Assembly: GCA_963758295.1 (NCBI GenBank)
Contig: CAVWUU010000001.1
Span: 544,001-608,000, forward strand
Source of the DNA: Candidatus Eremiobacteria bacterium
GTDB lineage: Bacteria; Vulcanimicrobiota; Vulcanimicrobiia; Vulcanimicrobiales; Vulcanimicrobiaceae
Direction of reading: 5' to 3'
DNA: 64,000 nt
Below the pieces are notes generated by a model. The model worked only from the letters and a program-made list of their open reading frames with translations, searched no databases and had not been told where the DNA came from. Position 1 is the stretch's first letter; every line of letters begins with the position of its first letter. Below, piece by piece: positions 1 to 64,000 of the stretch. The position numbers were made by a program, and so were the translations under genes.

Positions 1-45
1 CCGAGCAATCCGTTTCTCGTGTACACATCCGCGAGGAGGTCCACG

Positions 46-675
46 GTGATAAAAGGATTATTTGCGGCGATTGCGCTCGTCGCGGTGACCGCAACGGCGG
101 CTTCGGCGCAATCGTACCCCGGACAGTATAACGGTCAATACGGAAACGTCGGCTATCAGCAACAGCGGCAAGGTGTGATCGCTTCCTTCAACGCGTTCGA
201 TCTTTACCTGCGAGGCGGCGGAGCGAATCAATACGTCCGGCTGCACGAGGGAACGATCATTAATCCGCGCGGCACGACGTTGGAAAGCGGAATGCCGGTT
301 CGCGTAATCGGGTACATCGACGGCAGCGGAACGTTTCAAGCGAGCGAAATCGACGTCGTGAATTCGCAATACGGCAACTACGGCGGTTACGGAAACTACG
401 GCGGCTACGGGAATACCGGCTACGGCAACTCCGGCTATGCCAATTGCGGCTCGAACGGCGGGTATTACGGCCAAGGCCAATACGGGACCGGGTACTACAA
501 CAACGGAAACGCTAACCGGTACGGCAATGGTTACGGCAATTGCCGAAACGGCAATCATCGTTATCGCAACCGGCGCGATCGCGATCGTGACGGCGACAAC
601 GACGACCGCAACAACGATAATCGCAACAACAACGGCTATCCGCGGCCGTACCCCACCTACCCGCCCCGGGGCTAA
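46..675 (+). CDS. Secreted protein with small beta-rich (DUF5666/OB-fold-like) domain and Gly/Tyr/Asn-rich low-complexity tail
   Basis: AGGAGG at 34-39 then in-frame GTG at 46; signal peptide (IKGLFAAIALVAVTATAASA-Q); core LHEGTIINPRG..L..G..V.V.G; YGNYGG repeats. Confidence 0.75.
   Translation: MIKGLFAAIALVAVTATAASAQSYPGQYNGQYGNVGYQQQRQGVIASFNAFDLYLRGGGANQYVRLHEGTIINPRGTTLESGMPVRVIGYIDGSGTFQASEIDVVNSQYGNYGGYGNYGGYGNTGYGNSGYANCGSNGGYYGQGQYGTGYYNNGNANRYGNGYGNCRNGNHRYRNRRDRDRDGDNDDRNNDNRNNNGYPRPYPTYPPRG
370..438 (+). repeat. Imperfect coding tandem repeat (YGNYGG/YGNTG/YGNSG)
   Basis: tacggcaactacggcggt / tacggaaactacggcggc (18-nt unit twice, 370-405) followed by degenerate copies. Confidence 0.7.
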
Positions 676-878
676 CTAGCGAAGACGCGCCCCGCGTCGA
701 ACGCCGTTCCGCGACGGGAACGCTCATGCGCCGGGCCGTGCTTTGATTCACGACCCGGTTGCGCCGTCGGCAGGGCCATGTACCGTGCAGTTCAGCGATC
801 AATGCGGTGCAACGGCTGACGCGGATAGCCGCGAGCCGCCTTGCGCACGAATTACCCGGACGACCCGTGGAGGGAGTC

Positions 879-1280
879 ATGAACGTTCCGCCCGAGATCA
901 CGGTTCGCACGAGCGCGCATTCGTACGAAAAAACGGTGGAAGACACCCGTTCCGTATTGAGCGCCGTTGGTCAAACCATCTTCGCGGAGATCGATCAAGG
1001 CGCCGCCGCGGCGTCGGTAGGACTAGAGATGCGTCCGACCACGTTGTTCGTTTTCGGCAATCCGCGCGCCGGGACGCCGTTGATGCAAGAAGCGCCGCTC
1101 ATCGGTCTCGATCTTCCGCTCAAACTGCTAGTCTGGCGTGAAGACTCCGGCGAAACAAAGATCGCTTACCGGAACGTGATGCCGCTGGGGGCGGTGTACG
1201 GCGCAAACGGCTCAGGCGAGCGCCTCGCGCAAATCGATAAAGCCTTAGCGACCTTCCTCGACAAAATCGTCACGCCTTAG
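879..1280 (+). CDS. DUF302 domain protein
   Basis: GGAGGGAG RBS before ATG 879; motifs IFAEID, FVFGNPRAGTPLMQ, GLDLPLKLLVW. Confidence 0.85.
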   Translation: MNVPPEITVRTSAHSYEKTVEDTRSVLSAVGQTIFAEIDQGAAAASVGLEMRPTTLFVFGNPRAGTPLMQEAPLIGLDLPLKLLVWREDSGETKIAYRNVMPLGAVYGANGSGERLAQIDKALATFLDKIVTP

Positions 1281-1327
1281 TCCTGCCGCTACAGGTAAGC
1301 GGCCGTAGGGCGGCCAAGCGTTTGCGC

Positions 1328-1513
1328 ATGGAACACACGCTCGTGCATTTAGCTGCGACCGCGGCCTGGTTGTTCTTCATCCTCTTCGTCTTTGCCGTGA
1401 TCGGCGTCATCGCGACGATCCGCTGGATCGTTAACATGGCGACGCGCGGCGAACGCGCCGTAGTGAGCGGCGTCGAAGGAGTGGAGCAGCGCATCGTCCA
1501 CCGCGATAGCTAG
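1328..1513 (+). CDS. Small single-TM membrane protein
   Basis: ORF with one strong hydrophobic helix (WLFFILFVFAVIGVIATI); fills the intergenic gap. Confidence 0.65.
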   Translation: MEHTLVHLAATAAWLFFILFVFAVIGVIATIRWIVNMATRGERAVVSGVEGVEQRIVHRDS

Positions 1514-1516
1514 CTC

Positions 1517-2344
1517 TTAAAAAAGGATCGTTTGAAATTCGGCGACCGTGTTGAAACCGGCACGGTCGTAGAGCGCGATTGCGCGCTCGTTGAAGTCGTT
1601 GACGTAGAGCGATAACGACGGCGACATCCCGAGCAAACGCTCGCAGACAGCGCCAAGCGCCGACGTCGCAAGGCCGCGCCCGCGCATTTCCGGCGGCGTC
1701 CAAATGCCTTGGAGTTGCGCGGTTTGCGGGCTCCACGGTCCCACGTTGCAAAAAAAACAGAGGCGGCCGAACGACTCGCCGACCCACCATAAGCCGCGAT
1801 CGATCATCGCGCGCACGTTCGCCGTGAATTCCGGCGACGACCGGCGTGGATCGTATTGCAATTCTTGCGCAATCATCATCGCGGAATTGTCCGCAACTTG
1901 CATCCATTCGTCGATGCGCGCCTTACGGGCGAGCACGCGATGGTGGTACGGTTGAAGATCGCGGGCCGTCAATTCCATGACGTATTGCCGATCCCGGATG
2001 AGACGCGGAGCAGCATGCTCGGGACCGACGCGTTCCCAATAGGCCTTCACGGTTTCGCGCGGCCCGACGATCATGCGCTCACCGTGATGACGGCGGCCAA
2101 CGGCCGCAAAGGTATCGACGGCAGCGTTATCATCGGCTGCCAGTACGACTTGGCGCCCGAAATAGCCGACACCGCGCACGCGGCCCGACGAATCGTACGC
2201 AACGTGAATCGCATCTCGCGTTGCGGGTGCCACGTCGAAAAGAATCAGATACGTGAGGAAAACGTTCTCGACGGGAGCGCGCGCGAGATACGCAAGCGCG
2301 GCACCTTCGTGCTTGCTGGTGAGCCGTTCCGATGTAATCGTCAA
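1517..2344 (-). CDS. GNAT family acetyltransferase (DUF4081/FR47-like)
   Basis: QLQGIWTPPEMRGRGLA acetyl-CoA motif, SLYVNDFNERAIALY..GF; TTG start overlaps the anti-sigma stop (TTGA). Confidence 0.85.
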   Translation of the reverse strand: MTITSERLTSKHEGAALAYLARAPVENVFLTYLILFDVAPATRDAIHVAYDSSGRVRGVGYFGRQVVLAADDNAAVDTFAAVGRRHHGERMIVGPRETVKAYWERVGPEHAAPRLIRDRQYVMELTARDLQPYHHRVLARKARIDEWMQVADNSAMMIAQELQYDPRRSSPEFTANVRAMIDRGLWWVGESFGRLCFFCNVGPWSPQTAQLQGIWTPPEMRGRGLATSALGAVCERLLGMSPSLSLYVNDFNERAIALYDRAGFNTVAEFQTILF

Positions 2345-3127
2345 TCGAGTGTTTGTAAAAGCACGGGTTTGCTGGTCGGCTGTTTGCTGCCGCCGGCCGG
2401 CTCGACGCTTACTGCCACGGCCGAAACGTTGTTCGCGTCTTCCGGCAGCGCGATCACGGCCGCGCCGTGTGCGTCCGGAATGAACGTGACCGACGGCGCC
2501 ATGGTTTTGCTGCCCTTCGGCAGCGTCCAGGCCTGATACACTTTCCCATGTTGCGGCGTCGACATGTCGTGGAGCGTCAGGTAAAGACGCTTGTTCACCC
2601 GGACGATCTGGCCGTCCGCAACGTCGTAGCGGCGGGCTTGATCGCTTGTCAAATCGGCGAGGGCCGTGCGTTCCGACGCTAGATTCGCCGCAAGCGCCGT
2701 GGACCGGTGCTCCACTTGAGAGATTTGCGTCTGTTCGGATTTCAACTGCTGCATCAGCGACAGATTCATGAGCGACGAGTACAGCCCGAACGCCAGGCAC
2801 GCGGCCGCGACGAAATACGGGGGCCATACCAAAGGCCGGGCGCCATTCTTTTTGCGGCCTGTGGAAGCGTTCGACTCGCTGCGCACCTGTTTCATGATGC
2901 GTGCCTTGAGCAGAGGGCTGACCGCCACCGCGCCCGATTCATTATCGGCGCAGGCTTCGGCCGTCATGCCGACCGATGCGGCTGCAGGCGCAAGCGCCTC
3001 GTATTCCGCTTGGCAGGATGGCGCACGTGGCTAGATGGTCGGCAACGCGCCTCGCCTGCGCTGGCGGCAACGCGCCGAGCGCATAGACGGCGACGTCGTC
3101 GAGCATGGTCTCGTGTTGCGCGCTCAC
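2341..3127 (-). CDS. RskA-type anti-sigma factor (one frameshift near 3015, probably sequencing error)
   Basis: N-terminal YALGAL..HLATC..C zinc-binding motif, TM helix, C-terminal YQAW and AVSVEPAGGSKQPT; split across ORFs 2942..3493 and 2341..2967; GTGA overlap with the sigma gene. Confidence 0.85.
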
Positions 3128-3660
3128 GCCGTCACCAGCCCGTCGAGCGAAGATCGGAGTTTGCGCAGCCCGGCGCGAATGCGCGTTTTTATAGTGCCGA
3201 GCGGAATGCCGGTGCGGCGCGCGATCTCTTCGTGTGTTATCCCCGAGAAAAACCCAAGCTCGATCGGTTCGCGTTGCTCCGGCGGCAACGTGTCCAAAGC
3301 GGCGCGTAAACGGTCCGCGTCGATGTGCGCGAACGCTACGTCTTCGATCGTGTCTGTTTCCGGGAGGGATTCGGGCAGCTCGCTCTCGGCGCGTGCCGAG
3401 CGGGCCCGTAACGCATCCAGCGCGCGGTTTCGCGTAACGCGAACGATCCACGCCGCAAAATTTCCGCCGCGAAACAGTTCCGGAGTGCTCCAAACTTTCA
3501 AAAAAACCGCCTGGGTCAAGTCTTCGGCCGCCGACACGTCGTTTAGCATGCGCATAGCTATCCCGTAAACGAGGCGGTGGTACGCGTCGTAGAGTGACTC
3601 GAACGCGTCCGCATCACGAGCGCGCACTCGTGCGATCAATTCTTCGACGTCGCGATCCAC
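3124..3660 (-). CDS. ECF RNA polymerase sigma factor (SigK-like)
   Basis: Region 2 AEDLTQAVFLKVW / WIVRVTRNRALD; region 4 GITHEEIA..GIPLGTIKTRIRAGL; followed by RskA-type anti-sigma. Confidence 0.92.
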   Translation of the reverse strand: MDRDVEELIARVRARDADAFESLYDAYHRLVYGIAMRMLNDVSAAEDLTQAVFLKVWSTPELFRGGNFAAWIVRVTRNRALDALRARSARAESELPESLPETDTIEDVAFAHIDADRLRAALDTLPPEQREPIELGFFSGITHEEIARRTGIPLGTIKTRIRAGLRKLRSSLDGLVTA

Positions 3661-3760
3661 GCATCAATGCTTTCGCTTCCTGGCATATCGAACCTCGATT
3701 TCATAACGCGCAAAGCGCGAGGGCAGATTGTCCAACGTCCGAACGGGAAGAAACCGGGCA

Positions 3761-4504
3761 ATGAAAGAGCTCGTCGACCGGCTGCGCGCGGCTCGCTCGG
3801 TGCTGGTCCTCACGGGATCCGGCATTTCCGCCGAGAGCGGCCTACCTACGTTTCGCGGCACCGGCGGCCTTTGGCGCACGCATCGCGTCGAGGAGCTTGC
3901 TTCCCCCGAGGGTTTTGCGCGCGACCCGCTTCTCGTGTGGACCTGGTACAACGAGCGCAATGCCGTGCATCGGAAAGCGCAGCCGAATGCCGGCCACTAC
4001 GCGCTTTCGCGCATTGGAAGAGCGGATTGCCGACTTTACGTTGGCCACGCAGAACGTCGATTCGTTGCATCTGCGTGCGGGCTCGCGGAACGTGGCGGAG
4101 CTTCACGGCAGCCTTCGCATGGCCCGCTGCACTCGGTGCGGCGAGCGCCGTTCCGCTCGATGCACAGGGTTGCCGTTAGCGGAAATCGAGCACGCCTGCG
4201 GCGGCCGGATGCGCCCCGACATCGTCTGGTTCGGGGAGGCGCTGCCCCAGGAACCGTGGTCGCTGGCGGCCGGCGCCGCTCGCGGGCCGAGGTGATCTTG
4301 GTAGTTGGAACGAGCGCCGTCGTCTACCCTGCGGCTGCATTGGCGACCCACTATTCCCTCAACGCGTACGTAGCGGAGATCAACCCCGAAGCGACCGCCC
4401 TAAGCGAGCGAGCCCGCTGCACTATCCGTGCGACGGCTGCGACCGCGTTGCCCGCAGTTGCTCGATCGTCTTTAAGACCGAGCCGGAGCTATGGCGGAAG
4501 TTGA
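3761..4504 (+). CDS. cobB: NAD-dependent protein deacylase (sirtuin), two apparent frameshifts (~4010, ~4285)
   Basis: TGSGISAESGLPTFRG, PNAGH, TQNVDSLH, ELHGS, Zn CxxC, MRPDIVWFGE, GTSAVVYPAA, EINPE. Confidence 0.9.
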   Translation: MKELVDRLRAARSVLVLTGSGISAESGLPTFRGTGGLWRTHRVEELASPEGFARDPLLVWTWYNERNAVHRKAQPNAGHYALSRIGRADCRLYVGHAERRFVASACGLAERGGASRQPSHGPLHSVRRAPFRSMHRVAVSGNRARLRRPDAPRHRLVRGGAAPGTVVAGGRRRSRAEVILVVGTSAVVYPAAALATHYSLNAYVAEINPEATALSERARCTIRATAATALPAVARSSLRPSRSYGGS

Positions 4505-4535
4505 ACCGGGGGACCTTGATCGTCTTCGTAGAGCC

Positions 4536-5537
4536 CTAGATCGGCGGGGGCGCCGGGAAGGCCGGCGTGTCGTCGTCAAAGCGTGAGAATCCGCTGGTTT
4601 CGGGGGACGGAAGCCCGGTGACGCGCTCGTCGATGAGCGGCGCTGCTTCCGGCGCGATGTATGCGTCCGGCTCGACCGCCGGCGAGGCTTCCGGGACTCC
4701 CGCGTAAACCGTCGTTTGTTTGAACGCGCGTTGCGGCGGCATGGTCAACAGGTCGCGATCGTTCGCGCGGCGCGAAAGGCCGCGAATGATGAAGGCGTTC
4801 TGCAAGCGTCGCAGCCCTCGCAAAGGCAGCGACGAAGTCGGGACGGCGGCGAAGAGATCGCGAACCGCGCCGTACGTCGACTCCGACGCAACTATTGAGG
4901 CGTTCAACTCCTCGGACGCGGCTTCCAGGCGTGCAGCAACGTGCGCTGGATTGCCGATGATCGCAAATTCCCTCCGGTCGCGAAAGCCGGCGTCGCCGGC
5001 GACGATCTTGCCGGAATTCACGCCCATGCCGATTTCGATCGCTTTACGGCCTTGCGCCGCCCAACGTGCTTCCATCGCCTTGGTGATGCGCATGATATCG
5101 AGTGCGGCGCGCAGGGCGCGTTCTTCCTGGAACTGCTCCTCGACTAGAACCCCGAACACCGCGGTCACGGTATCGCCGCGAAGGCTTTCGATCATCCCGC
5201 GATGGCGTTGTACCGCCTGGCCGGCGATCGTATAGAATTCGTTAAGGTATCTAAGCGTTTCTTCGGGCGTCAGCGATTCGGAAAACAGCGCGAAATTTCG
5301 AATGCGCGCCGACAAGATCGTCGCATAGTACTCGCGCGCTTCGAAAAGGCGGCCGTCCTTGCGCTTGAGCAGCTCCTCCACGACCGGCGCGGGTACGTAG
5401 CGCGAGAAAAGCGAGACGGCGCGCTGATGCTCCACCCGCTCCGAAACGTAACGTTTGAAGAAAATCCGCGCGTAGATCGCCGCTCCGGCGCCTGCGCCGA
5501 GAGCGAGGACGAAAAGCATCGGCCATCGTCGCGCCAT
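4536..5537 (-). CDS. Membrane-anchored class III adenylate/guanylate cyclase-like protein with degenerate active site
   Basis: N-terminal TM; FSRYVP; GDTVTAVFG; GMGVNSG.IVAG; AARLE. Confidence 0.85.
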   Translation of the reverse strand: MARRWPMLFVLALGAGAGAAIYARIFFKRYVSERVEHQRAVSLFSRYVPAPVVEELLKRKDGRLFEAREYYATILSARIRNFALFSESLTPEETLRYLNEFYTIAGQAVQRHRGMIESLRGDTVTAVFGVLVEEQFQEERALRAALDIMRITKAMEARWAAQGRKAIEIGMGVNSGKIVAGDAGFRDRREFAIIGNPAHVAARLEAASEELNASIVASESTYGAVRDLFAAVPTSSLPLRGLRRLQNAFIIRGLSRRANDRDLLTMPPQRAFKQTTVYAGVPEASPAVEPDAYIAPEAAPLIDERVTGLPSPETSGFSRFDDDTPAFPAPPPI

Positions 5538-5644
5538 AGTTCCCGAGGCGAAGGCGTTCCTCCCGTCGTAAGCCCAGCGTTTACGGACGTTCCGGCCTTT
5601 CCCGGCTATGCCGACGAAGACGCCGAAAGCTCTCGGACGAGTAC

Positions 5645-5899
5645 GTGAGGGCGTGCCTCGGCGAAGCGCTGGTTCCGCTGCGAGAGAGGATCGATCCCGC
5701 GTCCTCAGAGTTGCTCGAGAAGTTGATTTTCCGCTGCGATTTCGTGAATCAGGTGGCGTTCAAATCGTACGAACATGCCGAAGTTTCGCAAGAACAAATC
5801 GACGCCGTTTCCGGCTTCGATCAACGATTGATGCGGCTTTCGACGAGCCCGTACGCTTGGATCGCCGCAAATCCGACGGTATTTGGGCGCCGTGAATGA
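5645..5899 (+). CDS. Small hypothetical protein (true start may be ATG 5608 with an indel)
   Basis: Protein-like composition; stop overlaps the next ATG (ATGA at 5896-5899). Confidence 0.5.
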   Translation: MRACLGEALVPLRERIDPASSELLEKLIFRCDFVNQVAFKSYEHAEVSQEQIDAVSGFDQRLMRLSTSPYAWIAANPTVFGRRE

Positions 5900-7933
5900 C
5901 GCAATGGATGCTCGCGACCGCGCGATGCAAGCGGCCGGAACACCGAAAAGCGGCTGACGGCAACTCATGGTTGGTGCCGTTTTTGCGTCGGCTGCGCCTG
6001 CACGTCTCTCCGCGCCCGGCTTCGGTCGTATCGGTGCGCTGCCCGGGTACGTCCATTGCGGTTCCCCGAACGGTGGATCGCGCCGCGGATCCGGGCGGTG
6101 TTGAGGGAAATCAACGAGCGATGGAGCACGCTCGGAGCGGGGGTTCCGCGAGCCGCAGGCGCGCCGCAAGTCCGGCTTCGTAAGAATGCGTCGCTCGGCG
6201 CGCAGGCCTATCGTTTAAACGTCGACGCATCCGGTGCCGTCATTGAAAGCTCCGCGCGGCGGGTGAATTTTACGGGTTGACTGACGCTTGCGCAGTTGGC
6301 GGTCCGCGACGGTTCAGGGATGGCGCTTGCCGTGCGTGCGGATCGCGGATTCGCCCGCTTTACCGTGGCGCGTATTTCGTGACGACGTTTCGCGCGGCCC
6401 GCTGCCGACGATGCGCTATTTCAAGGAGCGCATTCGCACGATCGCGGCGTTCAAAATGAACGGCTATTCGCCGTACATGGAGCACGTTTTCGTCAGCCGA
6501 CCGATCCGCTTCCGGCGCCGCTCGACGGCATCACGCCGGCAACAGTTGCGCGAACTTCGCGCGATACGCGCGCGCGCTTTCACGTCGCGCTGATTCCCGA
6601 GCAGCAGACGTTCGCGCACATGCACGGCACGCTGCGCGTCGAACGATATGCGCCGCTGCGGAATTGCCGCACGGATTTCTGCTGTCGCCGAACTCGCCCG
6701 CTCGCATGGCATATCTGGCTCGCGTCATCGCGCAAGAACTGCAGGCCGTTCCGCATCCGCCGTTTTTCCACATCGGCTCGGACGAAACGGCAACGCTCGG
6801 CGAAGGGCGCACGACCGGCAATACGTGGCGCAAAACGGCGGCCGTTCGCGACGTCTATGCGCGACCACATCATCGCGATGAGCACGCTTATCGCACCGTC
6901 GGGCGCGCGCATAATGGTCTGGGACGACGGGATCGAAGCGACCCCACGATCATGCGGCTGCATTCCGCGGAACGCCGTCGTCGTGAATTGGCACTACGGC
7001 AGCGAACGACGTTACGCGCCGTACATCGAGCGCATCGCGTCGCGGCGGTTTCGATCAGATGGTCGCGCCGGGCGCTGACAACTGGAACGAGATCTTTCCC
7101 GACGTCGACGACCGCCATTCCGAACGAGCGACGCTTCATCGACGCAAGGCAAGAGCGCACGGCGTTCTGGGACTGTTCCAAACGGTCTGGCACGACGACG
7201 GCGAAACGCTGTTCGAGGCGACGTGGTACCCGGTGCTGTATGCGGCGGCGCGCTGCGTGGCAGAGCACGGCGACGTCGATCCCGAGCGCGTTCGCGTGCG
7301 GATTTCCCGGCCGCGTTTTTCGGCGTCGACGATGCGCGCTACGCGCGACGACTTGCGCGATCTCGCGGACGCGAGCGCGAGCGCTTGCGGACGGCTTCGA
7401 CGGACACGCTGCTTCTGGGCCGATCCGTTCGATCCGCTCGACGCGGCTCGCGCATGCAAGACGCCGATCTCGCGACGGATTGCGCTTGCGACGCCGAAAC
7501 GGTCGAAGCAGCATTTGTCGCGCGCCGGCCGCCGCTGCACGCGAACGCTGCTCCGGTGATGTTTCTGGCGGCGCGCCGCTACGATGCGCTCGGCCGGCAG
7601 ATTTCAGATCGCCGCGCGAAGTGCGAGCTATTACGCCGACGCACTCGCGCACCCGGATCCGGACGGCGTGCGCGACCTGTTCTGGTGCAAGTACTGGTTC
7701 TGGGAGCATGCGCGATAGCGACGAGGAGCTCGCGCCGCTCTACGCAGCGCGCGTGGCGATACGAAAATCGCGAAGGTCATCTTGCACAGCAACCTGGAGC
7801 GCTACCATCTGGCCGCGCAGCTGAGCGATCCGCGTGCGGACGCGGTCGATCGCGCGACGTACGACGATTACGTTGCGCGACACAATACGCTGCCACCGCT
7901 CGACTCGATCTGCAGACGTGCTGCGCACCGTGA
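5896..7933 (+). CDS. GH20 beta-N-acetylhexosaminidase (many frameshifts)
   Basis: Fragments across frames: AQAYRLNV, IADSPALPWR..DDVSRG, KMNGY..YMEH, IPEQQTFAH, FHIGSDE (catalytic DE), IMVWDD, VNWHY, GLFQTVWHDD. Confidence 0.85.
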
Positions 7934-9974
7934 GCGCCGTCGCTGGTTCTCGTCGTCTTTCTCGCATCTTCGCCGCGCTGATGTACTGCGCGTGGATGCC
8001 GGCGATCCTGGCGGTTCCGCTGATGGCGGTGGTCATGGCGCTGGCCGCGGGCGTCGCCGCTGCGCAGATCGGCGGCATCGTCGTCGACCGGCGCGGCGTC
8101 GCTCGCGCCGTCTACGTCGCGGTCATTTTCGGCGCGCTGCTCGGGCGCGTGACGCTGGATACCGGCATCGCGCGCGCGATCGTCAATCTCGCGGCGGAAT
8201 ACGGCGGCGAGCGGCCGTTCGGCGCTGGCGCTCGTGCTGTGCGCGGTCGTTGCGTTGCTGTTCACGTCGCTCTCCGGACTCGGCGCGGTCATCATGGTCG
8301 GCTCGATCGTGCTGCCGATCATGATGACGACCGGCGTTCCGCGGACGCGTTGCGGCGACGCTGTTCCTCATGGCGTTTGCCCTGGGCTTCATTTTCAACA
8401 TCGTCAACTGGAAGTTTTACACGCAGTTTTTCGGCGTCGCGCCAGCAGCAGATGTAGCGCTATGCGATCGTGCTGGCGGCGATCGATGCGGTCGCGCTGA
8501 TCGTCTATGCGGTCGTCGCGTTTCGGCGCGAGCGCGGCTATGCGACGTGGGCCGTGCGCGCCGAACGCGACGCGGCAGCCGCGGCGTTCCGGCGTCGCGC
8601 TGCTCACGCCGGTATTGCCGCTGGTGCTGTACTACGCGCTGCATGTCGACGCGGCGCTCGCCTTTATCGTCTCGGCGCTCTACGGCGTGCTGGTGACGCG
8701 GCCGCGAAGCGCCGTCCAGACGCTCGTTGCGGCGGCGATTCGCGGCGTCGAAGACGTCGCGCCGGCGGTGCTGCTGTTCATCGGCATCGGCATGCTGCTC
8801 ACCGCGACGAAGGAGCCGCAGTTCGCGCAGCGCTGGCGCCGCTCGTCGCCGGCGGCTGGGTGCGCAATCCGATCGCGTTCGTCGTCGTTTTCGGGCTTGC
8901 TCAGCCCGCTCGTGCTCTATCGCGGACCGCTCAATCCGTTCGGCGTCGGCATCGCCATCTTCACGGTGCTGCTGGCGGCGCACGCGATTGCCGCCGGTGA
9001 TCCTGGTCGCCGCCGTCATGGCGGTCGTGCAAGTGCAGAACGTTTGCGATCCAACCAACACCGCCAACGTGTGGGTCGCCAACTTCACCGGCGTGCCGAT
9101 CGACGAGATCACGCAGCCGTACGCTTGCCCTATCAAGTCGGCCGTCGCGACCGCGGCGACGCATCGTCGTTGCGTCGCGGCGCCGGCGCTTTTCGGCGTG
9201 CGCGCCGTTCGCACGCTGTTCAGCCGCGGCGCGCGCGAGCCGATGCGCTGCCGCGGACTCTATGCGCCGGCATGCGGCCGCGGACCGCATCGGCGTCGGG
9301 AACGACGGCAACGCCGCTCGCGCAGCGGCGCAGCCAGCGAGTCGCTGCGCGCGTTGCTGCGACCACGGCATTCGCGAGCGTTCGACTTCGCGACGATCCC
9401 GAATGCGAGCGACTGCTGCGCGCAAACCGTACGCCGCGTACGTCACGTGATGGCGTCGACGCTTTCAGCTCGAGCGAAGGCACCGACTTAGACGTCGGTC
9501 TGCGGCTCGAAGATTGCGGCGGCTGGATCGTCGGCGAATGGCACGATCACGCGATCGTTGCCGCAAGCGCCTGCCGCGGCGACGCGCGCGGCGCTCGGCG
9601 CGCGCAGGGCGTCGCGCGCGTGCTCGCAGTGGGCGCGCAGCGAACCCGAGCGCAGCGCACAACTTGCTCGCAACGCGGTCTTGCGACGCCGCCGGCGATC
9701 CGCCGACGTACTATTACACGCTGTTCAAAACGGTCGACGGCAACATGCGCGTCGTACGTGCGCGCCGGCGGCCCGGCATACGACGCGGGCTTGCGCACCG
9801 GCGACATCGTGAACAAGCTGGACGGAAAGTATTGGTGGGAGTACGGCACGTATCAAACGCAGTCGCGCGCGTACGACGGCCAGCCGCACGCGTTCGAAAT
9901 CGAACGCGGCGGCACAGACCGATCGACATGCAACTCGGAGCACCGTTCGACCCCAGCGAAGGACAGTCGCATGA
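7930..9974 (+). CDS. Multi-TM ion-transporter-superfamily-like ('citrate transporter'-like) permease, apparently fused to a C-terminal soluble region with a PDZ domain (many frameshifts)
   Basis: Fragments PAILAVPLMA, TGIARAIVNLAAEYGGERP, LFTSLSGLGAVIMVGSIVLPIM, EDVAPAVLLFIGIGML, LYRGPLNPFG, CDPTNTANVWVA; downstream YVRAGGPAYDAGLRTGDIVNKLDG; GTGA overlap with GH20 stop; end approximate. Confidence 0.7.
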
Positions 9975-11366
9975 CGACATCGATCCGGAGCTCGCGACGT
10001 ATTGCGACGCGCATCGACGACGAGCTACCTCGACGAGCTCAAAGCGTTGGATTGCGATTCCGTCGGTCTCCGCCGATCCGGCGCACCGGCGACGTTCGGC
10101 GTTGCTGCGAGCGGCTGGTCGAACGCATGAGCGAAATCGGGCTTGACGCGCGCGTTCTCGAAACCGCCGGCAATCCGCTGGCATACGGCAGTGGCTGGAC
10201 GCGCCCGGCAAGCCGACGATGCTGATCTACGGCCACTACGACGTGCAGCCGGTCGATCCGATCGAGCTGTGGGAGAGCCCGCCGTTCGAAGGCACGGTGC
10301 GCGACGGCAAAATATATCGGCCGCGGCGCGGTCGACGACAAAGGCCAAGTGCTGATGCATCTGGCCGCGATCGAAGCGCATATGAAGACGCGCGGACGGC
10401 TGCCGGTCAACGTCAAGGTCGTCGTCGAAGGCGAAGAAGAGATCGGCTCGCCGAACTTCGAAGCGGCGCTCGAGCGCTACAGCGACGCGCTTCGCTGCCG
10501 ACGTCGCCGTCATCTCCGACACGGCGGTGTATGCCGAAGACGTTCCGTCGCTGACGACGTCGATGCGCGGGCTTGGTGCATTGGGAAATCACGGTGAGCG
10601 GACCGACGGCAGACGTGCACTCCGGCTATTACGGCGGCATCGTTCGCAATCCGATCGAAGCGCTCGCCGCGCATCATCGCGACGCTGAAAGATGCCGACG
10701 GCCGCGTTACCGTTCCCGGCTTCTACGACGGCGTGCCGGAGCTGGAACCCGAGCGGCTCGCGGAGCTGCGCAGCGCTGCCGTTCGACGAAGCGCGCGAAG
10801 CGCGCGCAGCTCGGCGTGCCGGAACTCGCGCGGCGAGACGCGGACGCTTGCCGCTCGAGCGCATGTGGTTCCGTCCGACGCTCGAGTGCAACGGCATTTG
10901 GGGCGGCTATCAAGGACCGGGCAGCAAGACGATCATTCCGAGTTGGGCGAAAGCAAAGATCTCGGCGCGACTGGTCGGCGAGCAAGATCCCGCGCGCGTT
11001 CGCGGCATCGTCGACGACGTATATCGAACGACATCGCGCCGCCCGGCGTGCGCGTCGACGGTCGAGCACGGACGGCGAAACGCGCGCCGGTCGTCGTCGC
11101 GCGCGACCATCCGGCCGTCGCAGCGGCGGCACGCGCGATGGAGGCCGGCTTCGGCAAGGCGCCGGTGTTCATCGGCACCGGCGGATCGATCGGCCCGGTC
11201 GCGAGTTTCGATCGCGTTCTCGGGATGCCGCAGGTGCTGATCGGCGTCGGATTGCCCGACGACCACATTCACGCGCCGAACGAGAAGTTCAATCTCTCGC
11301 AATTTTTCGGCGGCATTCAGCACGATGGCGTGCCTGTACGACGAGTTGGCGGAACCGCGTTCGTGA
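9971..11366 (+). CDS. M20 family dipeptidase (CNDP2/DapE-like; many frameshifts)
   Basis: [65 protein letters not shown]. Confidence 0.9.
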
Positions 11367-12340
11367 TTCCGATTCCTTGGGCGCTGACGGTGATGCAGCT
11401 GATCCCCTCGCCGCCGCCGCAGCCGATGGGGCCAACCCCGATCCCGGCCGGTCCATCGCCGTCGCCCACGCCATTTTCCGAGCGCGGTTTGTTGAGCAGC
11501 GGACTCGATGCGCTGGCCGCGCGCGTGAAAGCGCAGACCGGCGGAACGCTCGGCGCCGTAGTTTGGGATTTGCACAACGGGATCAACGTGCAGTGCAATG
11601 CGCAGCTGGCGTTCCCCATGGCGAGCGTCCAAAAACTGCCGTTGGCGGTGCTTACGTATGCGGCGATCGACTCGGGAGAGTTCCAAGCGAGTCAAACGAT
11701 TGCGATCGAACCCGCCGACGTCGTAACGACGGTCAGCCCGATCGCTCAAGAGTACGCAAAAGGACGTCGCGCGTACACCTTGCGCGAGCTCGTCGCGCGC
11801 ATGCTGCAGGACAGCGATAATACCGCCGCGGATGCGATTTATCGCGTTCTCGGCGGCGCTCAAGCGATCAATACATCGCTCACGGCAATGGGCTTCGACG
11901 GCTTCGCATATCGAACGGATGAAGCCGGACTCAGCGCCGATGCGGCGGCGGGACGAACGTTTGCGCGCGGTGGTGATAATGCGGGATCGCCTGCCGCGAT
12001 AGCCCAGATGCTCGGTGATTTGGCCCAGGGCAAGATCCTTTCCCAGACTTCGCGTGCCGAACTGCGAGGAATGTTAGCCGCCGTGAATACGTTCCCGGAC
12101 CGCTTGCGCGCCGGGTTTGGTGCCGGCACGTCCGTCGAGCACAAGACTGGGACGTCGATTACGGCCGGCGGCGTAACAGACGCAACGAACGACGTGGGAA
12201 TCGTTAACGCGAACGGACGTACGCTTGTTGTGGTCGCGATGCTTCACGGCGCGAAGGGTTCCGATAAGCAGCGCGATTCGCTCATTGCCGCAGTCGCGCA
12301 AATCGCGAACGACGCGACGCGGCTCTTTCCGACGCAATAG
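11363..12340 (+). CDS. Class A beta-lactamase-like serine hydrolase (Beta-lactamase2 family) with Pro-rich N-terminus
   Basis: FPMASVQK (SxxK), SDN, HKTGT, RTDE in omega-loop position; GTGA overlap with M20 stop. Confidence 0.88.
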   Translation: MIPIPWALTVMQLIPSPPPQPMGPTPIPAGPSPSPTPFSERGLLSSGLDALAARVKAQTGGTLGAVVWDLHNGINVQCNAQLAFPMASVQKLPLAVLTYAAIDSGEFQASQTIAIEPADVVTTVSPIAQEYAKGRRAYTLRELVARMLQDSDNTAADAIYRVLGGAQAINTSLTAMGFDGFAYRTDEAGLSADAAAGRTFARGGDNAGSPAAIAQMLGDLAQGKILSQTSRAELRGMLAAVNTFPDRLRAGFGAGTSVEHKTGTSITAGGVTDATNDVGIVNANGRTLVVVAMLHGAKGSDKQRDSLIAAVAQIANDATRLFPTQ

Positions 12341-12342
12341 CC

Positions 12343-14436
12343 GTGCGCAAGCTGCGTCTGGGCGTCGACGTCGGCGGAACGTTTACCGACGTCGTGGCAA
12401 TCGACGCAGCGACTCGCGAACTGGTTGCTCGCATCAAAGTCCCGACGACCCACCGTGCCGCCGAAGGCGTTGCTGCGGGTATCGTTCAAGGCATCGGCCA
12501 CATTCTGAGCGATAGCGGCGTCGAGCCGCAAGACGTGGCATTTATCGCGCACTCCACGACGCAAGCCACGAACGCCCTCCTTGAAGGCGACGTCGCCCGC
12601 GTCGGCGTGATTGGCATCACCGGGCGGTTCGGCTGGATCGCACGCCGTCAACTGCGTTTTCACGCAGTCGAGCTTGCTCCCGGCGTAAAATTCGAGCCGA
12701 AGTTCGCGTTCAGCGCCAAGCACGACGGCGATATCGAAGCGGCGGTAAAAACGCTCGTTGCCGCCGGGACGGAAGCGATCGCCGCCAGTGCGCCGTTCGG
12801 CGTTGACCGTCCCCGTTACGAGATTACCGCCGTCGAAAATGCTAAGGCGGCGGGCGTATTTGCGACGAGCGGGCACGACGTAACGGCGATGTACGGATTG
12901 CGCGCGCGCACTCGCACGGCCGCGTTGAACGCTGCGATTCTTCCCAAGATGGTCCGCACGGCACGCATGACGGCGCAAGCGGTGAGTGAAGCGGCAATCG
13001 GCGCACCCCTTATGATCATGCGAAGCGACGGCGGCGTAATGGACGTTCGGGAAATCGAGCGGCGCCCGATTCTGACCTTGCTCTCGGGTCCGGCAGCCGG
13101 TGTCGCGGGTGCGTTGCTCTACGAAAACGTCACGGACGGTATCTTTTTGGAAGTCGGCGGTACGAGCGTCGATTGTTCCGCCATCCGTGCGGGACAGCCG
13201 CAAATGCGCCCCGCGAAGATCGGCGGCCATCGGACGATGTTGCGCACCATAGACTCACGGACACTCGGCATCGCGGGCGGAAGCATGCCGCGTATTTCGG
13301 CCAATGCAATCGTCGATGTCGGTCCTCGATCCGCGCATATTGCCGGATGCGCGTACGCAACGTTTCTTCCGCCTGACGCGTTGGACGGCGCCCGAGTCGA
13401 GCGGTTTGCACCGACGGCGCACGATCCCGACGACTACGTGCGTTTCGTTCTTGCCAATGGCGAGGCGGCGACCGTCACGCCGACGTGCGCAAGCAATTTG
13501 CTCGGCTACGTTGCGGATGATGCCTTTGCACGCGGTAATGCTGAATCGGCTCGGCGCGCCTTTGCCCTTCTTGCCGAAACGATGGGCAGCGACGCCGAGT
13601 CGCTCGCGCGACGGATGTTGGAGCTGGGAACGCAGAAAGTTCGCGCCTGCATCGACGAATTAATTGCCGACTACGGACTGCCGCGCGAACGGCTGGTATT
13701 GATCGGCGGCGGAGGGGGCGCGGCCTCGCTGGTGCCGTTTGTCGCTGAGAGCCTGGCCTTCGAACATCGCATTGCGCGCGATGCGGAAGTCATTTCGCCG
13801 ATCGGTGTGGCGCTTGCGCTCGTGCGCGACGTGGTCGAACGTACCATCGTCGATCCTTCCCCGGAAGACATCGTGCGTTTAAGGCGCGAGGTTTCCGATC
13901 GGGTTATTGCGGCCGGCGCATCGCCGGATCGCATCGAAGTAGCTGTCGAAATCGACGCACAACGCAATCGCGTTCGTGCGACGGCATCCGGCGCGACGGC
14001 GCTCGTCGAAGCGGCGGGACGAACGGCGCAAGGAGAAGTTGAGCAACGAGCCGCTGCCGCGCGCGCCATGCGGCTATCGCCGGCAAAGCTGGAGCGCTCC
14101 GAGCTGACGCCGCAACTGACAGCGTATGTCTCCGGAAAAGATTTGCGAATCGTCGACGAACGCGCTATCGTTCGTTTAGCGTTACGCGACGCAACGATTC
14201 ACAAGGCTACAGCCGGCACGTTGGAAGCACGTTTGCGCGAGGCGATCGAAAATGCGACGGCATTTGGCGACGTCGGCCGGTCGCTGCCGGAAGTCTACGT
14301 CATACACGGGGGCAGAATCGCCGACTTCAGCGGGCTGGCCGGCGTAGAACAGGCGATTGCGCTCGCTCGCGAAGAAATTGGCGGACGCGAAGCCGTGGAA
14401 GCGGTAAGCATCCTGACCGTGCCGCGCGCAGCGTAG
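12343..14436 (+). CDS. Hydantoinase/oxoprolinase A-family protein
   Basis: GVDVGGTFTD, HSTTQATNALLEG, MIMRSDGG, LLSGPAAGVAG, EVGGTSVD, GGGGGA. Confidence 0.9.
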   Translation: MRKLRLGVDVGGTFTDVVAIDAATRELVARIKVPTTHRAAEGVAAGIVQGIGHILSDSGVEPQDVAFIAHSTTQATNALLEGDVARVGVIGITGRFGWIARRQLRFHAVELAPGVKFEPKFAFSAKHDGDIEAAVKTLVAAGTEAIAASAPFGVDRPRYEITAVENAKAAGVFATSGHDVTAMYGLRARTRTAALNAAILPKMVRTARMTAQAVSEAAIGAPLMIMRSDGGVMDVREIERRPILTLLSGPAAGVAGALLYENVTDGIFLEVGGTSVDCSAIRAGQPQMRPAKIGGHRTMLRTIDSRTLGIAGGSMPRISANAIVDVGPRSAHIAGCAYATFLPPDALDGARVERFAPTAHDPDDYVRFVLANGEAATVTPTCASNLLGYVADDAFARGNAESARRAFALLAETMGSDAESLARRMLELGTQKVRACIDELIADYGLPRERLVLIGGGGGAASLVPFVAESLAFEHRIARDAEVISPIGVALALVRDVVERTIVDPSPEDIVRLRREVSDRVIAAGASPDRIEVAVEIDAQRNRVRATASGATALVEAAGRTAQGEVEQRAAAARAMRLSPAKLERSELTPQLTAYVSGKDLRIVDERAIVRLALRDATIHKATAGTLEARLREAIENATAFGDVGRSLPEVYVIHGGRIADFSGLAGVEQAIALAREEIGGREAVEAVSILTVPRAA

Positions 14437-14628
14437 GCGAAAAGGCACATAACGCGACGATGACGCACTAAGCAGCGATGCCACGCGCCTACCGGCTCGG
14501 ACAAAGAAGAGCTTCCATTCCGAAGTGGCCGGCGGCGCTCTGGATCTGGACTTGACGCCATCGCAACGTCCAGCCTGCTCGTTTGCGCGCTCGTGTTCAT
14601 GACGCTTGCGACGCACTTGTAACTCCGG

Positions 14629-14669
14629 AAAAGAAAAAGAGCCGCGTCGTCGCGGCTCTTTTTCCTTTT
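14629..14669. terminator. Bidirectional intrinsic terminator
   Basis: AAAAGAAAAAGAGCCGCG-TCGT-CGCGGCTCTTTTTCCTTTT between convergent genes. Confidence 0.9.
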
Positions 14670-14685
14670 GGGCAGAGTGTTGTGG

Positions 14686-16194
14686 TTATGCGACTTCCAC
14701 CACGGCGGCGGCGGCGGCTTCTTCCCGGCCGACGATGCTGTGGCGCCGGCTGTACAAGAAATAGACACACAAGCCGATCGCGAGCCATACGAGAAACCCG
14801 AACCACGGCAGCGGGATGCCGAGAATATACGTGACGTCGATCTTGAACCCGAACGCTTTTGCCATGAGCGGCGACCAGAACGGCGCTAGGAGCAAGAGAC
14901 CGGATAGGATCGCGGAGGTGACCGGAATGATGTACGGCCCGCCGGGCACTTCGTACCCTTTTGTTGAGGGGTATTTCTTCCGGAGGATAGGCAGAGCGAT
15001 GGACACGAGGACGAACGCGAAGAGCGTACCCATGTTCGTCAGTTCACCGAGAATGCTGATTGGCGTCAGGGAACCGGTGATCGCGATCAAGATCGTGAAA
15101 ATGACGGTCGTAACCGCGGGCGTGCGGAATTTCGGGTGAACCCGCGAGAAGAACGACGGAAGAAGCCCGTCACGCGACATTGCGAAGAAGACGCGCGTCT
15201 GTCCGAACATCATGACAAGAAGGACCGTCGTAAGACCCGCAATGGCGCCGAGCGCGATCGATGCGCTCGCCCATGGCATGCCGATTTGATCGACGGCGTA
15301 AGCTACCGGCTGCGGCACGTTGAGCGTCTTGAAATTAACCATACCGGTCAGAATCGCCGCCACGATGATGTAGAGAACGGTGCAAACGGCAAGGCTGCCG
15401 ACAATGCCGATCGGCATGTCTTTCTTCGGATTTATCGATTCCTCGGCTGCGGTCGATACGGCATCGAAGCCGATATAAGCGAAGAACACGAAGAAGGCGC
15501 CGAAAAACGTTCCGCCTAGCGTGTACGGGAAGTACGGCGACCAGTTTGCGGTGTTGACGTGCCCCACACCTATGGCGATGAAGAAGAGCACGATGCAGAC
15601 CTTGATCGTTACGATGACGTTGTTTACCAGCGCCGATTCGCGCGTTCCGCGGTACAGCAAGAAGCCGATCAGCAAAATGATGCAGAAGGCCGGCAGATTC
15701 ATGAACCCGTGCATTGGTGCGCCGGTGGGGCCGGTGTCGAACGGATTGTGCATCAGCGCTTGCGGAATCTGAATTCCGGTGATGTTCTTTACGACGGTAT
15801 AGAAGTAGCCGGACCAGCCGACGCTTACCGTCGCTGCGCCGAGTGCATACTCCAGGACCAAATCCCAGCCGATAATCCACGCCAGGAATTCACCGAGCGA
15901 CGCATAGGCAAAGGTGTACGCGCTGCCCGCAATGGGGACGCGGCTCGCGACCTCTGAATAGCATAAGGCGGCAAACGCACTTACGAAACCGGCGATGATA
16001 AACGAAATCGTCAACGACGGTCCCGTGTATTTCGCCGAGGCGACGCCGGTAAGCACGAAGATGCCGGTGCCGATAATAGCGCCGATGCCCATGGCGATGA
16101 GCGATCCGGCTCCGAGCGTCTTCTTAAGACTGTGGGTTTGCTCTTCCGTGTCCGCAAGCAGACGCGAGAGCGGCTTTACGCGTTGTAGCAGCAT
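14686..16194 (-). CDS. APC family amino-acid permease (cationic amino-acid transporter-like)
   Basis: GAIIGTGIF, AGSAY, WIIGWDLVLEY, FFAYIGFDAVST, MSRDGLLP; about 13 TMs. Confidence 0.93.
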   Translation of the reverse strand: MLLQRVKPLSRLLADTEEQTHSLKKTLGAGSLIAMGIGAIIGTGIFVLTGVASAKYTGPSLTISFIIAGFVSAFAALCYSEVASRVPIAGSAYTFAYASLGEFLAWIIGWDLVLEYALGAATVSVGWSGYFYTVVKNITGIQIPQALMHNPFDTGPTGAPMHGFMNLPAFCIILLIGFLLYRGTRESALVNNVIVTIKVCIVLFFIAIGVGHVNTANWSPYFPYTLGGTFFGAFFVFFAYIGFDAVSTAAEESINPKKDMPIGIVGSLAVCTVLYIIVAAILTGMVNFKTLNVPQPVAYAVDQIGMPWASASIALGAIAGLTTVLLVMMFGQTRVFFAMSRDGLLPSFFSRVHPKFRTPAVTTVIFTILIAITGSLTPISILGELTNMGTLFAFVLVSIALPILRKKYPSTKGYEVPGGPYIIPVTSAILSGLLLLAPFWSPLMAKAFGFKIDVTYILGIPLPWFGFLVWLAIGLCVYFLYSRRHSIVGREEAAAAAVVEVA

Positions 16195-16239
16195 TAAGGC
16201 TGCTCAATACCCGATTAACAGCCTTGCTGACCTCTGCCT

Positions 16240-16957
16240 CTACCGTCTCGTCCCTACAAAGAGCCCCCTACCGGCCGGAGCCTCCGGATCGTACTCTACG
16301 TCGAACTTCTTGGTGCGTTCGAACGCCCCGCGATACTCGGCGTCGGTGAAGAGCATCAGCCGGTGGGGCTCGGCGAACGTGCGGACGCCGTCGGGCGCCG
16401 CCGTCATGAAGTTGTAGTTCAGGATCGACACGTTGCCGTCGCGACGGCTCACGCTCATGCGCGCTACCTTCAGGTTCGGTTCGTCGGCAAACTTTGCGTC
16501 GATGTATCCGTCGCGCCACTCGCTCGGGGCGAACCCACGGCTCGATGACGACTACGCCGCCCGGCCGAACGTGGCGCGCGAACGTCTCGAGGGTTTGGTC
16601 GAGGAGCCGTACGTTCGGCACGTAGCCGATCGAGCCGAAGAGGCAGACGATCGCGTCGAAGCGCGCGCCTAAATTGAAGCCGATCATGTCTTGCAGGTGC
16701 AGCGGAACGTCGTGCAGCCGTTCCTGTGCGACCGCGAGCATCGCTCGATCCACGTCGAGGCCTTCGGCGGCGTACCACTGGCGCAGGAACTCGAGATGAC
16801 GTCCCGTTCCGCACGCTACGTCTAGTAGCGCCGTCCCGTCGGAACGTTTATGCGACTCAATGACGTCGTGGATGCGCGTCGCCTCGGCGGCGTAGTCTTT
16901 GCCGTCGGCGCGTTGCAGTGCATCGTAGTACGCAGCGGAGCGTGCGTAGATCGACAT
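16240..16957 (-). CDS. Class I SAM-dependent methyltransferase (TylM1/DesVI-like), frameshift near 16535
   Basis: GKDYAAEA, LLDVACGTGRH, DM..F.LG.RFDAIVCLFGSIGY, PGGVVVIEPW; C-terminus EPHRLMLFT continues in ORF 16240..16458. Confidence 0.85.
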
Positions 16958-17089
16958 TGAAATCCCCTTAGAAAACCGATTGCGCTATAGAACTTCACGG
17001 CGAAAACGTCCGCGCGCGATAAAGAACGCGCTTGGTTTGAACCCTATCTGCAAAATGGCCTTCCAACCAAGCTGACGAAGGGCCAATGT

Positions 17090-18439
17090 ATGCATGAATA
17101 CGACGTGCTCGTCGTCGGCGGCGGTAACGCCGGTTGTGCGGCGGCACTCGCAGCGGCGCGTCACGGCGCACGCACGATGCTTGTCGAGCGCTATGGATTT
17201 CTCGGCGGAACGGCCACTGCATCGATGGTCGGCCCGTGGATGACGTTCCACTCCGGCGACGAGCGCATCGTGGGCGGCATCGCACAGGAAATCGTCGAGC
17301 GGCTCGTCCGGCGCGGCGCATCGCCGGGACACATCGGCGATTCTTCGGATTACGTAGCGACAATCACGCCTTTCGATCCCGAAATGCATAAAGCGTTGCT
17401 CTTCGAGATGATGAAGGAAGCCAAGGTGCAGCTTTTGCTGCATTCGTGGTTCCTTCGGGCCGAAGTAGAAGGCGACGCAATTACCGGTGCGACGTTTGCT
17501 ACGGTCGGCGGTGAACGATCGTATCGCGCAAGGACCGTGATCGACACCACGGCCGACGCGTACGTTGCTGCATCGGCCGGCGTGGAAACGCAGCAGGGCG
17601 ACGCCCGCGGCCGCGTACAGCCGGCCAGTTTGATGTTCCGGCTGAGCCACGTCGACCTGACGAAGACCGCTACCTACGTACGAATGCACGTCGACCAAAT
17701 GCGTTCGTCGCTGAAAGCGCACGAACGCACCGCACCGGCGCTTACCGCCGTGGCCGGTTTGTACGATCTTTGGCGCCAAGCCAAAGACGACGGCCTCGTA
17801 GACATTCCGCGCGAGCTCGTCTCGTTTTTCATCTCACCGTATCCCGATGAAGTCACGGTGAACATGACGCGCGTCACGAATATCGATCCGTTAGACCCCG
17901 AAGACCTAACGCGAGCCGAAGTGGAAGCACGCTTGCAAGTAACGGCACTGCTGCGATTCTTTCGCGAGCGCGTTCCGGGATTCGAAAACGCTCGATTGGC
18001 AGCGACCGGCGCGCAAGTCGGGATTCGGGAATCGCGCCGTATCGTTGGACGCTACACGCTTACGGCCGACGACGTTCTGCATGCGCGCCGCTTCGATGAC
18101 GCCGTCGCGCGCAGCGCCTATCCGGTCGACATTCACAATCCGTCGGGAAGCGGGACGACGACTCACCGGCTCGAGCCCGGCGAAAGCTACGAAATTCCGT
18201 ATCGCTGTTTGTTGCCCGCGAAACGCGAACGTATGCTCGTTGCCGGCCGTTGCATTTCCACGACGCATGAAGCACTTGCGTCTACGCGCCTTACCCCGAC
18301 CGTTATGACGCTCGGACAGGCTGCCGGAACCGCGGCCGCCTTAGCGAAAAACCATCGCGTTCGCGTGTCGGAAGTAGACACTCACAAACTCCGGGAGACG
18401 CTCATAGCCGACGGAGTCGACCTACGGAGAAGTTCGTGA
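17090..18439 (+). CDS. FAD-dependent oxidoreductase (PF12831-like)
   Basis: DVLVVGGGNAGCAAA, ERYGFLGG, GIRESRRI.G, YEIPYRCL, VAGRCIS, GQAAGTAA. Confidence 0.9.
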   Translation: MHEYDVLVVGGGNAGCAAALAAARHGARTMLVERYGFLGGTATASMVGPWMTFHSGDERIVGGIAQEIVERLVRRGASPGHIGDSSDYVATITPFDPEMHKALLFEMMKEAKVQLLLHSWFLRAEVEGDAITGATFATVGGERSYRARTVIDTTADAYVAASAGVETQQGDARGRVQPASLMFRLSHVDLTKTATYVRMHVDQMRSSLKAHERTAPALTAVAGLYDLWRQAKDDGLVDIPRELVSFFISPYPDEVTVNMTRVTNIDPLDPEDLTRAEVEARLQVTALLRFFRERVPGFENARLAATGAQVGIRESRRIVGRYTLTADDVLHARRFDDAVARSAYPVDIHNPSGSGTTTHRLEPGESYEIPYRCLLPAKRERMLVAGRCISTTHEALASTRLTPTVMTLGQAAGTAAALAKNHRVRVSEVDTHKLRETLIADGVDLRRSS

Positions 18440-18745
18440 ATCCAGCATTGAGTTTAGCGCGCGAGTACGGCGTCACGGTCGCAATTTGCCGATTTGGGCG
18501 ATTGGGGCGTGGACGAGCTGCGCTCCGAATACGACCCCGAAGGCCCGGTGATTCGTGTGAACGTGCGAGTGGCAGAGCAGCTGACGGTTGCGGAGCTTGG
18601 TGAGTTTGTGACGTTTGCGGTCGGTCACGAGTTGTACCACCATCGCGAGCACATCGGTGAAATTCTGCGCTTGGAAGAGCGCAAAGACCGCGAAATTGCC
18701 GCGAACGAGTTCGCACGCAAGCTTCTGAATCTGCACGTGAACTGA
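18436..18745 (+). CDS. Small ImmA/IrrE-like HExxH metallopeptidase domain protein (indel near 18490)
   Basis: GTGA overlap at 18436; FAVGHELYH and EIAANEFARKLL. Confidence 0.7.
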
Positions 18746-18747
18746 CG

Positions 18748-19671
18748 ATGCTGGTTGCGGGGATCGACGGAGGACAAAGTTCCACGGTCGCCGCGATCGC
18801 GGACGAAAGCGGCCGCATCATTTCCCGCGGCGTTGCCGGTCCGGCCGACGAAGTCGGCGCGGATGCTTCGTCGACGCGTTTGCGTGACGCCTTACGGGAT
18901 GCGGTGCAAGATGCTGTGCGCAATGCCGGCTTCCCGTCGCACACGTCATTTGATGCAATCGTCGCCGGCATCAGCGGATACGAAGGCACGGTTTTCGGCT
19001 TAGCGCCGGACCTGCCGGCGCGACGGTTGCGCTTGATGCACGACGCGCCGATCGCGTATGCCGCCGCCCTCGGTGAAAAGCCGGGCGTTACCGTCATTGC
19101 AGGAACCGGTTCCGTAGCATTCGCTCGTTCCACGGATGGACGCGAGTTGCTTTGCGGCGGCTGGGGTTTTCTTTTCGGTGATGAAGGCAGCGCATTCTGG
19201 ATTGCGCGCAGCGCGATAACGCTCGCAATCGAGCACGAAACTTGCGCCGGTGTAGAAAGCCTGCTGAGTTTCTTCGACGCCCATTCGTTGCGCGAACTCG
19301 TTCGCGGATTTTACGTCGGAAAGGTCTCGCGCGACGAACTCGCCTCATTTGCACCGCTTTGCATTGACGCCGCGAAATCCGGCAGCCAATGCTCGTGCCT
19401 GGAAGAGCCCGCGAAAGAGGCGGCGTCGAGGCTGGCGCGCCTCGCAGCCAAAGCCGCGATCGAGCCGGCAGAATCGCCGTGGGTGGCCTTTACCGGCGGC
19501 CTGACGCGGGACGCATGGTTCCGCGAACGCCTTGCCGAGGCATTGCCTGAAAGCATGACGGCAGCCGGCATCTCGCATTGGCGGCAAACCGAGCCGGCAT
19601 CGGAGCCGGTTCTAGGCGCAGTTTTGCTCGCACTTCGCGAAGCCGGCATCCGCGAGATAATGCCGCAGTGA
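18748..19671 (+). CDS. BadF/BadG/BcrA/BcrD ATPase family sugar kinase (GlcNAc kinase-like)
   Basis: GIDGGQSST, VIAGTGS, GGWGFLFGDEGSAFWI. Confidence 0.88.
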   Translation: MLVAGIDGGQSSTVAAIADESGRIISRGVAGPADEVGADASSTRLRDALRDAVQDAVRNAGFPSHTSFDAIVAGISGYEGTVFGLAPDLPARRLRLMHDAPIAYAAALGEKPGVTVIAGTGSVAFARSTDGRELLCGGWGFLFGDEGSAFWIARSAITLAIEHETCAGVESLLSFFDAHSLRELVRGFYVGKVSRDELASFAPLCIDAAKSGSQCSCLEEPAKEAASRLARLAAKAAIEPAESPWVAFTGGLTRDAWFRERLAEALPESMTAAGISHWRQTEPASEPVLGAVLLALREAGIREIMPQ

Positions 19672-20345
19672 GCATTCTTGACGACCTTCGCGGCCGGCTA
19701 ATCGTGTCGGTCCAGGCTTGGCCCGGGTCGCCCATCGACGATCCGTACGTTCTCGCGGCGATGGCCGAGGCGGCACAGGTAAATGGAGCCGCCGGCGTAC
19801 GTGTCCAGGGCGTCGCCAATATGCTCGCCGTTCGCGCGAGAGTGGCAATTCCGATGATCGGCATCATCAAATGTCATTACGAAGGCTACGAACCGTACAT
19901 CACGCCTACCTTAAAACAGGTCGCGGAGATCGTGCAAAGCGGTGCGGAAATCGTCGCGTTCGACGCAACGCCGCGGCCGCGCCCGGGCGGAACGACGGTC
20001 GAACGGCTCGTCGGCGAGATTCATGCGGCCGCTCGCATTGCAATGGCCGATTGCGCTACGGCGGAAGACGCGTTAGCTGCGCAGGCCGCCGGCGCCGAGA
20101 TCGTTGCGACAACGCTGTGCGGATACACGCCCGGAACGAAAGGTAGAACCTTGCCGGCGCTTGATTTGGTGAGAACGCTGCATCAATTGGAAGCTTTCAC
20201 GATCTGCGAAGGGGGCGTAAGCTCGCCGTCGCAATTGAGAGAAGCGCTCGAAGCCGGAGCAGATGCCGTTGTAGTGGGTACTGCTATTACCAATGTCGAT
20301 GCATTGGTTCGGGAGTTTGCGGCCGGAGCGATCAAGCACCGCTAA
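19668..20345 (+). CDS. nanE: N-acetylmannosamine-6-phosphate 2-epimerase
   Basis: LIVSVQA, IGIIK, YITPT, DAT.RPRP, MAD, TTLCGYT, EGG, VVVGTAIT; GTGA overlap. Confidence 0.9.
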   Translation: MSILDDLRGRLIVSVQAWPGSPIDDPYVLAAMAEAAQVNGAAGVRVQGVANMLAVRARVAIPMIGIIKCHYEGYEPYITPTLKQVAEIVQSGAEIVAFDATPRPRPGGTTVERLVGEIHAAARIAMADCATAEDALAAQAAGAEIVATTLCGYTPGTKGRTLPALDLVRTLHQLEAFTICEGGVSSPSQLREALEAGADAVVVGTAITNVDALVREFAAGAIKHR

Positions 20346-20415
20346 AGTCGGTGCGGCCGGCTAAGTAGTTTTCCTATAGTAATAGAAGAAACCGCGGGTT
20401 AGGGAGAGACTTTCC

Positions 20416-21513
20416 TTGGTTGAGAACACAACGGCCGTACGCCTCGGTCGCGGATTTTGGACTGCAACGCTAGTTCTTGCTGTGCTTTCGATCCTTTCGA
20501 TCGTGTTTTGGTATACGACGTCGATCGGCATCGTAATGCCTGAAGTAGGAGCGCAGCCGGGCATCCAGATCGATGCGCTATTCCGCTTCATGGCGGCTAC
20601 GGGTTCGGCGCTCTTTATTTTTGTCGCCGGCTACATTGTTTATTTCTGCATCGCGTTCCGTGCGCGTCCCACGGACGCCCCCGATGCGATCGGCGTGCAG
20701 ATCCACGACAACCACTCGCTCGAGCTGTGGTGGACGCTCATTCCGGCACTCTTCGTCGTGCTGCTTTCTATCCTCAGCGTTCGCATTTGGTACGGAATCC
20801 AGTTGGCGCAGCCCACGAACGGCTTGGTCGTCGAATCGATCGGCCATCAGTGGTTCTACACGTTCCGCTACCCGCAGGTCCACGGCGAAATCACCGACGA
20901 GATGCATCTCCCGGTCAACGTTCCGGTCGTCATGAACGTAACGTCGTCCGACGTGATTCACTCGTTCTGGGTGCCGGCGTTCCGTTTGAAGGCCGACATG
21001 GTGCCTGGGCTCGTGAATACGATTCGGTTCACGCCGACCATTCCCGGACGCTACAAGATCATCTGCACCGAGTTTTGCGGAACGCTGCACGGCGCGATGC
21101 AGAAGCAAACCGTCGTGGTCGAAGATCAGGCGAGCTTCGATAAGTGGTTCCACGGTTGGCAGGTCAAGAACGCAAATGCGAGCGACGAGCTGCCTAAGGC
21201 CTCGACCGGTGCGGTCAGCCTTGCGGGCGGCGATGCGAAGGCCGGCCAGGCGCTCTTCCAGCAGAAGTGTTCCGCATGTCACGCCGTCGGACCGTTCTCG
21301 CAACGTGTCGTCGGACCGGGCCTCAAAGGCGTGCTGCACGACGCAGCGCACCCAAATCTCGTTGACGGCGATAAAGCGACGCCGGACAACGTCGCAAAGA
21401 TTCTGCAGCAGGGCTTTAAGGGCGATATGGGTGTGATGCCTAACGCCACGGCCAACGGGCTGTCGGATAAAGACATCGCGAACTTGGTCGCGTATCTGAA
21501 CACGCTGAAGTAG
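20416..21513 (+). CDS. coxB: Cytochrome c oxidase subunit II with fused C-terminal cytochrome c (caa3 type)
   Basis: LELWWT.IP, GHQWFY, DVIHSFW, CTEFCGTLHGAM (CuA), CSACH heme-c motif. Confidence 0.95.
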   Translation: MVENTTAVRLGRGFWTATLVLAVLSILSIVFWYTTSIGIVMPEVGAQPGIQIDALFRFMAATGSALFIFVAGYIVYFCIAFRARPTDAPDAIGVQIHDNHSLELWWTLIPALFVVLLSILSVRIWYGIQLAQPTNGLVVESIGHQWFYTFRYPQVHGEITDEMHLPVNVPVVMNVTSSDVIHSFWVPAFRLKADMVPGLVNTIRFTPTIPGRYKIICTEFCGTLHGAMQKQTVVVEDQASFDKWFHGWQVKNANASDELPKASTGAVSLAGGDAKAGQALFQQKCSACHAVGPFSQRVVGPGLKGVLHDAAHPNLVDGDKATPDNVAKILQQGFKGDMGVMPNATANGLSDKDIANLVAYLNTLK

Positions 21514-21529
21514 AGGATCAGCAAAACAC

Positions 21530-23208
<1,679 letters not shown>

Positions 23209-23209
<1 letters not shown>

Positions 23210-23835
23210 TGGCGGTAGCATCGATTCCGCATGGCGGCCACGCCGACGGACACGGTGAAGTCGATCAGCTCTATGTGGAAACACGCGAGCTGCGCCTTCA
23301 GGGATTTCTGCTATTCCTGATCGCCGACTGCGTCCTGTTCTCGTCCTTCATCTTCGCGTATCTCTACATGCGCAGCAGCGGCCAGGGCTGGCCGCCGCCG
23401 GGCGTGCACCGGCTCGACGTGGCGTTCGCCGCGCTGAACTCCGTGATTCTCTTCGGATCCGGCGCGACGATGCACTATGCGCTCGAGAACTGGAAGCACA
23501 ATCAGTTCGGCAAGTACGCGTTCTTCATGATCGCGACCATCATTCTCGGCGCGATGTTCCTTGGGGGTCAGGCGTACGAATATACGAACCTCATCTTCAA
23601 GGAACACGTAACGTGGGCCGGCAGCGGTATCTTCGGCGCGTCGTTCTTCACGTTGACCGGCATGCACGGGATGCACGTATCCGTCGGCGTGATTTACTTG
23701 ACGATTCTCTTTCTTCAGTCGCTCCAGGGCATCTACACGAAAGACAAGTACTTCGGCCTCACGGCAGGCACGTTGTACTGGCACTTCGTCGACGTCATTT
23801 GGGTCGCGCTGTTCTCGCTCTTCTACCTGCTCTAA
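23209..23835 (+). CDS. coxC: Cytochrome c oxidase subunit III
   Basis: FFTLTGMHGMHV, LYWHFVDVIW; start overlaps coxA stop. Confidence 0.93.
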
Positions 23836-23851
23836 GGACGAGACGAACACT

Positions 23852-24061
23852 ATGGATATCGCAATGGTTGAGCGCATCATCGCCGTGATCGGCGGCATCG
23901 TCGTCGCGATCGTATCGTTCATTGCGCTCAAGAACGACTGGCATACGCCCGGTCTAGACAATCAAGTCTTCAAAATCATGTTGGGCCTGCTGTTCATCGG
24001 CGCGATCGTCGCGCTGTTGGCCGGCGTGGGCGTGCTCGGAAACTTCCCGAAGGCGGCATAA
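23852..24061 (+). CDS. Small 2-TM membrane protein at the end of the cox operon
   Basis: 69 aa, two hydrophobic helices, purine-rich RBS-like sequence upstream. Confidence 0.75.
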   Translation: MDIAMVERIIAVIGGIVVAIVSFIALKNDWHTPGLDNQVFKIMLGLLFIGAIVALLAGVGVLGNFPKAA

Positions 24062-24063
24062 CC

Positions 24064-24267
24064 ATGATTGTCCACGACAGCGAATACATCGACTTCAGCA
24101 AGGTCCCTCAGAGCCAGGGGATGAGCAAATCGACGATTGTGATCGTCCTTGTCGGCCTCCTCGGTATCTTCATCATGGGCGGCCTTTCGATCGGTTTCGC
24201 AAGCTGGGGCCACGTGTGGCCTTCAGAGAAATCGCAGCGCATCGATCTCGGCACAATGTCGCACTAA
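24064..24267 (+). CDS. Small 1-TM membrane protein at the end of the cox operon
   Basis: 67 aa, one helix (IVIVLVGLLGIFIMGGLSIGF), starts 2 nt after the previous stop, followed by terminator. Confidence 0.7.
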   Translation: MIVHDSEYIDFSKVPQSQGMSKSTIVIVLVGLLGIFIMGGLSIGFASWGHVWPSEKSQRIDLGTMSH

Positions 24268-24289
24268 TTCGGCGACCGAAAAAACATCG

Positions 24290-24324
24290 GCGGCACCGTT
24301 CTTTGCGGTGCCGCTTTTGTTTTT
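24290..24324 (+). terminator. Intrinsic terminator of cox operon
   Basis: GCGGCACCG-TTCTTTG-CGGTGCCGC followed by TTTTGTTTTT. Confidence 0.8.
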
Positions 24325-24402
24325 GGGTGATGCGCAACCCCGGTATTGCGGTCCCAAAAAACCAAAGGGCCACTTGGTTGCACGCATAACTAATATAACG
24401 GG

Positions 24403-24996
24403 TTAATCCGGATGTTTGCCGGTGCGAGGAGCGATGCCGACCGCGAAAGCCGGGATTTCGTCGGGAACTAAGCCGGTGTTCCGGCCGTCGATTTTGTGAA
24501 TGCCGGCGAAGACCGAAAACTCGACAAGCGCCGGAATCGTTTTGTTCGGCAGCTTCTTGTTGCCGTAGCACTCCCATTCGCAAACAATGGAACGATCTTC
24601 GAACAACGTTGCTACGTAGCCGCTGCCGTCGATTTCCGATTTCGTATCCGGTTCGCGATAGCGCACGTAGCCGTCGATGATGTAAATCGGTTTGAACGTC
24701 TGCAGGTACGCGATGAACGGCGCAACCAACACGGCGATGAAGTACCCTAAGAATGCGATTGCGCCGATGCCGAAAATCCAGGCGATCTTGATGATGTCGC
24801 GGTCGGACGGCACGTGATTGGCGCGATAAACGATGCCGAATGTCAGGAAGGTCATGAAGAGTAGTCCCAGCAACGGCTCGATTGCTATAGCAAAACGGCC
24901 GGTCAAGCCGCGCCACACGATCTTTCTTTCGCGTTCGGTCCAGGGCCGTTGCGCCAGCATTTGGGCGCGCTGGTCGTTAAAGAGCCGGTACTTCAT
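24403..24996 (-). CDS. Hypothetical 2-TM membrane protein
   Basis: 197 aa ORF, two TMs, start overlaps the aidB 3' end. Confidence 0.75.
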   Translation of the reverse strand: MKYRLFNDQRAQMLAQRPWTERERKIVWRGLTGRFAIAIEPLLGLLFMTFLTFGIVYRANHVPSDRDIIKIAWIFGIGAIAFLGYFIAVLVAPFIAYLQTFKPIYIIDGYVRYREPDTKSEIDGSGYVATLFEDRSIVCEWECYGNKKLPNKTIPALVEFSVFAGIHKIDGRNTGLVPDEIPAFAVGIAPRTGKHPD

Positions 24997-26635
24997 GTTT
25001 CACAGGCGCCGCGCGTTCGATGATACCGCGGAAGGCTTCTTTGTTCCTGAGCGTGCCCATCGTGCTGCCCCATTGGCCGCCGATCCGGCTCTCGATAAAC
25101 GCATCCGCCACATAGTTCGGTGCGTGCTGAACGAGTAATGCCGCTTGCCAAAGGGTCGCCATCCGCTCGACCAGCGAGCGGGCGCGCCATTCGAGGTCTT
25201 CGGGTTCGCGCAGTTCCCGTTCCAGTTCGTTCGCCGCAACGAGCAGCGACGATTCGCCGAGTGCAGGCGCGATTTCGGTGCGAAACGCATCCACGGCTTC
25301 GGGCTGTTTGCGAATGATGCGCAAAACGTCCAACGCGTTGATGTTTCCGGAACCTTCCCAAATCGAATTGAGCGGCGCTTCGCGGTACAGGCGCGGCATG
25401 ATCGATTCTTCTACGTAGCCGTTTCCACCCAGGCACTCCAAGGCTTCGGCAACGGCAATCGGCGCTCGTTTACAGACGTAGTATTTGCCGATGGCCGTCC
25501 CGACGCGGCGCAGCGCGCCGTCGCGCCGTCCGCTTGCCCAATCGTCGATCGCTCTCGCGGCACGCAGAAACAACACCGTTGCGGCTTCCGACTCGAGCGC
25601 GAGGTCCGCGAGGACGTTTTGCATCAGCGCGTGCTTGATGAGCGGACGTCCGAAAGTTTGCCGGTACGTCGCATGGTGAATCGCCTGCGCAACGGCCTGG
25701 CGTAGCAGCGATGCAGAGCCGCCGATGCAATCAAGGCGCGTGTTATTCACCATCTCGACGATCGTGTGCACGCCTTGGCCTTCGTCACCAATGAGCCACG
25801 CGTGCGTACCGTCGAACTCGACTTCGCACGAGGCGTTGCTGTGATTTCCGAGTTTGTGTTTGAGGCGCTGAATGTTGAACGTGTTTCGCGTGCCGTCCGG
25901 CAGAATGCGCGGAAGATAAAAGCACGAAATGCCGCCCTCGGTTTGGGCCAGCACGAGAAACGCGTCGCTCATCGGCGCCGAGCAAAACCATTTGTGGCCG
26001 GTGAGCAGATACTCTTCGCCGTTTCCGCGTTGTGCCGTTGCCGGAATCGCGCGCGTTTGATTGCTGCGCACATCGCTGCCGCCTTGTTTCTCCGTCATGC
26101 CCATGCCGAAGATCGTGCCGGCTTTCTCGTTTTGCGGGAGCAAACGCGGATCGTACGTGCGCGCGCCCACGCGCGGCGCAAGCGTGCGGGTCAGCTCGGC
26201 GTTGCGCGCAAGCGCCGGCAACGCGGCATAAGTCATCGAAATCGGGCAGCCGTGTCCCGATTCAACTTGCGACCACAGGTAAAATTTCGCCGCGCGCGTG
26301 ACGTGACCGAACGGCGCGTCTTCGATCCACGGGGCTCCGTGCAGACCGTAGCCGGTCGCAGCCGCCATGAGGACGTGATACGACGGATGGTAGCGCACTT
26401 CGTCGATCCGGTTGCCGAAGCGGTCGTGCGTCTCGAGTTCCGGCGGATGCTCGTTCGCCTCGAATCCAAGTTGAATGACGTCCGGATTTCCCGCTCGGGC
26501 GCCCACTTCGCGGACCTCGGAAAAAGGCGCGTCCGGCGCTTCGCGCTGTAGGCCTTCCATGAGGGCCACATCGCTCTCCAAGAGATTGTATCCGGCGAGC
26601 GGAGGCGGCTGATTGGTGACGACGTGCGTTGCCAT
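24977..26635 (-). CDS. aidB: AidB-like acyl-CoA dehydrogenase
   Basis: THVVTNQPPPL, GHGCPISMT, GMGMTEKQGGSDV, GHKWFCSAP, KLGNHSNAS, TRLDC, REAPLNSIWEGSGN. Confidence 0.88.
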   Translation of the reverse strand: MATHVVTNQPPPLAGYNLLESDVALMEGLQREAPDAPFSEVREVGARAGNPDVIQLGFEANEHPPELETHDRFGNRIDEVRYHPSYHVLMAAATGYGLHGAPWIEDAPFGHVTRAAKFYLWSQVESGHGCPISMTYAALPALARNAELTRTLAPRVGARTYDPRLLPQNEKAGTIFGMGMTEKQGGSDVRSNQTRAIPATAQRGNGEEYLLTGHKWFCSAPMSDAFLVLAQTEGGISCFYLPRILPDGTRNTFNIQRLKHKLGNHSNASCEVEFDGTHAWLIGDEGQGVHTIVEMVNNTRLDCIGGSASLLRQAVAQAIHHATYRQTFGRPLIKHALMQNVLADLALESEAATVLFLRAARAIDDWASGRRDGALRRVGTAIGKYYVCKRAPIAVAEALECLGGNGYVEESIMPRLYREAPLNSIWEGSGNINALDVLRIIRKQPEAVDAFRTEIAPALGESSLLVAANELERELREPEDLEWRARSLVERMATLWQAALLVQHAPNYVADAFIESRIGGQWGSTMGTLRNKEAFRGIIERAAPVKHEVPAL

Positions 26636-26658
26636 TGCCCGGAACGCTTCGCCGTTCG

Positions 26659-28025
26659 CTAAGCGGCCTCTTCGAGCGGCATGGTCCGTTCTTGCCGGCG
26701 CGACTTCAGCGATGACGCGATACCAAGCGCGATCAGCGCAACAGCGCAGAACGCCAAGTAGGCATGGCGGTATCCGGTGGTCTCGTTCACGCTTGCGCCC
26801 ATGACGCCGGCTGCTAGCGAGCCGCCGAGGATCTGCCCCACGATCAGTGCTTGGCTGAGCAACCCAACCGCCGTTGCGCGCGAACGCTCGCCCGTTTCAT
26901 TCGTAACGATGTACCGCGTCGGCGCCCCGAGCAGCGCCCCGAAGCCACAGCCCGCTACGATCATCGAAACGATCGATAACGGCAACGAATGGAAGCCGAT
27001 TGCAAAAAGCGCTAAACCCGAGTTCGGTAAGGATCGCGCCGCCGAGCAACACGTCGCGGCTGCCGATGCGATCGAGCGCGCGGCCGGAAAGCGGAATAAC
27101 GATTACGAACGTCAGCGCACCCAGCGCAGCAATCGACCCGGCAGCGAGATACGAGAGATGCTGCGACGCGACGAGCACCGCAGGGATGAAGAAGAGCGAG
27201 CCTTCGAGCATGCCGATTGCGAGCTCGAGGACGTAGGTTTTTACTAATTGCGGCGCGCCCACGACGCTTAGCGGCAACAGCGGATTACGCGCTTGCCGTT
27301 CCCAGAACACGAATCCGGCAAGCAGCACCACACCGGCGATGGACACGCCGATACGCGTTGTCGTTAGGCCGTCCATGAGCGAGAGTAAACCCGCGCAAAA
27401 GAGCACGAGTCCCGCAGCATCGAGCGGTCCGCGAACGCGCGGCGCATTCGACGGGACATCGCGTAACGCGCGCCAGATAACGATTGCCGCCAGTGGAAGG
27501 TTTAGCAACGAAAATCCAACGCCACGAAATAAAATGGGTGACGACGCCGCCGAAAAGCGGTCCGACGATTGCGGCAAGGCCCCACGTGGCCGCGACTAGG
27601 CCTAGTGCCGCACCCCGGCGTTCTTTAGGAACGACGTCTGCAATTGCCGCGGTCGCGACGGGAAAAATGCCGCCGGCGCCCAGCGCTTGAATCGCGCGCG
27701 CAAAAAGAAAAACGTGAAACGACGGCGCGGTAATCGCGATTGCGCTGCCGATCGCAAAGAGACCAACGCATGCAACGTACACGAGACGCCGTCCGTAACG
27801 GTCGGCAAGCGTGCTCGCAATGGCGATCGAGGCAACGTTCACCAGCAGATACAGGGTGAAGACCCAAGCAAGGTCCGAAGTCTGAACCGCAAACTGCGTC
27901 CCGAGCGCAGGAAGCGCCGGTGAAAGGACCCCGAGATCGAGGGCTCCCGCAAAAACGCCCAAGCCAAGGGTAAGAAGAAGTGGAACGGCCCGTTTATCGA
28001 GGTTGTGGCCGGCAACGGTTTGCAC
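26659..28025 (-). CDS. MFS transporter (DHA2-like), frameshifts near 27505 and 27000
   Basis: GVFAGALD..LSPALP, LADRYGRR, ARAIQALGAGGIFP, ERRGAALG, GRALDRIGSR; split over three ORFs. Confidence 0.85.
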
Positions 28026-28030
28026 GAAAG

Positions 28031-28947
28031 TTACGCGATGATCCTATCGATGACCATGATGACGCACATGAGCGCGAGATAGATCAGAGAAAATTTGAAC
28101 GTGCGCCGCGCCCAGGTCTTTCCCGGATCGCGCCAAGCGCGGATCGTGTCGTACAGAAAAATCCCGCCCAGCACTGCGGCAGCCGCAGTATACAGCGGGC
28201 CCATGATATGAAGCGGATACAGAATTACCGACGCGACGACGAGCAAAATCGTGTAGTAGATGATTTCGCGCTTCGTGCGTTCGCGGCCGCTGACGTTGGG
28301 CAGCATCGGAACGTTGGCTTTGTGATAATCCATTTCGGTCATCAACGCGAGCGACCAAAAATGCGGCGGCGTCCACAAGAAAATCAACGCGAAAAGCCCA
28401 GCGCCGGGCCGCCGATTTCGTGCGTCACCGCGGCCCAACCAACGAGCGGCGGAACGGAGCCGGCTGCACCGCCGATGACGATGTTCAGAGGCGTCGTGCG
28501 CTTCAGCCACATCGTATAGATTACGACGTAGTAGACGTTCCCGGCCAGCGAAAGCCATGCGGCCAGCGGATTCACGAGGAAGAATAGCATCGCGAACGAC
28601 GCGATGCCTAAAATGACGGCGAACGTGACGGCATTTCGCACCGTCAAACGGCCGGCCGCGAGCGGGCGAGTTCCCGTGCGGCGCATCAGCTTGTCGATGT
28701 CACGATCGTAGATGCAGTTCAACGCTGCAGCGGAGCCTGCAGCGAGCGCACCGCCGAGCAGCGTCCAAAACACCAGAGAAAGCGACGGAATCCCGCGCGC
28801 GGCCATGACCATCGCGGCGGCCGTAGTGATCAAGAGCAGGACGATGATGCGCGGCTTCGCGAGATCGAGATAGTCGCTCAGCGTCCCAAGCAAACCCGTG
28901 AAGCGCGACGGAGCCGCACCTTCGACGCGGGACAGGGTCGAGCTCAC
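28031..28947 (-). CDS. ctaB: Protoheme IX farnesyltransferase (heme O synthase), frameshift near 28385
   Basis: LAKPRII, NCIYDRDIDKLMRRT..RPL, YTMWLKR, NIVIGG, WTPPHFW, DY..ANVPMLP. Confidence 0.93.
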
Positions 28948-29857
28948 CGTTGGGTGACCGTTGAACGAACGGTTTGTTCCGTACCGTCGAGCGCCGCAAA
29001 GACCGTTGCGACAACGAACGCAAGAAACACGAGCGCGGCGTTTACCGCGTGCGCTTCACGCAAATCCATAGGCAGGCGAACGCGACGTTCATCAAGCCAA
29101 GCAGCACTTGGACGAAGACTAGGGCAAGTCCGGTGCTTACAGCGGCGCGAACCCGCAAAGAGGCAGGACGAGCCCACGTCATAGCGATGGAAGCGGCGGC
29201 GCACACCAGCGTTGCGCCGGCGATGAAACGATGCAGCATTTGCACGTACTGGCCTTGGGTGTACACCACTACGTTACCCGCGCATTCGGGAATCGAAAGA
29301 CAGGCAAGCCCGGCGCCGCTCGAGCTGACGTACGCGCCGACGCACATCGTAATGAATGCCACGAGCGCGGTTCCCGCAAGGACACCCGCAAGAGCCGATT
29401 CGTATCGCGAAGCCGAGCGTTGCGGCGTTCGTCCGGCAGCGTAGCCGAAGATGCTCATTGCGGTCAGGGTGGCGATGAACGCCATGGCGGTGCCCCAATG
29501 AAGCACCACGGAGATCGGCGAGTTCGAAAGATGCACGGTCGCCGCGCCGAGGCCGACTTGTACGACAAAGAGCACGCCGATGATCGCGATCGTCGGACCG
29601 ATGAACGGCGAGCGCCTGCGCATGCGCCACGCCGCAATCATGACCGCAATCACCAAAGGAGCGACGCAGAAGGCGAAAAGACGGTGCGTCCATTCCCAGA
29701 CCGTTCCGTCGGCCATGGACGGAATGAGCTGGCCGTGACAGAGCGGCCAATCGGGGCACGTCATTCCGGCGCCATTGATACGAGTCCAACTGCCAAGAAT
29801 TACCGTGCCGAAGGCGACTAAGACGGCCGCCACGGACAACCGACGCAGAGTTTTCAT
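28944..29857 (-). CDS. ctaA: Heme A synthase (COX15/CtaA), frameshift near 29075
   Basis: GAGMTCPDWPLC, EWTHR, second Cys pair CLSIPEC, MLHR; GTGA-type overlap with ctaB. Confidence 0.88.
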
Positions 29858-29938
29858 GCGGACTTTCAGCGTACCGGGGTGCCCGTTAGCGGGCAACGAC
29901 AGTCGTCGCTTACCCGGCCTTTTCGCCGCCCAACCTGC

Positions 29939-30694
29939 TCAGCAGTTGTTGTTTGCTTTAAGAAGGTGGGTAGCGGCTGTACCCTCGTCGCGCGCAATGT
30001 CGGGAAGGGTCTGTTGAAAGTCGTTGGCAGCGCGATAACTCAAGACCTGATCGTTCGGCGCGTAGAGATCACCGGGCAGCGACGACCACATAGACGGCAG
30101 CGCCCCGTTTTGGGCGTCGATTTGCGCGCGCATCCGGTCCTCGCCGGGCGAATTGCTGGGCGTGTCCCACGTGGCTTCGTTCGCGTGCCACTCGCCGTGG
30201 TCGTCGCGCCGCATCTCTTCGGCATAAAGGTAGGCGACGAACCCGTCTAAATCGCGGGCGATTTTTCGCTGACGCCAGAGTGCCCCGCCAAGAGCGTCCG
30301 CAGAAGCCTTCAACTCGGCCTTTTCATCCGGGTCGGTGGCCTTCTGAGCGAGGTCGCGCAGGCGCCCAACCTCCTTTTCTCCGTCCTTCCACTCCTTGGT
30401 AATCGAGTCGGCGTAGGAGACGATGCCGTCGATCGCGTTGCGGCGGCGCAGCCCCATATCCATGAGGTTGTCGGCGTTTTTGGGGTCCCGCAGGGTCACG
30501 ATGAGGTTGCCCAGCGACGTGTCGTTGCGGACGGCGGAGCCGATTGCGGCGTTTACGTGGGTCGCAAACTCGCTGCAAAGCGCGGACGACCGGATCCGGA
30601 TAATTTCCTTAAGCGGAGCCGGGGACGTCGATGGGGCGGGACTGGGCTGCGGCGACCCGAGCGCTGCAGCGGTGATGAGAATGAGCGCCAGCAT
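29939..30694 (-). CDS. Secreted hypothetical helical protein
   Basis: Signal-like N-terminus, PSPAPSTSPAP linker, 251 aa. Confidence 0.7.
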   Translation of the reverse strand: MLALILITAAALGSPQPSPAPSTSPAPLKEIIRIRSSALCSEFATHVNAAIGSAVRNDTSLGNLIVTLRDPKNADNLMDMGLRRRNAIDGIVSYADSITKEWKDGEKEVGRLRDLAQKATDPDEKAELKASADALGGALWRQRKIARDLDGFVAYLYAEEMRRDDHGEWHANEATWDTPSNSPGEDRMRAQIDAQNGALPSMWSSLPGDLYAPNDQVLSYRAANDFQQTLPDIARDEGTAATHLLKANNNC

Positions 30695-30800
30695 GCCGCG
30701 AACTCCTGCACACGTGCAATGTTTATTCTACAACGAATCCGAGGCGGAAGGTGGTGACAAGAGGAATGGCGCGATGAAGCGGCACGCGAAAGGCCGACCT

Positions 30801-31232
30801 GTGAAGCGCTGGTGGGCTCTGGTCGCGCTCTTGTTGCTGGTAGGATGCCGCGAAGTGCGCGTAAAGACGTACGCGAGCGGGACGACCACGACACCGGGCG
30901 GCAATCAAATTCTCGTAATCCGGAATGGGGCGGACTTGGACCGCCTTGGCATCAAGGCGCCCGTGCGCTTTCGCGGCGAGTTCGGCGTGGTGCTTCTGAT
31001 GGGGCCGCACAACCGTACCGGCTACAAGCAGATCGTCGAATCGATTCGTGCAAGCGACCAGCGGGTTCGCGTGGTGGCCTTCGAGCAGGCGCCGCCCGAC
31101 GGCGGTGAACCGTCGGGAGATTATCGGACGTATACTCTGTGGATCGTTCCAAATTCGGTTTACCGGAGGGGCATCCACGTGGACGTCGTTACGCCCAGCG
31201 ACGAACCAATCGCTCAAACTGAGTTCCCGTAA
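30801..31232 (+). CDS. Putative lipoprotein
   Basis: GTG-KRWWALVALLLLVGC lipobox. Confidence 0.7.
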   Translation: MKRWWALVALLLLVGCREVRVKTYASGTTTTPGGNQILVIRNGADLDRLGIKAPVRFRGEFGVVLLMGPHNRTGYKQIVESIRASDQRVRVVAFEQAPPDGGEPSGDYRTYTLWIVPNSVYRRGIHVDVVTPSDEPIAQTEFP

Positions 31233-31326
31233 CTCCGGAGCGGGTAGAAGCGCTTTATTCGCATGCGTGGACTGACGATATAATCACGGGGCGGCGGGGC
31301 CGCTCCATCGTCTGCTAAGGAGTACC

Positions 31327-32385
31327 GTGATCGAATCCCTCGTACAACTCGACGTTTCAATCGAACGTCTCGGCCTAGTGCTCGCACCGGACGGCGATCC
31401 CACTGAAGCCGAAGGGGTTCTGAATCCCGCATGCACGCGCATGCGCGACGGGGAGTTGTTGCTGTTTCCGCGTGCGGTAGCCAAAGGAAACATTTCGCGC
31501 ATCGGCCGCGTGAAGACGCGCTCGCTCGAGTCGGGCTTCGAAGTGCATCGCGACGGCTTTGCGCTCGAACCGCAAGCGGATTACGAATTGCGCGCGCATC
31601 CAGGATACGGATGCGAAGACGCTCGCGTAACCTTCGTCCCCGTGCTCGATGCATACGTAATGATGTACACCGCGTTCGGGCCGGCAGGCCCGCGCATCGC
31701 GGTTGCGATTTCGAACGACGGATTCGAATGGAACCGCATGGGAATGATGCGCTTCGACGGTCCGGGTTTGGCGACGGGCGACGATAAAGACGGCGCGTTC
31801 TTCCCGGAGCCGGTGATTTCACCCGCTGGAGTTCGATCGCTCGCGTTTTACCACCGGCCGATGTTGCATCTCTCCGCCGTCGACGGCCGCGCCGCCATTC
31901 CGATGATCGAGCGCATGCCCTTCCACGATCGCGAATCGATTCGCATCGGGTACATTCCGCTCGAGCCGGTGCTCGGCGATCGCAATCGTTTGCTCGACGT
32001 CGCCGAAAGCGCGCTCGTGCTGTCGCCCAACGAAGATTGGGGTCCCATCAAGATCGGTGCCGGCACGCCGCCCGTGCGCATCGCCGAGGGATGGATGTCG
32101 CTGTACCACGCGGTCGATCTGGTCGACAACACGGGCAGCAAACCGAAATTTCGCTACAGCGCCGGCATCGTGATTCACGATCTCGAACAGCCCCACCACG
32201 TGATCTACCGCTCGCCGAAGCCCGTCCTTGCGCCGGAATCGGATTTGGAACGTACCGGGATCGTTGACAACGTCGTTTTCCCGACGGGTATCGATCCGCG
32301 CCAAGACCTGGGCGATCGCGTTTTCGACATTTATTACGGAATGGCCGATTACACGGTCGGAGCGGCGCGCATGAAGCTCGGCTAG
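31327..32385 (+). CDS. GH130-family glycoside hydrolase/phosphorylase
   Basis: AAGGAG RBS; VLNPA, GCEDARV, DKDG, YHRP, KIGAGTPP, VVFPTG, YYGMAD. Confidence 0.88.
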   Translation: MIESLVQLDVSIERLGLVLAPDGDPTEAEGVLNPACTRMRDGELLLFPRAVAKGNISRIGRVKTRSLESGFEVHRDGFALEPQADYELRAHPGYGCEDARVTFVPVLDAYVMMYTAFGPAGPRIAVAISNDGFEWNRMGMMRFDGPGLATGDDKDGAFFPEPVISPAGVRSLAFYHRPMLHLSAVDGRAAIPMIERMPFHDRESIRIGYIPLEPVLGDRNRLLDVAESALVLSPNEDWGPIKIGAGTPPVRIAEGWMSLYHAVDLVDNTGSKPKFRYSAGIVIHDLEQPHHVIYRSPKPVLAPESDLERTGIVDNVVFPTGIDPRQDLGDRVFDIYYGMADYTVGAARMKLG

Positions 32386-32388
32386 GCC

Positions 32389-32874
32389 GTGCTTCGCTAC
32401 TACGCTATCGCGACCGGAATCGTTTTGGCGTTCGTAATAATTGCGACCGCATGGGTGAATCGCGACTTGATTCGCATCAAGATCGCATCGGTAAACGTCC
32501 GCGTTCCTCCAAAGGCCGCCGATCCGCTGGGATTGCACGGCCTTTCGCATAATGCGCTCACCGGCGACGCGCCTTGGGCCCTTTCGGCGCTTCCGGACTG
32601 CTTGCGCCAACGTGCCGAATGGAGCGGACCGCTCGCTTACGCTCAAGCACATTTGCCATCGGGCTTAACCGCCGTTGCGGCCGGCAGCCGCCTTACGTAC
32701 GGACCTTGCACGATTTCCGTCGTTGGCGGCGAAGCGTACGTAACGCGTGGTCCCGATCGCCTACGCATACCGCCGCACGTGCAGTTTTACCGCGCGCCCG
32801 GCGTGCTTGCGGTCATTCGAACGACCCGTTCCGGTTCGGAACTGCGCGTTTACGACGACCCAACGAAATTTTGA
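32389..32874 (+). CDS. Hypothetical membrane-anchored protein
   Basis: N-terminal TM; tightly packed between GH130 and prfC. Confidence 0.7.
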   Translation: MLRYYAIATGIVLAFVIIATAWVNRDLIRIKIASVNVRVPPKAADPLGLHGLSHNALTGDAPWALSALPDCLRQRAEWSGPLAYAQAHLPSGLTAVAAGSRLTYGPCTISVVGGEAYVTRGPDRLRIPPHVQFYRAPGVLAVIRTTRSGSELRVYDDPTKF

Positions 32875-34471
32875 ATGAGCATTATTAACGAAGTCCAAAA
32901 GCGGCGAACCTTCGCGATTATCTCGCATCCGGACGCCGGTAAAACCACGCTGACCGAAAAGCTCTTGCTTTACGGCGGAGCTATTCATGTCGCGGGCCAG
33001 GTGTCCGCGCGTAAGCGCCAGCGCGCCGTTACGAGCGACTGGATGGAGCTCGAGCGCGAACGCGGCATCTCGATTACCTCGACGGTGTTGCAGTTTCCGT
33101 ACGAGGGCTTCACCGTTAATTTGCTCGATACGCCGGGCCACCAAGATTTTGGCGAAGATACGTATCGCACGCTTTTAGCCGCCGACGCGGCGGTAATGCT
33201 TATCGACGCTGCTAAGGGCGTTGAGCCGCAGACGAAAAAGCTCTTCGCGATTTGCCGGGAACGTAAGATTCCGCTTTTTACCTTCATGAACAAGTTAGAC
33301 CGGCCAAGCCGCGATCCGCTGGAGCTGCTGGACGAACTCGAAAGCATTCTCGGCATCGGCGCGTATCCCATGAATTGGCCGCTGGGAAGCGGCGATACGT
33401 TCAAGGGCATTTACGATCGCTCGACGCGTGAGCTGCACCTTTTCGAACGCAGCGCGCATGGTGCCACGAAAGCGTCGGTGCAAACCGCCGACGCGCGGGA
33501 TCCGAAGTTGCGCGAGCTCGTTGACGAGCAGACGTACTCGCAATTTATCGATGGGCTTGAGTTGCTGGAAGGCGCGGGCGCCGATTTCGATGCGCGAAGC
33601 GATGCTTCGCGGAGAAGTGACGCCGGTGTTCTTCGGTTCGGCAGTTACCAATTTCGGCGTGCAGCTCTTTCTAGACAACTTCATAAAGATGAGCCCGCCG
33701 CCGGCTTCGCGCGGCACCGTAAAGCCGGAAGAACCGCGCTTCACCGGGTTCGTTTTCAAGATTCAAGCCAACATGGATCCGCGCCACCGCGATCGCATTG
33801 CGTTCATTCGAATTTGCTCCGGCAAGTTCGAACGCGATATGACGGTCCGGAACGAGCGCACCGGAAAAGACGTCCGGTTGTCGCGCGCTATGAAGCTCTT
33901 CGCGGACGAGCGTGAATCGTTGGACGACGCGTACGCGGGCGACGTGCTTGGTCTCGCCAATCCCGGCGTCTTTGCCATCGGCGACACGCTTTACCAAGGG
34001 CCTCCGGTCGTGTTCGACCCCATTCCTTCGTTTGCGCCGGAACATTTTGCTTCGATCCGGAGTATCGACACGTCGAGCTACAAATCGTTCGGCAAAGGGA
34101 TAGCGCAGTTGCGCGAGGAGGGTGCGGTTCAGGTCTTCTATCCGTGGGGATCCACGCGGACCGAACCGGTTCTTGCGGTAGTTGGTGAACTGCAATTCGA
34201 AGTCGCCAAGTACCGCTTGGAATCCGAATACGGCGTGAAAACCGTTTTTAGCACCATGCCGTACTCGCTCGCCCGTCGCGTAGAAGGCGATCCTGAACGC
34301 GCCGGCCGCGCACAAATGCCGTCGAATGCGAAGCTCGTGGAGGATTGGGAAGGCCGTCCGGTAGCATTGTTCGAGAGCGAATGGAGCGTTCGTCTCGCCG
34401 AAGAGTGGAATTCCGGGTTGACCTTCGTGCCCTTCACTGCAGAAGTTTCGAAGGAGAGCGTTCCATCGTGA
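32875..34471 (+). CDS. prfC: Peptide chain release factor 3 (indel near 33592)
   Basis: [62 protein letters not shown]. Confidence 0.96.
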
Positions 34472-34836
34472 AGTTTCGCAAAGTTTTGGCGATGGCCGCC
34501 GTTGCCGTTTTGGTAGCGGGCTGCTCGTTTCAGAACAAGTACGAAAAAGAAGCCGACAAGATTACGCGCGCCGTAATGAACAACGACCTCGGCCCCGTCA
34601 AAAACGACATCGCGCCCGGCGAAACGATCTCGCGCGTGAAGATTGCCGCGTGGGCGGACGAGCTCGACGCGCAGGGCAAGCTCATTTCGATCAAAGAGAC
34701 GCCGCAATGCGATAAGGGGCCGGGCTACCACTGCTTCAACGTGAAATTCGAAAAGCACAATTACGTCGAGTGGATGGCCATGGACGACCAAGGCAAAGTG
34801 ACCCGCTGGAACTTCCACATGGCAAATGCAAGCTAG
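34468..34836 (+). CDS. Putative lipoprotein
   Basis: AAGGAG RBS, GTGA overlap, [18 protein letters not shown] lipobox. Confidence 0.75.
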   Translation: MKFRKVLAMAAVAVLVAGCSFQNKYEKEADKITRAVMNNDLGPVKNDIAPGETISRVKIAAWADELDAQGKLISIKETPQCDKGPGYHCFNVKFEKHNYVEWMAMDDQGKVTRWNFHMANAS

Positions 34837-35797
34837 AAGCGTTTCCGTCACGCTTACCGACCTCGAGGCGGCCGCAGAGCGCCTCCGCGGCGTCGCGCAT
34901 CGCACACCGGTCCTAACATCGCGAACGCTAGACGGCCTCACCGGCGCGAAGTGCTTCGTAAAGTGCGAAAACTTGCAGCGCATGGGGGCCTTCAAGTTTC
35001 GCGGCGCCTATAATCGCTTGGTTCAGCTTAACGAGGAAGAACGGCGCCGTGGCGTCGTGGCATATTCAAGCGGAAATCACGCGCAGGGCGTTGCGCTCGC
35101 GGCACAGTTGCTTGGTATCCCGGCAACCATCGTCATGCCGAGCGACGCGCCGGCGGCAAAGCTTGCCGCGACGCGCGGTTACGGCGCCGAAATCGTCTTG
35201 TACGAGCGTTCGGAAGAAAATCGCGCGGTGATCGCTCAGGAATTGTGCTCGCAGCGAGGCGCGACGCTTGTGCCTCCGTATGACGACGAGCGCATCGTGG
35301 CCGGCGCCGGAACGGCTGCGCTCGAACTATTGCAAGACGCACCCGATCTCCAGATCGTCGTTGCGCCCGTCGGAGGCGGAGGCCTTTTCTCGGGCACGTG
35401 CATCGCAGCCCATGCAAAAGACCCGTCGATCGAATGCTGGGGCGTCGAGCCGGAAGCGGGCGACGACGTGAAGCAGTCGCTGGAACAAGACCAACGGGTG
35501 GTCATCGACGTCCCGCAAACCATCGCTGACGGGCTGCAAACGCAATCGCCCGGCGAAATCACGTTCGCGATCATGCGCGAGCACGCACGCGGAGTGGTCA
35601 CCGTCTCCGACAGAGAGCTGGCTGAAGCCATGCGCTTTACGTTCGAACGCCTGAAGCTTGTAATCGAGCCGAGCGGCGGTGCGGCATTGGCCGCGATAAT
35701 GAACGGCAAGATCGACGTCGCCGGGAAACGTGTCGGCATCGTGCTAAGCGGCGGCAACGTGGATGCCGCACGCTATGCTGCTCTCTTAACAAGTTAA
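34826..35797 (+). CDS. PLP-dependent threonine/serine dehydratase (serine racemase-like)
   Basis: KCENLQRMGAFKFRGA, SSGNHAQG, PVGGGGL, TIADG, EPSG, LSGGN; no ACT domain. Confidence 0.92.
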   Translation: MQARSVSVTLTDLEAAAERLRGVAHRTPVLTSRTLDGLTGAKCFVKCENLQRMGAFKFRGAYNRLVQLNEEERRRGVVAYSSGNHAQGVALAAQLLGIPATIVMPSDAPAAKLAATRGYGAEIVLYERSEENRAVIAQELCSQRGATLVPPYDDERIVAGAGTAALELLQDAPDLQIVVAPVGGGGLFSGTCIAAHAKDPSIECWGVEPEAGDDVKQSLEQDQRVVIDVPQTIADGLQTQSPGEITFAIMREHARGVVTVSDRELAEAMRFTFERLKLVIEPSGGAALAAIMNGKIDVAGKRVGIVLSGGNVDAARYAALLTS

Positions 35798-35937
35798 AAA
35801 AACACCCCGGAAAAATGGAGAGGCGACTGTCCAATGCCTACAGTCGCCTATCCTCGTCCCGCTGTGTTAACCGAATCTTATATGCCCACTGTTATGAATT
35901 AATCACGTTGTGGGCGCTGACTATCACGCAGGGCGGC

Positions 35938-36510
35938 CTAGCGACCCATTTGATAGAACTCGGCGTTGGGTCGCATATCCATCATTCCGGCCATGCGATT
36001 CGAGAAGCCGAAGAACGCAGCGATCGCGCCGATGTCCCAAATGTCGTTATCACTAAAACCGCGATCGTGAAGCGACGCAATCTCTTCATCGCTCGCCGCA
36101 AAGCCCGGCTCGTTTACCCGCGATGCAAAACACAAAATGGCGCGCAATCGCGGTGTTAAGTCCGCAGTGCGCCAGTTGTTTGCGATCTGTTCCGCTAGCG
36201 GAACGTCTTTGCCGAGGATTCGCAATGCCGCGCCGTGCGCGGTCATGCAATATTGGCACCGATTCTCGGCGGACACCGCAACGACGATTGCCTCGCGTTC
36301 GGCCCGGCTAAGGCCGCTTTCGCCCTTCATCAGGACATCGTGATAGCCCATGAACGCACGGAAGTGTTCCGGACGTTGCGCGTACGCCCGGAACACGTTC
36401 GGCACGAAGCCGAGTTTCGTTTTGCTGACCGCGTACACTTCTCCAATGTCGGATGGAAGTGCCGCTTCATCCGGTTCGCCGAATCGCGAAGCGGGCGACT
36501 TGCGGCTCAC
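35938..36510 (-). CDS. Peroxidase-related AhpD/CMD family protein
   Basis: KLGFVPNV, LSRAEREAI, NRCQYC..AH, FFGFSNR; GTGA overlap with the upstream gene. Confidence 0.88.
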   Translation of the reverse strand: MSRKSPASRFGEPDEAALPSDIGEVYAVSKTKLGFVPNVFRAYAQRPEHFRAFMGYHDVLMKGESGLSRAEREAIVVAVSAENRCQYCMTAHGAALRILGKDVPLAEQIANNWRTADLTPRLRAILCFASRVNEPGFAASDEEIASLHDRGFSDNDIWDIGAIAAFFGFSNRMAGMMDMRPNAEFYQMGR

Positions 36511-39461
36511 AAATCGCACCCCGACGTGCCGCTGCCGAGCGCCGTCAACGCCTCCTTGCGCAGCGTACAATAAGCGTTGCGCGTTCCTTGGGTGACCGGT
36601 GCGTCGGCGCCATCGACCAAATCGATGAGGACCGACAGTTGCGCATTTAGCCGTCCAAGCGTTTGAGCCGAGCGCGCATCGTTCTTCGTCTTCGCTTGTT
36701 GCAACGCGTTATACGTGCGGTCCAGCAGAGACGCGGTCGAGTGAGCCATTCGGTATTGTTGTTGCAGGGCCGCGCGCGACACTGTCACGCGCGGATCCAT
36801 CGCAAGCTGCAGCGGTCGCGTTTGCGAACGTCCGTCAACGGTAAGGGTCACGCTGTACCGTCCTGGTACGAGCAGCGCACCTTGGGGAACGCGCGGCGTA
36901 TCGTGAACGACTGCAGAGATCGGCAGATCGGCCATTACGGATTGCGGTGCCGCTTCGCGCAGATCCCAAACGAAGCGGTGCATACCCGCATCGATGGACG
37001 GACGGCGGAATGGACGTTCCCAATACGACGGCTTGTCCAACGTGAGTGCCGGCGGCTGAGCATCGTTGCTCGAATAGCGGCGCACGGCTGCACCGCGGGC
37101 GTCGCGCACTACGATGGTAACGTTAGACGCGGCCGCCGGAATCGAATAATCGAGGATCGCCCCGTCCGGCGGATTTTCGCCGTGTGGCACTTCAGGCGGG
37201 AGCGGCGTGTCGGTATTCGTGTCGCGGCGCAGACGATACGCAACCGACGGCGCGAATAGATGCGCGGCGTTCGGGGCGCCCGAAGCGGCTAGCTCACGCA
37301 ACGGTTCGATATCGTCGAGGATATAGAATCCGCGCCCGTGCGTTCCGATGAGAAGATCGTCATTTTTTACGACGACGTCTCGCACCGAAGTATGCGGAAG
37401 GTCGAGTTGAAGCGATTGCCAGCGCGCGCCGTCGTCGAATGAAACGTAAACGCCGTTTTCCGTTGCCGCATAAAGAAGCCCGCGCACGGCCGGATCGGCA
37501 CGCACCGCGTTCACCGGTTCGTCCGGGAGACCGGACACGATTTCGCTCCATTGCGCGCCGCCGTCGTGCGTGCGGTACACGTGCGGACGAAGATCGTCTA
37601 AGCGGAAGCGGTTCACCGCGACATACGCGGTGTCGTCATCGAAGTGCGAAGCGTCGATTTGCGAGATCTTACTCCACGGCGTCAAAGCCGTGGGAGTAAT
37701 ATTGCGCCAGTGCGCTCCGCGATCGCGCGTGATCCACACGAGACCGTCGTCGGTGCCGGCCCAGATCGTGCCGTCGTGGCGGAAAGACGGCGCAAGGGCG
37801 TACACGACGCCGCGATGCGCGCCTTTCTCCGGATCGTTGGATTCGAATGCTGAAATAACCGAAGGCACGGGCCACTTCGCGCGCGTGAGATCCGGGCTGA
37901 TCGTGCGCCAGTGCGCGCCGCCGTCTTGCGTGGCATAGACTTGATTCGCGCCGAAAAACAGCGTCTTCTTATCGATCGGATCGAAGATCAACGGCTCCGT
38001 TCGTACGACGCGGTATCCTTTGGCGCGCAAGGGATTCGGTGATACTTCTTGGGTTTGTCCGGTCCGCTCGTCGAATCGTTCGACTTTACCGCCGTAGAAA
38101 ACGCCGGGATGAAGCGGATCCGGAGCGATGTATCCATACTCTTCGGCGCCGACCGGATGCCAATCACGTTCGGTGATCTCGCCCCAGTCGCCGCGACTCT
38201 TCACGCAGGCCGAACCGCTTTCTTGTTGCCCGCTGCAAACCCAGTACGGAAATCTGTCGTCCGCGATGACATGGTACATCTGTGCGGTGGGCTGGTTGTA
38301 CCACGAGCTCCACGTGCTGCCGTGATCGAGCGAAATGGTTGCGCCCTGGTCGCTCACCAATGCCACGATGTCGGTGTTCTTGGGATTGATCCAGACGTTT
38401 TGGTAGTCGTCACCGCCCGGCGCGCCTTTTATTGCGGTAAAGGTTTTGCCGCCGTTCGTCGAGCGGTACGTCGACGTGTTCGTCACGTAGAGCGTTTGCG
38501 CGTCTTGCGGGTCGGCCGCAATGGCAACGAGATCGTCGCCGCGCTCGCATACGCGGTCTTCACTGTTTACGAGCGAGAAATGGGCGCCGGCATCGTCGCT
38601 GCGATAAATCCCGCAGCCCGTCGGCGCGTCTATGGCCGCATAGACCACGTCGGCGTTGGAAGGCGCAATCGACACTACAGCACGACCGGCACGCGGCGGC
38701 AAACCATTCTTCAACTGCTGCCACGTCGTGCCGCCATCGGTCGATTTGTAGATGCCGCTCCCGGCGACTTCGAACGATCCGCCGACTTCCCACGGCGCTT
38801 GACGCGCTGCCCACAGCGTCGCATAAATCGTCTGCGGGTCGCGCGGGTCGATCTTTACGTCGTAAGCGCCGGTGTTTTCGTTGCGGTAAAGCACTCGCGA
38901 AAAGGTCGTGCCGCCGTCGGTAGAGCGGAAGACGCCGCGTTCGGTATTCGGGCCGTACGGATGTCCGAGCACCGCAACGAAGAGCCGGTTGGGATCTCTC
39001 GCGTCGACGGATATCGCCGGAATTTGCTGTCCGTCGCGCAAGCCCAGATGCGTCCACGTCGTGCCGCCGTCGGTCGATTTGTACATACCGTTGCCGACCG
39101 AGAGATCGGGACGTTGCAGGCCCTCTCCGCTGCCGGCATAGATGACGTTATCGTCGCTCGGCGCAACCGCGAGCGAACCGATCGATCCCGTCGACTGGCC
39201 GTCGAAAATCGGCGACCAGGTATGGCCCGCATTGTCGGTGCGCCAGATACCGCCGTTGACGGCCGCAATGTAAAAGCGATTCGGCCGGTCGACCACGCCT
39301 GCGACGGCTTTGGTCCGGCCGCCGCGCAGCGGTCCTATCGAACGCCAATGCATACCCGCGTATTGCGAGGGCGTGACGTTCTCCGTAGACGCGCCGGCCG
39401 GCGCGAGCGATGTGACGAGCGCGCATAGCGCAGCTAGCGCAATCGAGCGATGCTTCCGCAC
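36507..39461 (-). CDS. Secreted BNR/Asp-box (VPS10/sortilin-like) beta-propeller glycosyl-hydrolase-like protein
   Basis: GGAGG RBS; signal peptide; WRSIGP.RGGR; repeated S/T-x-D-G-G-x-x-W Asp-boxes; ENPPDGA. Confidence 0.88.
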   Translation of the reverse strand: MRKHRSIALAALCALVTSLAPAGASTENVTPSQYAGMHWRSIGPLRGGRTKAVAGVVDRPNRFYIAAVNGGIWRTDNAGHTWSPIFDGQSTGSIGSLAVAPSDDNVIYAGSGEGLQRPDLSVGNGMYKSTDGGTTWTHLGLRDGQQIPAISVDARDPNRLFVAVLGHPYGPNTERGVFRSTDGGTTFSRVLYRNENTGAYDVKIDPRDPQTIYATLWAARQAPWEVGGSFEVAGSGIYKSTDGGTTWQQLKNGLPPRAGRAVVSIAPSNADVVYAAIDAPTGCGIYRSDDAGAHFSLVNSEDRVCERGDDLVAIAADPQDAQTLYVTNTSTYRSTNGGKTFTAIKGAPGGDDYQNVWINPKNTDIVALVSDQGATISLDHGSTWSSWYNQPTAQMYHVIADDRFPYWVCSGQQESGSACVKSRGDWGEITERDWHPVGAEEYGYIAPDPLHPGVFYGGKVERFDERTGQTQEVSPNPLRAKGYRVVRTEPLIFDPIDKKTLFFGANQVYATQDGGAHWRTISPDLTRAKWPVPSVISAFESNDPEKGAHRGVVYALAPSFRHDGTIWAGTDDGLVWITRDRGAHWRNITPTALTPWSKISQIDASHFDDDTAYVAVNRFRLDDLRPHVYRTHDGGAQWSEIVSGLPDEPVNAVRADPAVRGLLYAATENGVYVSFDDGARWQSLQLDLPHTSVRDVVVKNDDLLIGTHGRGFYILDDIEPLRELAASGAPNAAHLFAPSVAYRLRRDTNTDTPLPPEVPHGENPPDGAILDYSIPAAASNVTIVVRDARGAAVRRYSSNDAQPPALTLDKPSYWERPFRRPSIDAGMHRFVWDLREAAPQSVMADLPISAVVHDTPRVPQGALLVPGRYSVTLTVDGRSQTRPLQLAMDPRVTVSRAALQQQYRMAHSTASLLDRTYNALQQAKTKNDARSAQTLGRLNAQLSVLIDLVDGADAPVTQGTRNAYCTLRKEALTALGSGTSGCDL

Positions 39462-39511
39462 AAACTACCTCCGTTTCGGCGGTAGTTTTAAGGACCGCTT
39501 GGCATAGTCCC

Positions 39512-40183
39512 CTAGCGGATGCGGCGAGTTCTCCGCTTCGGCTGGAAAGCCGGACCCACTTTGAAGTTGCCGTTGCGCGGAAGGCTCTCGTCGACGTCTT
39601 CGCAGCCCACGGGCGTGAAGTCGCGGCAGTCTTCCGGACGGGCTTCGTAGATGCCGCAGTAGTACCGGCCGCTCTTGTTGCCCATGAGGAACACGCAGTT
39701 GTCGGTGATGTCGTCGGTCACTTTTCGAATCCAGCCAAGGTGGTGGCCGTCGGCCGAGGGGCGTTTGACGATATATTCGTCCATCACGTCCTGGAACGAC
39801 ATCCCGAAATGGTCGGCGATGCGCTGGACGTCTGCGCGGCTCACGAAGGGCTCGTAGCCGCTGCAGCATTCCGCGCATCCCGGCGGACACGCGAGATTTT
39901 CGGGCAGGTCGTTCATGTGTTTGCGCGCCAGATCGATGACCTTGCCGATCGCTTTCACAAAATCCGGATCGTCGTTGTATTTATACACCCACTCGCGCTT
40001 GATGATTTCGTTCGTATTGTAGAAGCGGGTGGTTTTCTCGTTGAACGTGACCGTGATGTGTTCTTCGGTGATCTCGATCTCTTTCACGTGCTCCATCAGC
40101 CTTGCGTCGAGCATCTCGGGGTGCGTCGGCTGGCCCGTTTCTTTCGAAAAATTTCGGAGCTTGATGAGGTCGATCGTTTCCAT
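39512..40183 (-). CDS. YkgJ-family (CxxxCxxCC) cysteine-cluster protein with N-terminal extension
   Basis: CPPGCAECC, CVFL, CGIYEARPEDCRDF. Confidence 0.85.
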   Translation of the reverse strand: METIDLIKLRNFSKETGQPTHPEMLDARLMEHVKEIEITEEHITVTFNEKTTRFYNTNEIIKREWVYKYNDDPDFVKAIGKVIDLARKHMNDLPENLACPPGCAECCSGYEPFVSRADVQRIADHFGMSFQDVMDEYIVKRPSADGHHLGWIRKVTDDITDNCVFLMGNKSGRYYCGIYEARPEDCRDFTPVGCEDVDESLPRNGNFKVGPAFQPKRRTRRIR

Positions 40184-40245
40184 AGCGGCACCACCTTCGC
40201 TCTAGCGTGCGGGGGCCGCCTGTGGCGATGTAAAAAGAAATCGTC

Positions 40246-41205
40246 ATGCGAACGGCAATCGGCGTCGACCTCGGCGGGTCGCACGTCACCGCGGCGGTTA
40301 TTACCGACGACGGATCGACTCATGCAAAATTCGAGAAAGACCTCGAAGATCTCACGTTCAAGGCCGTGATCGACGAGATCACGTCTGTAGTCGAGCAGGC
40401 GCTGGGTGCCGCGGGCAAGGACGTCATCGGTATCGGCATCGGCTCTCCGGGAAACATCGAGCCGCGTTCCGGCGCAATTCTGTATAGTCCGAACTTCGGC
40501 TGGACCGATGCGCCGCTAGGCGAAACGCTGCGAGGCCACTTCGACATGCCGGTCTTCGTTGGCAACGATGCCCGTTGCGCGACGCTCGGTGAGTATACGT
40601 ACGGAACGGGCCGTGGCACGAAGAATTTCGTGCTGCTTACGCTTGGGACCGGAATTGGCGGCGGCATCGTGGGTGACGGCGTTCTCCTGCTGGGCAATAA
40701 ATTCGGCGCCGGTGAGATCGGTCATCACCAAATTAGGCCGGCCGGCGGTTTCATTTGCGGCTGTGGAAAAATCGGCTGTTTTGAGGCGCAGGCGTCGGGT
40801 ACAGGGCTTATCCGCCACGCTTTTGCGGTGGCGCCGTCGTTTCCGCGCAGCCGGCTGCTGGATCTGGATCGCGACAAGCTGGGATCGAAAAAGATTCGCA
40901 AAGCCGCGCAGGCCGGCGATAAACACGCGATCGCCGCGTGGAAAAATTTCACGGCCGATCTCTCGATCGGCCTTGCGAATATTATCGCCTTCGTCAATCC
41001 CGAAGTTATCGCGCTTGGAGGCGGCGTCTCAACTGCGGCGGACTTTATGCTCGACGCAGTGCGCGGGCGGGTGGACGACCTCACGACGATGGTCCCGAAG
41101 GGCACCACGAAAATCGTCGTCGCTCAATTAGGGAACGACGCCGGTTACGTCGGTGCGGCTACCATGGCTTTCCGCGGTGGTTTGACGACCGACGGCGATA
41201 AGTGA
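40246..41205 (+). CDS. ROK family sugar kinase (glucokinase-like)
   Basis: GVDLGGS, GNDA, TLGTGIGGG, GEIGH, CGCGKIGCFE. Confidence 0.92.
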   Translation: MRTAIGVDLGGSHVTAAVITDDGSTHAKFEKDLEDLTFKAVIDEITSVVEQALGAAGKDVIGIGIGSPGNIEPRSGAILYSPNFGWTDAPLGETLRGHFDMPVFVGNDARCATLGEYTYGTGRGTKNFVLLTLGTGIGGGIVGDGVLLLGNKFGAGEIGHHQIRPAGGFICGCGKIGCFEAQASGTGLIRHAFAVAPSFPRSRLLDLDRDKLGSKKIRKAAQAGDKHAIAAWKNFTADLSIGLANIIAFVNPEVIALGGGVSTAADFMLDAVRGRVDDLTTMVPKGTTKIVVAQLGNDAGYVGAATMAFRGGLTTDGDK

Positions 41206-41963
41206 AAAGTCTCGCAGTCGTAACAGGTGCTTCCGGCGGCCTTGGTTATGAGTTTGCGAAACTGCTGGCGGCAGATGGATACGACCTGGTCTTAGTCGCT
41301 CGTTCCGAAGACAAACTCGAATCGAATGCGCGCCAATTGCGGACGCAGTATGGCGTCGATGTGCGAACGATTGCGATGGACTTGGGCGTACCGGATGCGG
41401 CGTCGAAACTCTTCGCCGAGATTCCGCTGTGCGACGCATTAATCAACAACGCCGGATTTGCGAGCAATGGCCGGTTCAACGAACTGCCGGAGGCGCGCAT
41501 CCGGGAAGAGCTGCTGCTCGACGTCGTCACGCTGACGGAACTAACGCGCAAGTATCTCCCAGGGATGCTCGCGCGAAATCAGGGTCGCATCCTGACGGTC
41601 GCGTCGACCGCGGCATTTCTACCGGGCCCGTTCATGGCGGTGTATTACGCCGCGAAAGCCTACGTGCTTTCGTTCTCGGAGGCGCTCGCGGAAGAACTTC
41701 GTGGAAGCGGCGTCAGCGTAACGTGTCTCTGTCCGGGCGCGACGGCGACGGGTTTTCAAAATCGCGCGAACGTGCACGGCACGTTGCTGATGCGTTTACC
41801 TCTCGGTGATGCAACGAGCGTCGCGCGTGCGGGCTATCGGGGCCTGCTTCGCGGCAAAGCCGTCGTAGTGCCGGGAATCATCAATAAAATCGTCGCGCTT
41901 TCACCGAAGGTGACGCCGCGACGATTGCTGCTTTGGATGTCTAGAAAAGCGGTCGAACGGTAG
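41202..41963 (+). CDS. Short-chain dehydrogenase/reductase
   Basis: TGASGGLG, NNAG, YYAAK, CPG. Confidence 0.92.
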   Translation: MKSLAVVTGASGGLGYEFAKLLAADGYDLVLVARSEDKLESNARQLRTQYGVDVRTIAMDLGVPDAASKLFAEIPLCDALINNAGFASNGRFNELPEARIREELLLDVVTLTELTRKYLPGMLARNQGRILTVASTAAFLPGPFMAVYYAAKAYVLSFSEALAEELRGSGVSVTCLCPGATATGFQNRANVHGTLLMRLPLGDATSVARAGYRGLLRGKAVVVPGIINKIVALSPKVTPRRLLLWMSRKAVER

Positions 41964-41971
41964 CGAACGCG

Positions 41972-43168
41972 CTACAAGGAAGCGACGGCCTTCAGGCCGC
42001 CCAGCGCCATATCGTCCTGCGCGGGAATCGTATGCACGTTGGCGATCTGCGCGATCAACGCCGCGATTCGCCGGGAACTGCGAACCGGTGCGACGATCTC
42101 CTGATTGTTCCTGATCTGTTCTAAGCGATCGGGCGTGCGAATCATGTTGCGTACCGCTTGAACGACTTCGGCGGCGCCGTGCAATGCGACGGCGCCCAGG
42201 CCGTTATGCCGGACGAAGTCGACGTTGCCGCGTTCTTGGCCCGGCACGTAATCGTATACGACCACCGGAAGTTTTGCGGCGTTGGCTTCAGCAAGCGATC
42301 CGGGGCCGGCTTTGGTAACAAGCAAGTCGACGGCCCGGAAATACTCCGGAATCTTATCGGTAAAGCCCAGAACCGTCATCGGGGTAGGCAGCGTGCTTGC
42401 CATTTGCTCGAGCCTCTCGCGTAACGGTTCGTTGCGGCCGCAAACGACGAGCAGATGAATCGGCAAACGAGACTTAGCTAAGGCGAGCGTCGTGGGCAGA
42501 AGTTTTCCTCCGCCTTCGCCACCCGCCATAAGCATGACGATGAGCTTATCGTTCGGTAGGTTCAGATGCGCGCGCAGCTCTGCTTTCGTCCCGACTACGT
42601 CGTCGAATTTCGGATGGATCGGCTGGCCGAGCAAACGCAGGCGTGACGGCGAGATGCCGCGGGAAAGGGCGCGCTCGTACACTTCTCGAGCCGGGACGAC
42701 TACGGCATCAGCTTCGGGCGTTAGCCACGATTCGTGAACTTTGCCGAGATCGGTGATGACGGTGACGATTGGAATCGACTGCATGTGCGCGTCGGCACGG
42801 GCACGCAACGCGGCATGGTTGAGCAATGGGTGCACCGAGACGATGACATCGGGCTTATAAGTCAGGAAGAGGTCGCGCAGGCGCTCGCGGTAGAGCGGCT
42901 CGCAAAAACGGACCAGCGCGCGATACCGGCGCCGGCCATTGGTTGCATAATAGAGAGCGCCGTACACCGGAGGCGCATATCGCAGCGCCATACTGTAGCC
43001 CAGACCGAGCTGGGTCAGCGGAAAGGAACAGTGGGCGGCTACGTCCTCGATGCGGTGTTCGAACGCAAACGGCTCCTTGATCTCGTCCAGCGCTGCGGTT
43101 ATCGCATTCGCTGCGCTTCTATGCCCGCCGCCGGTATCCGAGATCAAAAAGAGTGCCCGTTTGGTCAT
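41972..43168 (-). CDS. MGDG-synthase/UgtP-like diacylglycerol glycosyltransferase (GT28)
   Basis: SDTGGGHRSAA, VSVHPLLNH, TVITD, GGEG, CGRN, TKAGPG, PGQERGN. Confidence 0.9.
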   Translation of the reverse strand: MTKRALFLISDTGGGHRSAANAITAALDEIKEPFAFEHRIEDVAAHCSFPLTQLGLGYSMALRYAPPVYGALYYATNGRRRYRALVRFCEPLYRERLRDLFLTYKPDVIVSVHPLLNHAALRARADAHMQSIPIVTVITDLGKVHESWLTPEADAVVVPAREVYERALSRGISPSRLRLLGQPIHPKFDDVVGTKAELRAHLNLPNDKLIVMLMAGGEGGGKLLPTTLALAKSRLPIHLLVVCGRNEPLRERLEQMASTLPTPMTVLGFTDKIPEYFRAVDLLVTKAGPGSLAEANAAKLPVVVYDYVPGQERGNVDFVRHNGLGAVALHGAAEVVQAVRNMIRTPDRLEQIRNNQEIVAPVRSSRRIAALIAQIANVHTIPAQDDMALGGLKAVASL

Positions 43169-43181
43169 TCAGTCTCCGTCG

Positions 43182-43709
43182 TTAAGCTCGCGCCGGCGCC
43201 CGTTTCGCTCGTCTCAGCGCCGCGTTGCGATAGCGGCGGCTGGTTGGAGCGAGTTTGGCAATTAAAGCGCGGGCAGGCGCGTCGTAAAAGCGAAAGATGT
43301 CGCCAAACTCGATATCGGGGTTTCGGTGGTGGCCGTCGTGGTCCTCGGGCAGCACGATTTGCAGCGGCCGGGCGATTGCATGCAGCCATGCCGGCGTGCG
43401 CCATCCGATTTCTGTCGTATGGCGCCACCACACGTGAAGTTGGCCAAGAACGAGGCCGATGAGCGCTCCGGGCCAAGAAATCGGCCAAACGAGCGCGGCG
43501 ATCGCCAGATAAGGAACGGCGCCAAGAAATCCGTCGAGCAAAACTTCGGGGCTGCGCGAAAGTACGGCGTGGTCCCAATACGAGCGTCTGCGATCGTGAT
43601 GGGTGCGCAAATGGAGCGTGAACCAAAGATGTTGCGGCACGTGATAGAAAAACGTCGAAGCAAAATCGCCTACTATAAGTACGATCAGCGTTGCTGCCAC
43701 TAGTGCCAT
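43182..43709 (-). CDS. Fatty-acid hydroxylase/sterol desaturase family protein
   Basis: His boxes HVPQH, HLRTHH, HVWWRH, HDGHH with TM segments. Confidence 0.8.
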   Translation of the reverse strand: MALVAATLIVLIVGDFASTFFYHVPQHLWFTLHLRTHHDRRRSYWDHAVLSRSPEVLLDGFLGAVPYLAIAALVWPISWPGALIGLVLGQLHVWWRHTTEIGWRTPAWLHAIARPLQIVLPEDHDGHHRNPDIEFGDIFRFYDAPARALIAKLAPTSRRYRNAALRRAKRAPARA

Positions 43710-44434
43710 CGATACGGGTCCCTCATCTGAAATCTTTTGCCGTCGCTTGCGCTGCTGCACTCTTGTGCGGCTGCACTTCATCTACCTTTGACCGAATGCG
43801 CACCGGATATGTTTCACAGCCGCGGCTCGATCGTGCCCTTAACACCGCGTTAAGCTGGCCTTCTCCGTCGCACGTTGATGCGCTCTTGGGAGCGCGTCTG
43901 TTGCAGGACGGAACGCGGGTATCTTACCCGGAAATCGCCATCGCTCGCGCCATTATGCGAACCAATCCTCGCATCAACGCAATGGGGGCGCTGATGCTCG
44001 CCGATGCAACCGCGCGCGAGGCAAGGGCTGCCCGCCTGCCCCCGGAGTTTTTAGGCGCAACGCTCTTGCAAGAGTCCGCTTACGATCCGCGTGCGCTCTC
44101 GTCGGCGGGGGCGGTTGGAATCGCGCAGTTCGAGTTGGAGACAGCGGCCGAAAGCGGCGTAAATCCGTACGATCCGTTCGATGCGATCGCGGGCGCCTCT
44201 CGATTGCTGGGGGGCTATGTCGAACGGTATCGGGGCCGGTACGCGGACGCGTATGCCGCTGCGCTTGCTGCCTATAATGCGGGCCCCGGCGCGGTAGCAC
44301 GCTATCGCGGGGTTCCTCCGTATGCCGAAACGAGAGCATACATTTCAGATATCTACGAGCGGTGGGGACGGATCGCTTCCTACGAGCGCTTGGTAGCGGA
44401 TTTTCCGCATCACAAGTTGAAGGCGCGCAAATGA
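43691..44434 (+). CDS. Lytic transglycosylase (SLT domain), probably lipoprotein; true start probably about 43727
   Basis: LQESAY, SSAGAVGIAQF, AYNAGPG, PPYAETRAY; ALLCGC lipobox. Confidence 0.88.
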   Translation: MLPLVPSIRVPHLKSFAVACAAALLCGCTSSTFDRMRTGYVSQPRLDRALNTALSWPSPSHVDALLGARLLQDGTRVSYPEIAIARAIMRTNPRINAMGALMLADATAREARAARLPPEFLGATLLQESAYDPRALSSAGAVGIAQFELETAAESGVNPYDPFDAIAGASRLLGGYVERYRGRYADAYAAALAAYNAGPGAVARYRGVPPYAETRAYISDIYERWGRIASYERLVADFPHHKLKARK

Positions 44435-44919
44435 TTCGTCCATTGCCGTTGGCTGCTGCTGTTTTGGCCGTCGCTCTTGCCGCATGCGGCAGCGTGACCG
44501 ACTCCGTGAAGTTCAACGTTCCGCCGCGGTACGAAAGCCGGGCGTCTTTGGGCCCCTTCATGCAAATTTGGGAGACGCCGGACAAGAAAAGCATGATGAT
44601 GCTGATGGCGTTTCCCGGGCAAGCGGATGTCAATAAGGCGATGAGCGATGCGAAGATCGACAACAGCAAAGTCAAGAAGCACGAACGCATCACGATCTGC
44701 GGAAATCAGCAGGCCGACTTCGTTCAAGCCGAAGGCGCGACCGGAACGAACGTAAAACTCGGCATGGGCGCCGGCGAAACCACGAAGAGCAATAGCAATA
44801 TCGATATGCTCGTGACCAGGGCAAACGGCAAAACGTATTTCGCGATGTATGCGTGGCCGTTGCGCGATGCCGCCGACCCGCAAGCTGAGGCCGCCGTGCG
44901 CGGCGTCTGCTCGAAATAG
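44431..44919 (+). CDS. Putative lipoprotein
   Basis: ATGA overlap; MIRPLPLAAAVLAVALAAC lipobox. Confidence 0.75.
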   Translation: MIRPLPLAAAVLAVALAACGSVTDSVKFNVPPRYESRASLGPFMQIWETPDKKSMMMLMAFPGQADVNKAMSDAKIDNSKVKKHERITICGNQQADFVQAEGATGTNVKLGMGAGETTKSNSNIDMLVTRANGKTYFAMYAWPLRDAADPQAEAAVRGVCSK

Positions 44920-44927
44920 GCCGGACG

Positions 44928-46328
44928 TTGGCGTCGATTCTTCGCCAACTTTTCGCAAGACAACCACTTACTTGGAGCCAGCCGGACGACGATCAGCCGA
45001 AGCTGAGACGCGCGCTCGGATGGCCCGCGCTTACCGCCATCGGTCTCGGCACGATGCTTGGCGGAATCTTTCCTACAATTGGCGCCGGCGCGCACGCGGC
45101 CGGCCCGGCGGTCATTCTCGCGTACATCCTTTCCGGACTCGTGAGCGTCTGCGTCGCGCTGTGCTATGCCGAATTCGCTTCGATGGTGCCGGTGGCCGGA
45201 AGCGCGTACACCTATGCGTATGCGACACTTGGCGAACTTGTCGCATGGGTCATCGGCTGGGACTTGATTTTGGAATACGGGCTGTCTGTTGCACCGACGG
45301 CTTCGTCTTGGTCCGATTATTTTCAACATCTTTTGGGCAATATCGGCATCCATCTTCCGGCGTGGGCGCAAACCGCGGCACCGCTTGCGGCGCATCCGCA
45401 GATCGACGTGCCGGCCGCGCTCGTTACGCTCGCAATCACGGCGCTTGTCGCAATCGGAATTCGCGAGTCCGCAAGCGTCAACGGCGTTCTCGTCGTGGTG
45501 CAGATCGTCGCGATGCTCGTGTTTATTGCGGTCGTCGCGCACGCGGTTAAGCCGCAGTTCTTGCATCCCTTCGCGCCGTTCGGGTGGCACGGAGTAGTCG
45601 CGAGTAGCGCGCTCGTGTTTTTTGCCTACATCGGTTTCGATACGGTAACCGTAGCTTCGGAAGAAGCGCACAAACCCGAACGCGACGTTCCAATCGGAAT
45701 CATTCTTGCGCTTGTGATCGGCGGAATTCTCTATATCGCGCTTACTCTATGCAGCGTCGGCGTATTGCCGTTCGCGCAACTCTCCGAGGGCGCGGCGATG
45801 CTCGATGCGTACAACGCGGTTTCGAAGAACCAACTGATTTACTGGATCATCGCGTTCGGCGGTATCGCCGGCAACACGACGGTTATGCTTACGTCGCTGC
45901 TCGGGCAGATTCGCATCTTCTACGTGATGGCGCGCGACCGGCTGTTGCCTCCAGGCGTCGCTCGCGTGCATCCCGTGCTGCGAACGCCGGCGCGAATGAC
46001 GTTCATCACTGGTTGCATAGTGGCCGTTTTTGCCGCGATCTTTCCGCTTTCCGATCTGCTCACGCTCGTCAACATCGGCACGCTTGCCGCTTTTGCCATC
46101 GTCTGTCTTGGCGTGCTCGTGTTGCGGTATGCCGCTCCGGAGGCGCCCCGTCCGTTCCGCGCGCCGCTGCTGCCGTTTTTCTCAGTAGCGGGCACGATCG
46201 TATGCTTCTATTTGATCTCGGGCCTTCAGGTGGCAACCTGGGTCCGTTACGGGATATGGTTCGCCGTGGGAATTTTGATCTACGCTTTCTATGGGTTCCA
46301 TCGGTCCCGGGTGAAACCGCGCGATTAA
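44928..46328 (+). CDS. APC family amino-acid permease
   Basis: GTMLGGIF, AGSAYTYAY, GWDLILEY, FFAYIGFD, MARDRLLP. Confidence 0.92.
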   Translation: MASILRQLFARQPLTWSQPDDDQPKLRRALGWPALTAIGLGTMLGGIFPTIGAGAHAAGPAVILAYILSGLVSVCVALCYAEFASMVPVAGSAYTYAYATLGELVAWVIGWDLILEYGLSVAPTASSWSDYFQHLLGNIGIHLPAWAQTAAPLAAHPQIDVPAALVTLAITALVAIGIRESASVNGVLVVVQIVAMLVFIAVVAHAVKPQFLHPFAPFGWHGVVASSALVFFAYIGFDTVTVASEEAHKPERDVPIGIILALVIGGILYIALTLCSVGVLPFAQLSEGAAMLDAYNAVSKNQLIYWIIAFGGIAGNTTVMLTSLLGQIRIFYVMARDRLLPPGVARVHPVLRTPARMTFITGCIVAVFAAIFPLSDLLTLVNIGTLAAFAIVCLGVLVLRYAAPEAPRPFRAPLLPFFSVAGTIVCFYLISGLQVATWVRYGIWFAVGILIYAFYGFHRSRVKPRD

Positions 46329-46369
46329 ACCCGGCGTTGGGGGTATAACGGCCTCACTACGGAGGAAGC

Positions 46370-47374
46370 ATGCACCAGCCGACTACATCCCTGTCCCAAC
46401 GTCTAAAATTCGTGGAGCTGCCTCAGGCGGTCGCTTCCAGCAGCTTTGCAGATGACGTTGCCAACGGGCTTACGAGTGAGTCGAAGCGCCTGCATTCAAA
46501 ATACTTCTACGACGATCTAGGCTCCGCGCTTTTCGACGCCATCACAAAGGTGCCCGAATACTACCTAACGCGGGCGGAAACGCAAATCCTCAAGGATTGG
46601 GGATGGGAAATGGTTCGCGTCCTCGAGGAGCCGGTCGAGTTTCTGGAATTAGGCAGTGGAAGCGCCACGAAGACGCGCATTTTGATCGAAGAAGCTCTTC
46701 GGGTGCAAACGACGTTGCGGTATAATCCCATCGAAATTTCGATGGACGCGCTTCGCTCATCGTCGAGTTCGCTCGTGGATGCATATCCCGGGCTTTTCGT
46801 GCGTGGTTTCCACGGTGATTACTTCACCGTCCTCAAATCCGGCGTAGCCCAATTCGACCGCCGCGTGCTGGCAATGTTGATGGGTTCAAACATCGGCAAT
46901 TATCAGCCGGAAGAAGCGAAGGGGCTGCTGGCGCTTCTCGCGGGCGCGCTGCGTCCGGGCGACGGCCTTTTGCTTGGAACGGACTGGAAGAAAGACCGCG
47001 AGACGCTGGAGCTTGCATACAACGATCCAACCGGCGTGACGGCGGCTTTTGATAAGAACGTGCTCGCGCGCATCAATCGCGAACTCGGCGGAAATTTCGA
47101 CCTCTCCGCGTTCGAGCATATAGCGCGCTACGATGAAGCGCGCGGCGCAATTGACTCCTTCCTGCGCGCAAAAACTGCGCAGGCCGTTACGATTGAGGCG
47201 CTCGGCCTTTCGGTTTGGTTCGAACAAGACGAAGAGATTCATACGGAATCCTCGTACAAGTTCGATGAAGAGCGGGTAGGTGAGCTCGCGCGGGCTACGG
47301 GCTTCGCGCACCGGAAGACCTGGTACGATCGCGGACGCCGGTTCGGCGTGTCGCTGCTCGTCCGCGAAGGGTAG
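46370..47374 (+). CDS. egtD: L-histidine N-alpha-methyltransferase
   Basis: GGAGG RBS; KYFYDD.GS.LFDAIT..PEYYLTRAE, ELGSGS, GSNIGN, AYND..GVTAAF, IHTESSYKF. Confidence 0.88.
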   Translation: MHQPTTSLSQRLKFVELPQAVASSSFADDVANGLTSESKRLHSKYFYDDLGSALFDAITKVPEYYLTRAETQILKDWGWEMVRVLEEPVEFLELGSGSATKTRILIEEALRVQTTLRYNPIEISMDALRSSSSSLVDAYPGLFVRGFHGDYFTVLKSGVAQFDRRVLAMLMGSNIGNYQPEEAKGLLALLAGALRPGDGLLLGTDWKKDRETLELAYNDPTGVTAAFDKNVLARINRELGGNFDLSAFEHIARYDEARGAIDSFLRAKTAQAVTIEALGLSVWFEQDEEIHTESSYKFDEERVGELARATGFAHRKTWYDRGRRFGVSLLVREG

Positions 47375-47400
47375 CAGGCCCGGCGCGCGAAGGGCGCGCC

Positions 47401-49470
47401 ATGAACACGTTTCGTTGGTGCGCTGCCGCGCTTGCGATCGCAGCGCTGATTTGTGCGACTCCCGCGGCGGCGCAGCCGCGGCCCGTTGCGGCGGAAGACC
47501 TTTTCAAGATCGCGTTTCTCGAGAACGCTCAGATCTCGCCCGACGGCAAGCACGTGGCCGTGGTGCGCACGCGCATGAATGGGCCGAAGAACACCTACGA
47601 AAGTACGGTGTTGCTCGTCGACGTTGCAAACGGCGTGACCACCGATATCACGCGCGGGAAGCACGATGGGGACACGGCCTGGGCGCCGGATTCCAAGTTC
47701 CTATATTTCGTTCGCCCCGATAAGAAGAAGCGTCCGCAAATCTTTCGGTACACGTTGAACGGCGGCAAGATCACGCAATTGACCTCGGTCAAAGACGGCG
47801 CGAGCGGCCCGGTTCCTTCGCATGACGGACGACGGATAGCCTTTACCGTTACGCAAACCGATGCGGCGCACGCAACGTACGTAGACTTTGCAAAGGCCGG
47901 ATTCAAGCCCGGTAAGGACGAGCAGAAGACGGATATTCGCACGATCGACACGATGGGCTTCGAAGTCAACGGGGCCGGCTTCGTGTACGACAAACACGCG
48001 CATATCTGGGTCGTGAATTCCGGCGGCGGCGGTGCACGCGCCCTGACGTCGGGAAAGTACTCTGAAAATCTGGCCGGCTGGTCGTATGACGATGCAACGC
48101 TCGTGTTCAATTCGACGCGGTACGATCCGGTCGACTCCGGTCCCACCGACGTCTACACCATGCCGTCTTCGGGCGGAGCAATGCACAAGCTTGCGTCCGA
48201 TCAACCCGTAAACTTCGCGTTTTTTGTTTCGCGTAAAAGCGACCGGCTATGGTATGGTGCGGCCGGCGTGGATGATCCCGGAGCTTACCCCGCGATTCGT
48301 AGCGCAAAATTCGACGGTTCCGATATGCGCGAAGTAGTCGCCAAGAACACCGTTTCTTTCGGTGATGCGTTGCTCGCCGATATGAAAGAAGGCGGCGGCG
48401 GATGCGGCGACCTTCTGCCCGACGAAAGAACCGCGGTAGCCAATGTGGACGGACCGGGTTACTCGAATCTACGCCGCGTCGATTTGCAAAACGGATCGGT
48501 GGCCGACCTTACGCCTGCACGCGGAGAAGCTTGGTCTTGTTCGCTATCGCGCGACGGCAAAACCGTTGCATACCTCTATAGCGATTTCACGCATCCCGGT
48601 GAAGTCTACGTCGCCGATACGGCGACCGGAACGCCGCGGCGGCTAACGCATGCGAACGACGCGTATTTGAATGGCGTGACGCTGTCGAAGCCGCAACCTT
48701 TTTCGGTGAAAGACTCTGCCGGCTTTACCGTGCAAGCATGGTTCATGCCGGCCGCCGGCGCGGCAGGAACGAAGCATCCGACGATTCTCGATATTCACGG
48801 CGGTCCGCAAACGCAATTTGGGGATACCTTCTTCCATGAATTCCAGATGTGGGCGTCGCTCGGCTATAACGTCGTGTTCGTCGACCCGCGCGGCAGCGTC
48901 GGCTTCGGGCATGCCTTCGAAGCGGCGTTGAATAAAGACTGGGGCAACGCGATGTTCGAAGACGAGCAGCTTGCGATGGACGAGGCGGCAAAGCGTCCGG
49001 AGGTCGATTCGTCGCGTCTAGGTGAAACGGGCGGCTCGTACGGCGGATATGCTACGCTTTGGGTCGTGTCGCACACCGACCGCTTCAAAACGGCAATTGC
49101 CGAACGCGTGGTAAGCGACTTACAAAGCGAATCGTTCGGGGCGGACTTCGCTTCGAAGAACGGTCTAGGCGGTTTCTATCAGTGGGGCGAGCCGTGGGAT
49201 CCCAAAAGCCTTTATGGACCGATGTCCCCGATAACCTACGTGAACGACGTGCATACGCCGTTGATGATTCTGCACTCCGACGATGATACGCGTACGCCGG
49301 TCGACAACACCGTGCAAGAGTACAACCTCTTGAAGATCCTCGGCCGAACCGTCACGTACGTTGACGTGCCGAACGAGACGCACGACCTAAACCGGACGGG
49401 CTCACCTATCCACCGCGTCGAGCGGTTGCACATCATGGCGGATTGGTTCGCGAAGTACCTTCACCCGTAG
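47401..49470 (+). CDS. Secreted S9 family (acylaminoacyl/dipeptidyl) peptidase
   Basis: Signal peptide, beta-propeller, IHGGP, GGSYGG nucleophile, catalytic D and H (HSDDDTR, ETHDL). Confidence 0.92.
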   Translation: MNTFRWCAAALAIAALICATPAAAQPRPVAAEDLFKIAFLENAQISPDGKHVAVVRTRMNGPKNTYESTVLLVDVANGVTTDITRGKHDGDTAWAPDSKFLYFVRPDKKKRPQIFRYTLNGGKITQLTSVKDGASGPVPSHDGRRIAFTVTQTDAAHATYVDFAKAGFKPGKDEQKTDIRTIDTMGFEVNGAGFVYDKHAHIWVVNSGGGGARALTSGKYSENLAGWSYDDATLVFNSTRYDPVDSGPTDVYTMPSSGGAMHKLASDQPVNFAFFVSRKSDRLWYGAAGVDDPGAYPAIRSAKFDGSDMREVVAKNTVSFGDALLADMKEGGGGCGDLLPDERTAVANVDGPGYSNLRRVDLQNGSVADLTPARGEAWSCSLSRDGKTVAYLYSDFTHPGEVYVADTATGTPRRLTHANDAYLNGVTLSKPQPFSVKDSAGFTVQAWFMPAAGAAGTKHPTILDIHGGPQTQFGDTFFHEFQMWASLGYNVVFVDPRGSVGFGHAFEAALNKDWGNAMFEDEQLAMDEAAKRPEVDSSRLGETGGSYGGYATLWVVSHTDRFKTAIAERVVSDLQSESFGADFASKNGLGGFYQWGEPWDPKSLYGPMSPITYVNDVHTPLMILHSDDDTRTPVDNTVQEYNLLKILGRTVTYVDVPNETHDLNRTGSPIHRVERLHIMADWFAKYLHP

Positions 49471-50075
49471 CGCAACCGGCGCTGCACTAAGCGAATGAGC
49501 AAATCGACGACGATCGCGAGCGCGGAGGCCGCAACGCTTCCCGTCACGATCTCGTCGTTGTGGTGCAGCGTTAATCCCATAAAAATGAGCGTACCCAGGC
49601 CGCCGGCGCCGATGTAGCCGCCTAGCGTAGCGAGAGCGATCATGGCTACCGCGGCGATGCGAATGCCGCCGGCGATAACGGGCAACGCGAGCGGAAGCTG
49701 AACGCGCAAGAGCGCTTGACGCGGGGACATGCCTATGCCGGTCGCTGCGTCCAACTGTGCGCGATCCACGCCGTCCAGTCCCGCTACGATATTTCGTACG
49801 AGCATGAACTGCGCGTAGGCGACGAGCGCAATGAAAAGCGGCACCGTTCCAAGACCGAAGAGCGCAACGAGAATTGCGAGCAGCGCAAGGCTCGGAATCG
49901 TGTAAATCGCCCCAAGCGTCCCGAGCACGATGGGCGCCTCGCGCGACCGGCGCGAAACCGCAATGCCGACTGGTAAAGCGATGGCGAAGGCCACGGCAAG
50001 CGCGGCTAGCACGATCTGGAGATGCGCGAACGTAAGCTGTGCGACGTGGCCGGGATGCTCCAGCAAATACGTCAC
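49461..50075 (-). CDS. ABC transporter permease (OpuC/ProW-type)
   Basis: YTIPSLALL, DAATGIGMS (EAA loop), VQLPLALPVI, IGAGGLG. Confidence 0.9.
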   Translation of the reverse strand: MTYLLEHPGHVAQLTFAHLQIVLAALAVAFAIALPVGIAVSRRSREAPIVLGTLGAIYTIPSLALLAILVALFGLGTVPLFIALVAYAQFMLVRNIVAGLDGVDRAQLDAATGIGMSPRQALLRVQLPLALPVIAGGIRIAAVAMIALATLGGYIGAGGLGTLIFMGLTLHHNDEIVTGSVAASALAIVVDLLIRLVQRRLRYG

Positions 50076-50854
50076 GCGCGCAGGCCCGCCGCCCGTTCGC
50101 GTATCTTCGCAATCGCTTCATCTCGCGCGAAAAGCTCGCTGACGAACCTTGTTGCCGGCTTCGCGAGAATTTCGATGGGCGTTGCCTCTTGCTCGATGCG
50201 CCCTTCACGCATGACAACGACGCGGTCTCCGAGCAATAGCGCTTCGTCGACGTCATGCGTCACGAAAACCGTTGTCGTCCCGAGCGTTCGCACGATTTCT
50301 GCAAGCTCGTGTTGCAGCTGATGGCGCACGATCGCATCCAGCGCGCCGAAAGGTTCGTCCATGAGCAGCACCCGCGGACGCGCCGCCAGCGCTCGTGCAA
50401 CCCCGACTCGTTGAGCCTCTCCGCCCGAGAGTTCGGCCGGCTTGCGGTTTTTATAGCGCTTCGGCTCGAGGCGGACGAGCGAAAGTATTTCATCGACTCG
50501 GGCGTCGATATCCGTTCGCGGCCATCCCAACAATTGCGGAACGATTGCGACGTTTTGCGCGACCGACATATGCGAAAAGAGGCCGACGGCTTGGATTGCA
50601 TAGCCGATGGTCCGCCGCATTTCGACCGCGTCCGTTTGCGAGATGTCGGTGCCGTCGATCCGAATCGCGCCGCTGTTAATTCGAACGAGCCGGTTGATCG
50701 TTCGCAACAGCGTCGTTTTTCCGCAGCCGGACGGACCAAGCAGCGTGACGACGGTTCCCGCTTCGATCGCGAGCGACACGCCGGAGAGTGCGTCCCGGTC
50801 GCCGTTTGCATATCGAACGGTAACCTCAGAGAGCTCGATCGCCGCACCGCTCAT
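50072..50854 (-). CDS. ABC transporter ATP-binding protein (OpuCA-type, no CBS domains)
   Basis: GPSGCGKTT, LSGGEAQRVG, MDEPFGALD, VTHD. Confidence 0.93.
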   Translation of the reverse strand: MSGAAIELSEVTVRYANGDRDALSGVSLAIEAGTVVTLLGPSGCGKTTLLRTINRLVRINSGAIRIDGTDISQTDAVEMRRTIGYAIQAVGLFSHMSVAQNVAIVPQLLGWPRTDIDARVDEILSLVRLEPKRYKNRKPAELSGGEAQRVGVARALAARPRVLLMDEPFGALDAIVRHQLQHELAEIVRTLGTTTVFVTHDVDEALLLGDRVVVMREGRIEQEATPIEILAKPATRFVSELFARDEAIAKIRERAAGLRA

Positions 50855-51738
50855 CCTATCGATCCTTTCAAGAAGTCGACCGCCACATCGGCGGGGTCGC
50901 GATCGTCGTCTTCGACGGAGGCGTTCATGCGCTGCGCCGCGCCGTTCGTAATTCTCGGCGCAATGCCGTTCAGGATCCGCGCGATGCGCGGTTCACGATG
51001 CAGCGTCGCGATTCGGACGGCCGGTGCGACGTTGTAAGGGGGCCACAAATGCTTGTCGTCTTCCAACACGACGAGGTGCTTCGCGGCGATCGTGCCGTCG
51101 GTCGTGAACGCCGTCGCAACGTCGGCTGCGCCGCTCAATAGAGCGCTATATTTCAACGCGATGTCATATGAACGCACCGAGGCGAACCGGAAGCCGCCGT
51201 AAAGACGCTGCAATCCCGGCAGTCCGTCGGCGCGCGTCTCGAACTCCGGAATGGTAGCGAGCCGCAATTTTGATGCCGCGCGCGCGAGGTCGGACAAGGT
51301 TTGCAAATGATACTCCTGCGCGATCGCCTGCGTCGTCGCAAGGCCTTGCGAGTCGTTCATCGGTGACCGTTCCAGCCATTCGATATCGTATTGCGTTCTA
51401 AAAGCGTCGCGAACGGTCGTATAGATTGCGGCCGGATCGCTCATAGGCGAATGGTGCAACACGTCGATCAGCGCGGTTCCGGTGTACTCCGGATACAAAT
51501 CGATGTCGCCGCGTTCCATAGCGGCGAGCGCGATTTGCGTGGAACCAAGATTTAGCCGCCGTTCCACTGCGACGCCATGCCGCTCCAGCGCTTGGGCGTA
51601 GATTTCAGCAATGACGATCGATTCAGTGAAGTTTTTCGAGCCGACGCGCACGCGCCGGCGGCCGCTGCACTGTGGAAGGACCGCAGCCGAAGCCAGGAGT
51701 GCGAGCGCGCGCCGGCGGCTGAAGGGTGAAACGCTCAT
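50851..51738 (-). CDS. Glycine betaine/choline/ergothioneine-type substrate-binding protein with twin-arginine lipoprotein-like signal
   Basis: SRRRALALL..PQC; VGSKNFTE, IDLYPEYTGT, RADGLPGL..YG, LEDDKH..PPY. Confidence 0.9.
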   Translation of the reverse strand: MSVSPFSRRRALALLASAAVLPQCSGRRRVRVGSKNFTESIVIAEIYAQALERHGVAVERRLNLGSTQIALAAMERGDIDLYPEYTGTALIDVLHHSPMSDPAAIYTTVRDAFRTQYDIEWLERSPMNDSQGLATTQAIAQEYHLQTLSDLARAASKLRLATIPEFETRADGLPGLQRLYGGFRFASVRSYDIALKYSALLSGAADVATAFTTDGTIAAKHLVVLEDDKHLWPPYNVAPAVRIATLHREPRIARILNGIAPRITNGAAQRMNASVEDDDRDPADVAVDFLKGSIG

Positions 51739-52331
51739 GCTTCAAGCGCCTTCGCCGCGCGTGCCAGGAGCAGTTCGGCGACGAACGCCATCGCTGCAAC
51801 GGCAGCCGACGAGGCGAGAAGCAACGGGAGGTCATTCGTTTGCAAAGCGCGCACGACGTCGTCGCCCAGGCCGCCCGCGCCGATGAATGTTGCGAGCGTC
51901 GCCGACCCGATTACCTCGACGGCCGCAGTGCGTACGCCCGCGAGCGCGACCGGCAAGGCTAATGGAACGACCACGCGCGCGAAGCGCTGTGCAGCCGTCA
52001 TTCCCAATCCGGCCGCAGCGTCCAGCGCCGCCACCGGCACGCCTTCGACGGCCAGTTCAACGTTGATGACGATAGGTGGAAGGGCTAGAACCGTAAGCGC
52101 GACCACCGCCGGCGCAAGTCCGACGCCGAGCCACGGCAACAGCAGCGTGAGCAGCGCAAGGCTCGGGAGGGTCCGGCCAATGGCCGCAGCGCCCAACACA
52201 GCCGGTTTGGCGGTGCGGATCTCCGCCGCCAGAATCCCGAGTGGTACGCCGAGCATGCACGCAGCCAAGAGGGCCTCAAGGGAGATCTCGGCATGCCGCA
52301 AGGCGTGCTGGAGAAGGTCCGCCCACATCAT
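51735..52331 (-). CDS. ABC transporter permease (OpuC/ProW-type)
   Basis: RTLPSLALL, DAAAGLGMT, VIGSATLATFIGAGGLG. Confidence 0.88.
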   Translation of the reverse strand: MMWADLLQHALRHAEISLEALLAACMLGVPLGILAAEIRTAKPAVLGAAAIGRTLPSLALLTLLLPWLGVGLAPAVVALTVLALPPIVINVELAVEGVPVAALDAAAGLGMTAAQRFARVVVPLALPVALAGVRTAAVEVIGSATLATFIGAGGLGDDVVRALQTNDLPLLLASSAAVAAMAFVAELLLARAAKALEA

Positions 52332-52373
52332 TCCTAAGACTTTATCCACAATCCGCAGAAACCATCGGTTCTG

Positions 52374-54479
52374 ATGCTGACGCAACCTGAAGTACCTGTC
52401 GAACAGCCCGGCGTCTCGCTCGACGATCCGTCGCTCTACTTCAGCCGCGAACTCTCGTGGCTCGAGTTCAACGAGCGCGTCCTGGAAGAGGCTCTGGATC
52501 GGAGCAATCCGCTCTTCGAACGGCTCAAGTTCGTGGCGATCTACGGCACGAATCTCGACGAGTTCTTCATGATTCGAGTGGCAGCGATCAAACAGCAAAT
52601 CGAGGCTCAGGTCGTTCGCCGTTCCGAAGACGGCCGCACGCCGGCTGAACACCTCGGCGCTATCTCGGAACGCTTACGAAAATCGTTGGCGGCGCAGATG
52701 CGGGTGCTCAACGACGAACTGCTGCCGGCACTGGAAACGAACAAGATCCGCATTTTGCGCGTCGCCGAGCTCGACGAAGAAACGCAGCTTGCGATGGAAC
52801 GGGTTTTCGACGACCGCCTGTTCCCGGTATTAACCCCGCTTGCGGTTGATAGCGGTCATCCGTTCCCCTACATTTCAAACCTTTCGCTTTCGCTCGCGGT
52901 AGAGCTGGAAGAAGCGACCGCGGACGGCGTGGAGTTGCACTTCGCGCGCGTGAAAATTCCGCCCACGCTTCCGCGGCTCGTTCCCGTCGAGCGTCCAAAC
53001 CCGGAAGAGCGCGCCTTCGTGCTTTTGGAGGACTTGATCGCGCATCATCTCGACGCGCTGTTTCCCGGGATGAGCGTACGCGAGGCGTACGTTTTCCGCG
53101 TTACGCGTGACGCCGATCTCGATCTGCAAGAAGATGAAGCCGACGACTTGTTGCGCGCAATTGAATCGGAGCTGCAGCGCCGCCGCTTCGGAGAACCCGT
53201 GCGGCTCGAAATCGAGCGCGGCATGCCGGAGTACATGCGCGACTTCTTGCTCAACGCGTTGGATCTTTCCGAACTCGATTGTTACGCGGTGGACGGAGTG
53301 ATGGGTCTTGCCGATTTATGGCAGATCGTTAATCTCCCCGATTACGACCAGCTGCGCGATCAGCCGTTCATGCCGGCTATTCCAAAGTCGCTCATCGGCA
53401 AAACGGACCTCTTCGCGCAAATTCGTGAAAACGATTTGCTGCTGCACCACCCGTACGAGTCGTTCGATCCGATCGTGCAATTAGTACAGCAGGCGGCCGA
53501 GGATGACAAAGTTCTCGCCATCAAAGCTACGCTCTATCGCACGTCGGGCAAAAACTCTCCGATCGTTCGCGCGCTGCTCGAAGCGGCGGAAAACGAAAAG
53601 CAAGTCGCGGTCGTCATCGAGTTGAAAGCGCGCTTCGACGAAGAGAACAACATCGACTGGGCAAGACGGCTCGAGCGGGCCGGCGTTCATGTCGTCTACG
53701 GTTTCCCCGAAATGAAGGTCCACGCCAAAACGCTGCTCGTGGTGCGTGAAGAAGACGACGGGATCCGCCGTTACATGCATTTTGGAACCGGTAACTACAA
53801 CGAAAAAACGGGGAAGCTGTACACCGACCTGAGCTTGTTCACGTGCCGGCCTGAGCTTGGTGCCGACGTTACGCAGCTTTTCAACGCGCTAACCGGCTTT
53901 TCGAAGATTACCGACTACGAGGATCTGCTCGTCGCGCCGGTCACCCTGCGTCGTGAGATGCTTGCGATGATCGATCGCGAGACCGAGCACGCTCGCGCCG
54001 GGCGCCCCGCAGGCATTCGCGCCAAACTCAATGCCCTCACCGACGCACAGATCGTGCGCGCGCTCTATCGTGCTTCGCAGGCCGGCGTGTCGGTCGATCT
54101 GCTGGTGCGCGGCATGTGCATCTTGCGCCCCGGCGTTCCCGGGGTGAGCGAATCGATTCGCGTGAAGAGCATCGTCGGCCGGTTCCTGGAGCATTCGCGT
54201 ATTTACGTCTTCGAAAACGGCGGCGACCGCGAAGTCTACATTTCGAGCGCCGACTTGATGGGCCGCAACCTTGACCGCCGCGTCGAACTCGGGGTTCCCG
54301 TCCTCGACCCCGTCGTGGCGGAGACTTTGAATTCGCAGATCCTCTCCGTTCAGCTTGCGGATAACGTCAAATGCCGCGAACTTCAGCCGAGTGGCGTTTA
54401 TAAGCGCCGTACGCCCGGTGCGGGCGAGATGCCCATCGACGCGCAGCGTGTCTTCCTGACGCGCGCCGAAACGCTTTAG
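52374..54479 (+). CDS. ppk1: Polyphosphate kinase 1
   Basis: RELSWLEFNERVL, NLDEFFMIRVA, HPFP, HHPYESF, ELKARFDEENN, HAK, TGNYN, RFLEHSR, SADLM.RNLDRRVE. Confidence 0.97.
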   Translation: MLTQPEVPVEQPGVSLDDPSLYFSRELSWLEFNERVLEEALDRSNPLFERLKFVAIYGTNLDEFFMIRVAAIKQQIEAQVVRRSEDGRTPAEHLGAISERLRKSLAAQMRVLNDELLPALETNKIRILRVAELDEETQLAMERVFDDRLFPVLTPLAVDSGHPFPYISNLSLSLAVELEEATADGVELHFARVKIPPTLPRLVPVERPNPEERAFVLLEDLIAHHLDALFPGMSVREAYVFRVTRDADLDLQEDEADDLLRAIESELQRRRFGEPVRLEIERGMPEYMRDFLLNALDLSELDCYAVDGVMGLADLWQIVNLPDYDQLRDQPFMPAIPKSLIGKTDLFAQIRENDLLLHHPYESFDPIVQLVQQAAEDDKVLAIKATLYRTSGKNSPIVRALLEAAENEKQVAVVIELKARFDEENNIDWARRLERAGVHVVYGFPEMKVHAKTLLVVREEDDGIRRYMHFGTGNYNEKTGKLYTDLSLFTCRPELGADVTQLFNALTGFSKITDYEDLLVAPVTLRREMLAMIDRETEHARAGRPAGIRAKLNALTDAQIVRALYRASQAGVSVDLLVRGMCILRPGVPGVSESIRVKSIVGRFLEHSRIYVFENGGDREVYISSADLMGRNLDRRVELGVPVLDPVVAETLNSQILSVQLADNVKCRELQPSGVYKRRTPGAGEMPIDAQRVFLTRAETL

Positions 54480-54518
54480 CGTTTACGCTGTTCGAAACGT
54501 CGCGCATTTCAATCGAAC

Positions 54519-54989
54519 TTATTCGACGCCGTGCTCGCTTGCGAGTTCCAGGACGATCTTCCACTCCTGGGGCGTGAGCGGTTGAACGGAGAGGCGCTGG
54601 CCGCGCTTCAGTAACGCCATGCCGACTAAGCGTGGTTCGTTACGCATGCGCGCCAGTGTTACGGGATTCTCCAGCGGCTCGACGTACTCGACGTCGACCA
54701 TCATCCAAATCGGTTTGTCCGGCTTAGCGCGCCCATCGTGGTATTCGCTGTTTTTGTCGAACTGCGAGAAATCGGGGTACGCCGTTCGCGCTACCTTGCA
54801 GATGCCGACTGCAGCCGGTTCGGCGATGCTTGAATGGTAGAAGAGCCCCATGTCGCCGGCTTGCATCTCGATCATATTGTTGCGCGCCTGAAAATTACGA
54901 ACGCCGGTCCACGGTGTCGTCTGATCCTTGCGCAACTGCTCGAAGCTATACGCATGCGGTTCGCTCTTGAAAAGCCAATAGCGGGACAT
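54519..54989 (-). CDS. EVE domain protein (THYN1-like)
   Basis: YWLFKSEP, WTGVRNFQARN, FYHS, RLSVQP. Confidence 0.92.
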   Translation of the reverse strand: MSRYWLFKSEPHAYSFEQLRKDQTTPWTGVRNFQARNNMIEMQAGDMGLFYHSSIAEPAAVGICKVARTAYPDFSQFDKNSEYHDGRAKPDKPIWMMVDVEYVEPLENPVTLARMRNEPRLVGMALLKRGQRLSVQPLTPQEWKIVLELASEHGVE

Positions 54990-55020
54990 TAACGGCTCCT
55001 TCTACAATGCGTTCCGGCGT

Positions 55021-56505
55021 ATGATCCGGCGTTTTACGGCGATTGGGCTTTTCGGCTGCCTGCTCCTCGGAGGGCGTGCCGAAGCGGCAGCGCCGCAACA
55101 GCACTGGCTTGTCGTAAGCGACGTCCACTTCGACCCGTTCTCGGATTCACGCATCGTGGGACGCCTCGTCGCTGCTCCGGCCGAACGTTGGCGCAGTGTG
55201 TTTGCAAGCGCCGGTCCCATGCCGTTTTCGAATTATGGAAGCGATACCAACTACCCATTGTTGGAGTCCGCCCTCGAAGGGATGCGTAACGAACTCGCGG
55301 CGCCCGATGTAACGATCGTCTCCGGCGATTTTCTCGCACATGACTTTCGCAAGAAGTTTCAGGCCGCGACGAAGCTCCAGGACGAGCGCTCCTACGATAC
55401 GTTCGTTGATAAGACGATGACGTTTCTCGCGAACGAGTTCGTTACGGCGTTTCCGCACTCGAAATTCTTGCCGGCGATCGGCAACAACGATTCGTATTGC
55501 GGCGATTACGCGAGCGAACCGAACAGTCCGTTCCTCATGCACATGGCGCAGGTGTGGAGCGCCGGCGTCGGCGCGCCCGATGGCAGCTCGTGGCGGACGC
55601 AATTTTCGGCGGGCGGCTATTATACGGTGCCGTTGCCGTTAGCGAACGCTCGCGCGGTCGTCGTCAACGACGTCTTCTGGTCCCAAAAATACACCAATGC
55701 GTGCGGCGATAAGACGTCCGATCCAGGCGGCGATGAAATGAATTGGCTGCGCTCGACGTTGGACGGCACGGGTCCGCGCACCCCGGCTTGGGTGATCGGT
55801 CACATCCCGCCCGGCGTCGACGTCTTTTCGACATTGAGCAACGGCGCCGGCACGAACGGTGTGACGATGATGTTGGCCGAGCGGTTCAACGACGGATTGA
55901 TCGGCGCCATCGACGACGCGCAAGACGTGGTGATGGCGATCGCCGGTCACACGCACATGAATTCGTTCCGCGTCATCGGCCCCAATCCGAGCCGTGCCGT
56001 TACGCCGATGTTCGTAGTCCCGGCGGTAAGCCCGGTCTATTCCAACAACCCGGCTTTTACCACGCTCGACATTGACGGCTCGAGCGCTGCAGTGACGGAT
56101 TCCCGCACGTTTGTCCTCGAGGACCTTTCCGCGCTGGCGAAAGATGGAAGGCGGCCCGCAAAATGGCGCCGCGAATACGATTTCGGCAGCGTCTTCGGTC
56201 ACGGCACGATTGATGCGCCTCGTTTGGAAGACGTGGAGCAGACGATGTTCCGCGACGACCGGGTGCGCATGCGATTCGAGCAGTACTACGATAGCGAGAG
56301 CGGTCGCGTCCCGATAACCGATCCTGTTTGGCGCGCATACTGGTGTGGCAATATCGCTCTCACGCCAACGGCATACACGGCATGCGCGATGCCGCAAATC
56401 CAGCGCTCTATGCCGCCCCAACCGACGCCTCCGCCTACTGCGGTCCCATCGCCAAGCCCGTCGCCGGCAGCGAGCCCGTCGCCGAAAGCGACGGCCCTGC
56501 CGTGA
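55021..56505 (+). CDS. Secreted metallophosphoesterase, acid-sphingomyelinase/Ppn1-like
   Basis: Signal peptide; SDVHFDP, GSDTN, GDFLAHD, GNND, GHIPP, GHTH, PAVSP, NNPAF; Pro/Ser tail. Confidence 0.85.
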   Translation: MIRRFTAIGLFGCLLLGGRAEAAAPQQHWLVVSDVHFDPFSDSRIVGRLVAAPAERWRSVFASAGPMPFSNYGSDTNYPLLESALEGMRNELAAPDVTIVSGDFLAHDFRKKFQAATKLQDERSYDTFVDKTMTFLANEFVTAFPHSKFLPAIGNNDSYCGDYASEPNSPFLMHMAQVWSAGVGAPDGSSWRTQFSAGGYYTVPLPLANARAVVVNDVFWSQKYTNACGDKTSDPGGDEMNWLRSTLDGTGPRTPAWVIGHIPPGVDVFSTLSNGAGTNGVTMMLAERFNDGLIGAIDDAQDVVMAIAGHTHMNSFRVIGPNPSRAVTPMFVVPAVSPVYSNNPAFTTLDIDGSSAAVTDSRTFVLEDLSALAKDGRRPAKWRREYDFGSVFGHGTIDAPRLEDVEQTMFRDDRVRMRFEQYYDSESGRVPITDPVWRAYWCGNIALTPTAYTACAMPQIQRSMPPQPTPPPTAVPSPSPSPAASPSPKATALP

Positions 56506-57818
56506 TTCGAGCGCTCGCATTTTTGGCTATCGTTCTCGCGCTATGCGCGGGCGTCGCACGCGCGGACGAGCGCTGGATCGTGGTCACTGACATCCATCTC
56601 AATCCGTACGATCGTTCGTCGCACGGCCATCGCGGCAGCGATACCAACGAGTCGCTGTGGGCCCTTACGCTTAGCCAATTACGAGACGAACGCCCACCGT
56701 CGGTTGTCGTCATCGGCGGCGACTTTCTTGCGCACCATTTCGATACGCTGGCGCGCAATAACGGAGACGATCCTGACACCGCGGGATTGCGTACGATGAA
56801 AAAGGTGGCCTCGGATTTGTCGCACGTATTTCCGCACGCGCAGTTTCTCATCACCCTGGGGAACAATGACGATCCATGCGGCGACTATCGCAGCGAGACC
56901 GGCGGAAACTTTCAACGGCAACTCGCGTCGACGTTTGAGCCGCTCGTGAATCGAAACGGTTCTTCCCCGGATTTTTCGCGTCAATTCCAGCAAGGCGGAT
57001 ACTACGCCGTTCGTTTGCCCGGAGACCGGCGCGCGCTGGTGCTCAACAGCGTCCTATGGTCTTTCGTGTATCGCGGCGGCTGCAATTCGTCCGGGCGGGG
57101 CGCCGGAAGCAAAGAGCTTTCGTGGTTAGCATCGATGTTGCAAAGCCCGCAGCGCTCCGTGCTCGTGATGCACATGCCGCCCGGTTACGATCCCCAGAGC
57201 ACGACCTCTGCCCACCGCATCGTCGCCGTCCCGTTTCTATCGACGGCGAATAACGGCGACCTGCTTTCGGAAATGCAAGCGGCGTCGGATCATATCTCGT
57301 TTGCAATTGCCGGCCATACGCATCGCTACGACTTCCGCGTAGCCGGCGGCGTTCCGATGCTCGTTGCGTCTTCGATTTCGCCGATCTATCGAAATCAGCC
57401 CGCGTTTTTCGAACTCGACGTTACTTCGAGCGGTGAATTAAAAGACGTCACTCCGGTAACCTACGATCCGTGGGAAGAGACGTGGGATCGCGAAACGTCG
57501 TTCGACGCGCTCTACGGAATCAACGCGTTTACCGCGCCAAATCTCGAGCGGGTTTCGCAACGCATCGGCAGCGATGAAGACGTGCGACGCAAATGGATTG
57601 CCGCGTACGACGTGTGGTCGTACCGCATGGGCGACATTGCCGACCATTCCTGGCGCGTGTATTGGTGCGCGCAGACCGAACTCTCAAGCGGCTACGGCGC
57701 GTGTGCTGGAACGGAGCGGCGAACGACTGGCCTCATTGCCGTCGCAATCGCCGCTGCGCTTCTCGTAATCGGGCTTTTGATGTTACTAATGCGGCGCTTT
57801 ATTGTGGCCCGGAGGTAG
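56502..57818 (+). CDS. Second secreted ASMase/Ppn1-like metallophosphoesterase with C-terminal TM anchor
   Basis: GTGA overlap; signal peptide; TDIH, GSDTN, GDFLAH, GNND, HMPP, GHTH; C-terminal hydrophobic helix followed by RR. Confidence 0.85.
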   Translation: MIRALAFLAIVLALCAGVARADERWIVVTDIHLNPYDRSSHGHRGSDTNESLWALTLSQLRDERPPSVVVIGGDFLAHHFDTLARNNGDDPDTAGLRTMKKVASDLSHVFPHAQFLITLGNNDDPCGDYRSETGGNFQRQLASTFEPLVNRNGSSPDFSRQFQQGGYYAVRLPGDRRALVLNSVLWSFVYRGGCNSSGRGAGSKELSWLASMLQSPQRSVLVMHMPPGYDPQSTTSAHRIVAVPFLSTANNGDLLSEMQAASDHISFAIAGHTHRYDFRVAGGVPMLVASSISPIYRNQPAFFELDVTSSGELKDVTPVTYDPWEETWDRETSFDALYGINAFTAPNLERVSQRIGSDEDVRRKWIAAYDVWSYRMGDIADHSWRVYWCAQTELSSGYGACAGTERRTTGLIAVAIAAALLVIGLLMLLMRRFIVARR

Positions 57819-58653
57819 TGGGCCGCTTCGGGTCGGCAATCCACTCGCTCCACGATCCGGCATAGAGCCGCGAGCCGCGCATGCCGGCGATCTCCATCGC
57901 CAGCATATTCGCGGCGGCGGAAACGCCGGAACCGCATTGATGTACCACGCGTTCGGACGGTCCGATAGATTCGAAACGCCGGCGAAGCTCGTCCGCCGTC
58001 CGAAAGCGTAGATCCGTGCCGTAATTTTCTTTGAACCAGCGGTTGCGCGCGCCCGGAATATGTCCCGCCACCGGATCGATCGTTTCGTTCTGGCCGGCGA
58101 ATCGATCGGCAGCGCGCGCATCCACCAATTGCATCGACCCGGCATCCAGCTGCGAATGTACGTAGTCCGCATCCACGATTAGATCGGGGTGCAGCCGCAC
58201 TTGGAGGTTGCCGAGGCCTTTAGTAAACGACGAAGCGGAAGTGACCGGTTGTCCTGCATTCTGCCAGGCGTAAAAACCGCCGTTGAGAACCGCGACGGCT
58301 TCGTGACCGATCCACCGCCCAAGGACCCACAGACGTGCGGCAAACATGTCGCCGCCGCCGTCGTACGCTACGATCTGCGTGTCATTGGAGACGCCGCAGC
58401 CCCGCAGATAAGCTGCGAATGCTTCCGGATCGGGCAGCGGATGACGTCCGTTCATCCCGCTCTTTTCGCCGGCGAGATCGCTCTCTACGTCGGCGAAGAA
58501 CGCTCCGGGAATGTGCGATTCGGCATAAAGCTTGCGTCCCAGATCCGGGTCCGGTCCGCCCGGAATCGCACTGCGGCAATCGATGACGACCCACTTGGGA
58601 TCGTCACCGTGTTGCGCAAGCGTTTCAATGTCGACGAGCGTGCGATACGCCAT
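57799..58653 (-). CDS. Tandem-domain rhodanese sulfurtransferase (SseA/MST-like)
   Basis: HIPGA, GRHPLP, DARA..RF.G, CGSGVSA, LYAGSWSEW. Confidence 0.92.
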   Translation of the reverse strand: MAYRTLVDIETLAQHGDDPKWVVIDCRSAIPGGPDPDLGRKLYAESHIPGAFFADVESDLAGEKSGMNGRHPLPDPEAFAAYLRGCGVSNDTQIVAYDGGGDMFAARLWVLGRWIGHEAVAVLNGGFYAWQNAGQPVTSASSFTKGLGNLQVRLHPDLIVDADYVHSQLDAGSMQLVDARAADRFAGQNETIDPVAGHIPGARNRWFKENYGTDLRFRTADELRRRFESIGPSERVVHQCGSGVSAAANMLAMEIAGMRGSRLYAGSWSEWIADPKRPTTSGPQ

Positions 58654-58655
58654 GG

Positions 58656-59012
58656 TTAATGCAGATTGATAGTGGTCTTGGGCTGAACTTCGGAACCGAA
58701 CGTTTCTTTCAGAACCGTTTGCAGCTCGCCGTTTTGCGCCATCGGCCCGAGGATGTCGGTGTCGCCGTAAAACTTGCCGTTGATGAACACTTTAGGCAGG
58801 GTCGGCCAGTTGGTCATGTCGGCGAGGACTTCGCGCTTCGGCATATTTTCGAGCACGTCGATAACTTCGAACGGGAAGCCAAAGTGATCGAAAAATTGGA
58901 TCGTTTCCAGCGTGAACCCGCAACGCGGCGCGTCCTTCGTGCCTTTTCCGTACACGAGAATTTTGTTCGCGGCGATTTCGCGTTCGATTTCTGATTGCAA
59001 TTGATCTGACAT
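58656..59012 (-). CDS. grxD: Monothiol glutaredoxin (Grx4-like)
   Basis: KGT..APRCGFT, WPTLPKVFI.G.F.G..DI; AGGA RBS. Confidence 0.85.
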   Translation of the reverse strand: MSDQLQSEIEREIAANKILVYGKGTKDAPRCGFTLETIQFFDHFGFPFEVIDVLENMPKREVLADMTNWPTLPKVFINGKFYGDTDILGPMAQNGELQTVLKETFGSEVQPKTTINLH

Positions 59013-59016
59013 ATTC

Positions 59017-59253
59017 CTAGCCTTCGGTGGTGACGGTTTTGAGTTCGACCGCGTGGACGCGGCCGTCTTTGAGCGCGCCGCGAAGCGCACTGTAAACGAG
59101 TTGATGCTGTTCGATGAGCGTCCGTCCGGCGAAGTCGCGCGAGCGCACGGTGACGTTGAAATGATCCATCGTTCCGGTACGGTCGTAGACGTCTACGTCG
59201 GCATCGGGAATTTGCGCACGGATCAGTGCGGTAAGAGAGTCGTTATCGATCAT
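59017..59253 (-). CDS. BolA family protein
   Basis: DHF.V.V.S..FAG..LIEQHQLVY.AL, VHAVELKT. Confidence 0.9.
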   Translation of the reverse strand: MIDNDSLTALIRAQIPDADVDVYDRTGTMDHFNVTVRSRDFAGRTLIEQHQLVYSALRGALKDGRVHAVELKTVTTEG

Positions 59254-59262
59254 GCTTTCTTG

Positions 59263-59514
59263 CTACGGGTTCAAGCGGGGACGGTCGCCATGCAACGTTT
59301 CTGCCAACCCGCGTGCCTCGCGCAGGGTTTCCGGCAGACGGGCGGCACTGCGCGATAGCATAGCGGCTACGCCGCCCGCAATCACGATACCCGTAACTCC
59401 GACTAATATCGCCGGGACGCCCGTTGCGCGGACGGGACCGATCTGGATCGTGAAGGTCTCTTGCGTGCGTCGGATGCCCTTGAACAAGGCGCGCACGATT
59501 CCAGTTTTCGGCAT
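59263..59514 (-). CDS. Small membrane protein
   Basis: One TM (GVPAILVGVTGIVIAGGVAAML), upstream of and co-oriented with bolA. Confidence 0.6.
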   Translation of the reverse strand: MPKTGIVRALFKGIRRTQETFTIQIGPVRATGVPAILVGVTGIVIAGGVAAMLSRSAARLPETLREARGLAETLHGDRPRLNP

Positions 59515-59589
59515 GCCGCGGTTTTCGCCGCGCAATAGAGGAAACTCCCACGTCCGTAGCAACTGAGTTTCACCGTCATGCCTTCGAAG

Positions 59590-60589
59590 ATGCGCGCGGT
59601 CCGGTTGTACGAAATCGGGGGTCCGCAAAAACCTCAGGATCGACGAGATGCAACGGCCGGAGCCGGCTGCCGGCGAAGTCCTAGTCCGGATTCAAGCAGC
59701 CGCCTTTAACCGGCGCGATATTTTCATCACCCAAGGCCTCTATCCGAATATCGCGCTTCCGCGCACGCTAGGCTCGGACGGTGCGGGCGTTGTGGAGGCT
59801 GTCGGCGATGGGGTCGTCGGTTTCGTCAGGAGCGACGAAGTCGTCATCGATCCCACGATGGGTTGGGGCGACAATCCCCACGTGTGGAGTTCCGAAGCGA
59901 CGATTCTCGGCATGCCGCGCGACGGCACATTCGCGCAGTACGTCAGCGTGCCGCGTGAAAACATTCGCATCAAACCGGTTGAACTCTCGATGGAACAGGC
60001 TGCGGCGATTCCCCTCGCCGGACTAACCGGATATCGCGCCGTGCACACACGCGGCGACTTGAAACCCGGCGAAACGGTGTTGCTGCCCGGCATCGGCGGG
60101 GGCGTGCAAACAATGGCGCTTCTTTTCGCGAAAAAAGCCGGCGCTCGCGCGATCGTTACCTCGGGCGACGATGAAAAGCTCGAGAAAGCTCGCGCGCTCG
60201 GCGCCGATGAAACGCTAAACTATTCAAGCGATCCCGATTGGCATAAAACGCTGCGCAAGCTTGGCCCGGTCGATCTGGTGGTCGATTCTTCGGGAGGCGA
60301 TACGTTGAATAAGGTGCTCGGCGCGATGCGCCCCGGCGGCCGCATAGTAATCTACGGCGGAACGCGCATCGAATCGACGTTCCGGCTGTTTCCACTGTTC
60401 TGGAACCACATCGACATCCGCGGTACGTCCATGGGGAGTCCGCAGGATTTCACGAAGATGCTCGAGCTTTTCGAAGGCGGATTAAAACCTGCCATAGACC
60501 GCGTCTACCCGTTGGACGACGCCGCCGCAGCCGCCGAGCGCATGGCTTCGAGCGACCAGTTCGGAAAGATCGTGCTGCGCGTCGATTAG
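59590..60589 (+). CDS. Zinc-binding dehydrogenase/quinone oxidoreductase (MDR family); indel in A-run near 59630
   Basis: MRAVRLYEIGGP N-terminus one frame off; GSDGAG, GTFAQYV, AAAIPLAGLT, GIGGGV, FGKIVL. Confidence 0.88.
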
Positions 60590-60676
60590 CCGGTTCTAAC
60601 GGTGGCCGCCGCTATCGGCGGCAGCACGGCAAGGAAGTAGAAGGCAGCGATCCTTCCAGACCCAAAAGCGCGCTTC

Positions 60677-61594
60677 TCAAGAGAGAGTGTACGTGTAAAT
60701 CGTGTCGAGTTGAAGCATCGCGCCGAGCTCCGCTTCGACGACGGCGGCATGCTCTTCGCCGACGATCGTTGCCCACGGAGGGTTCATGATCGTTCGTTCG
60801 ATGTCGGTCATTGCTCGTGTGACGGGTTCCGCGTGTACGCGGCTTTCATCTTGAAGCGCCAAAAGATAGGCCAGCATTTGGCGCGCCATCGCGGCCCATA
60901 ACTGCGAGCGCTCGTCGCCGTAAATTCTGCGGACGAGTTGGGGAATCGTTTGCGGGCCTTCTTGCAAAGCCGTGAGCAATTCCGCTTCGCGTGTTTGGCG
61001 ATGCGCGATGTACTCGGCAATTTTTGCTTGGGCATCTTCAACAACGGGTCCGTGCCCGCCGTAAATGCGTTGGGCTTCCGGAAACTCTTTCGCTAGTCGT
61101 GCGAGAGTTTTCTGATAGGGGCGCATCGCGCCGCCGGGCGGCGCAATCACAACGGTGCCTTCGCCTAAGATCACGTCGCCCGTGAATAACGCGCGCTCGC
61201 GCGGTTCGTGAAAGATCACGTGATCGAACGTATGGCCCGGCGCGTCTATGATCTCCAGTTCAAGGGCCGAGATGCGAAGGATCGCCTCGAGCGGAAGATC
61301 GCGGTCGTGTTGCACCTCGGAATGCGGATGCGCGTAAACCGGTGCGCCGCTTCGTGCAGCAAGGAGCGCCGCGCCCGGAGCGTGATCCGGATGGCCGTGC
61401 GTGAGTGCGATCGCGGTAATCCGCAGTCGACGTTGCGCCGCGTTTGCCATGATGGCGTCGATGTGCTTTTCCATGGCCGGTCCCGGATCGATAGCGAGCG
61501 CTTCACCATGGCCGGCATCGATGACGTACGAATTCGTGCCGGTCAACGTCATCGGAGATGGATTTTTCGCGCGAACGAGCGCGATCGCGCTCAC
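60677..61594 (-). CDS. MBL-fold metallohydrolase (LACTB2-like)
   Basis: NPSPMTLTGTNSY, IDPGP, THGHPDH, PGHT, FTGD, GHG, HR..RE. Confidence 0.9.
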   Translation of the reverse strand: MSAIALVRAKNPSPMTLTGTNSYVIDAGHGEALAIDPGPAMEKHIDAIMANAAQRRLRITAIALTHGHPDHAPGAALLAARSGAPVYAHPHSEVQHDRDLPLEAILRISALELEIIDAPGHTFDHVIFHEPRERALFTGDVILGEGTVVIAPPGGAMRPYQKTLARLAKEFPEAQRIYGGHGPVVEDAQAKIAEYIAHRQTREAELLTALQEGPQTIPQLVRRIYGDERSQLWAAMARQMLAYLLALQDESRVHAEPVTRAMTDIERTIMNPPWATIVGEEHAAVVEAELGAMLQLDTIYTYTLS

Positions 61595-62271
61595 CACGCG
61601 TTTTCCAATGAAGCCGGCATGACGAAACCGTCTTGCGGCGCAGTCCACGGCATGATTGTAACGATCGGCTTTTCTCGCGTGAAGCGCAGCGCGTTTTCGA
61701 CGTCGTCGAATGCGGCGAGGCGCTCGAGATGTTTGATCGTCGGATATACCAGATGCAATTGGTCGGCGCGGTATAATGCGAGCGCGACTGCCGGCTCGAT
61801 CCAGCGCTCGTCGTGCGTTTCGACTTGATCGGCACTCGCGACATGCACGTCGGCCGCCGGTGCAATGAAGAAATGCGTGTCGTACCGCCGGGGCTCGGTC
61901 GGAGGAGTGATCCAGTGCGAAAAGAGATGCATGCGCGTGGGATCGAGACCGATGCCGGCCTCTTCGGCAAGTTCGCGCACCGCCGCATGCACGAGTGCGC
62001 GTGCATCGCGTTCGCTCACGGGCGCTTCGTTCGCCGGAAGCTCCGCCGGGACGCTCGCACGAAATTCAGCCGCTAACCTAGCCGCACCCCACGCGGGCGG
62101 GCGCTCGTAGTCGATTGGGTCGACGGTGCCCCCGGGAAAAACGACGGCGTCGGGAGCAAAAGCGCTTCGCCCGCTTCGCCGGACCATTAGCACCTCGATG
62201 CCTTTCCCGGCGGCCGCCTGCCGGACCAGCATGACGGTGGACGCTAGGCGCACGGCGGAACCCGTTTCCAT
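61591..62271 (-). CDS. NUDIX hydrolase (NUDT19-like)
   Basis: VFPGG.VD, AAVRELAEEAGI, HWITP..RRYDTHFF; overlaps MBL start. Confidence 0.88.
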   Translation of the reverse strand: METGSAVRLASTVMLVRQAAAGKGIEVLMVRRSGRSAFAPDAVVFPGGTVDPIDYERPPAWGAARLAAEFRASVPAELPANEAPVSERDARALVHAAVRELAEEAGIGLDPTRMHLFSHWITPPTEPRRYDTHFFIAPAADVHVASADQVETHDERWIEPAVALALYRADQLHLVYPTIKHLERLAAFDDVENALRFTREKPIVTIMPWTAPQDGFVMPASLENAW

Positions 62272-62290
62272 GGAGTCTCGTTCATTGAAT

Positions 62291-62716
62291 ATGAAACCGC
62301 GAGTTGTCGCCCTGGCTTTGGCCGTCCTCTTCACCGGTGCCGCACCGGCTCTCGCCCAAGAAACGCCGTCGCCAAGCCCGTCGCCGTCGACCGTGCCTTC
62401 GATGCCGCACGCCCTTCCCACGATTCCGCCCGGGGTGGGCAACGTCGTCGAGGGCATCGTGCAGCGGTTGGCCGGCGATGCCACCGCCGGTCTCGGAGTC
62501 GATCCGAATCACGTCCGCGGAACGGTCACGTTCTTCCGCCGCTTCGATTTGCAGTTGCGCATGCCGCTGAACCGTTACGAAGCCGTGCATCTGCATCAAG
62601 GCACGATCATCAATCCGCGGGGTGCATCGCTCTCCGAAGGACAGACGGTCGACGTGCAAGGCCATGTTAACGGCGACGGGTCCATCAACGCCGACGCGAT
62701 AACTATCGTCCATTAG
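62291..62716 (+). CDS. Secreted protein, paralogous domain to 46..675
   Basis: Signal peptide MKPRVVALALAVLFTGAAPALA-Q, SPSPSP linker, LHQGTIINPRG core. Confidence 0.75.
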   Translation: MKPRVVALALAVLFTGAAPALAQETPSPSPSPSTVPSMPHALPTIPPGVGNVVEGIVQRLAGDATAGLGVDPNHVRGTVTFFRRFDLQLRMPLNRYEAVHLHQGTIINPRGASLSEGQTVDVQGHVNGDGSINADAITIVH

Positions 62717-62744
62717 TGACGATCGAACCGCGGAGGTCCCGCCC

Positions 62745-63200
62745 GTGAGAATTGCGCTCGGAAGCGATATGCGCAGCGAATTGACGACGGAAGTGGAGCG
62801 CTTGCTGCGCGAGCGCGGGCACGATGTCGCCTTGCACGGTGCGCTCGACCCGAATGCCGATGACGCCTGGACCGCCGCGGCGCGTGCGGTCGCCGAGTCC
62901 GTTGCGAGCGGCGAATCGCAGTCTGGGATCGTGTGTTGCTGGACCGGAACGGGCGTCAGTATTGCGGCAAACAAAGTGGCCGGCGTCCGCGCGGCGCTTT
63001 GCGGTGACGCGGCTACGGCTGAGGGCGCGCGGACGTGGAATGACGCCAACGTGCTGTGCCTGAGCATTCGCGCAACGACGCCGGCCGTTGCGGGCGAGAT
63101 TCTGAACGGCTGGTTTCGCGGCACGCGCACGGTCGATGAAAAGTACGCCGCCATGATCGACGACTTGATTCAAAGCGATCGCGCGAAGAACGCAATCTGA
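62745..63200 (+). CDS. RpiB/LacA/LacB family sugar-phosphate isomerase
   Basis: GGAGG RBS; IALGSD, CWTGTGVSIAANKV.GVRAA, NDANVL. Confidence 0.88.
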   Translation: MRIALGSDMRSELTTEVERLLRERGHDVALHGALDPNADDAWTAAARAVAESVASGESQSGIVCCWTGTGVSIAANKVAGVRAALCGDAATAEGARTWNDANVLCLSIRATTPAVAGEILNGWFRGTRTVDEKYAAMIDDLIQSDRAKNAI

Positions 63201-63271
63201 ATTCGGGCCTCCGCCGTTACGTGGGTCGGATAAGCTTCCCGCTCACGTAAATCGAAAGGCTTGAAAGAACG

Positions 63272-63898
63272 ATGATCACCCGTTGGATTTCGGCGATTAC
63301 CTGCGCCGCCACGCTTCTCGGTACCTCACTTCCCGCTTTTGCCGCCGATCAGATGTCCGGACTTAATCCCGACGCGCCGACCCGCTTTTCCGCGCCCGGC
63401 GTCTACACGGGGGCACCGGCATTGCCCGTGACCCTCTCGATGATCGAAGCCGGCGGCGGCCCTTCAAATTTCAGCACGTTGACCCTTGTTCACACGCTGG
63501 CCGGAGACAAGACCTCGGCCGAAGTCGCCTCACTCAAGAAACAGTTCGGCGATGAAAAAGTGGGCAATTTCGTCAAGGTCTTTGATTTCGTCGTCAGCGA
63601 TTCGCTGCGTATTGTGAAAGAGAAGAACGTTGCACTGCCGTCGACGCCCAGTCCGGATCCGAAAGACGGAAAAGCACTCGCCGCGGCACTATGGGGCGCG
63701 GGACAGACGCCCAAAGGGTTCAACGTCGAAGTGATGCTCGATCGCGCCGTCTCGCATCCGATTCACGATCAAGTTATGGACGACATCGACAAGAAGTATG
63801 GCGTTGCCGCGGACGCGGACTACCACGCGGTGCTCGCGCAGGCGATGAAAGACCTAGCGACTGTATACGAACTCAAGCCGTCGCCGATGGGCAAATAA
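63272..63898 (+). CDS. Secreted hypothetical helical protein
   Basis: Signal peptide (..LPAFA-A); 208 aa; followed by a hairpin. Confidence 0.75.
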   Translation: MITRWISAITCAATLLGTSLPAFAADQMSGLNPDAPTRFSAPGVYTGAPALPVTLSMIEAGGGPSNFSTLTLVHTLAGDKTSAEVASLKKQFGDEKVGNFVKVFDFVVSDSLRIVKEKNVALPSTPSPDPKDGKALAAALWGAGQTPKGFNVEVMLDRAVSHPIHDQVMDDIDKKYGVAADADYHAVLAQAMKDLATVYELKPSPMGK

Positions 63899-63920
63899 GG
63901 TCCGTTCCAGAAAAAGCAGA

Positions 63921-63952
63921 AGGGCCGCGCACTCGCGCGGCCCTGGTGTTTG
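63921..63952. terminator. Probable intrinsic terminator hairpin
   Basis: AGGGCCGCGC-ACTC-GCGCGGCCCT (10-bp stem), A-run upstream, weak T-run downstream. Confidence 0.6.
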
Positions 63953-64000
63953 TACTGCCGTCCAATGGTGGAGCAAAACCGAGCTGCTCCAACCGGAGAC

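Follow-up and report, generated by a model that had tools for sequence, protein, structure and literature searches.

The window analysed here is a stretch of 64,000 nt from a Candidatus Eremiobacteria genome (G000). When stop-to-stop pieces of the window were searched against Pfam, the six families that an earlier note had read at the locus were all found on the + strand. GH20b and PDZ matches, fragments of M20 and M20_dimer, Beta-lactamase2 (151.6 bits) and Hydantoinase_A (213.8 bits) were recovered. The features of the locus are as follows.

5589..5899, + strand: conserved small ORF (homology-supported part only; the N-terminus is unreadable in the window)
5896..7933, + strand: divergent GH20-like beta-N-acetylhexosaminidase (GH20b domain, partial GH20 match, H-x-G-x-D-E; 23 frameshifts)
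7930..9974, + strand: predicted elevator-type anion permease with the IT superfamily fold and a PDZ domain (29 frameshifts)
9971..11366, + strand: M20 family dipeptidase (Pfam and G002 orthologue match; 17 frameshifts)
11363..12340, + strand: class A beta-lactamase-like serine hydrolase (intact; Pfam, bla_class_A score)
12343..14436, + strand: partner-less HyuA-like protein, predicted ASKHA ATPase, 697 aa (intact; Pfam, motifs, structure model)
14633..14669, no strand: G+C-rich hairpin with A and T runs on either side (folding)
17090..18439, + strand: PF12831 FAD-dependent oxidoreductase (425.9 bits)
18748..19671, + strand: BadF/NagK-like sugar kinase (NagK_SO3507, 85.1 bits, below the cut-off of 370)
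19578..20345, + strand: NanE, ManNAc-6-P 2-epimerase (Pfam, 191.9 bits)

The junctions read earlier were recovered (ATGA at 5896, GTGA at 7930, ATGA at 9971, GTGA at 11363 and a 2-nt gap at 12341-12342), as were the BadF kinase and nanE genes downstream, from 18748 and 19578; as Pfam matches NanE only from residue 60 onwards, its true start probably lies further downstream. A strong terminator had been placed at 14629, and the hairpin there folds at -31.3 kcal/mol (z -5.7; equalled by 0 of 200 shuffles). It was absent from the output of the consensus terminator scan and was supported by folding. The HyuA-like and amino-acid permease genes converge on it, and it is likely a bidirectional terminator. 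The description of the locus as a six-gene operon held for the families, all of which are present; only the beta-lactamase-like and HyuA-like genes are intact ORFs, and the set is not fixed in relatives (see below).

Frameshifts in the GH20-like, permease and M20 genes of the window total 69, with one or more further shifts in the small ORF. The 69 were counted by frameshift-aware alignment with the intact proteins of G002, a genome of the same genus in which the five larger genes are all intact; the HyuA-like gene showed none. Frame-corrected identity to G002 was 69 % (GH20-like), 77 % (permease) and 83 % (M20), and the two intact genes, beta-lactamase-like and HyuA-like, gave 69 % and 82 %, respectively. 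The indels comprised 59 insertions and 10 deletions, and the frameshift block starts and ends within genes. In the whole assembly, a custom, unvalidated frame-tracking script reported 55 hot blocks, 16 of them with at least 15 switches. That the assembly reaches a completeness of only 82 % although it consists of 6 contigs also suits a technical origin of the shifts. It is highly improbable that the shifts are real and that the first half of the operon is decaying in this strain. Their confinement to 5.6-11.3 kb, with clean flanking genes, would suit such decay, but the normal residue identity in spite of 69 shifts, the bias to insertions, the block edges inside genes and the many similar blocks elsewhere in the genome argue against it. 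The corrected identity, the insertion bias and the number of similar blocks point instead to patchy consensus error, and we concluded from these sequence comparisons that the frameshifts are assembly errors and not biology. Such dense blocks break genes in this assembly and mimic pseudogenes. Gene calling by GC3 was unsuccessful, as the genome has no elevated GC3, and it was replaced by conservation clustering.

The small ORF as annotated (5645-5899) is a fragment of a conserved gene that encodes about 133-137 aa in relatives. Its conserved part begins by 5589, with a shift near 5625, and tblastn with the small proteins of G002 and L074 gave matches at 5589-5624 (frame 3) and 5627-5842 (frame 2). 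The cluster was present in 55 of 80 permease loci; in the Atlas it falls into hypothetical clusters found in Vulcanimicrobiota only, and no Pfam family matched it. Kinship with the small HExxH proteins encoded after HyuA-like genes elsewhere was considered and rejected, as no significant similarity was observed.

The GH20-like protein is divergent. GH20b (PF02838) scored 45.3 bits in the intact G002 orthologue (cut-off 26.1) and 17.8 bits in the broken window piece. The PF00728 match covers just profile positions 76-243 or 76-261 of 348 at 26-35 bits, and the genome's two canonical GH20 genes scored 361-384 bits. Residues H267, G269, D271 and E272 are invariant among nine orthologues, and the catalytic Asp-Glu motif aligns with the GGDE of solved GH20 enzymes. 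Classic leader peptides were seen in six of the nine aligned proteins. Export is uncertain in the genus of the window, because the leader there is merely a short hydrophobic stretch.

The permease matched no Pfam family. Its core (approximately residues 1-417) is followed by an alpha/beta domain and, at the C-terminus, by a PDZ domain. When the structure model (pLDDT 74.8) was compared using Foldseek, the matches were TRAP SiaQM and IseQM, DASS (NaCT, VcINDY, NaS1), Pho90, AbgT and ArsB, with E-values of 7.6e-7 to 1e-3 and target-normalised TM-scores of 0.41-0.61; all are anion carriers. A weak sequence match to an isethionate TRAP carrier was also obtained (E-value 8e-4). Judged from the model, therefore, the permease is an elevator-type anion carrier with the IT superfamily fold. 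Simple hydropathy did not settle the topology or the membrane side of the PDZ domain. An apparent permease-HyuA fusion in G009 was discarded, as a chance read-through in a different frame accounts for the long open stretch.

The G002 orthologue of the M20 protein scored 527.5 bits against NF006053 'dipeptidase' (cut-off 441). Class A beta-lactamases carry the motifs S-x-x-K, S-D-N and K-T-G, and SVQK, SDN and KTG were read in both the G002 and the window protein of the beta-lactamase-like family; their bla_class_A scores (193.5 and 186.6 bits) are under the NCBIfam cut-off of 200. These proteins have an RR and a hydrophobic leader wherever the ORF extends that far upstream, and in the window an RR-containing leader would be gained with GTG at 11330 as start. 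Like the GH20-like protein, the beta-lactamase-like protein thus looks exported rather than cytoplasmic. The two peptide-related genes are optional: among 56 Eremiobacterota loci, M20 was present in 31 and the beta-lactamase-like gene in 15, always together with M20 (15/15), so the peptide-trimming part of the set proposed earlier is not a fixed one. The slot of the beta-lactamase-like gene is filled by a methyltransferase in G011 and G014, and in G025 some 4 kb separate the M20 gene from the core.

The HyuA-like protein scored 213.8 and 85.7 bits against Pfam, and its model was of high quality (pLDDT 87.2, pTM 0.85). Foldseek matches (E-values 1e-31 to 1e-23) were N-methylhydantoinase, acetone carboxylase beta, acetophenone carboxylase alpha and gamma and caprolactamase alpha, and the ATP-dependent activators RACo and HgdC were among the fold neighbours outside the HyuA group. 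The phosphate and adenosine motifs of the ASKHA fold do not vary among 34 HyuA-like sequences. No HyuB (PF02538) partner was matched in G000 (82 % complete), G002, G011 or G014; the fifth genome searched, G009, contains one HyuB, adjoining a different HyuA paralogue. The HyuA-like protein therefore has the A-subunit fold over its full length, and the motifs for ATP binding, in common with the HyuA/HyuB enzymes (N-methylhydantoinase, 5-oxoprolinase, caprolactamase, acetone and acetophenone carboxylases), whereas the B-type partner was not found in four of the five genomes, a permease gene is coupled instead and the protein scores far under every curated equivalog cut-off. The proposal of an ATP-dependent step agrees with this protein, which would act as an ASKHA-type ATPase without a HyuB partner.

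When related genomes were compared, GH20, permease and HyuA were found together in 9 of 10 relatives, and the order GH20-permease...HyuA was kept in 54 of the 56 Eremiobacterota loci with enough flank, in agreement with the synteny expected from the earlier reading. The HyuA-like gene was present in 23 of 24 genomes of one family (f1) and 5 of 5 of another (f2). The fixed Eremiobacterota core consists of the small ORF, the GH20-like gene, the permease and the HyuA-like gene. The PF12831, BadF and NanE genes are set apart from the operon by two minus-strand genes, and in 55 loci with enough flank PF12831 was present in only 27 and BadF in 17.

The permease/HyuA-like pair is not confined to this phylum. 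Of 16 plasmid records in which a permease was matched, 12 have the HyuA-like gene next to it (haloarchaea, Selenomonas, Streptomyces, E. faecium), and the same permease lay just upstream in 30 of 47 metagenome loci of HyuA-like orthologues with enough upstream DNA. The pair was observed in haloarchaea, Firmicutes, Actinomycetes and metagenomes, usually within amino-sugar or sugar-acid operons. Companions include PF12831 (recurrent in other phyla), NanE, PGM, ROK, GH94, GH20 and GHL10/SusD, and other loci carry the sugar-acid genes Ldh_2, DUF386, PfkB, HUMPS, SIS, KDPG aldolase and UxuA. With BadF and NanE in the window and NanE, PGM, ROK, GH94 and GH20 elsewhere, the wider neighbourhood has the amino-sugar theme that had been suggested. 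No paper on the pair was found in open-access PMC and bioRxiv. HyuA-like genes are also paired with FTR1-type membrane proteins (three metagenome loci and a Deinococcus plasmid), a context in which a sugar kinase makes little sense and which counts against the reading favoured below.

We hold with moderate confidence that the locus is a real, conserved nutrient-salvage operon of Eremiobacterota, built on a bacterial and archaeal permease/HyuA-like module and serving to take up an acidic envelope fragment with a beta-HexNAc cap, which is then trapped in an ATP-dependent step. We infer the substrate, the site of each protein in the cell and the reaction of the ATPase as follows. The exported GH20-like enzyme would trim, outside the cytoplasm, an acidic glycoconjugate with a beta-linked N-acetylhexosamine cap, most likely a piece derived from microbial envelope polymers, and the exported beta-lactamase-like hydrolase would act there too in lineages that carry the gene. 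The anionic product would then be carried in by the permease, whose added alpha/beta and PDZ domains may help recognition, and trapped or activated by the HyuA-like ATPase in a kinase-like, ATP-dependent step. Where present, the M20 dipeptidase may cleave a released dipeptide, and the PF12831 flavoenzyme, BadF kinase and NanE encoded a few kb downstream could route the amino-sugar part to GlcNAc-6-P. As the BadF kinase already adjoins NanE, a second kinase is not obviously needed.

Muropeptides are one possible substrate among several. It is unlikely that the operon salvages GlcNAc-MurNAc-peptides, with GH20 removing GlcNAc, the beta-lactamase-like and M20 proteins trimming the stem peptide, the permease importing the product and the HyuA-like protein acting as an analogue of a MurNAc/anhMurNAc kinase. 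As an amino sugar that is also an acid, MurNAc suits an anion carrier as well as both genomic contexts of the module; the lineage-specific extras (PDZ, M20 dipeptidase, penicillin-binding-type serine hydrolase) are peptide-related, and MurQ elsewhere in the genome could accept MurNAc-6-P. However, MurQ, AnmK and GH3 NagZ, clustered elsewhere, plus NagA, were present in G000 and in all four relatives searched; in the genome of the window the murQ, anmK and nagZ cluster is on contig C4, far from the window. The operon therefore does not replace classical recycling, and of ampG and anmK, whose absence had been proposed as a check, anmK is present in G000. Nor did the expected co-occurrence appear, since no murQ, anmK, GH3, nagA or amidase was among the recurrent neighbours. 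The optional M20 and beta-lactamase-like genes and the methyltransferase substitution also count against muropeptides, and to our knowledge NanE has no role in MurNAc catabolism. The NagZ/AmpG/AmpD/AnmK/MurQ route of E. coli and Pseudomonas shares with the operon a hexosaminidase, a permease, peptide trimming and an ASKHA-fold ATP step, and GlcNAc-6-P is the likely end point of both. Nevertheless, each operon protein belongs to another family, the operon has no amidase and its hexosaminidase is probably exported, whereas NagZ is cytoplasmic.

Two further explanations concern the division of labour. The HyuA-like protein could gate, energise or activate its membrane partner, as other ASKHA 'activators' do, instead of acting on the imported molecule. 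We regard this as unlikely. The protein lies directly behind a membrane protein across domains of life, the partner can be the quite different FTR1-type permease (at one locus with an adjoining iron repressor), and RACo and HgdC are among its fold neighbours; its close structural relatives, however, are all substrate-phosphorylating A subunits, and we know of no elevator-type secondary carrier that needs an ATPase. That only GH20, permease and HyuA-like cooperate, with M20 and beta-lactamase-like as unrelated passengers (housekeeping dipeptide turnover, antibiotic resistance), is very unlikely. The variable presence of both genes, the methyltransferase found in the slot of the latter, its class A motifs and near-cut-off score and the distant M20 gene of G025 would agree with passengers, but both genes are translationally coupled when present (ATGA 9971, GTGA 11363) and no beta-lactamase-like gene occurs without M20.

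The salvage operon that we favour resembles known sugar-acid operons. In E. coli yiaK-S (YiaMNO TRAP carrier, LyxK) and gntP/gntK, an IT-superfamily carrier is combined with an ASKHA kinase, and here too the gene of an ATP-dependent enzyme comes after that of an anion carrier; Firmicute-like loci of the pair lie amid Ldh_2 (YiaK-like), DUF386 (YiaL-like), HUMPS, SIS, PfkB and KDPG aldolase genes. In contrast to both, the ATPase is HyuA-like and not FGGY or GntK, the carrier has no Pfam family, and in Eremiobacterota it gains alpha/beta and PDZ domains and a GH20 partner. The sialic-acid nan cluster (NanT, NanA, NanK, NanE) likewise has NanE and a sugar kinase beside an anion carrier, leading towards GlcNAc-6-P. 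A PF12831 flavoenzyme and the HyuA-like ATPase take the place of NanA, and no NanA lyase was found among the recurrent clusters and the operon neighbours run through Pfam.

A broader proposal, doubtful but with an appreciable chance of being right, is that the partner-less HyuA-like proteins represent a novel class of ASKHA ATPases, coupled to permeases and widespread among bacteria and archaea, that are either acidic-sugar kinases of a new kind or ATP-driven 'traps' for secondary carriers. The Eremiobacterota extension would then be an envelope-spanning harvest of peptidoglycan-type glycopeptides from dead microbes by means of the PDZ-bearing carrier, the exported GH20-like enzyme and the exported penicillin-binding-type hydrolase. 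At least 7998 HyuA-like homologues exist, and an assigned chemistry would annotate thousands of 'N-methylhydantoinase A' genes, which are almost certainly misnamed; a new ATP-dependent step in the breakdown of amino sugars or sugar acids could come to light as well. How Eremiobacterota feed is poorly known; they are uncultured bacteria that abound in soil and peat. Because almost all members of one of their families carry the operon, it tells something of their diet.

The six gene families named in the earlier note (a small ORF, GH20-like, permease, M20, beta-lactamase-like and HyuA-like) were each detected on the + strand at 5.6-14.4 kb of the window. The operon they form is real and conserved, but its first half is garbled in the window by what appear to be consensus errors: whole ORFs were observed only for the last two genes, and upstream of 11.3 kb the families are seen only as pieces in alternating frames.

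Whole ORFs of the operon in the window
11363 (or 11330)-12340, + strand, beta-lactamase-like gene
12343-14436, + strand, HyuA-like gene (697 aa)

The junction motifs listed in the earlier note were confirmed (ATGA at 5896 and 9971, GTGA at 7930 and 11363, and a 2-nt gap ahead of 12343). The terminator placed there near 14629 corresponds to a strong hairpin at about 14633-14669 (-31.3 kcal/mol, z -5.7; equalled by none of 200 shuffles).

At the corresponding locus of the same-genus relative G002, the five genes from GH20-like to HyuA-like are intact (639, 669, 462, 328 and 697 aa). These proteins were aligned to the window using our own frameshift-aware protein-to-DNA script.

Frameshifts in the window and amino acid identity to G002, once corrected where frameshifts occur
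GH20-like, 23 frameshifts, 69% identity
Permease, 29 frameshifts, 77% identity
M20, 17 frameshifts, 83% identity
Beta-lactamase-like, 1 frameshift (doubtful, as the N-terminus is divergent), 69% identity
HyuA-like, 0 frameshifts, 82% identity

The 69 events over the first three genes comprise 46 of +1, 13 of +2, nine of -1 and one of -2. Real pseudogenisation is considered very improbable. Corrected identities are in line with those of the intact genes, which gives no indication that selection has been relaxed. Moreover, the frameshift block ignores gene boundaries, since it starts within the small ORF (shift near 5625) and ends within the 3' end of M20 (11321). Frames were tracked with our own unvalidated codon-usage script, some of whose blocks with few switches could simply be genes that overlap naturally; the operon block showed 24 same-strand frame switches. 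Genome-wide, the same script gave 55 hot blocks (252,684 nt together), 16 of them with at least 15 switches.

Examples of hot blocks
C4:1154811-1174518, 55 switches
C6:39267-52806, further block
C1:483657-490593, further block
26666-29075, elsewhere within the window
32381-34820, elsewhere within the window

Identities, block boundaries and genome-wide blocks together argue that the operon frameshifts are assembly (consensus) errors. The genome-wide blocks further suggest a patchy, unpolished consensus across the assembly (3.03 Mb in six contigs, rated 82% complete), and other "pseudogenes" of this genome are to be distrusted for that reason.

The HyuA-like gene is present in 29 of 41 related genomes (23/24, 5/5 and 0/11 in families f1, f2 and f3), a tally that takes in the unpublished genomes G004 and G024, on which no other claim depends. 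Among ten fetched relatives, nine carry GH20-like, permease and HyuA-like genes together, and five have M20 between permease and HyuA-like. A permease-profile scan of species genomes gave 412 candidate stretches, of which 290 were confirmed and the best 80 loci retained; by record title, the permease-bearing relatives include Eremiobacteraeota, Vulcanimicrobiota and Baltobacteraceae. Architectures were counted in the 56 loci with enough flank among these best 80.

Operon architectures (of 56 loci)
Small ORF, GH20-like, permease, HyuA-like: 18
The same with the small ORF duplicated: 5
GH20-like, permease, HyuA-like without the small ORF: 2
Core with M20, without the beta-lactamase-like gene: 14
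Core with both M20 and beta-lactamase-like genes: 15
Irregular: 2

M20 was thus found in 31 of the 56 loci. A beta-lactamase-like gene occurs in 15 of the 56, every time alongside M20. In the relatives G011 and G014, a SAM-dependent methyltransferase fills the slot between M20 and HyuA-like in place of the beta-lactamase-like gene.

Methyltransferases in the M20-HyuA slot
L014:6971-7750, - strand (locus of a relative)
L015:10271-11425, + strand (locus of a relative)

A methyltransferase also lies in the window itself (16271-16957, - strand). In 25 of the best 80 permease loci, a FecR-domain anti-sigma-like gene stands on the opposite strand between small ORF and GH20-like (e.g. L059:5199-6020, - strand). 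ECF sigma factors and a CarboxypepD_reg-type TonB-dependent receptor (17 loci; e.g. L093:1428-4031) recur upstream. These genes hint that the permease locus involves signalling across the envelope and import through the outer membrane.

In the GH20-like protein, a GH20b domain is accompanied by a partial match to the catalytic domain; the protein is far more divergent than the two canonical GH20 genes of the genome (361-384 bits). Its H-x-G-x-D-E motif, aligned to GGDE of solved enzymes, is invariant in nine orthologues; six of nine aligned orthologues have classic signal peptides, and the N-terminus in the window's own genus is only a short hydrophobic stretch. The permease matched no Pfam family. 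Its model (pLDDT 74.8) resembles elevator-type anion carriers (TRAP SiaQM and IseQM, DASS, Pho90, AbgT and ArsB), with a confident alpha/beta domain containing two invariant cysteines at residues 440-571 and a PDZ domain at 585-657. The M20 orthologue in G002 scores above the NCBIfam "dipeptidase" equivalog cut-off. In the case of the beta-lactamase-like protein, SxxK, SDN and KTG motifs are all present, scores (186.6 and 193.5 bits) fall just below the curated class A cut-off of 200, and an RR plus hydrophobic leader occurs in every case where the ORF extends far enough upstream. The HyuA-like model (pLDDT 87.2, pTM 0.85) shows full-length likeness to A-type subunits, sharing the fold of those of N-methylhydantoinase, acetone and acetophenone carboxylases and caprolactamase, and its ATP-binding motifs are invariant across 34 sequences. 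No HyuB partner was found in this 82% complete genome, G002, G011 or G014.

At the base of the operon is a pair shared across domains of life and as yet uncharacterised, the permease and this orphan ATPase, for which no paper was found in the open-access literature. In plasmid records, the HyuA-like gene lies directly beside 12 of 16 permease matches, the hosts being Haladaptatus, Halocatena, Halostagnicola, Selenomonas, Streptomyces and E. faecium. The last of these retains only a remnant of the gene: in L105 (plasmid NZ_CP099980.1) and six other plasmids the unannotated match is limited to residues 19-185, and this stretch, adjoining an intact permease homologue, resembles a module copy that has decayed. 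A PF12831 flavoenzyme adjoins the pair in Selenomonas and haloarchaea. Of 80 metagenome loci, the first 54 were taken as orthologues, with 35-62% identity to the Selenomonas protein. Among these the same permease stands just upstream in 30 of the 47 loci with at least 1.5 kb of upstream DNA; PF12831 was found in 13 loci and NanE in six. Single operons contain PGM, ROK, GH94, a 997-aa GH20, a SusD/GHL10 locus or sugar-acid genes (Ldh_2, DUF386, PfkB, HUMPS, SIS, KDPG aldolase and UxuA). This permease is absent from control loci with canonical HyuA, where HyuB occurs (5 loci); four short fragments were kept in the control group.

In haloarchaea and many bacteria, a small protein with a conserved HExxH...E motif and no Pfam match is encoded directly 3' of the HyuA-like gene (L104:11142-11660, L108:11088-11600 and L141:3767-4447, the last being one of 18 such metagenome loci); it is absent from the Eremiobacterota operon. 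A divergent HyuA-like subgroup stands behind FTR1-family (iron-permease-like) membrane proteins, not the anion carrier (metagenome loci L151, L152 and L155; L107:7721-10983 on a Deinococcus plasmid). This pairing in some loci calls for caution in reading the HyuA-like protein as a kinase. At locus L162, the gene after the HyuA-like one encodes an iron-dependent repressor containing a FeoA domain.

The theme of the operon is amino-sugar and acidic-sugar salvage. Muropeptides, as a candidate substrate, fit the peptide-related additions (PDZ, M20 and serine hydrolase). The idea of a non-canonical replacement for classical recycling was not supported: MurQ, AnmK, GH3 NagZ and NagA were all found in this genome and in 4/4 relatives searched. 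The first three lie within about 5.4 kb on another contig (C4:900903-906273; the MurQ-like protein, at 285.5 bits, is slightly below the cut-off of 302), a cluster kept in G002 and the relatives G009, G011 and G014, and NagA is elsewhere on C4 (C4:1197454-1198419). In the neighbourhood survey, none of murQ, anmK, GH3 or nagA recurred beside the operon.

The BadF kinase and NanE reported downstream are indeed present, together with PF12831, at 17.1-20.3 kb of the window. The ORFs called for BadF and NanE (18748-20345) overlap by 94 nt; the true NanE start is probably near 19755, because the NanE Pfam match begins at residue 60.
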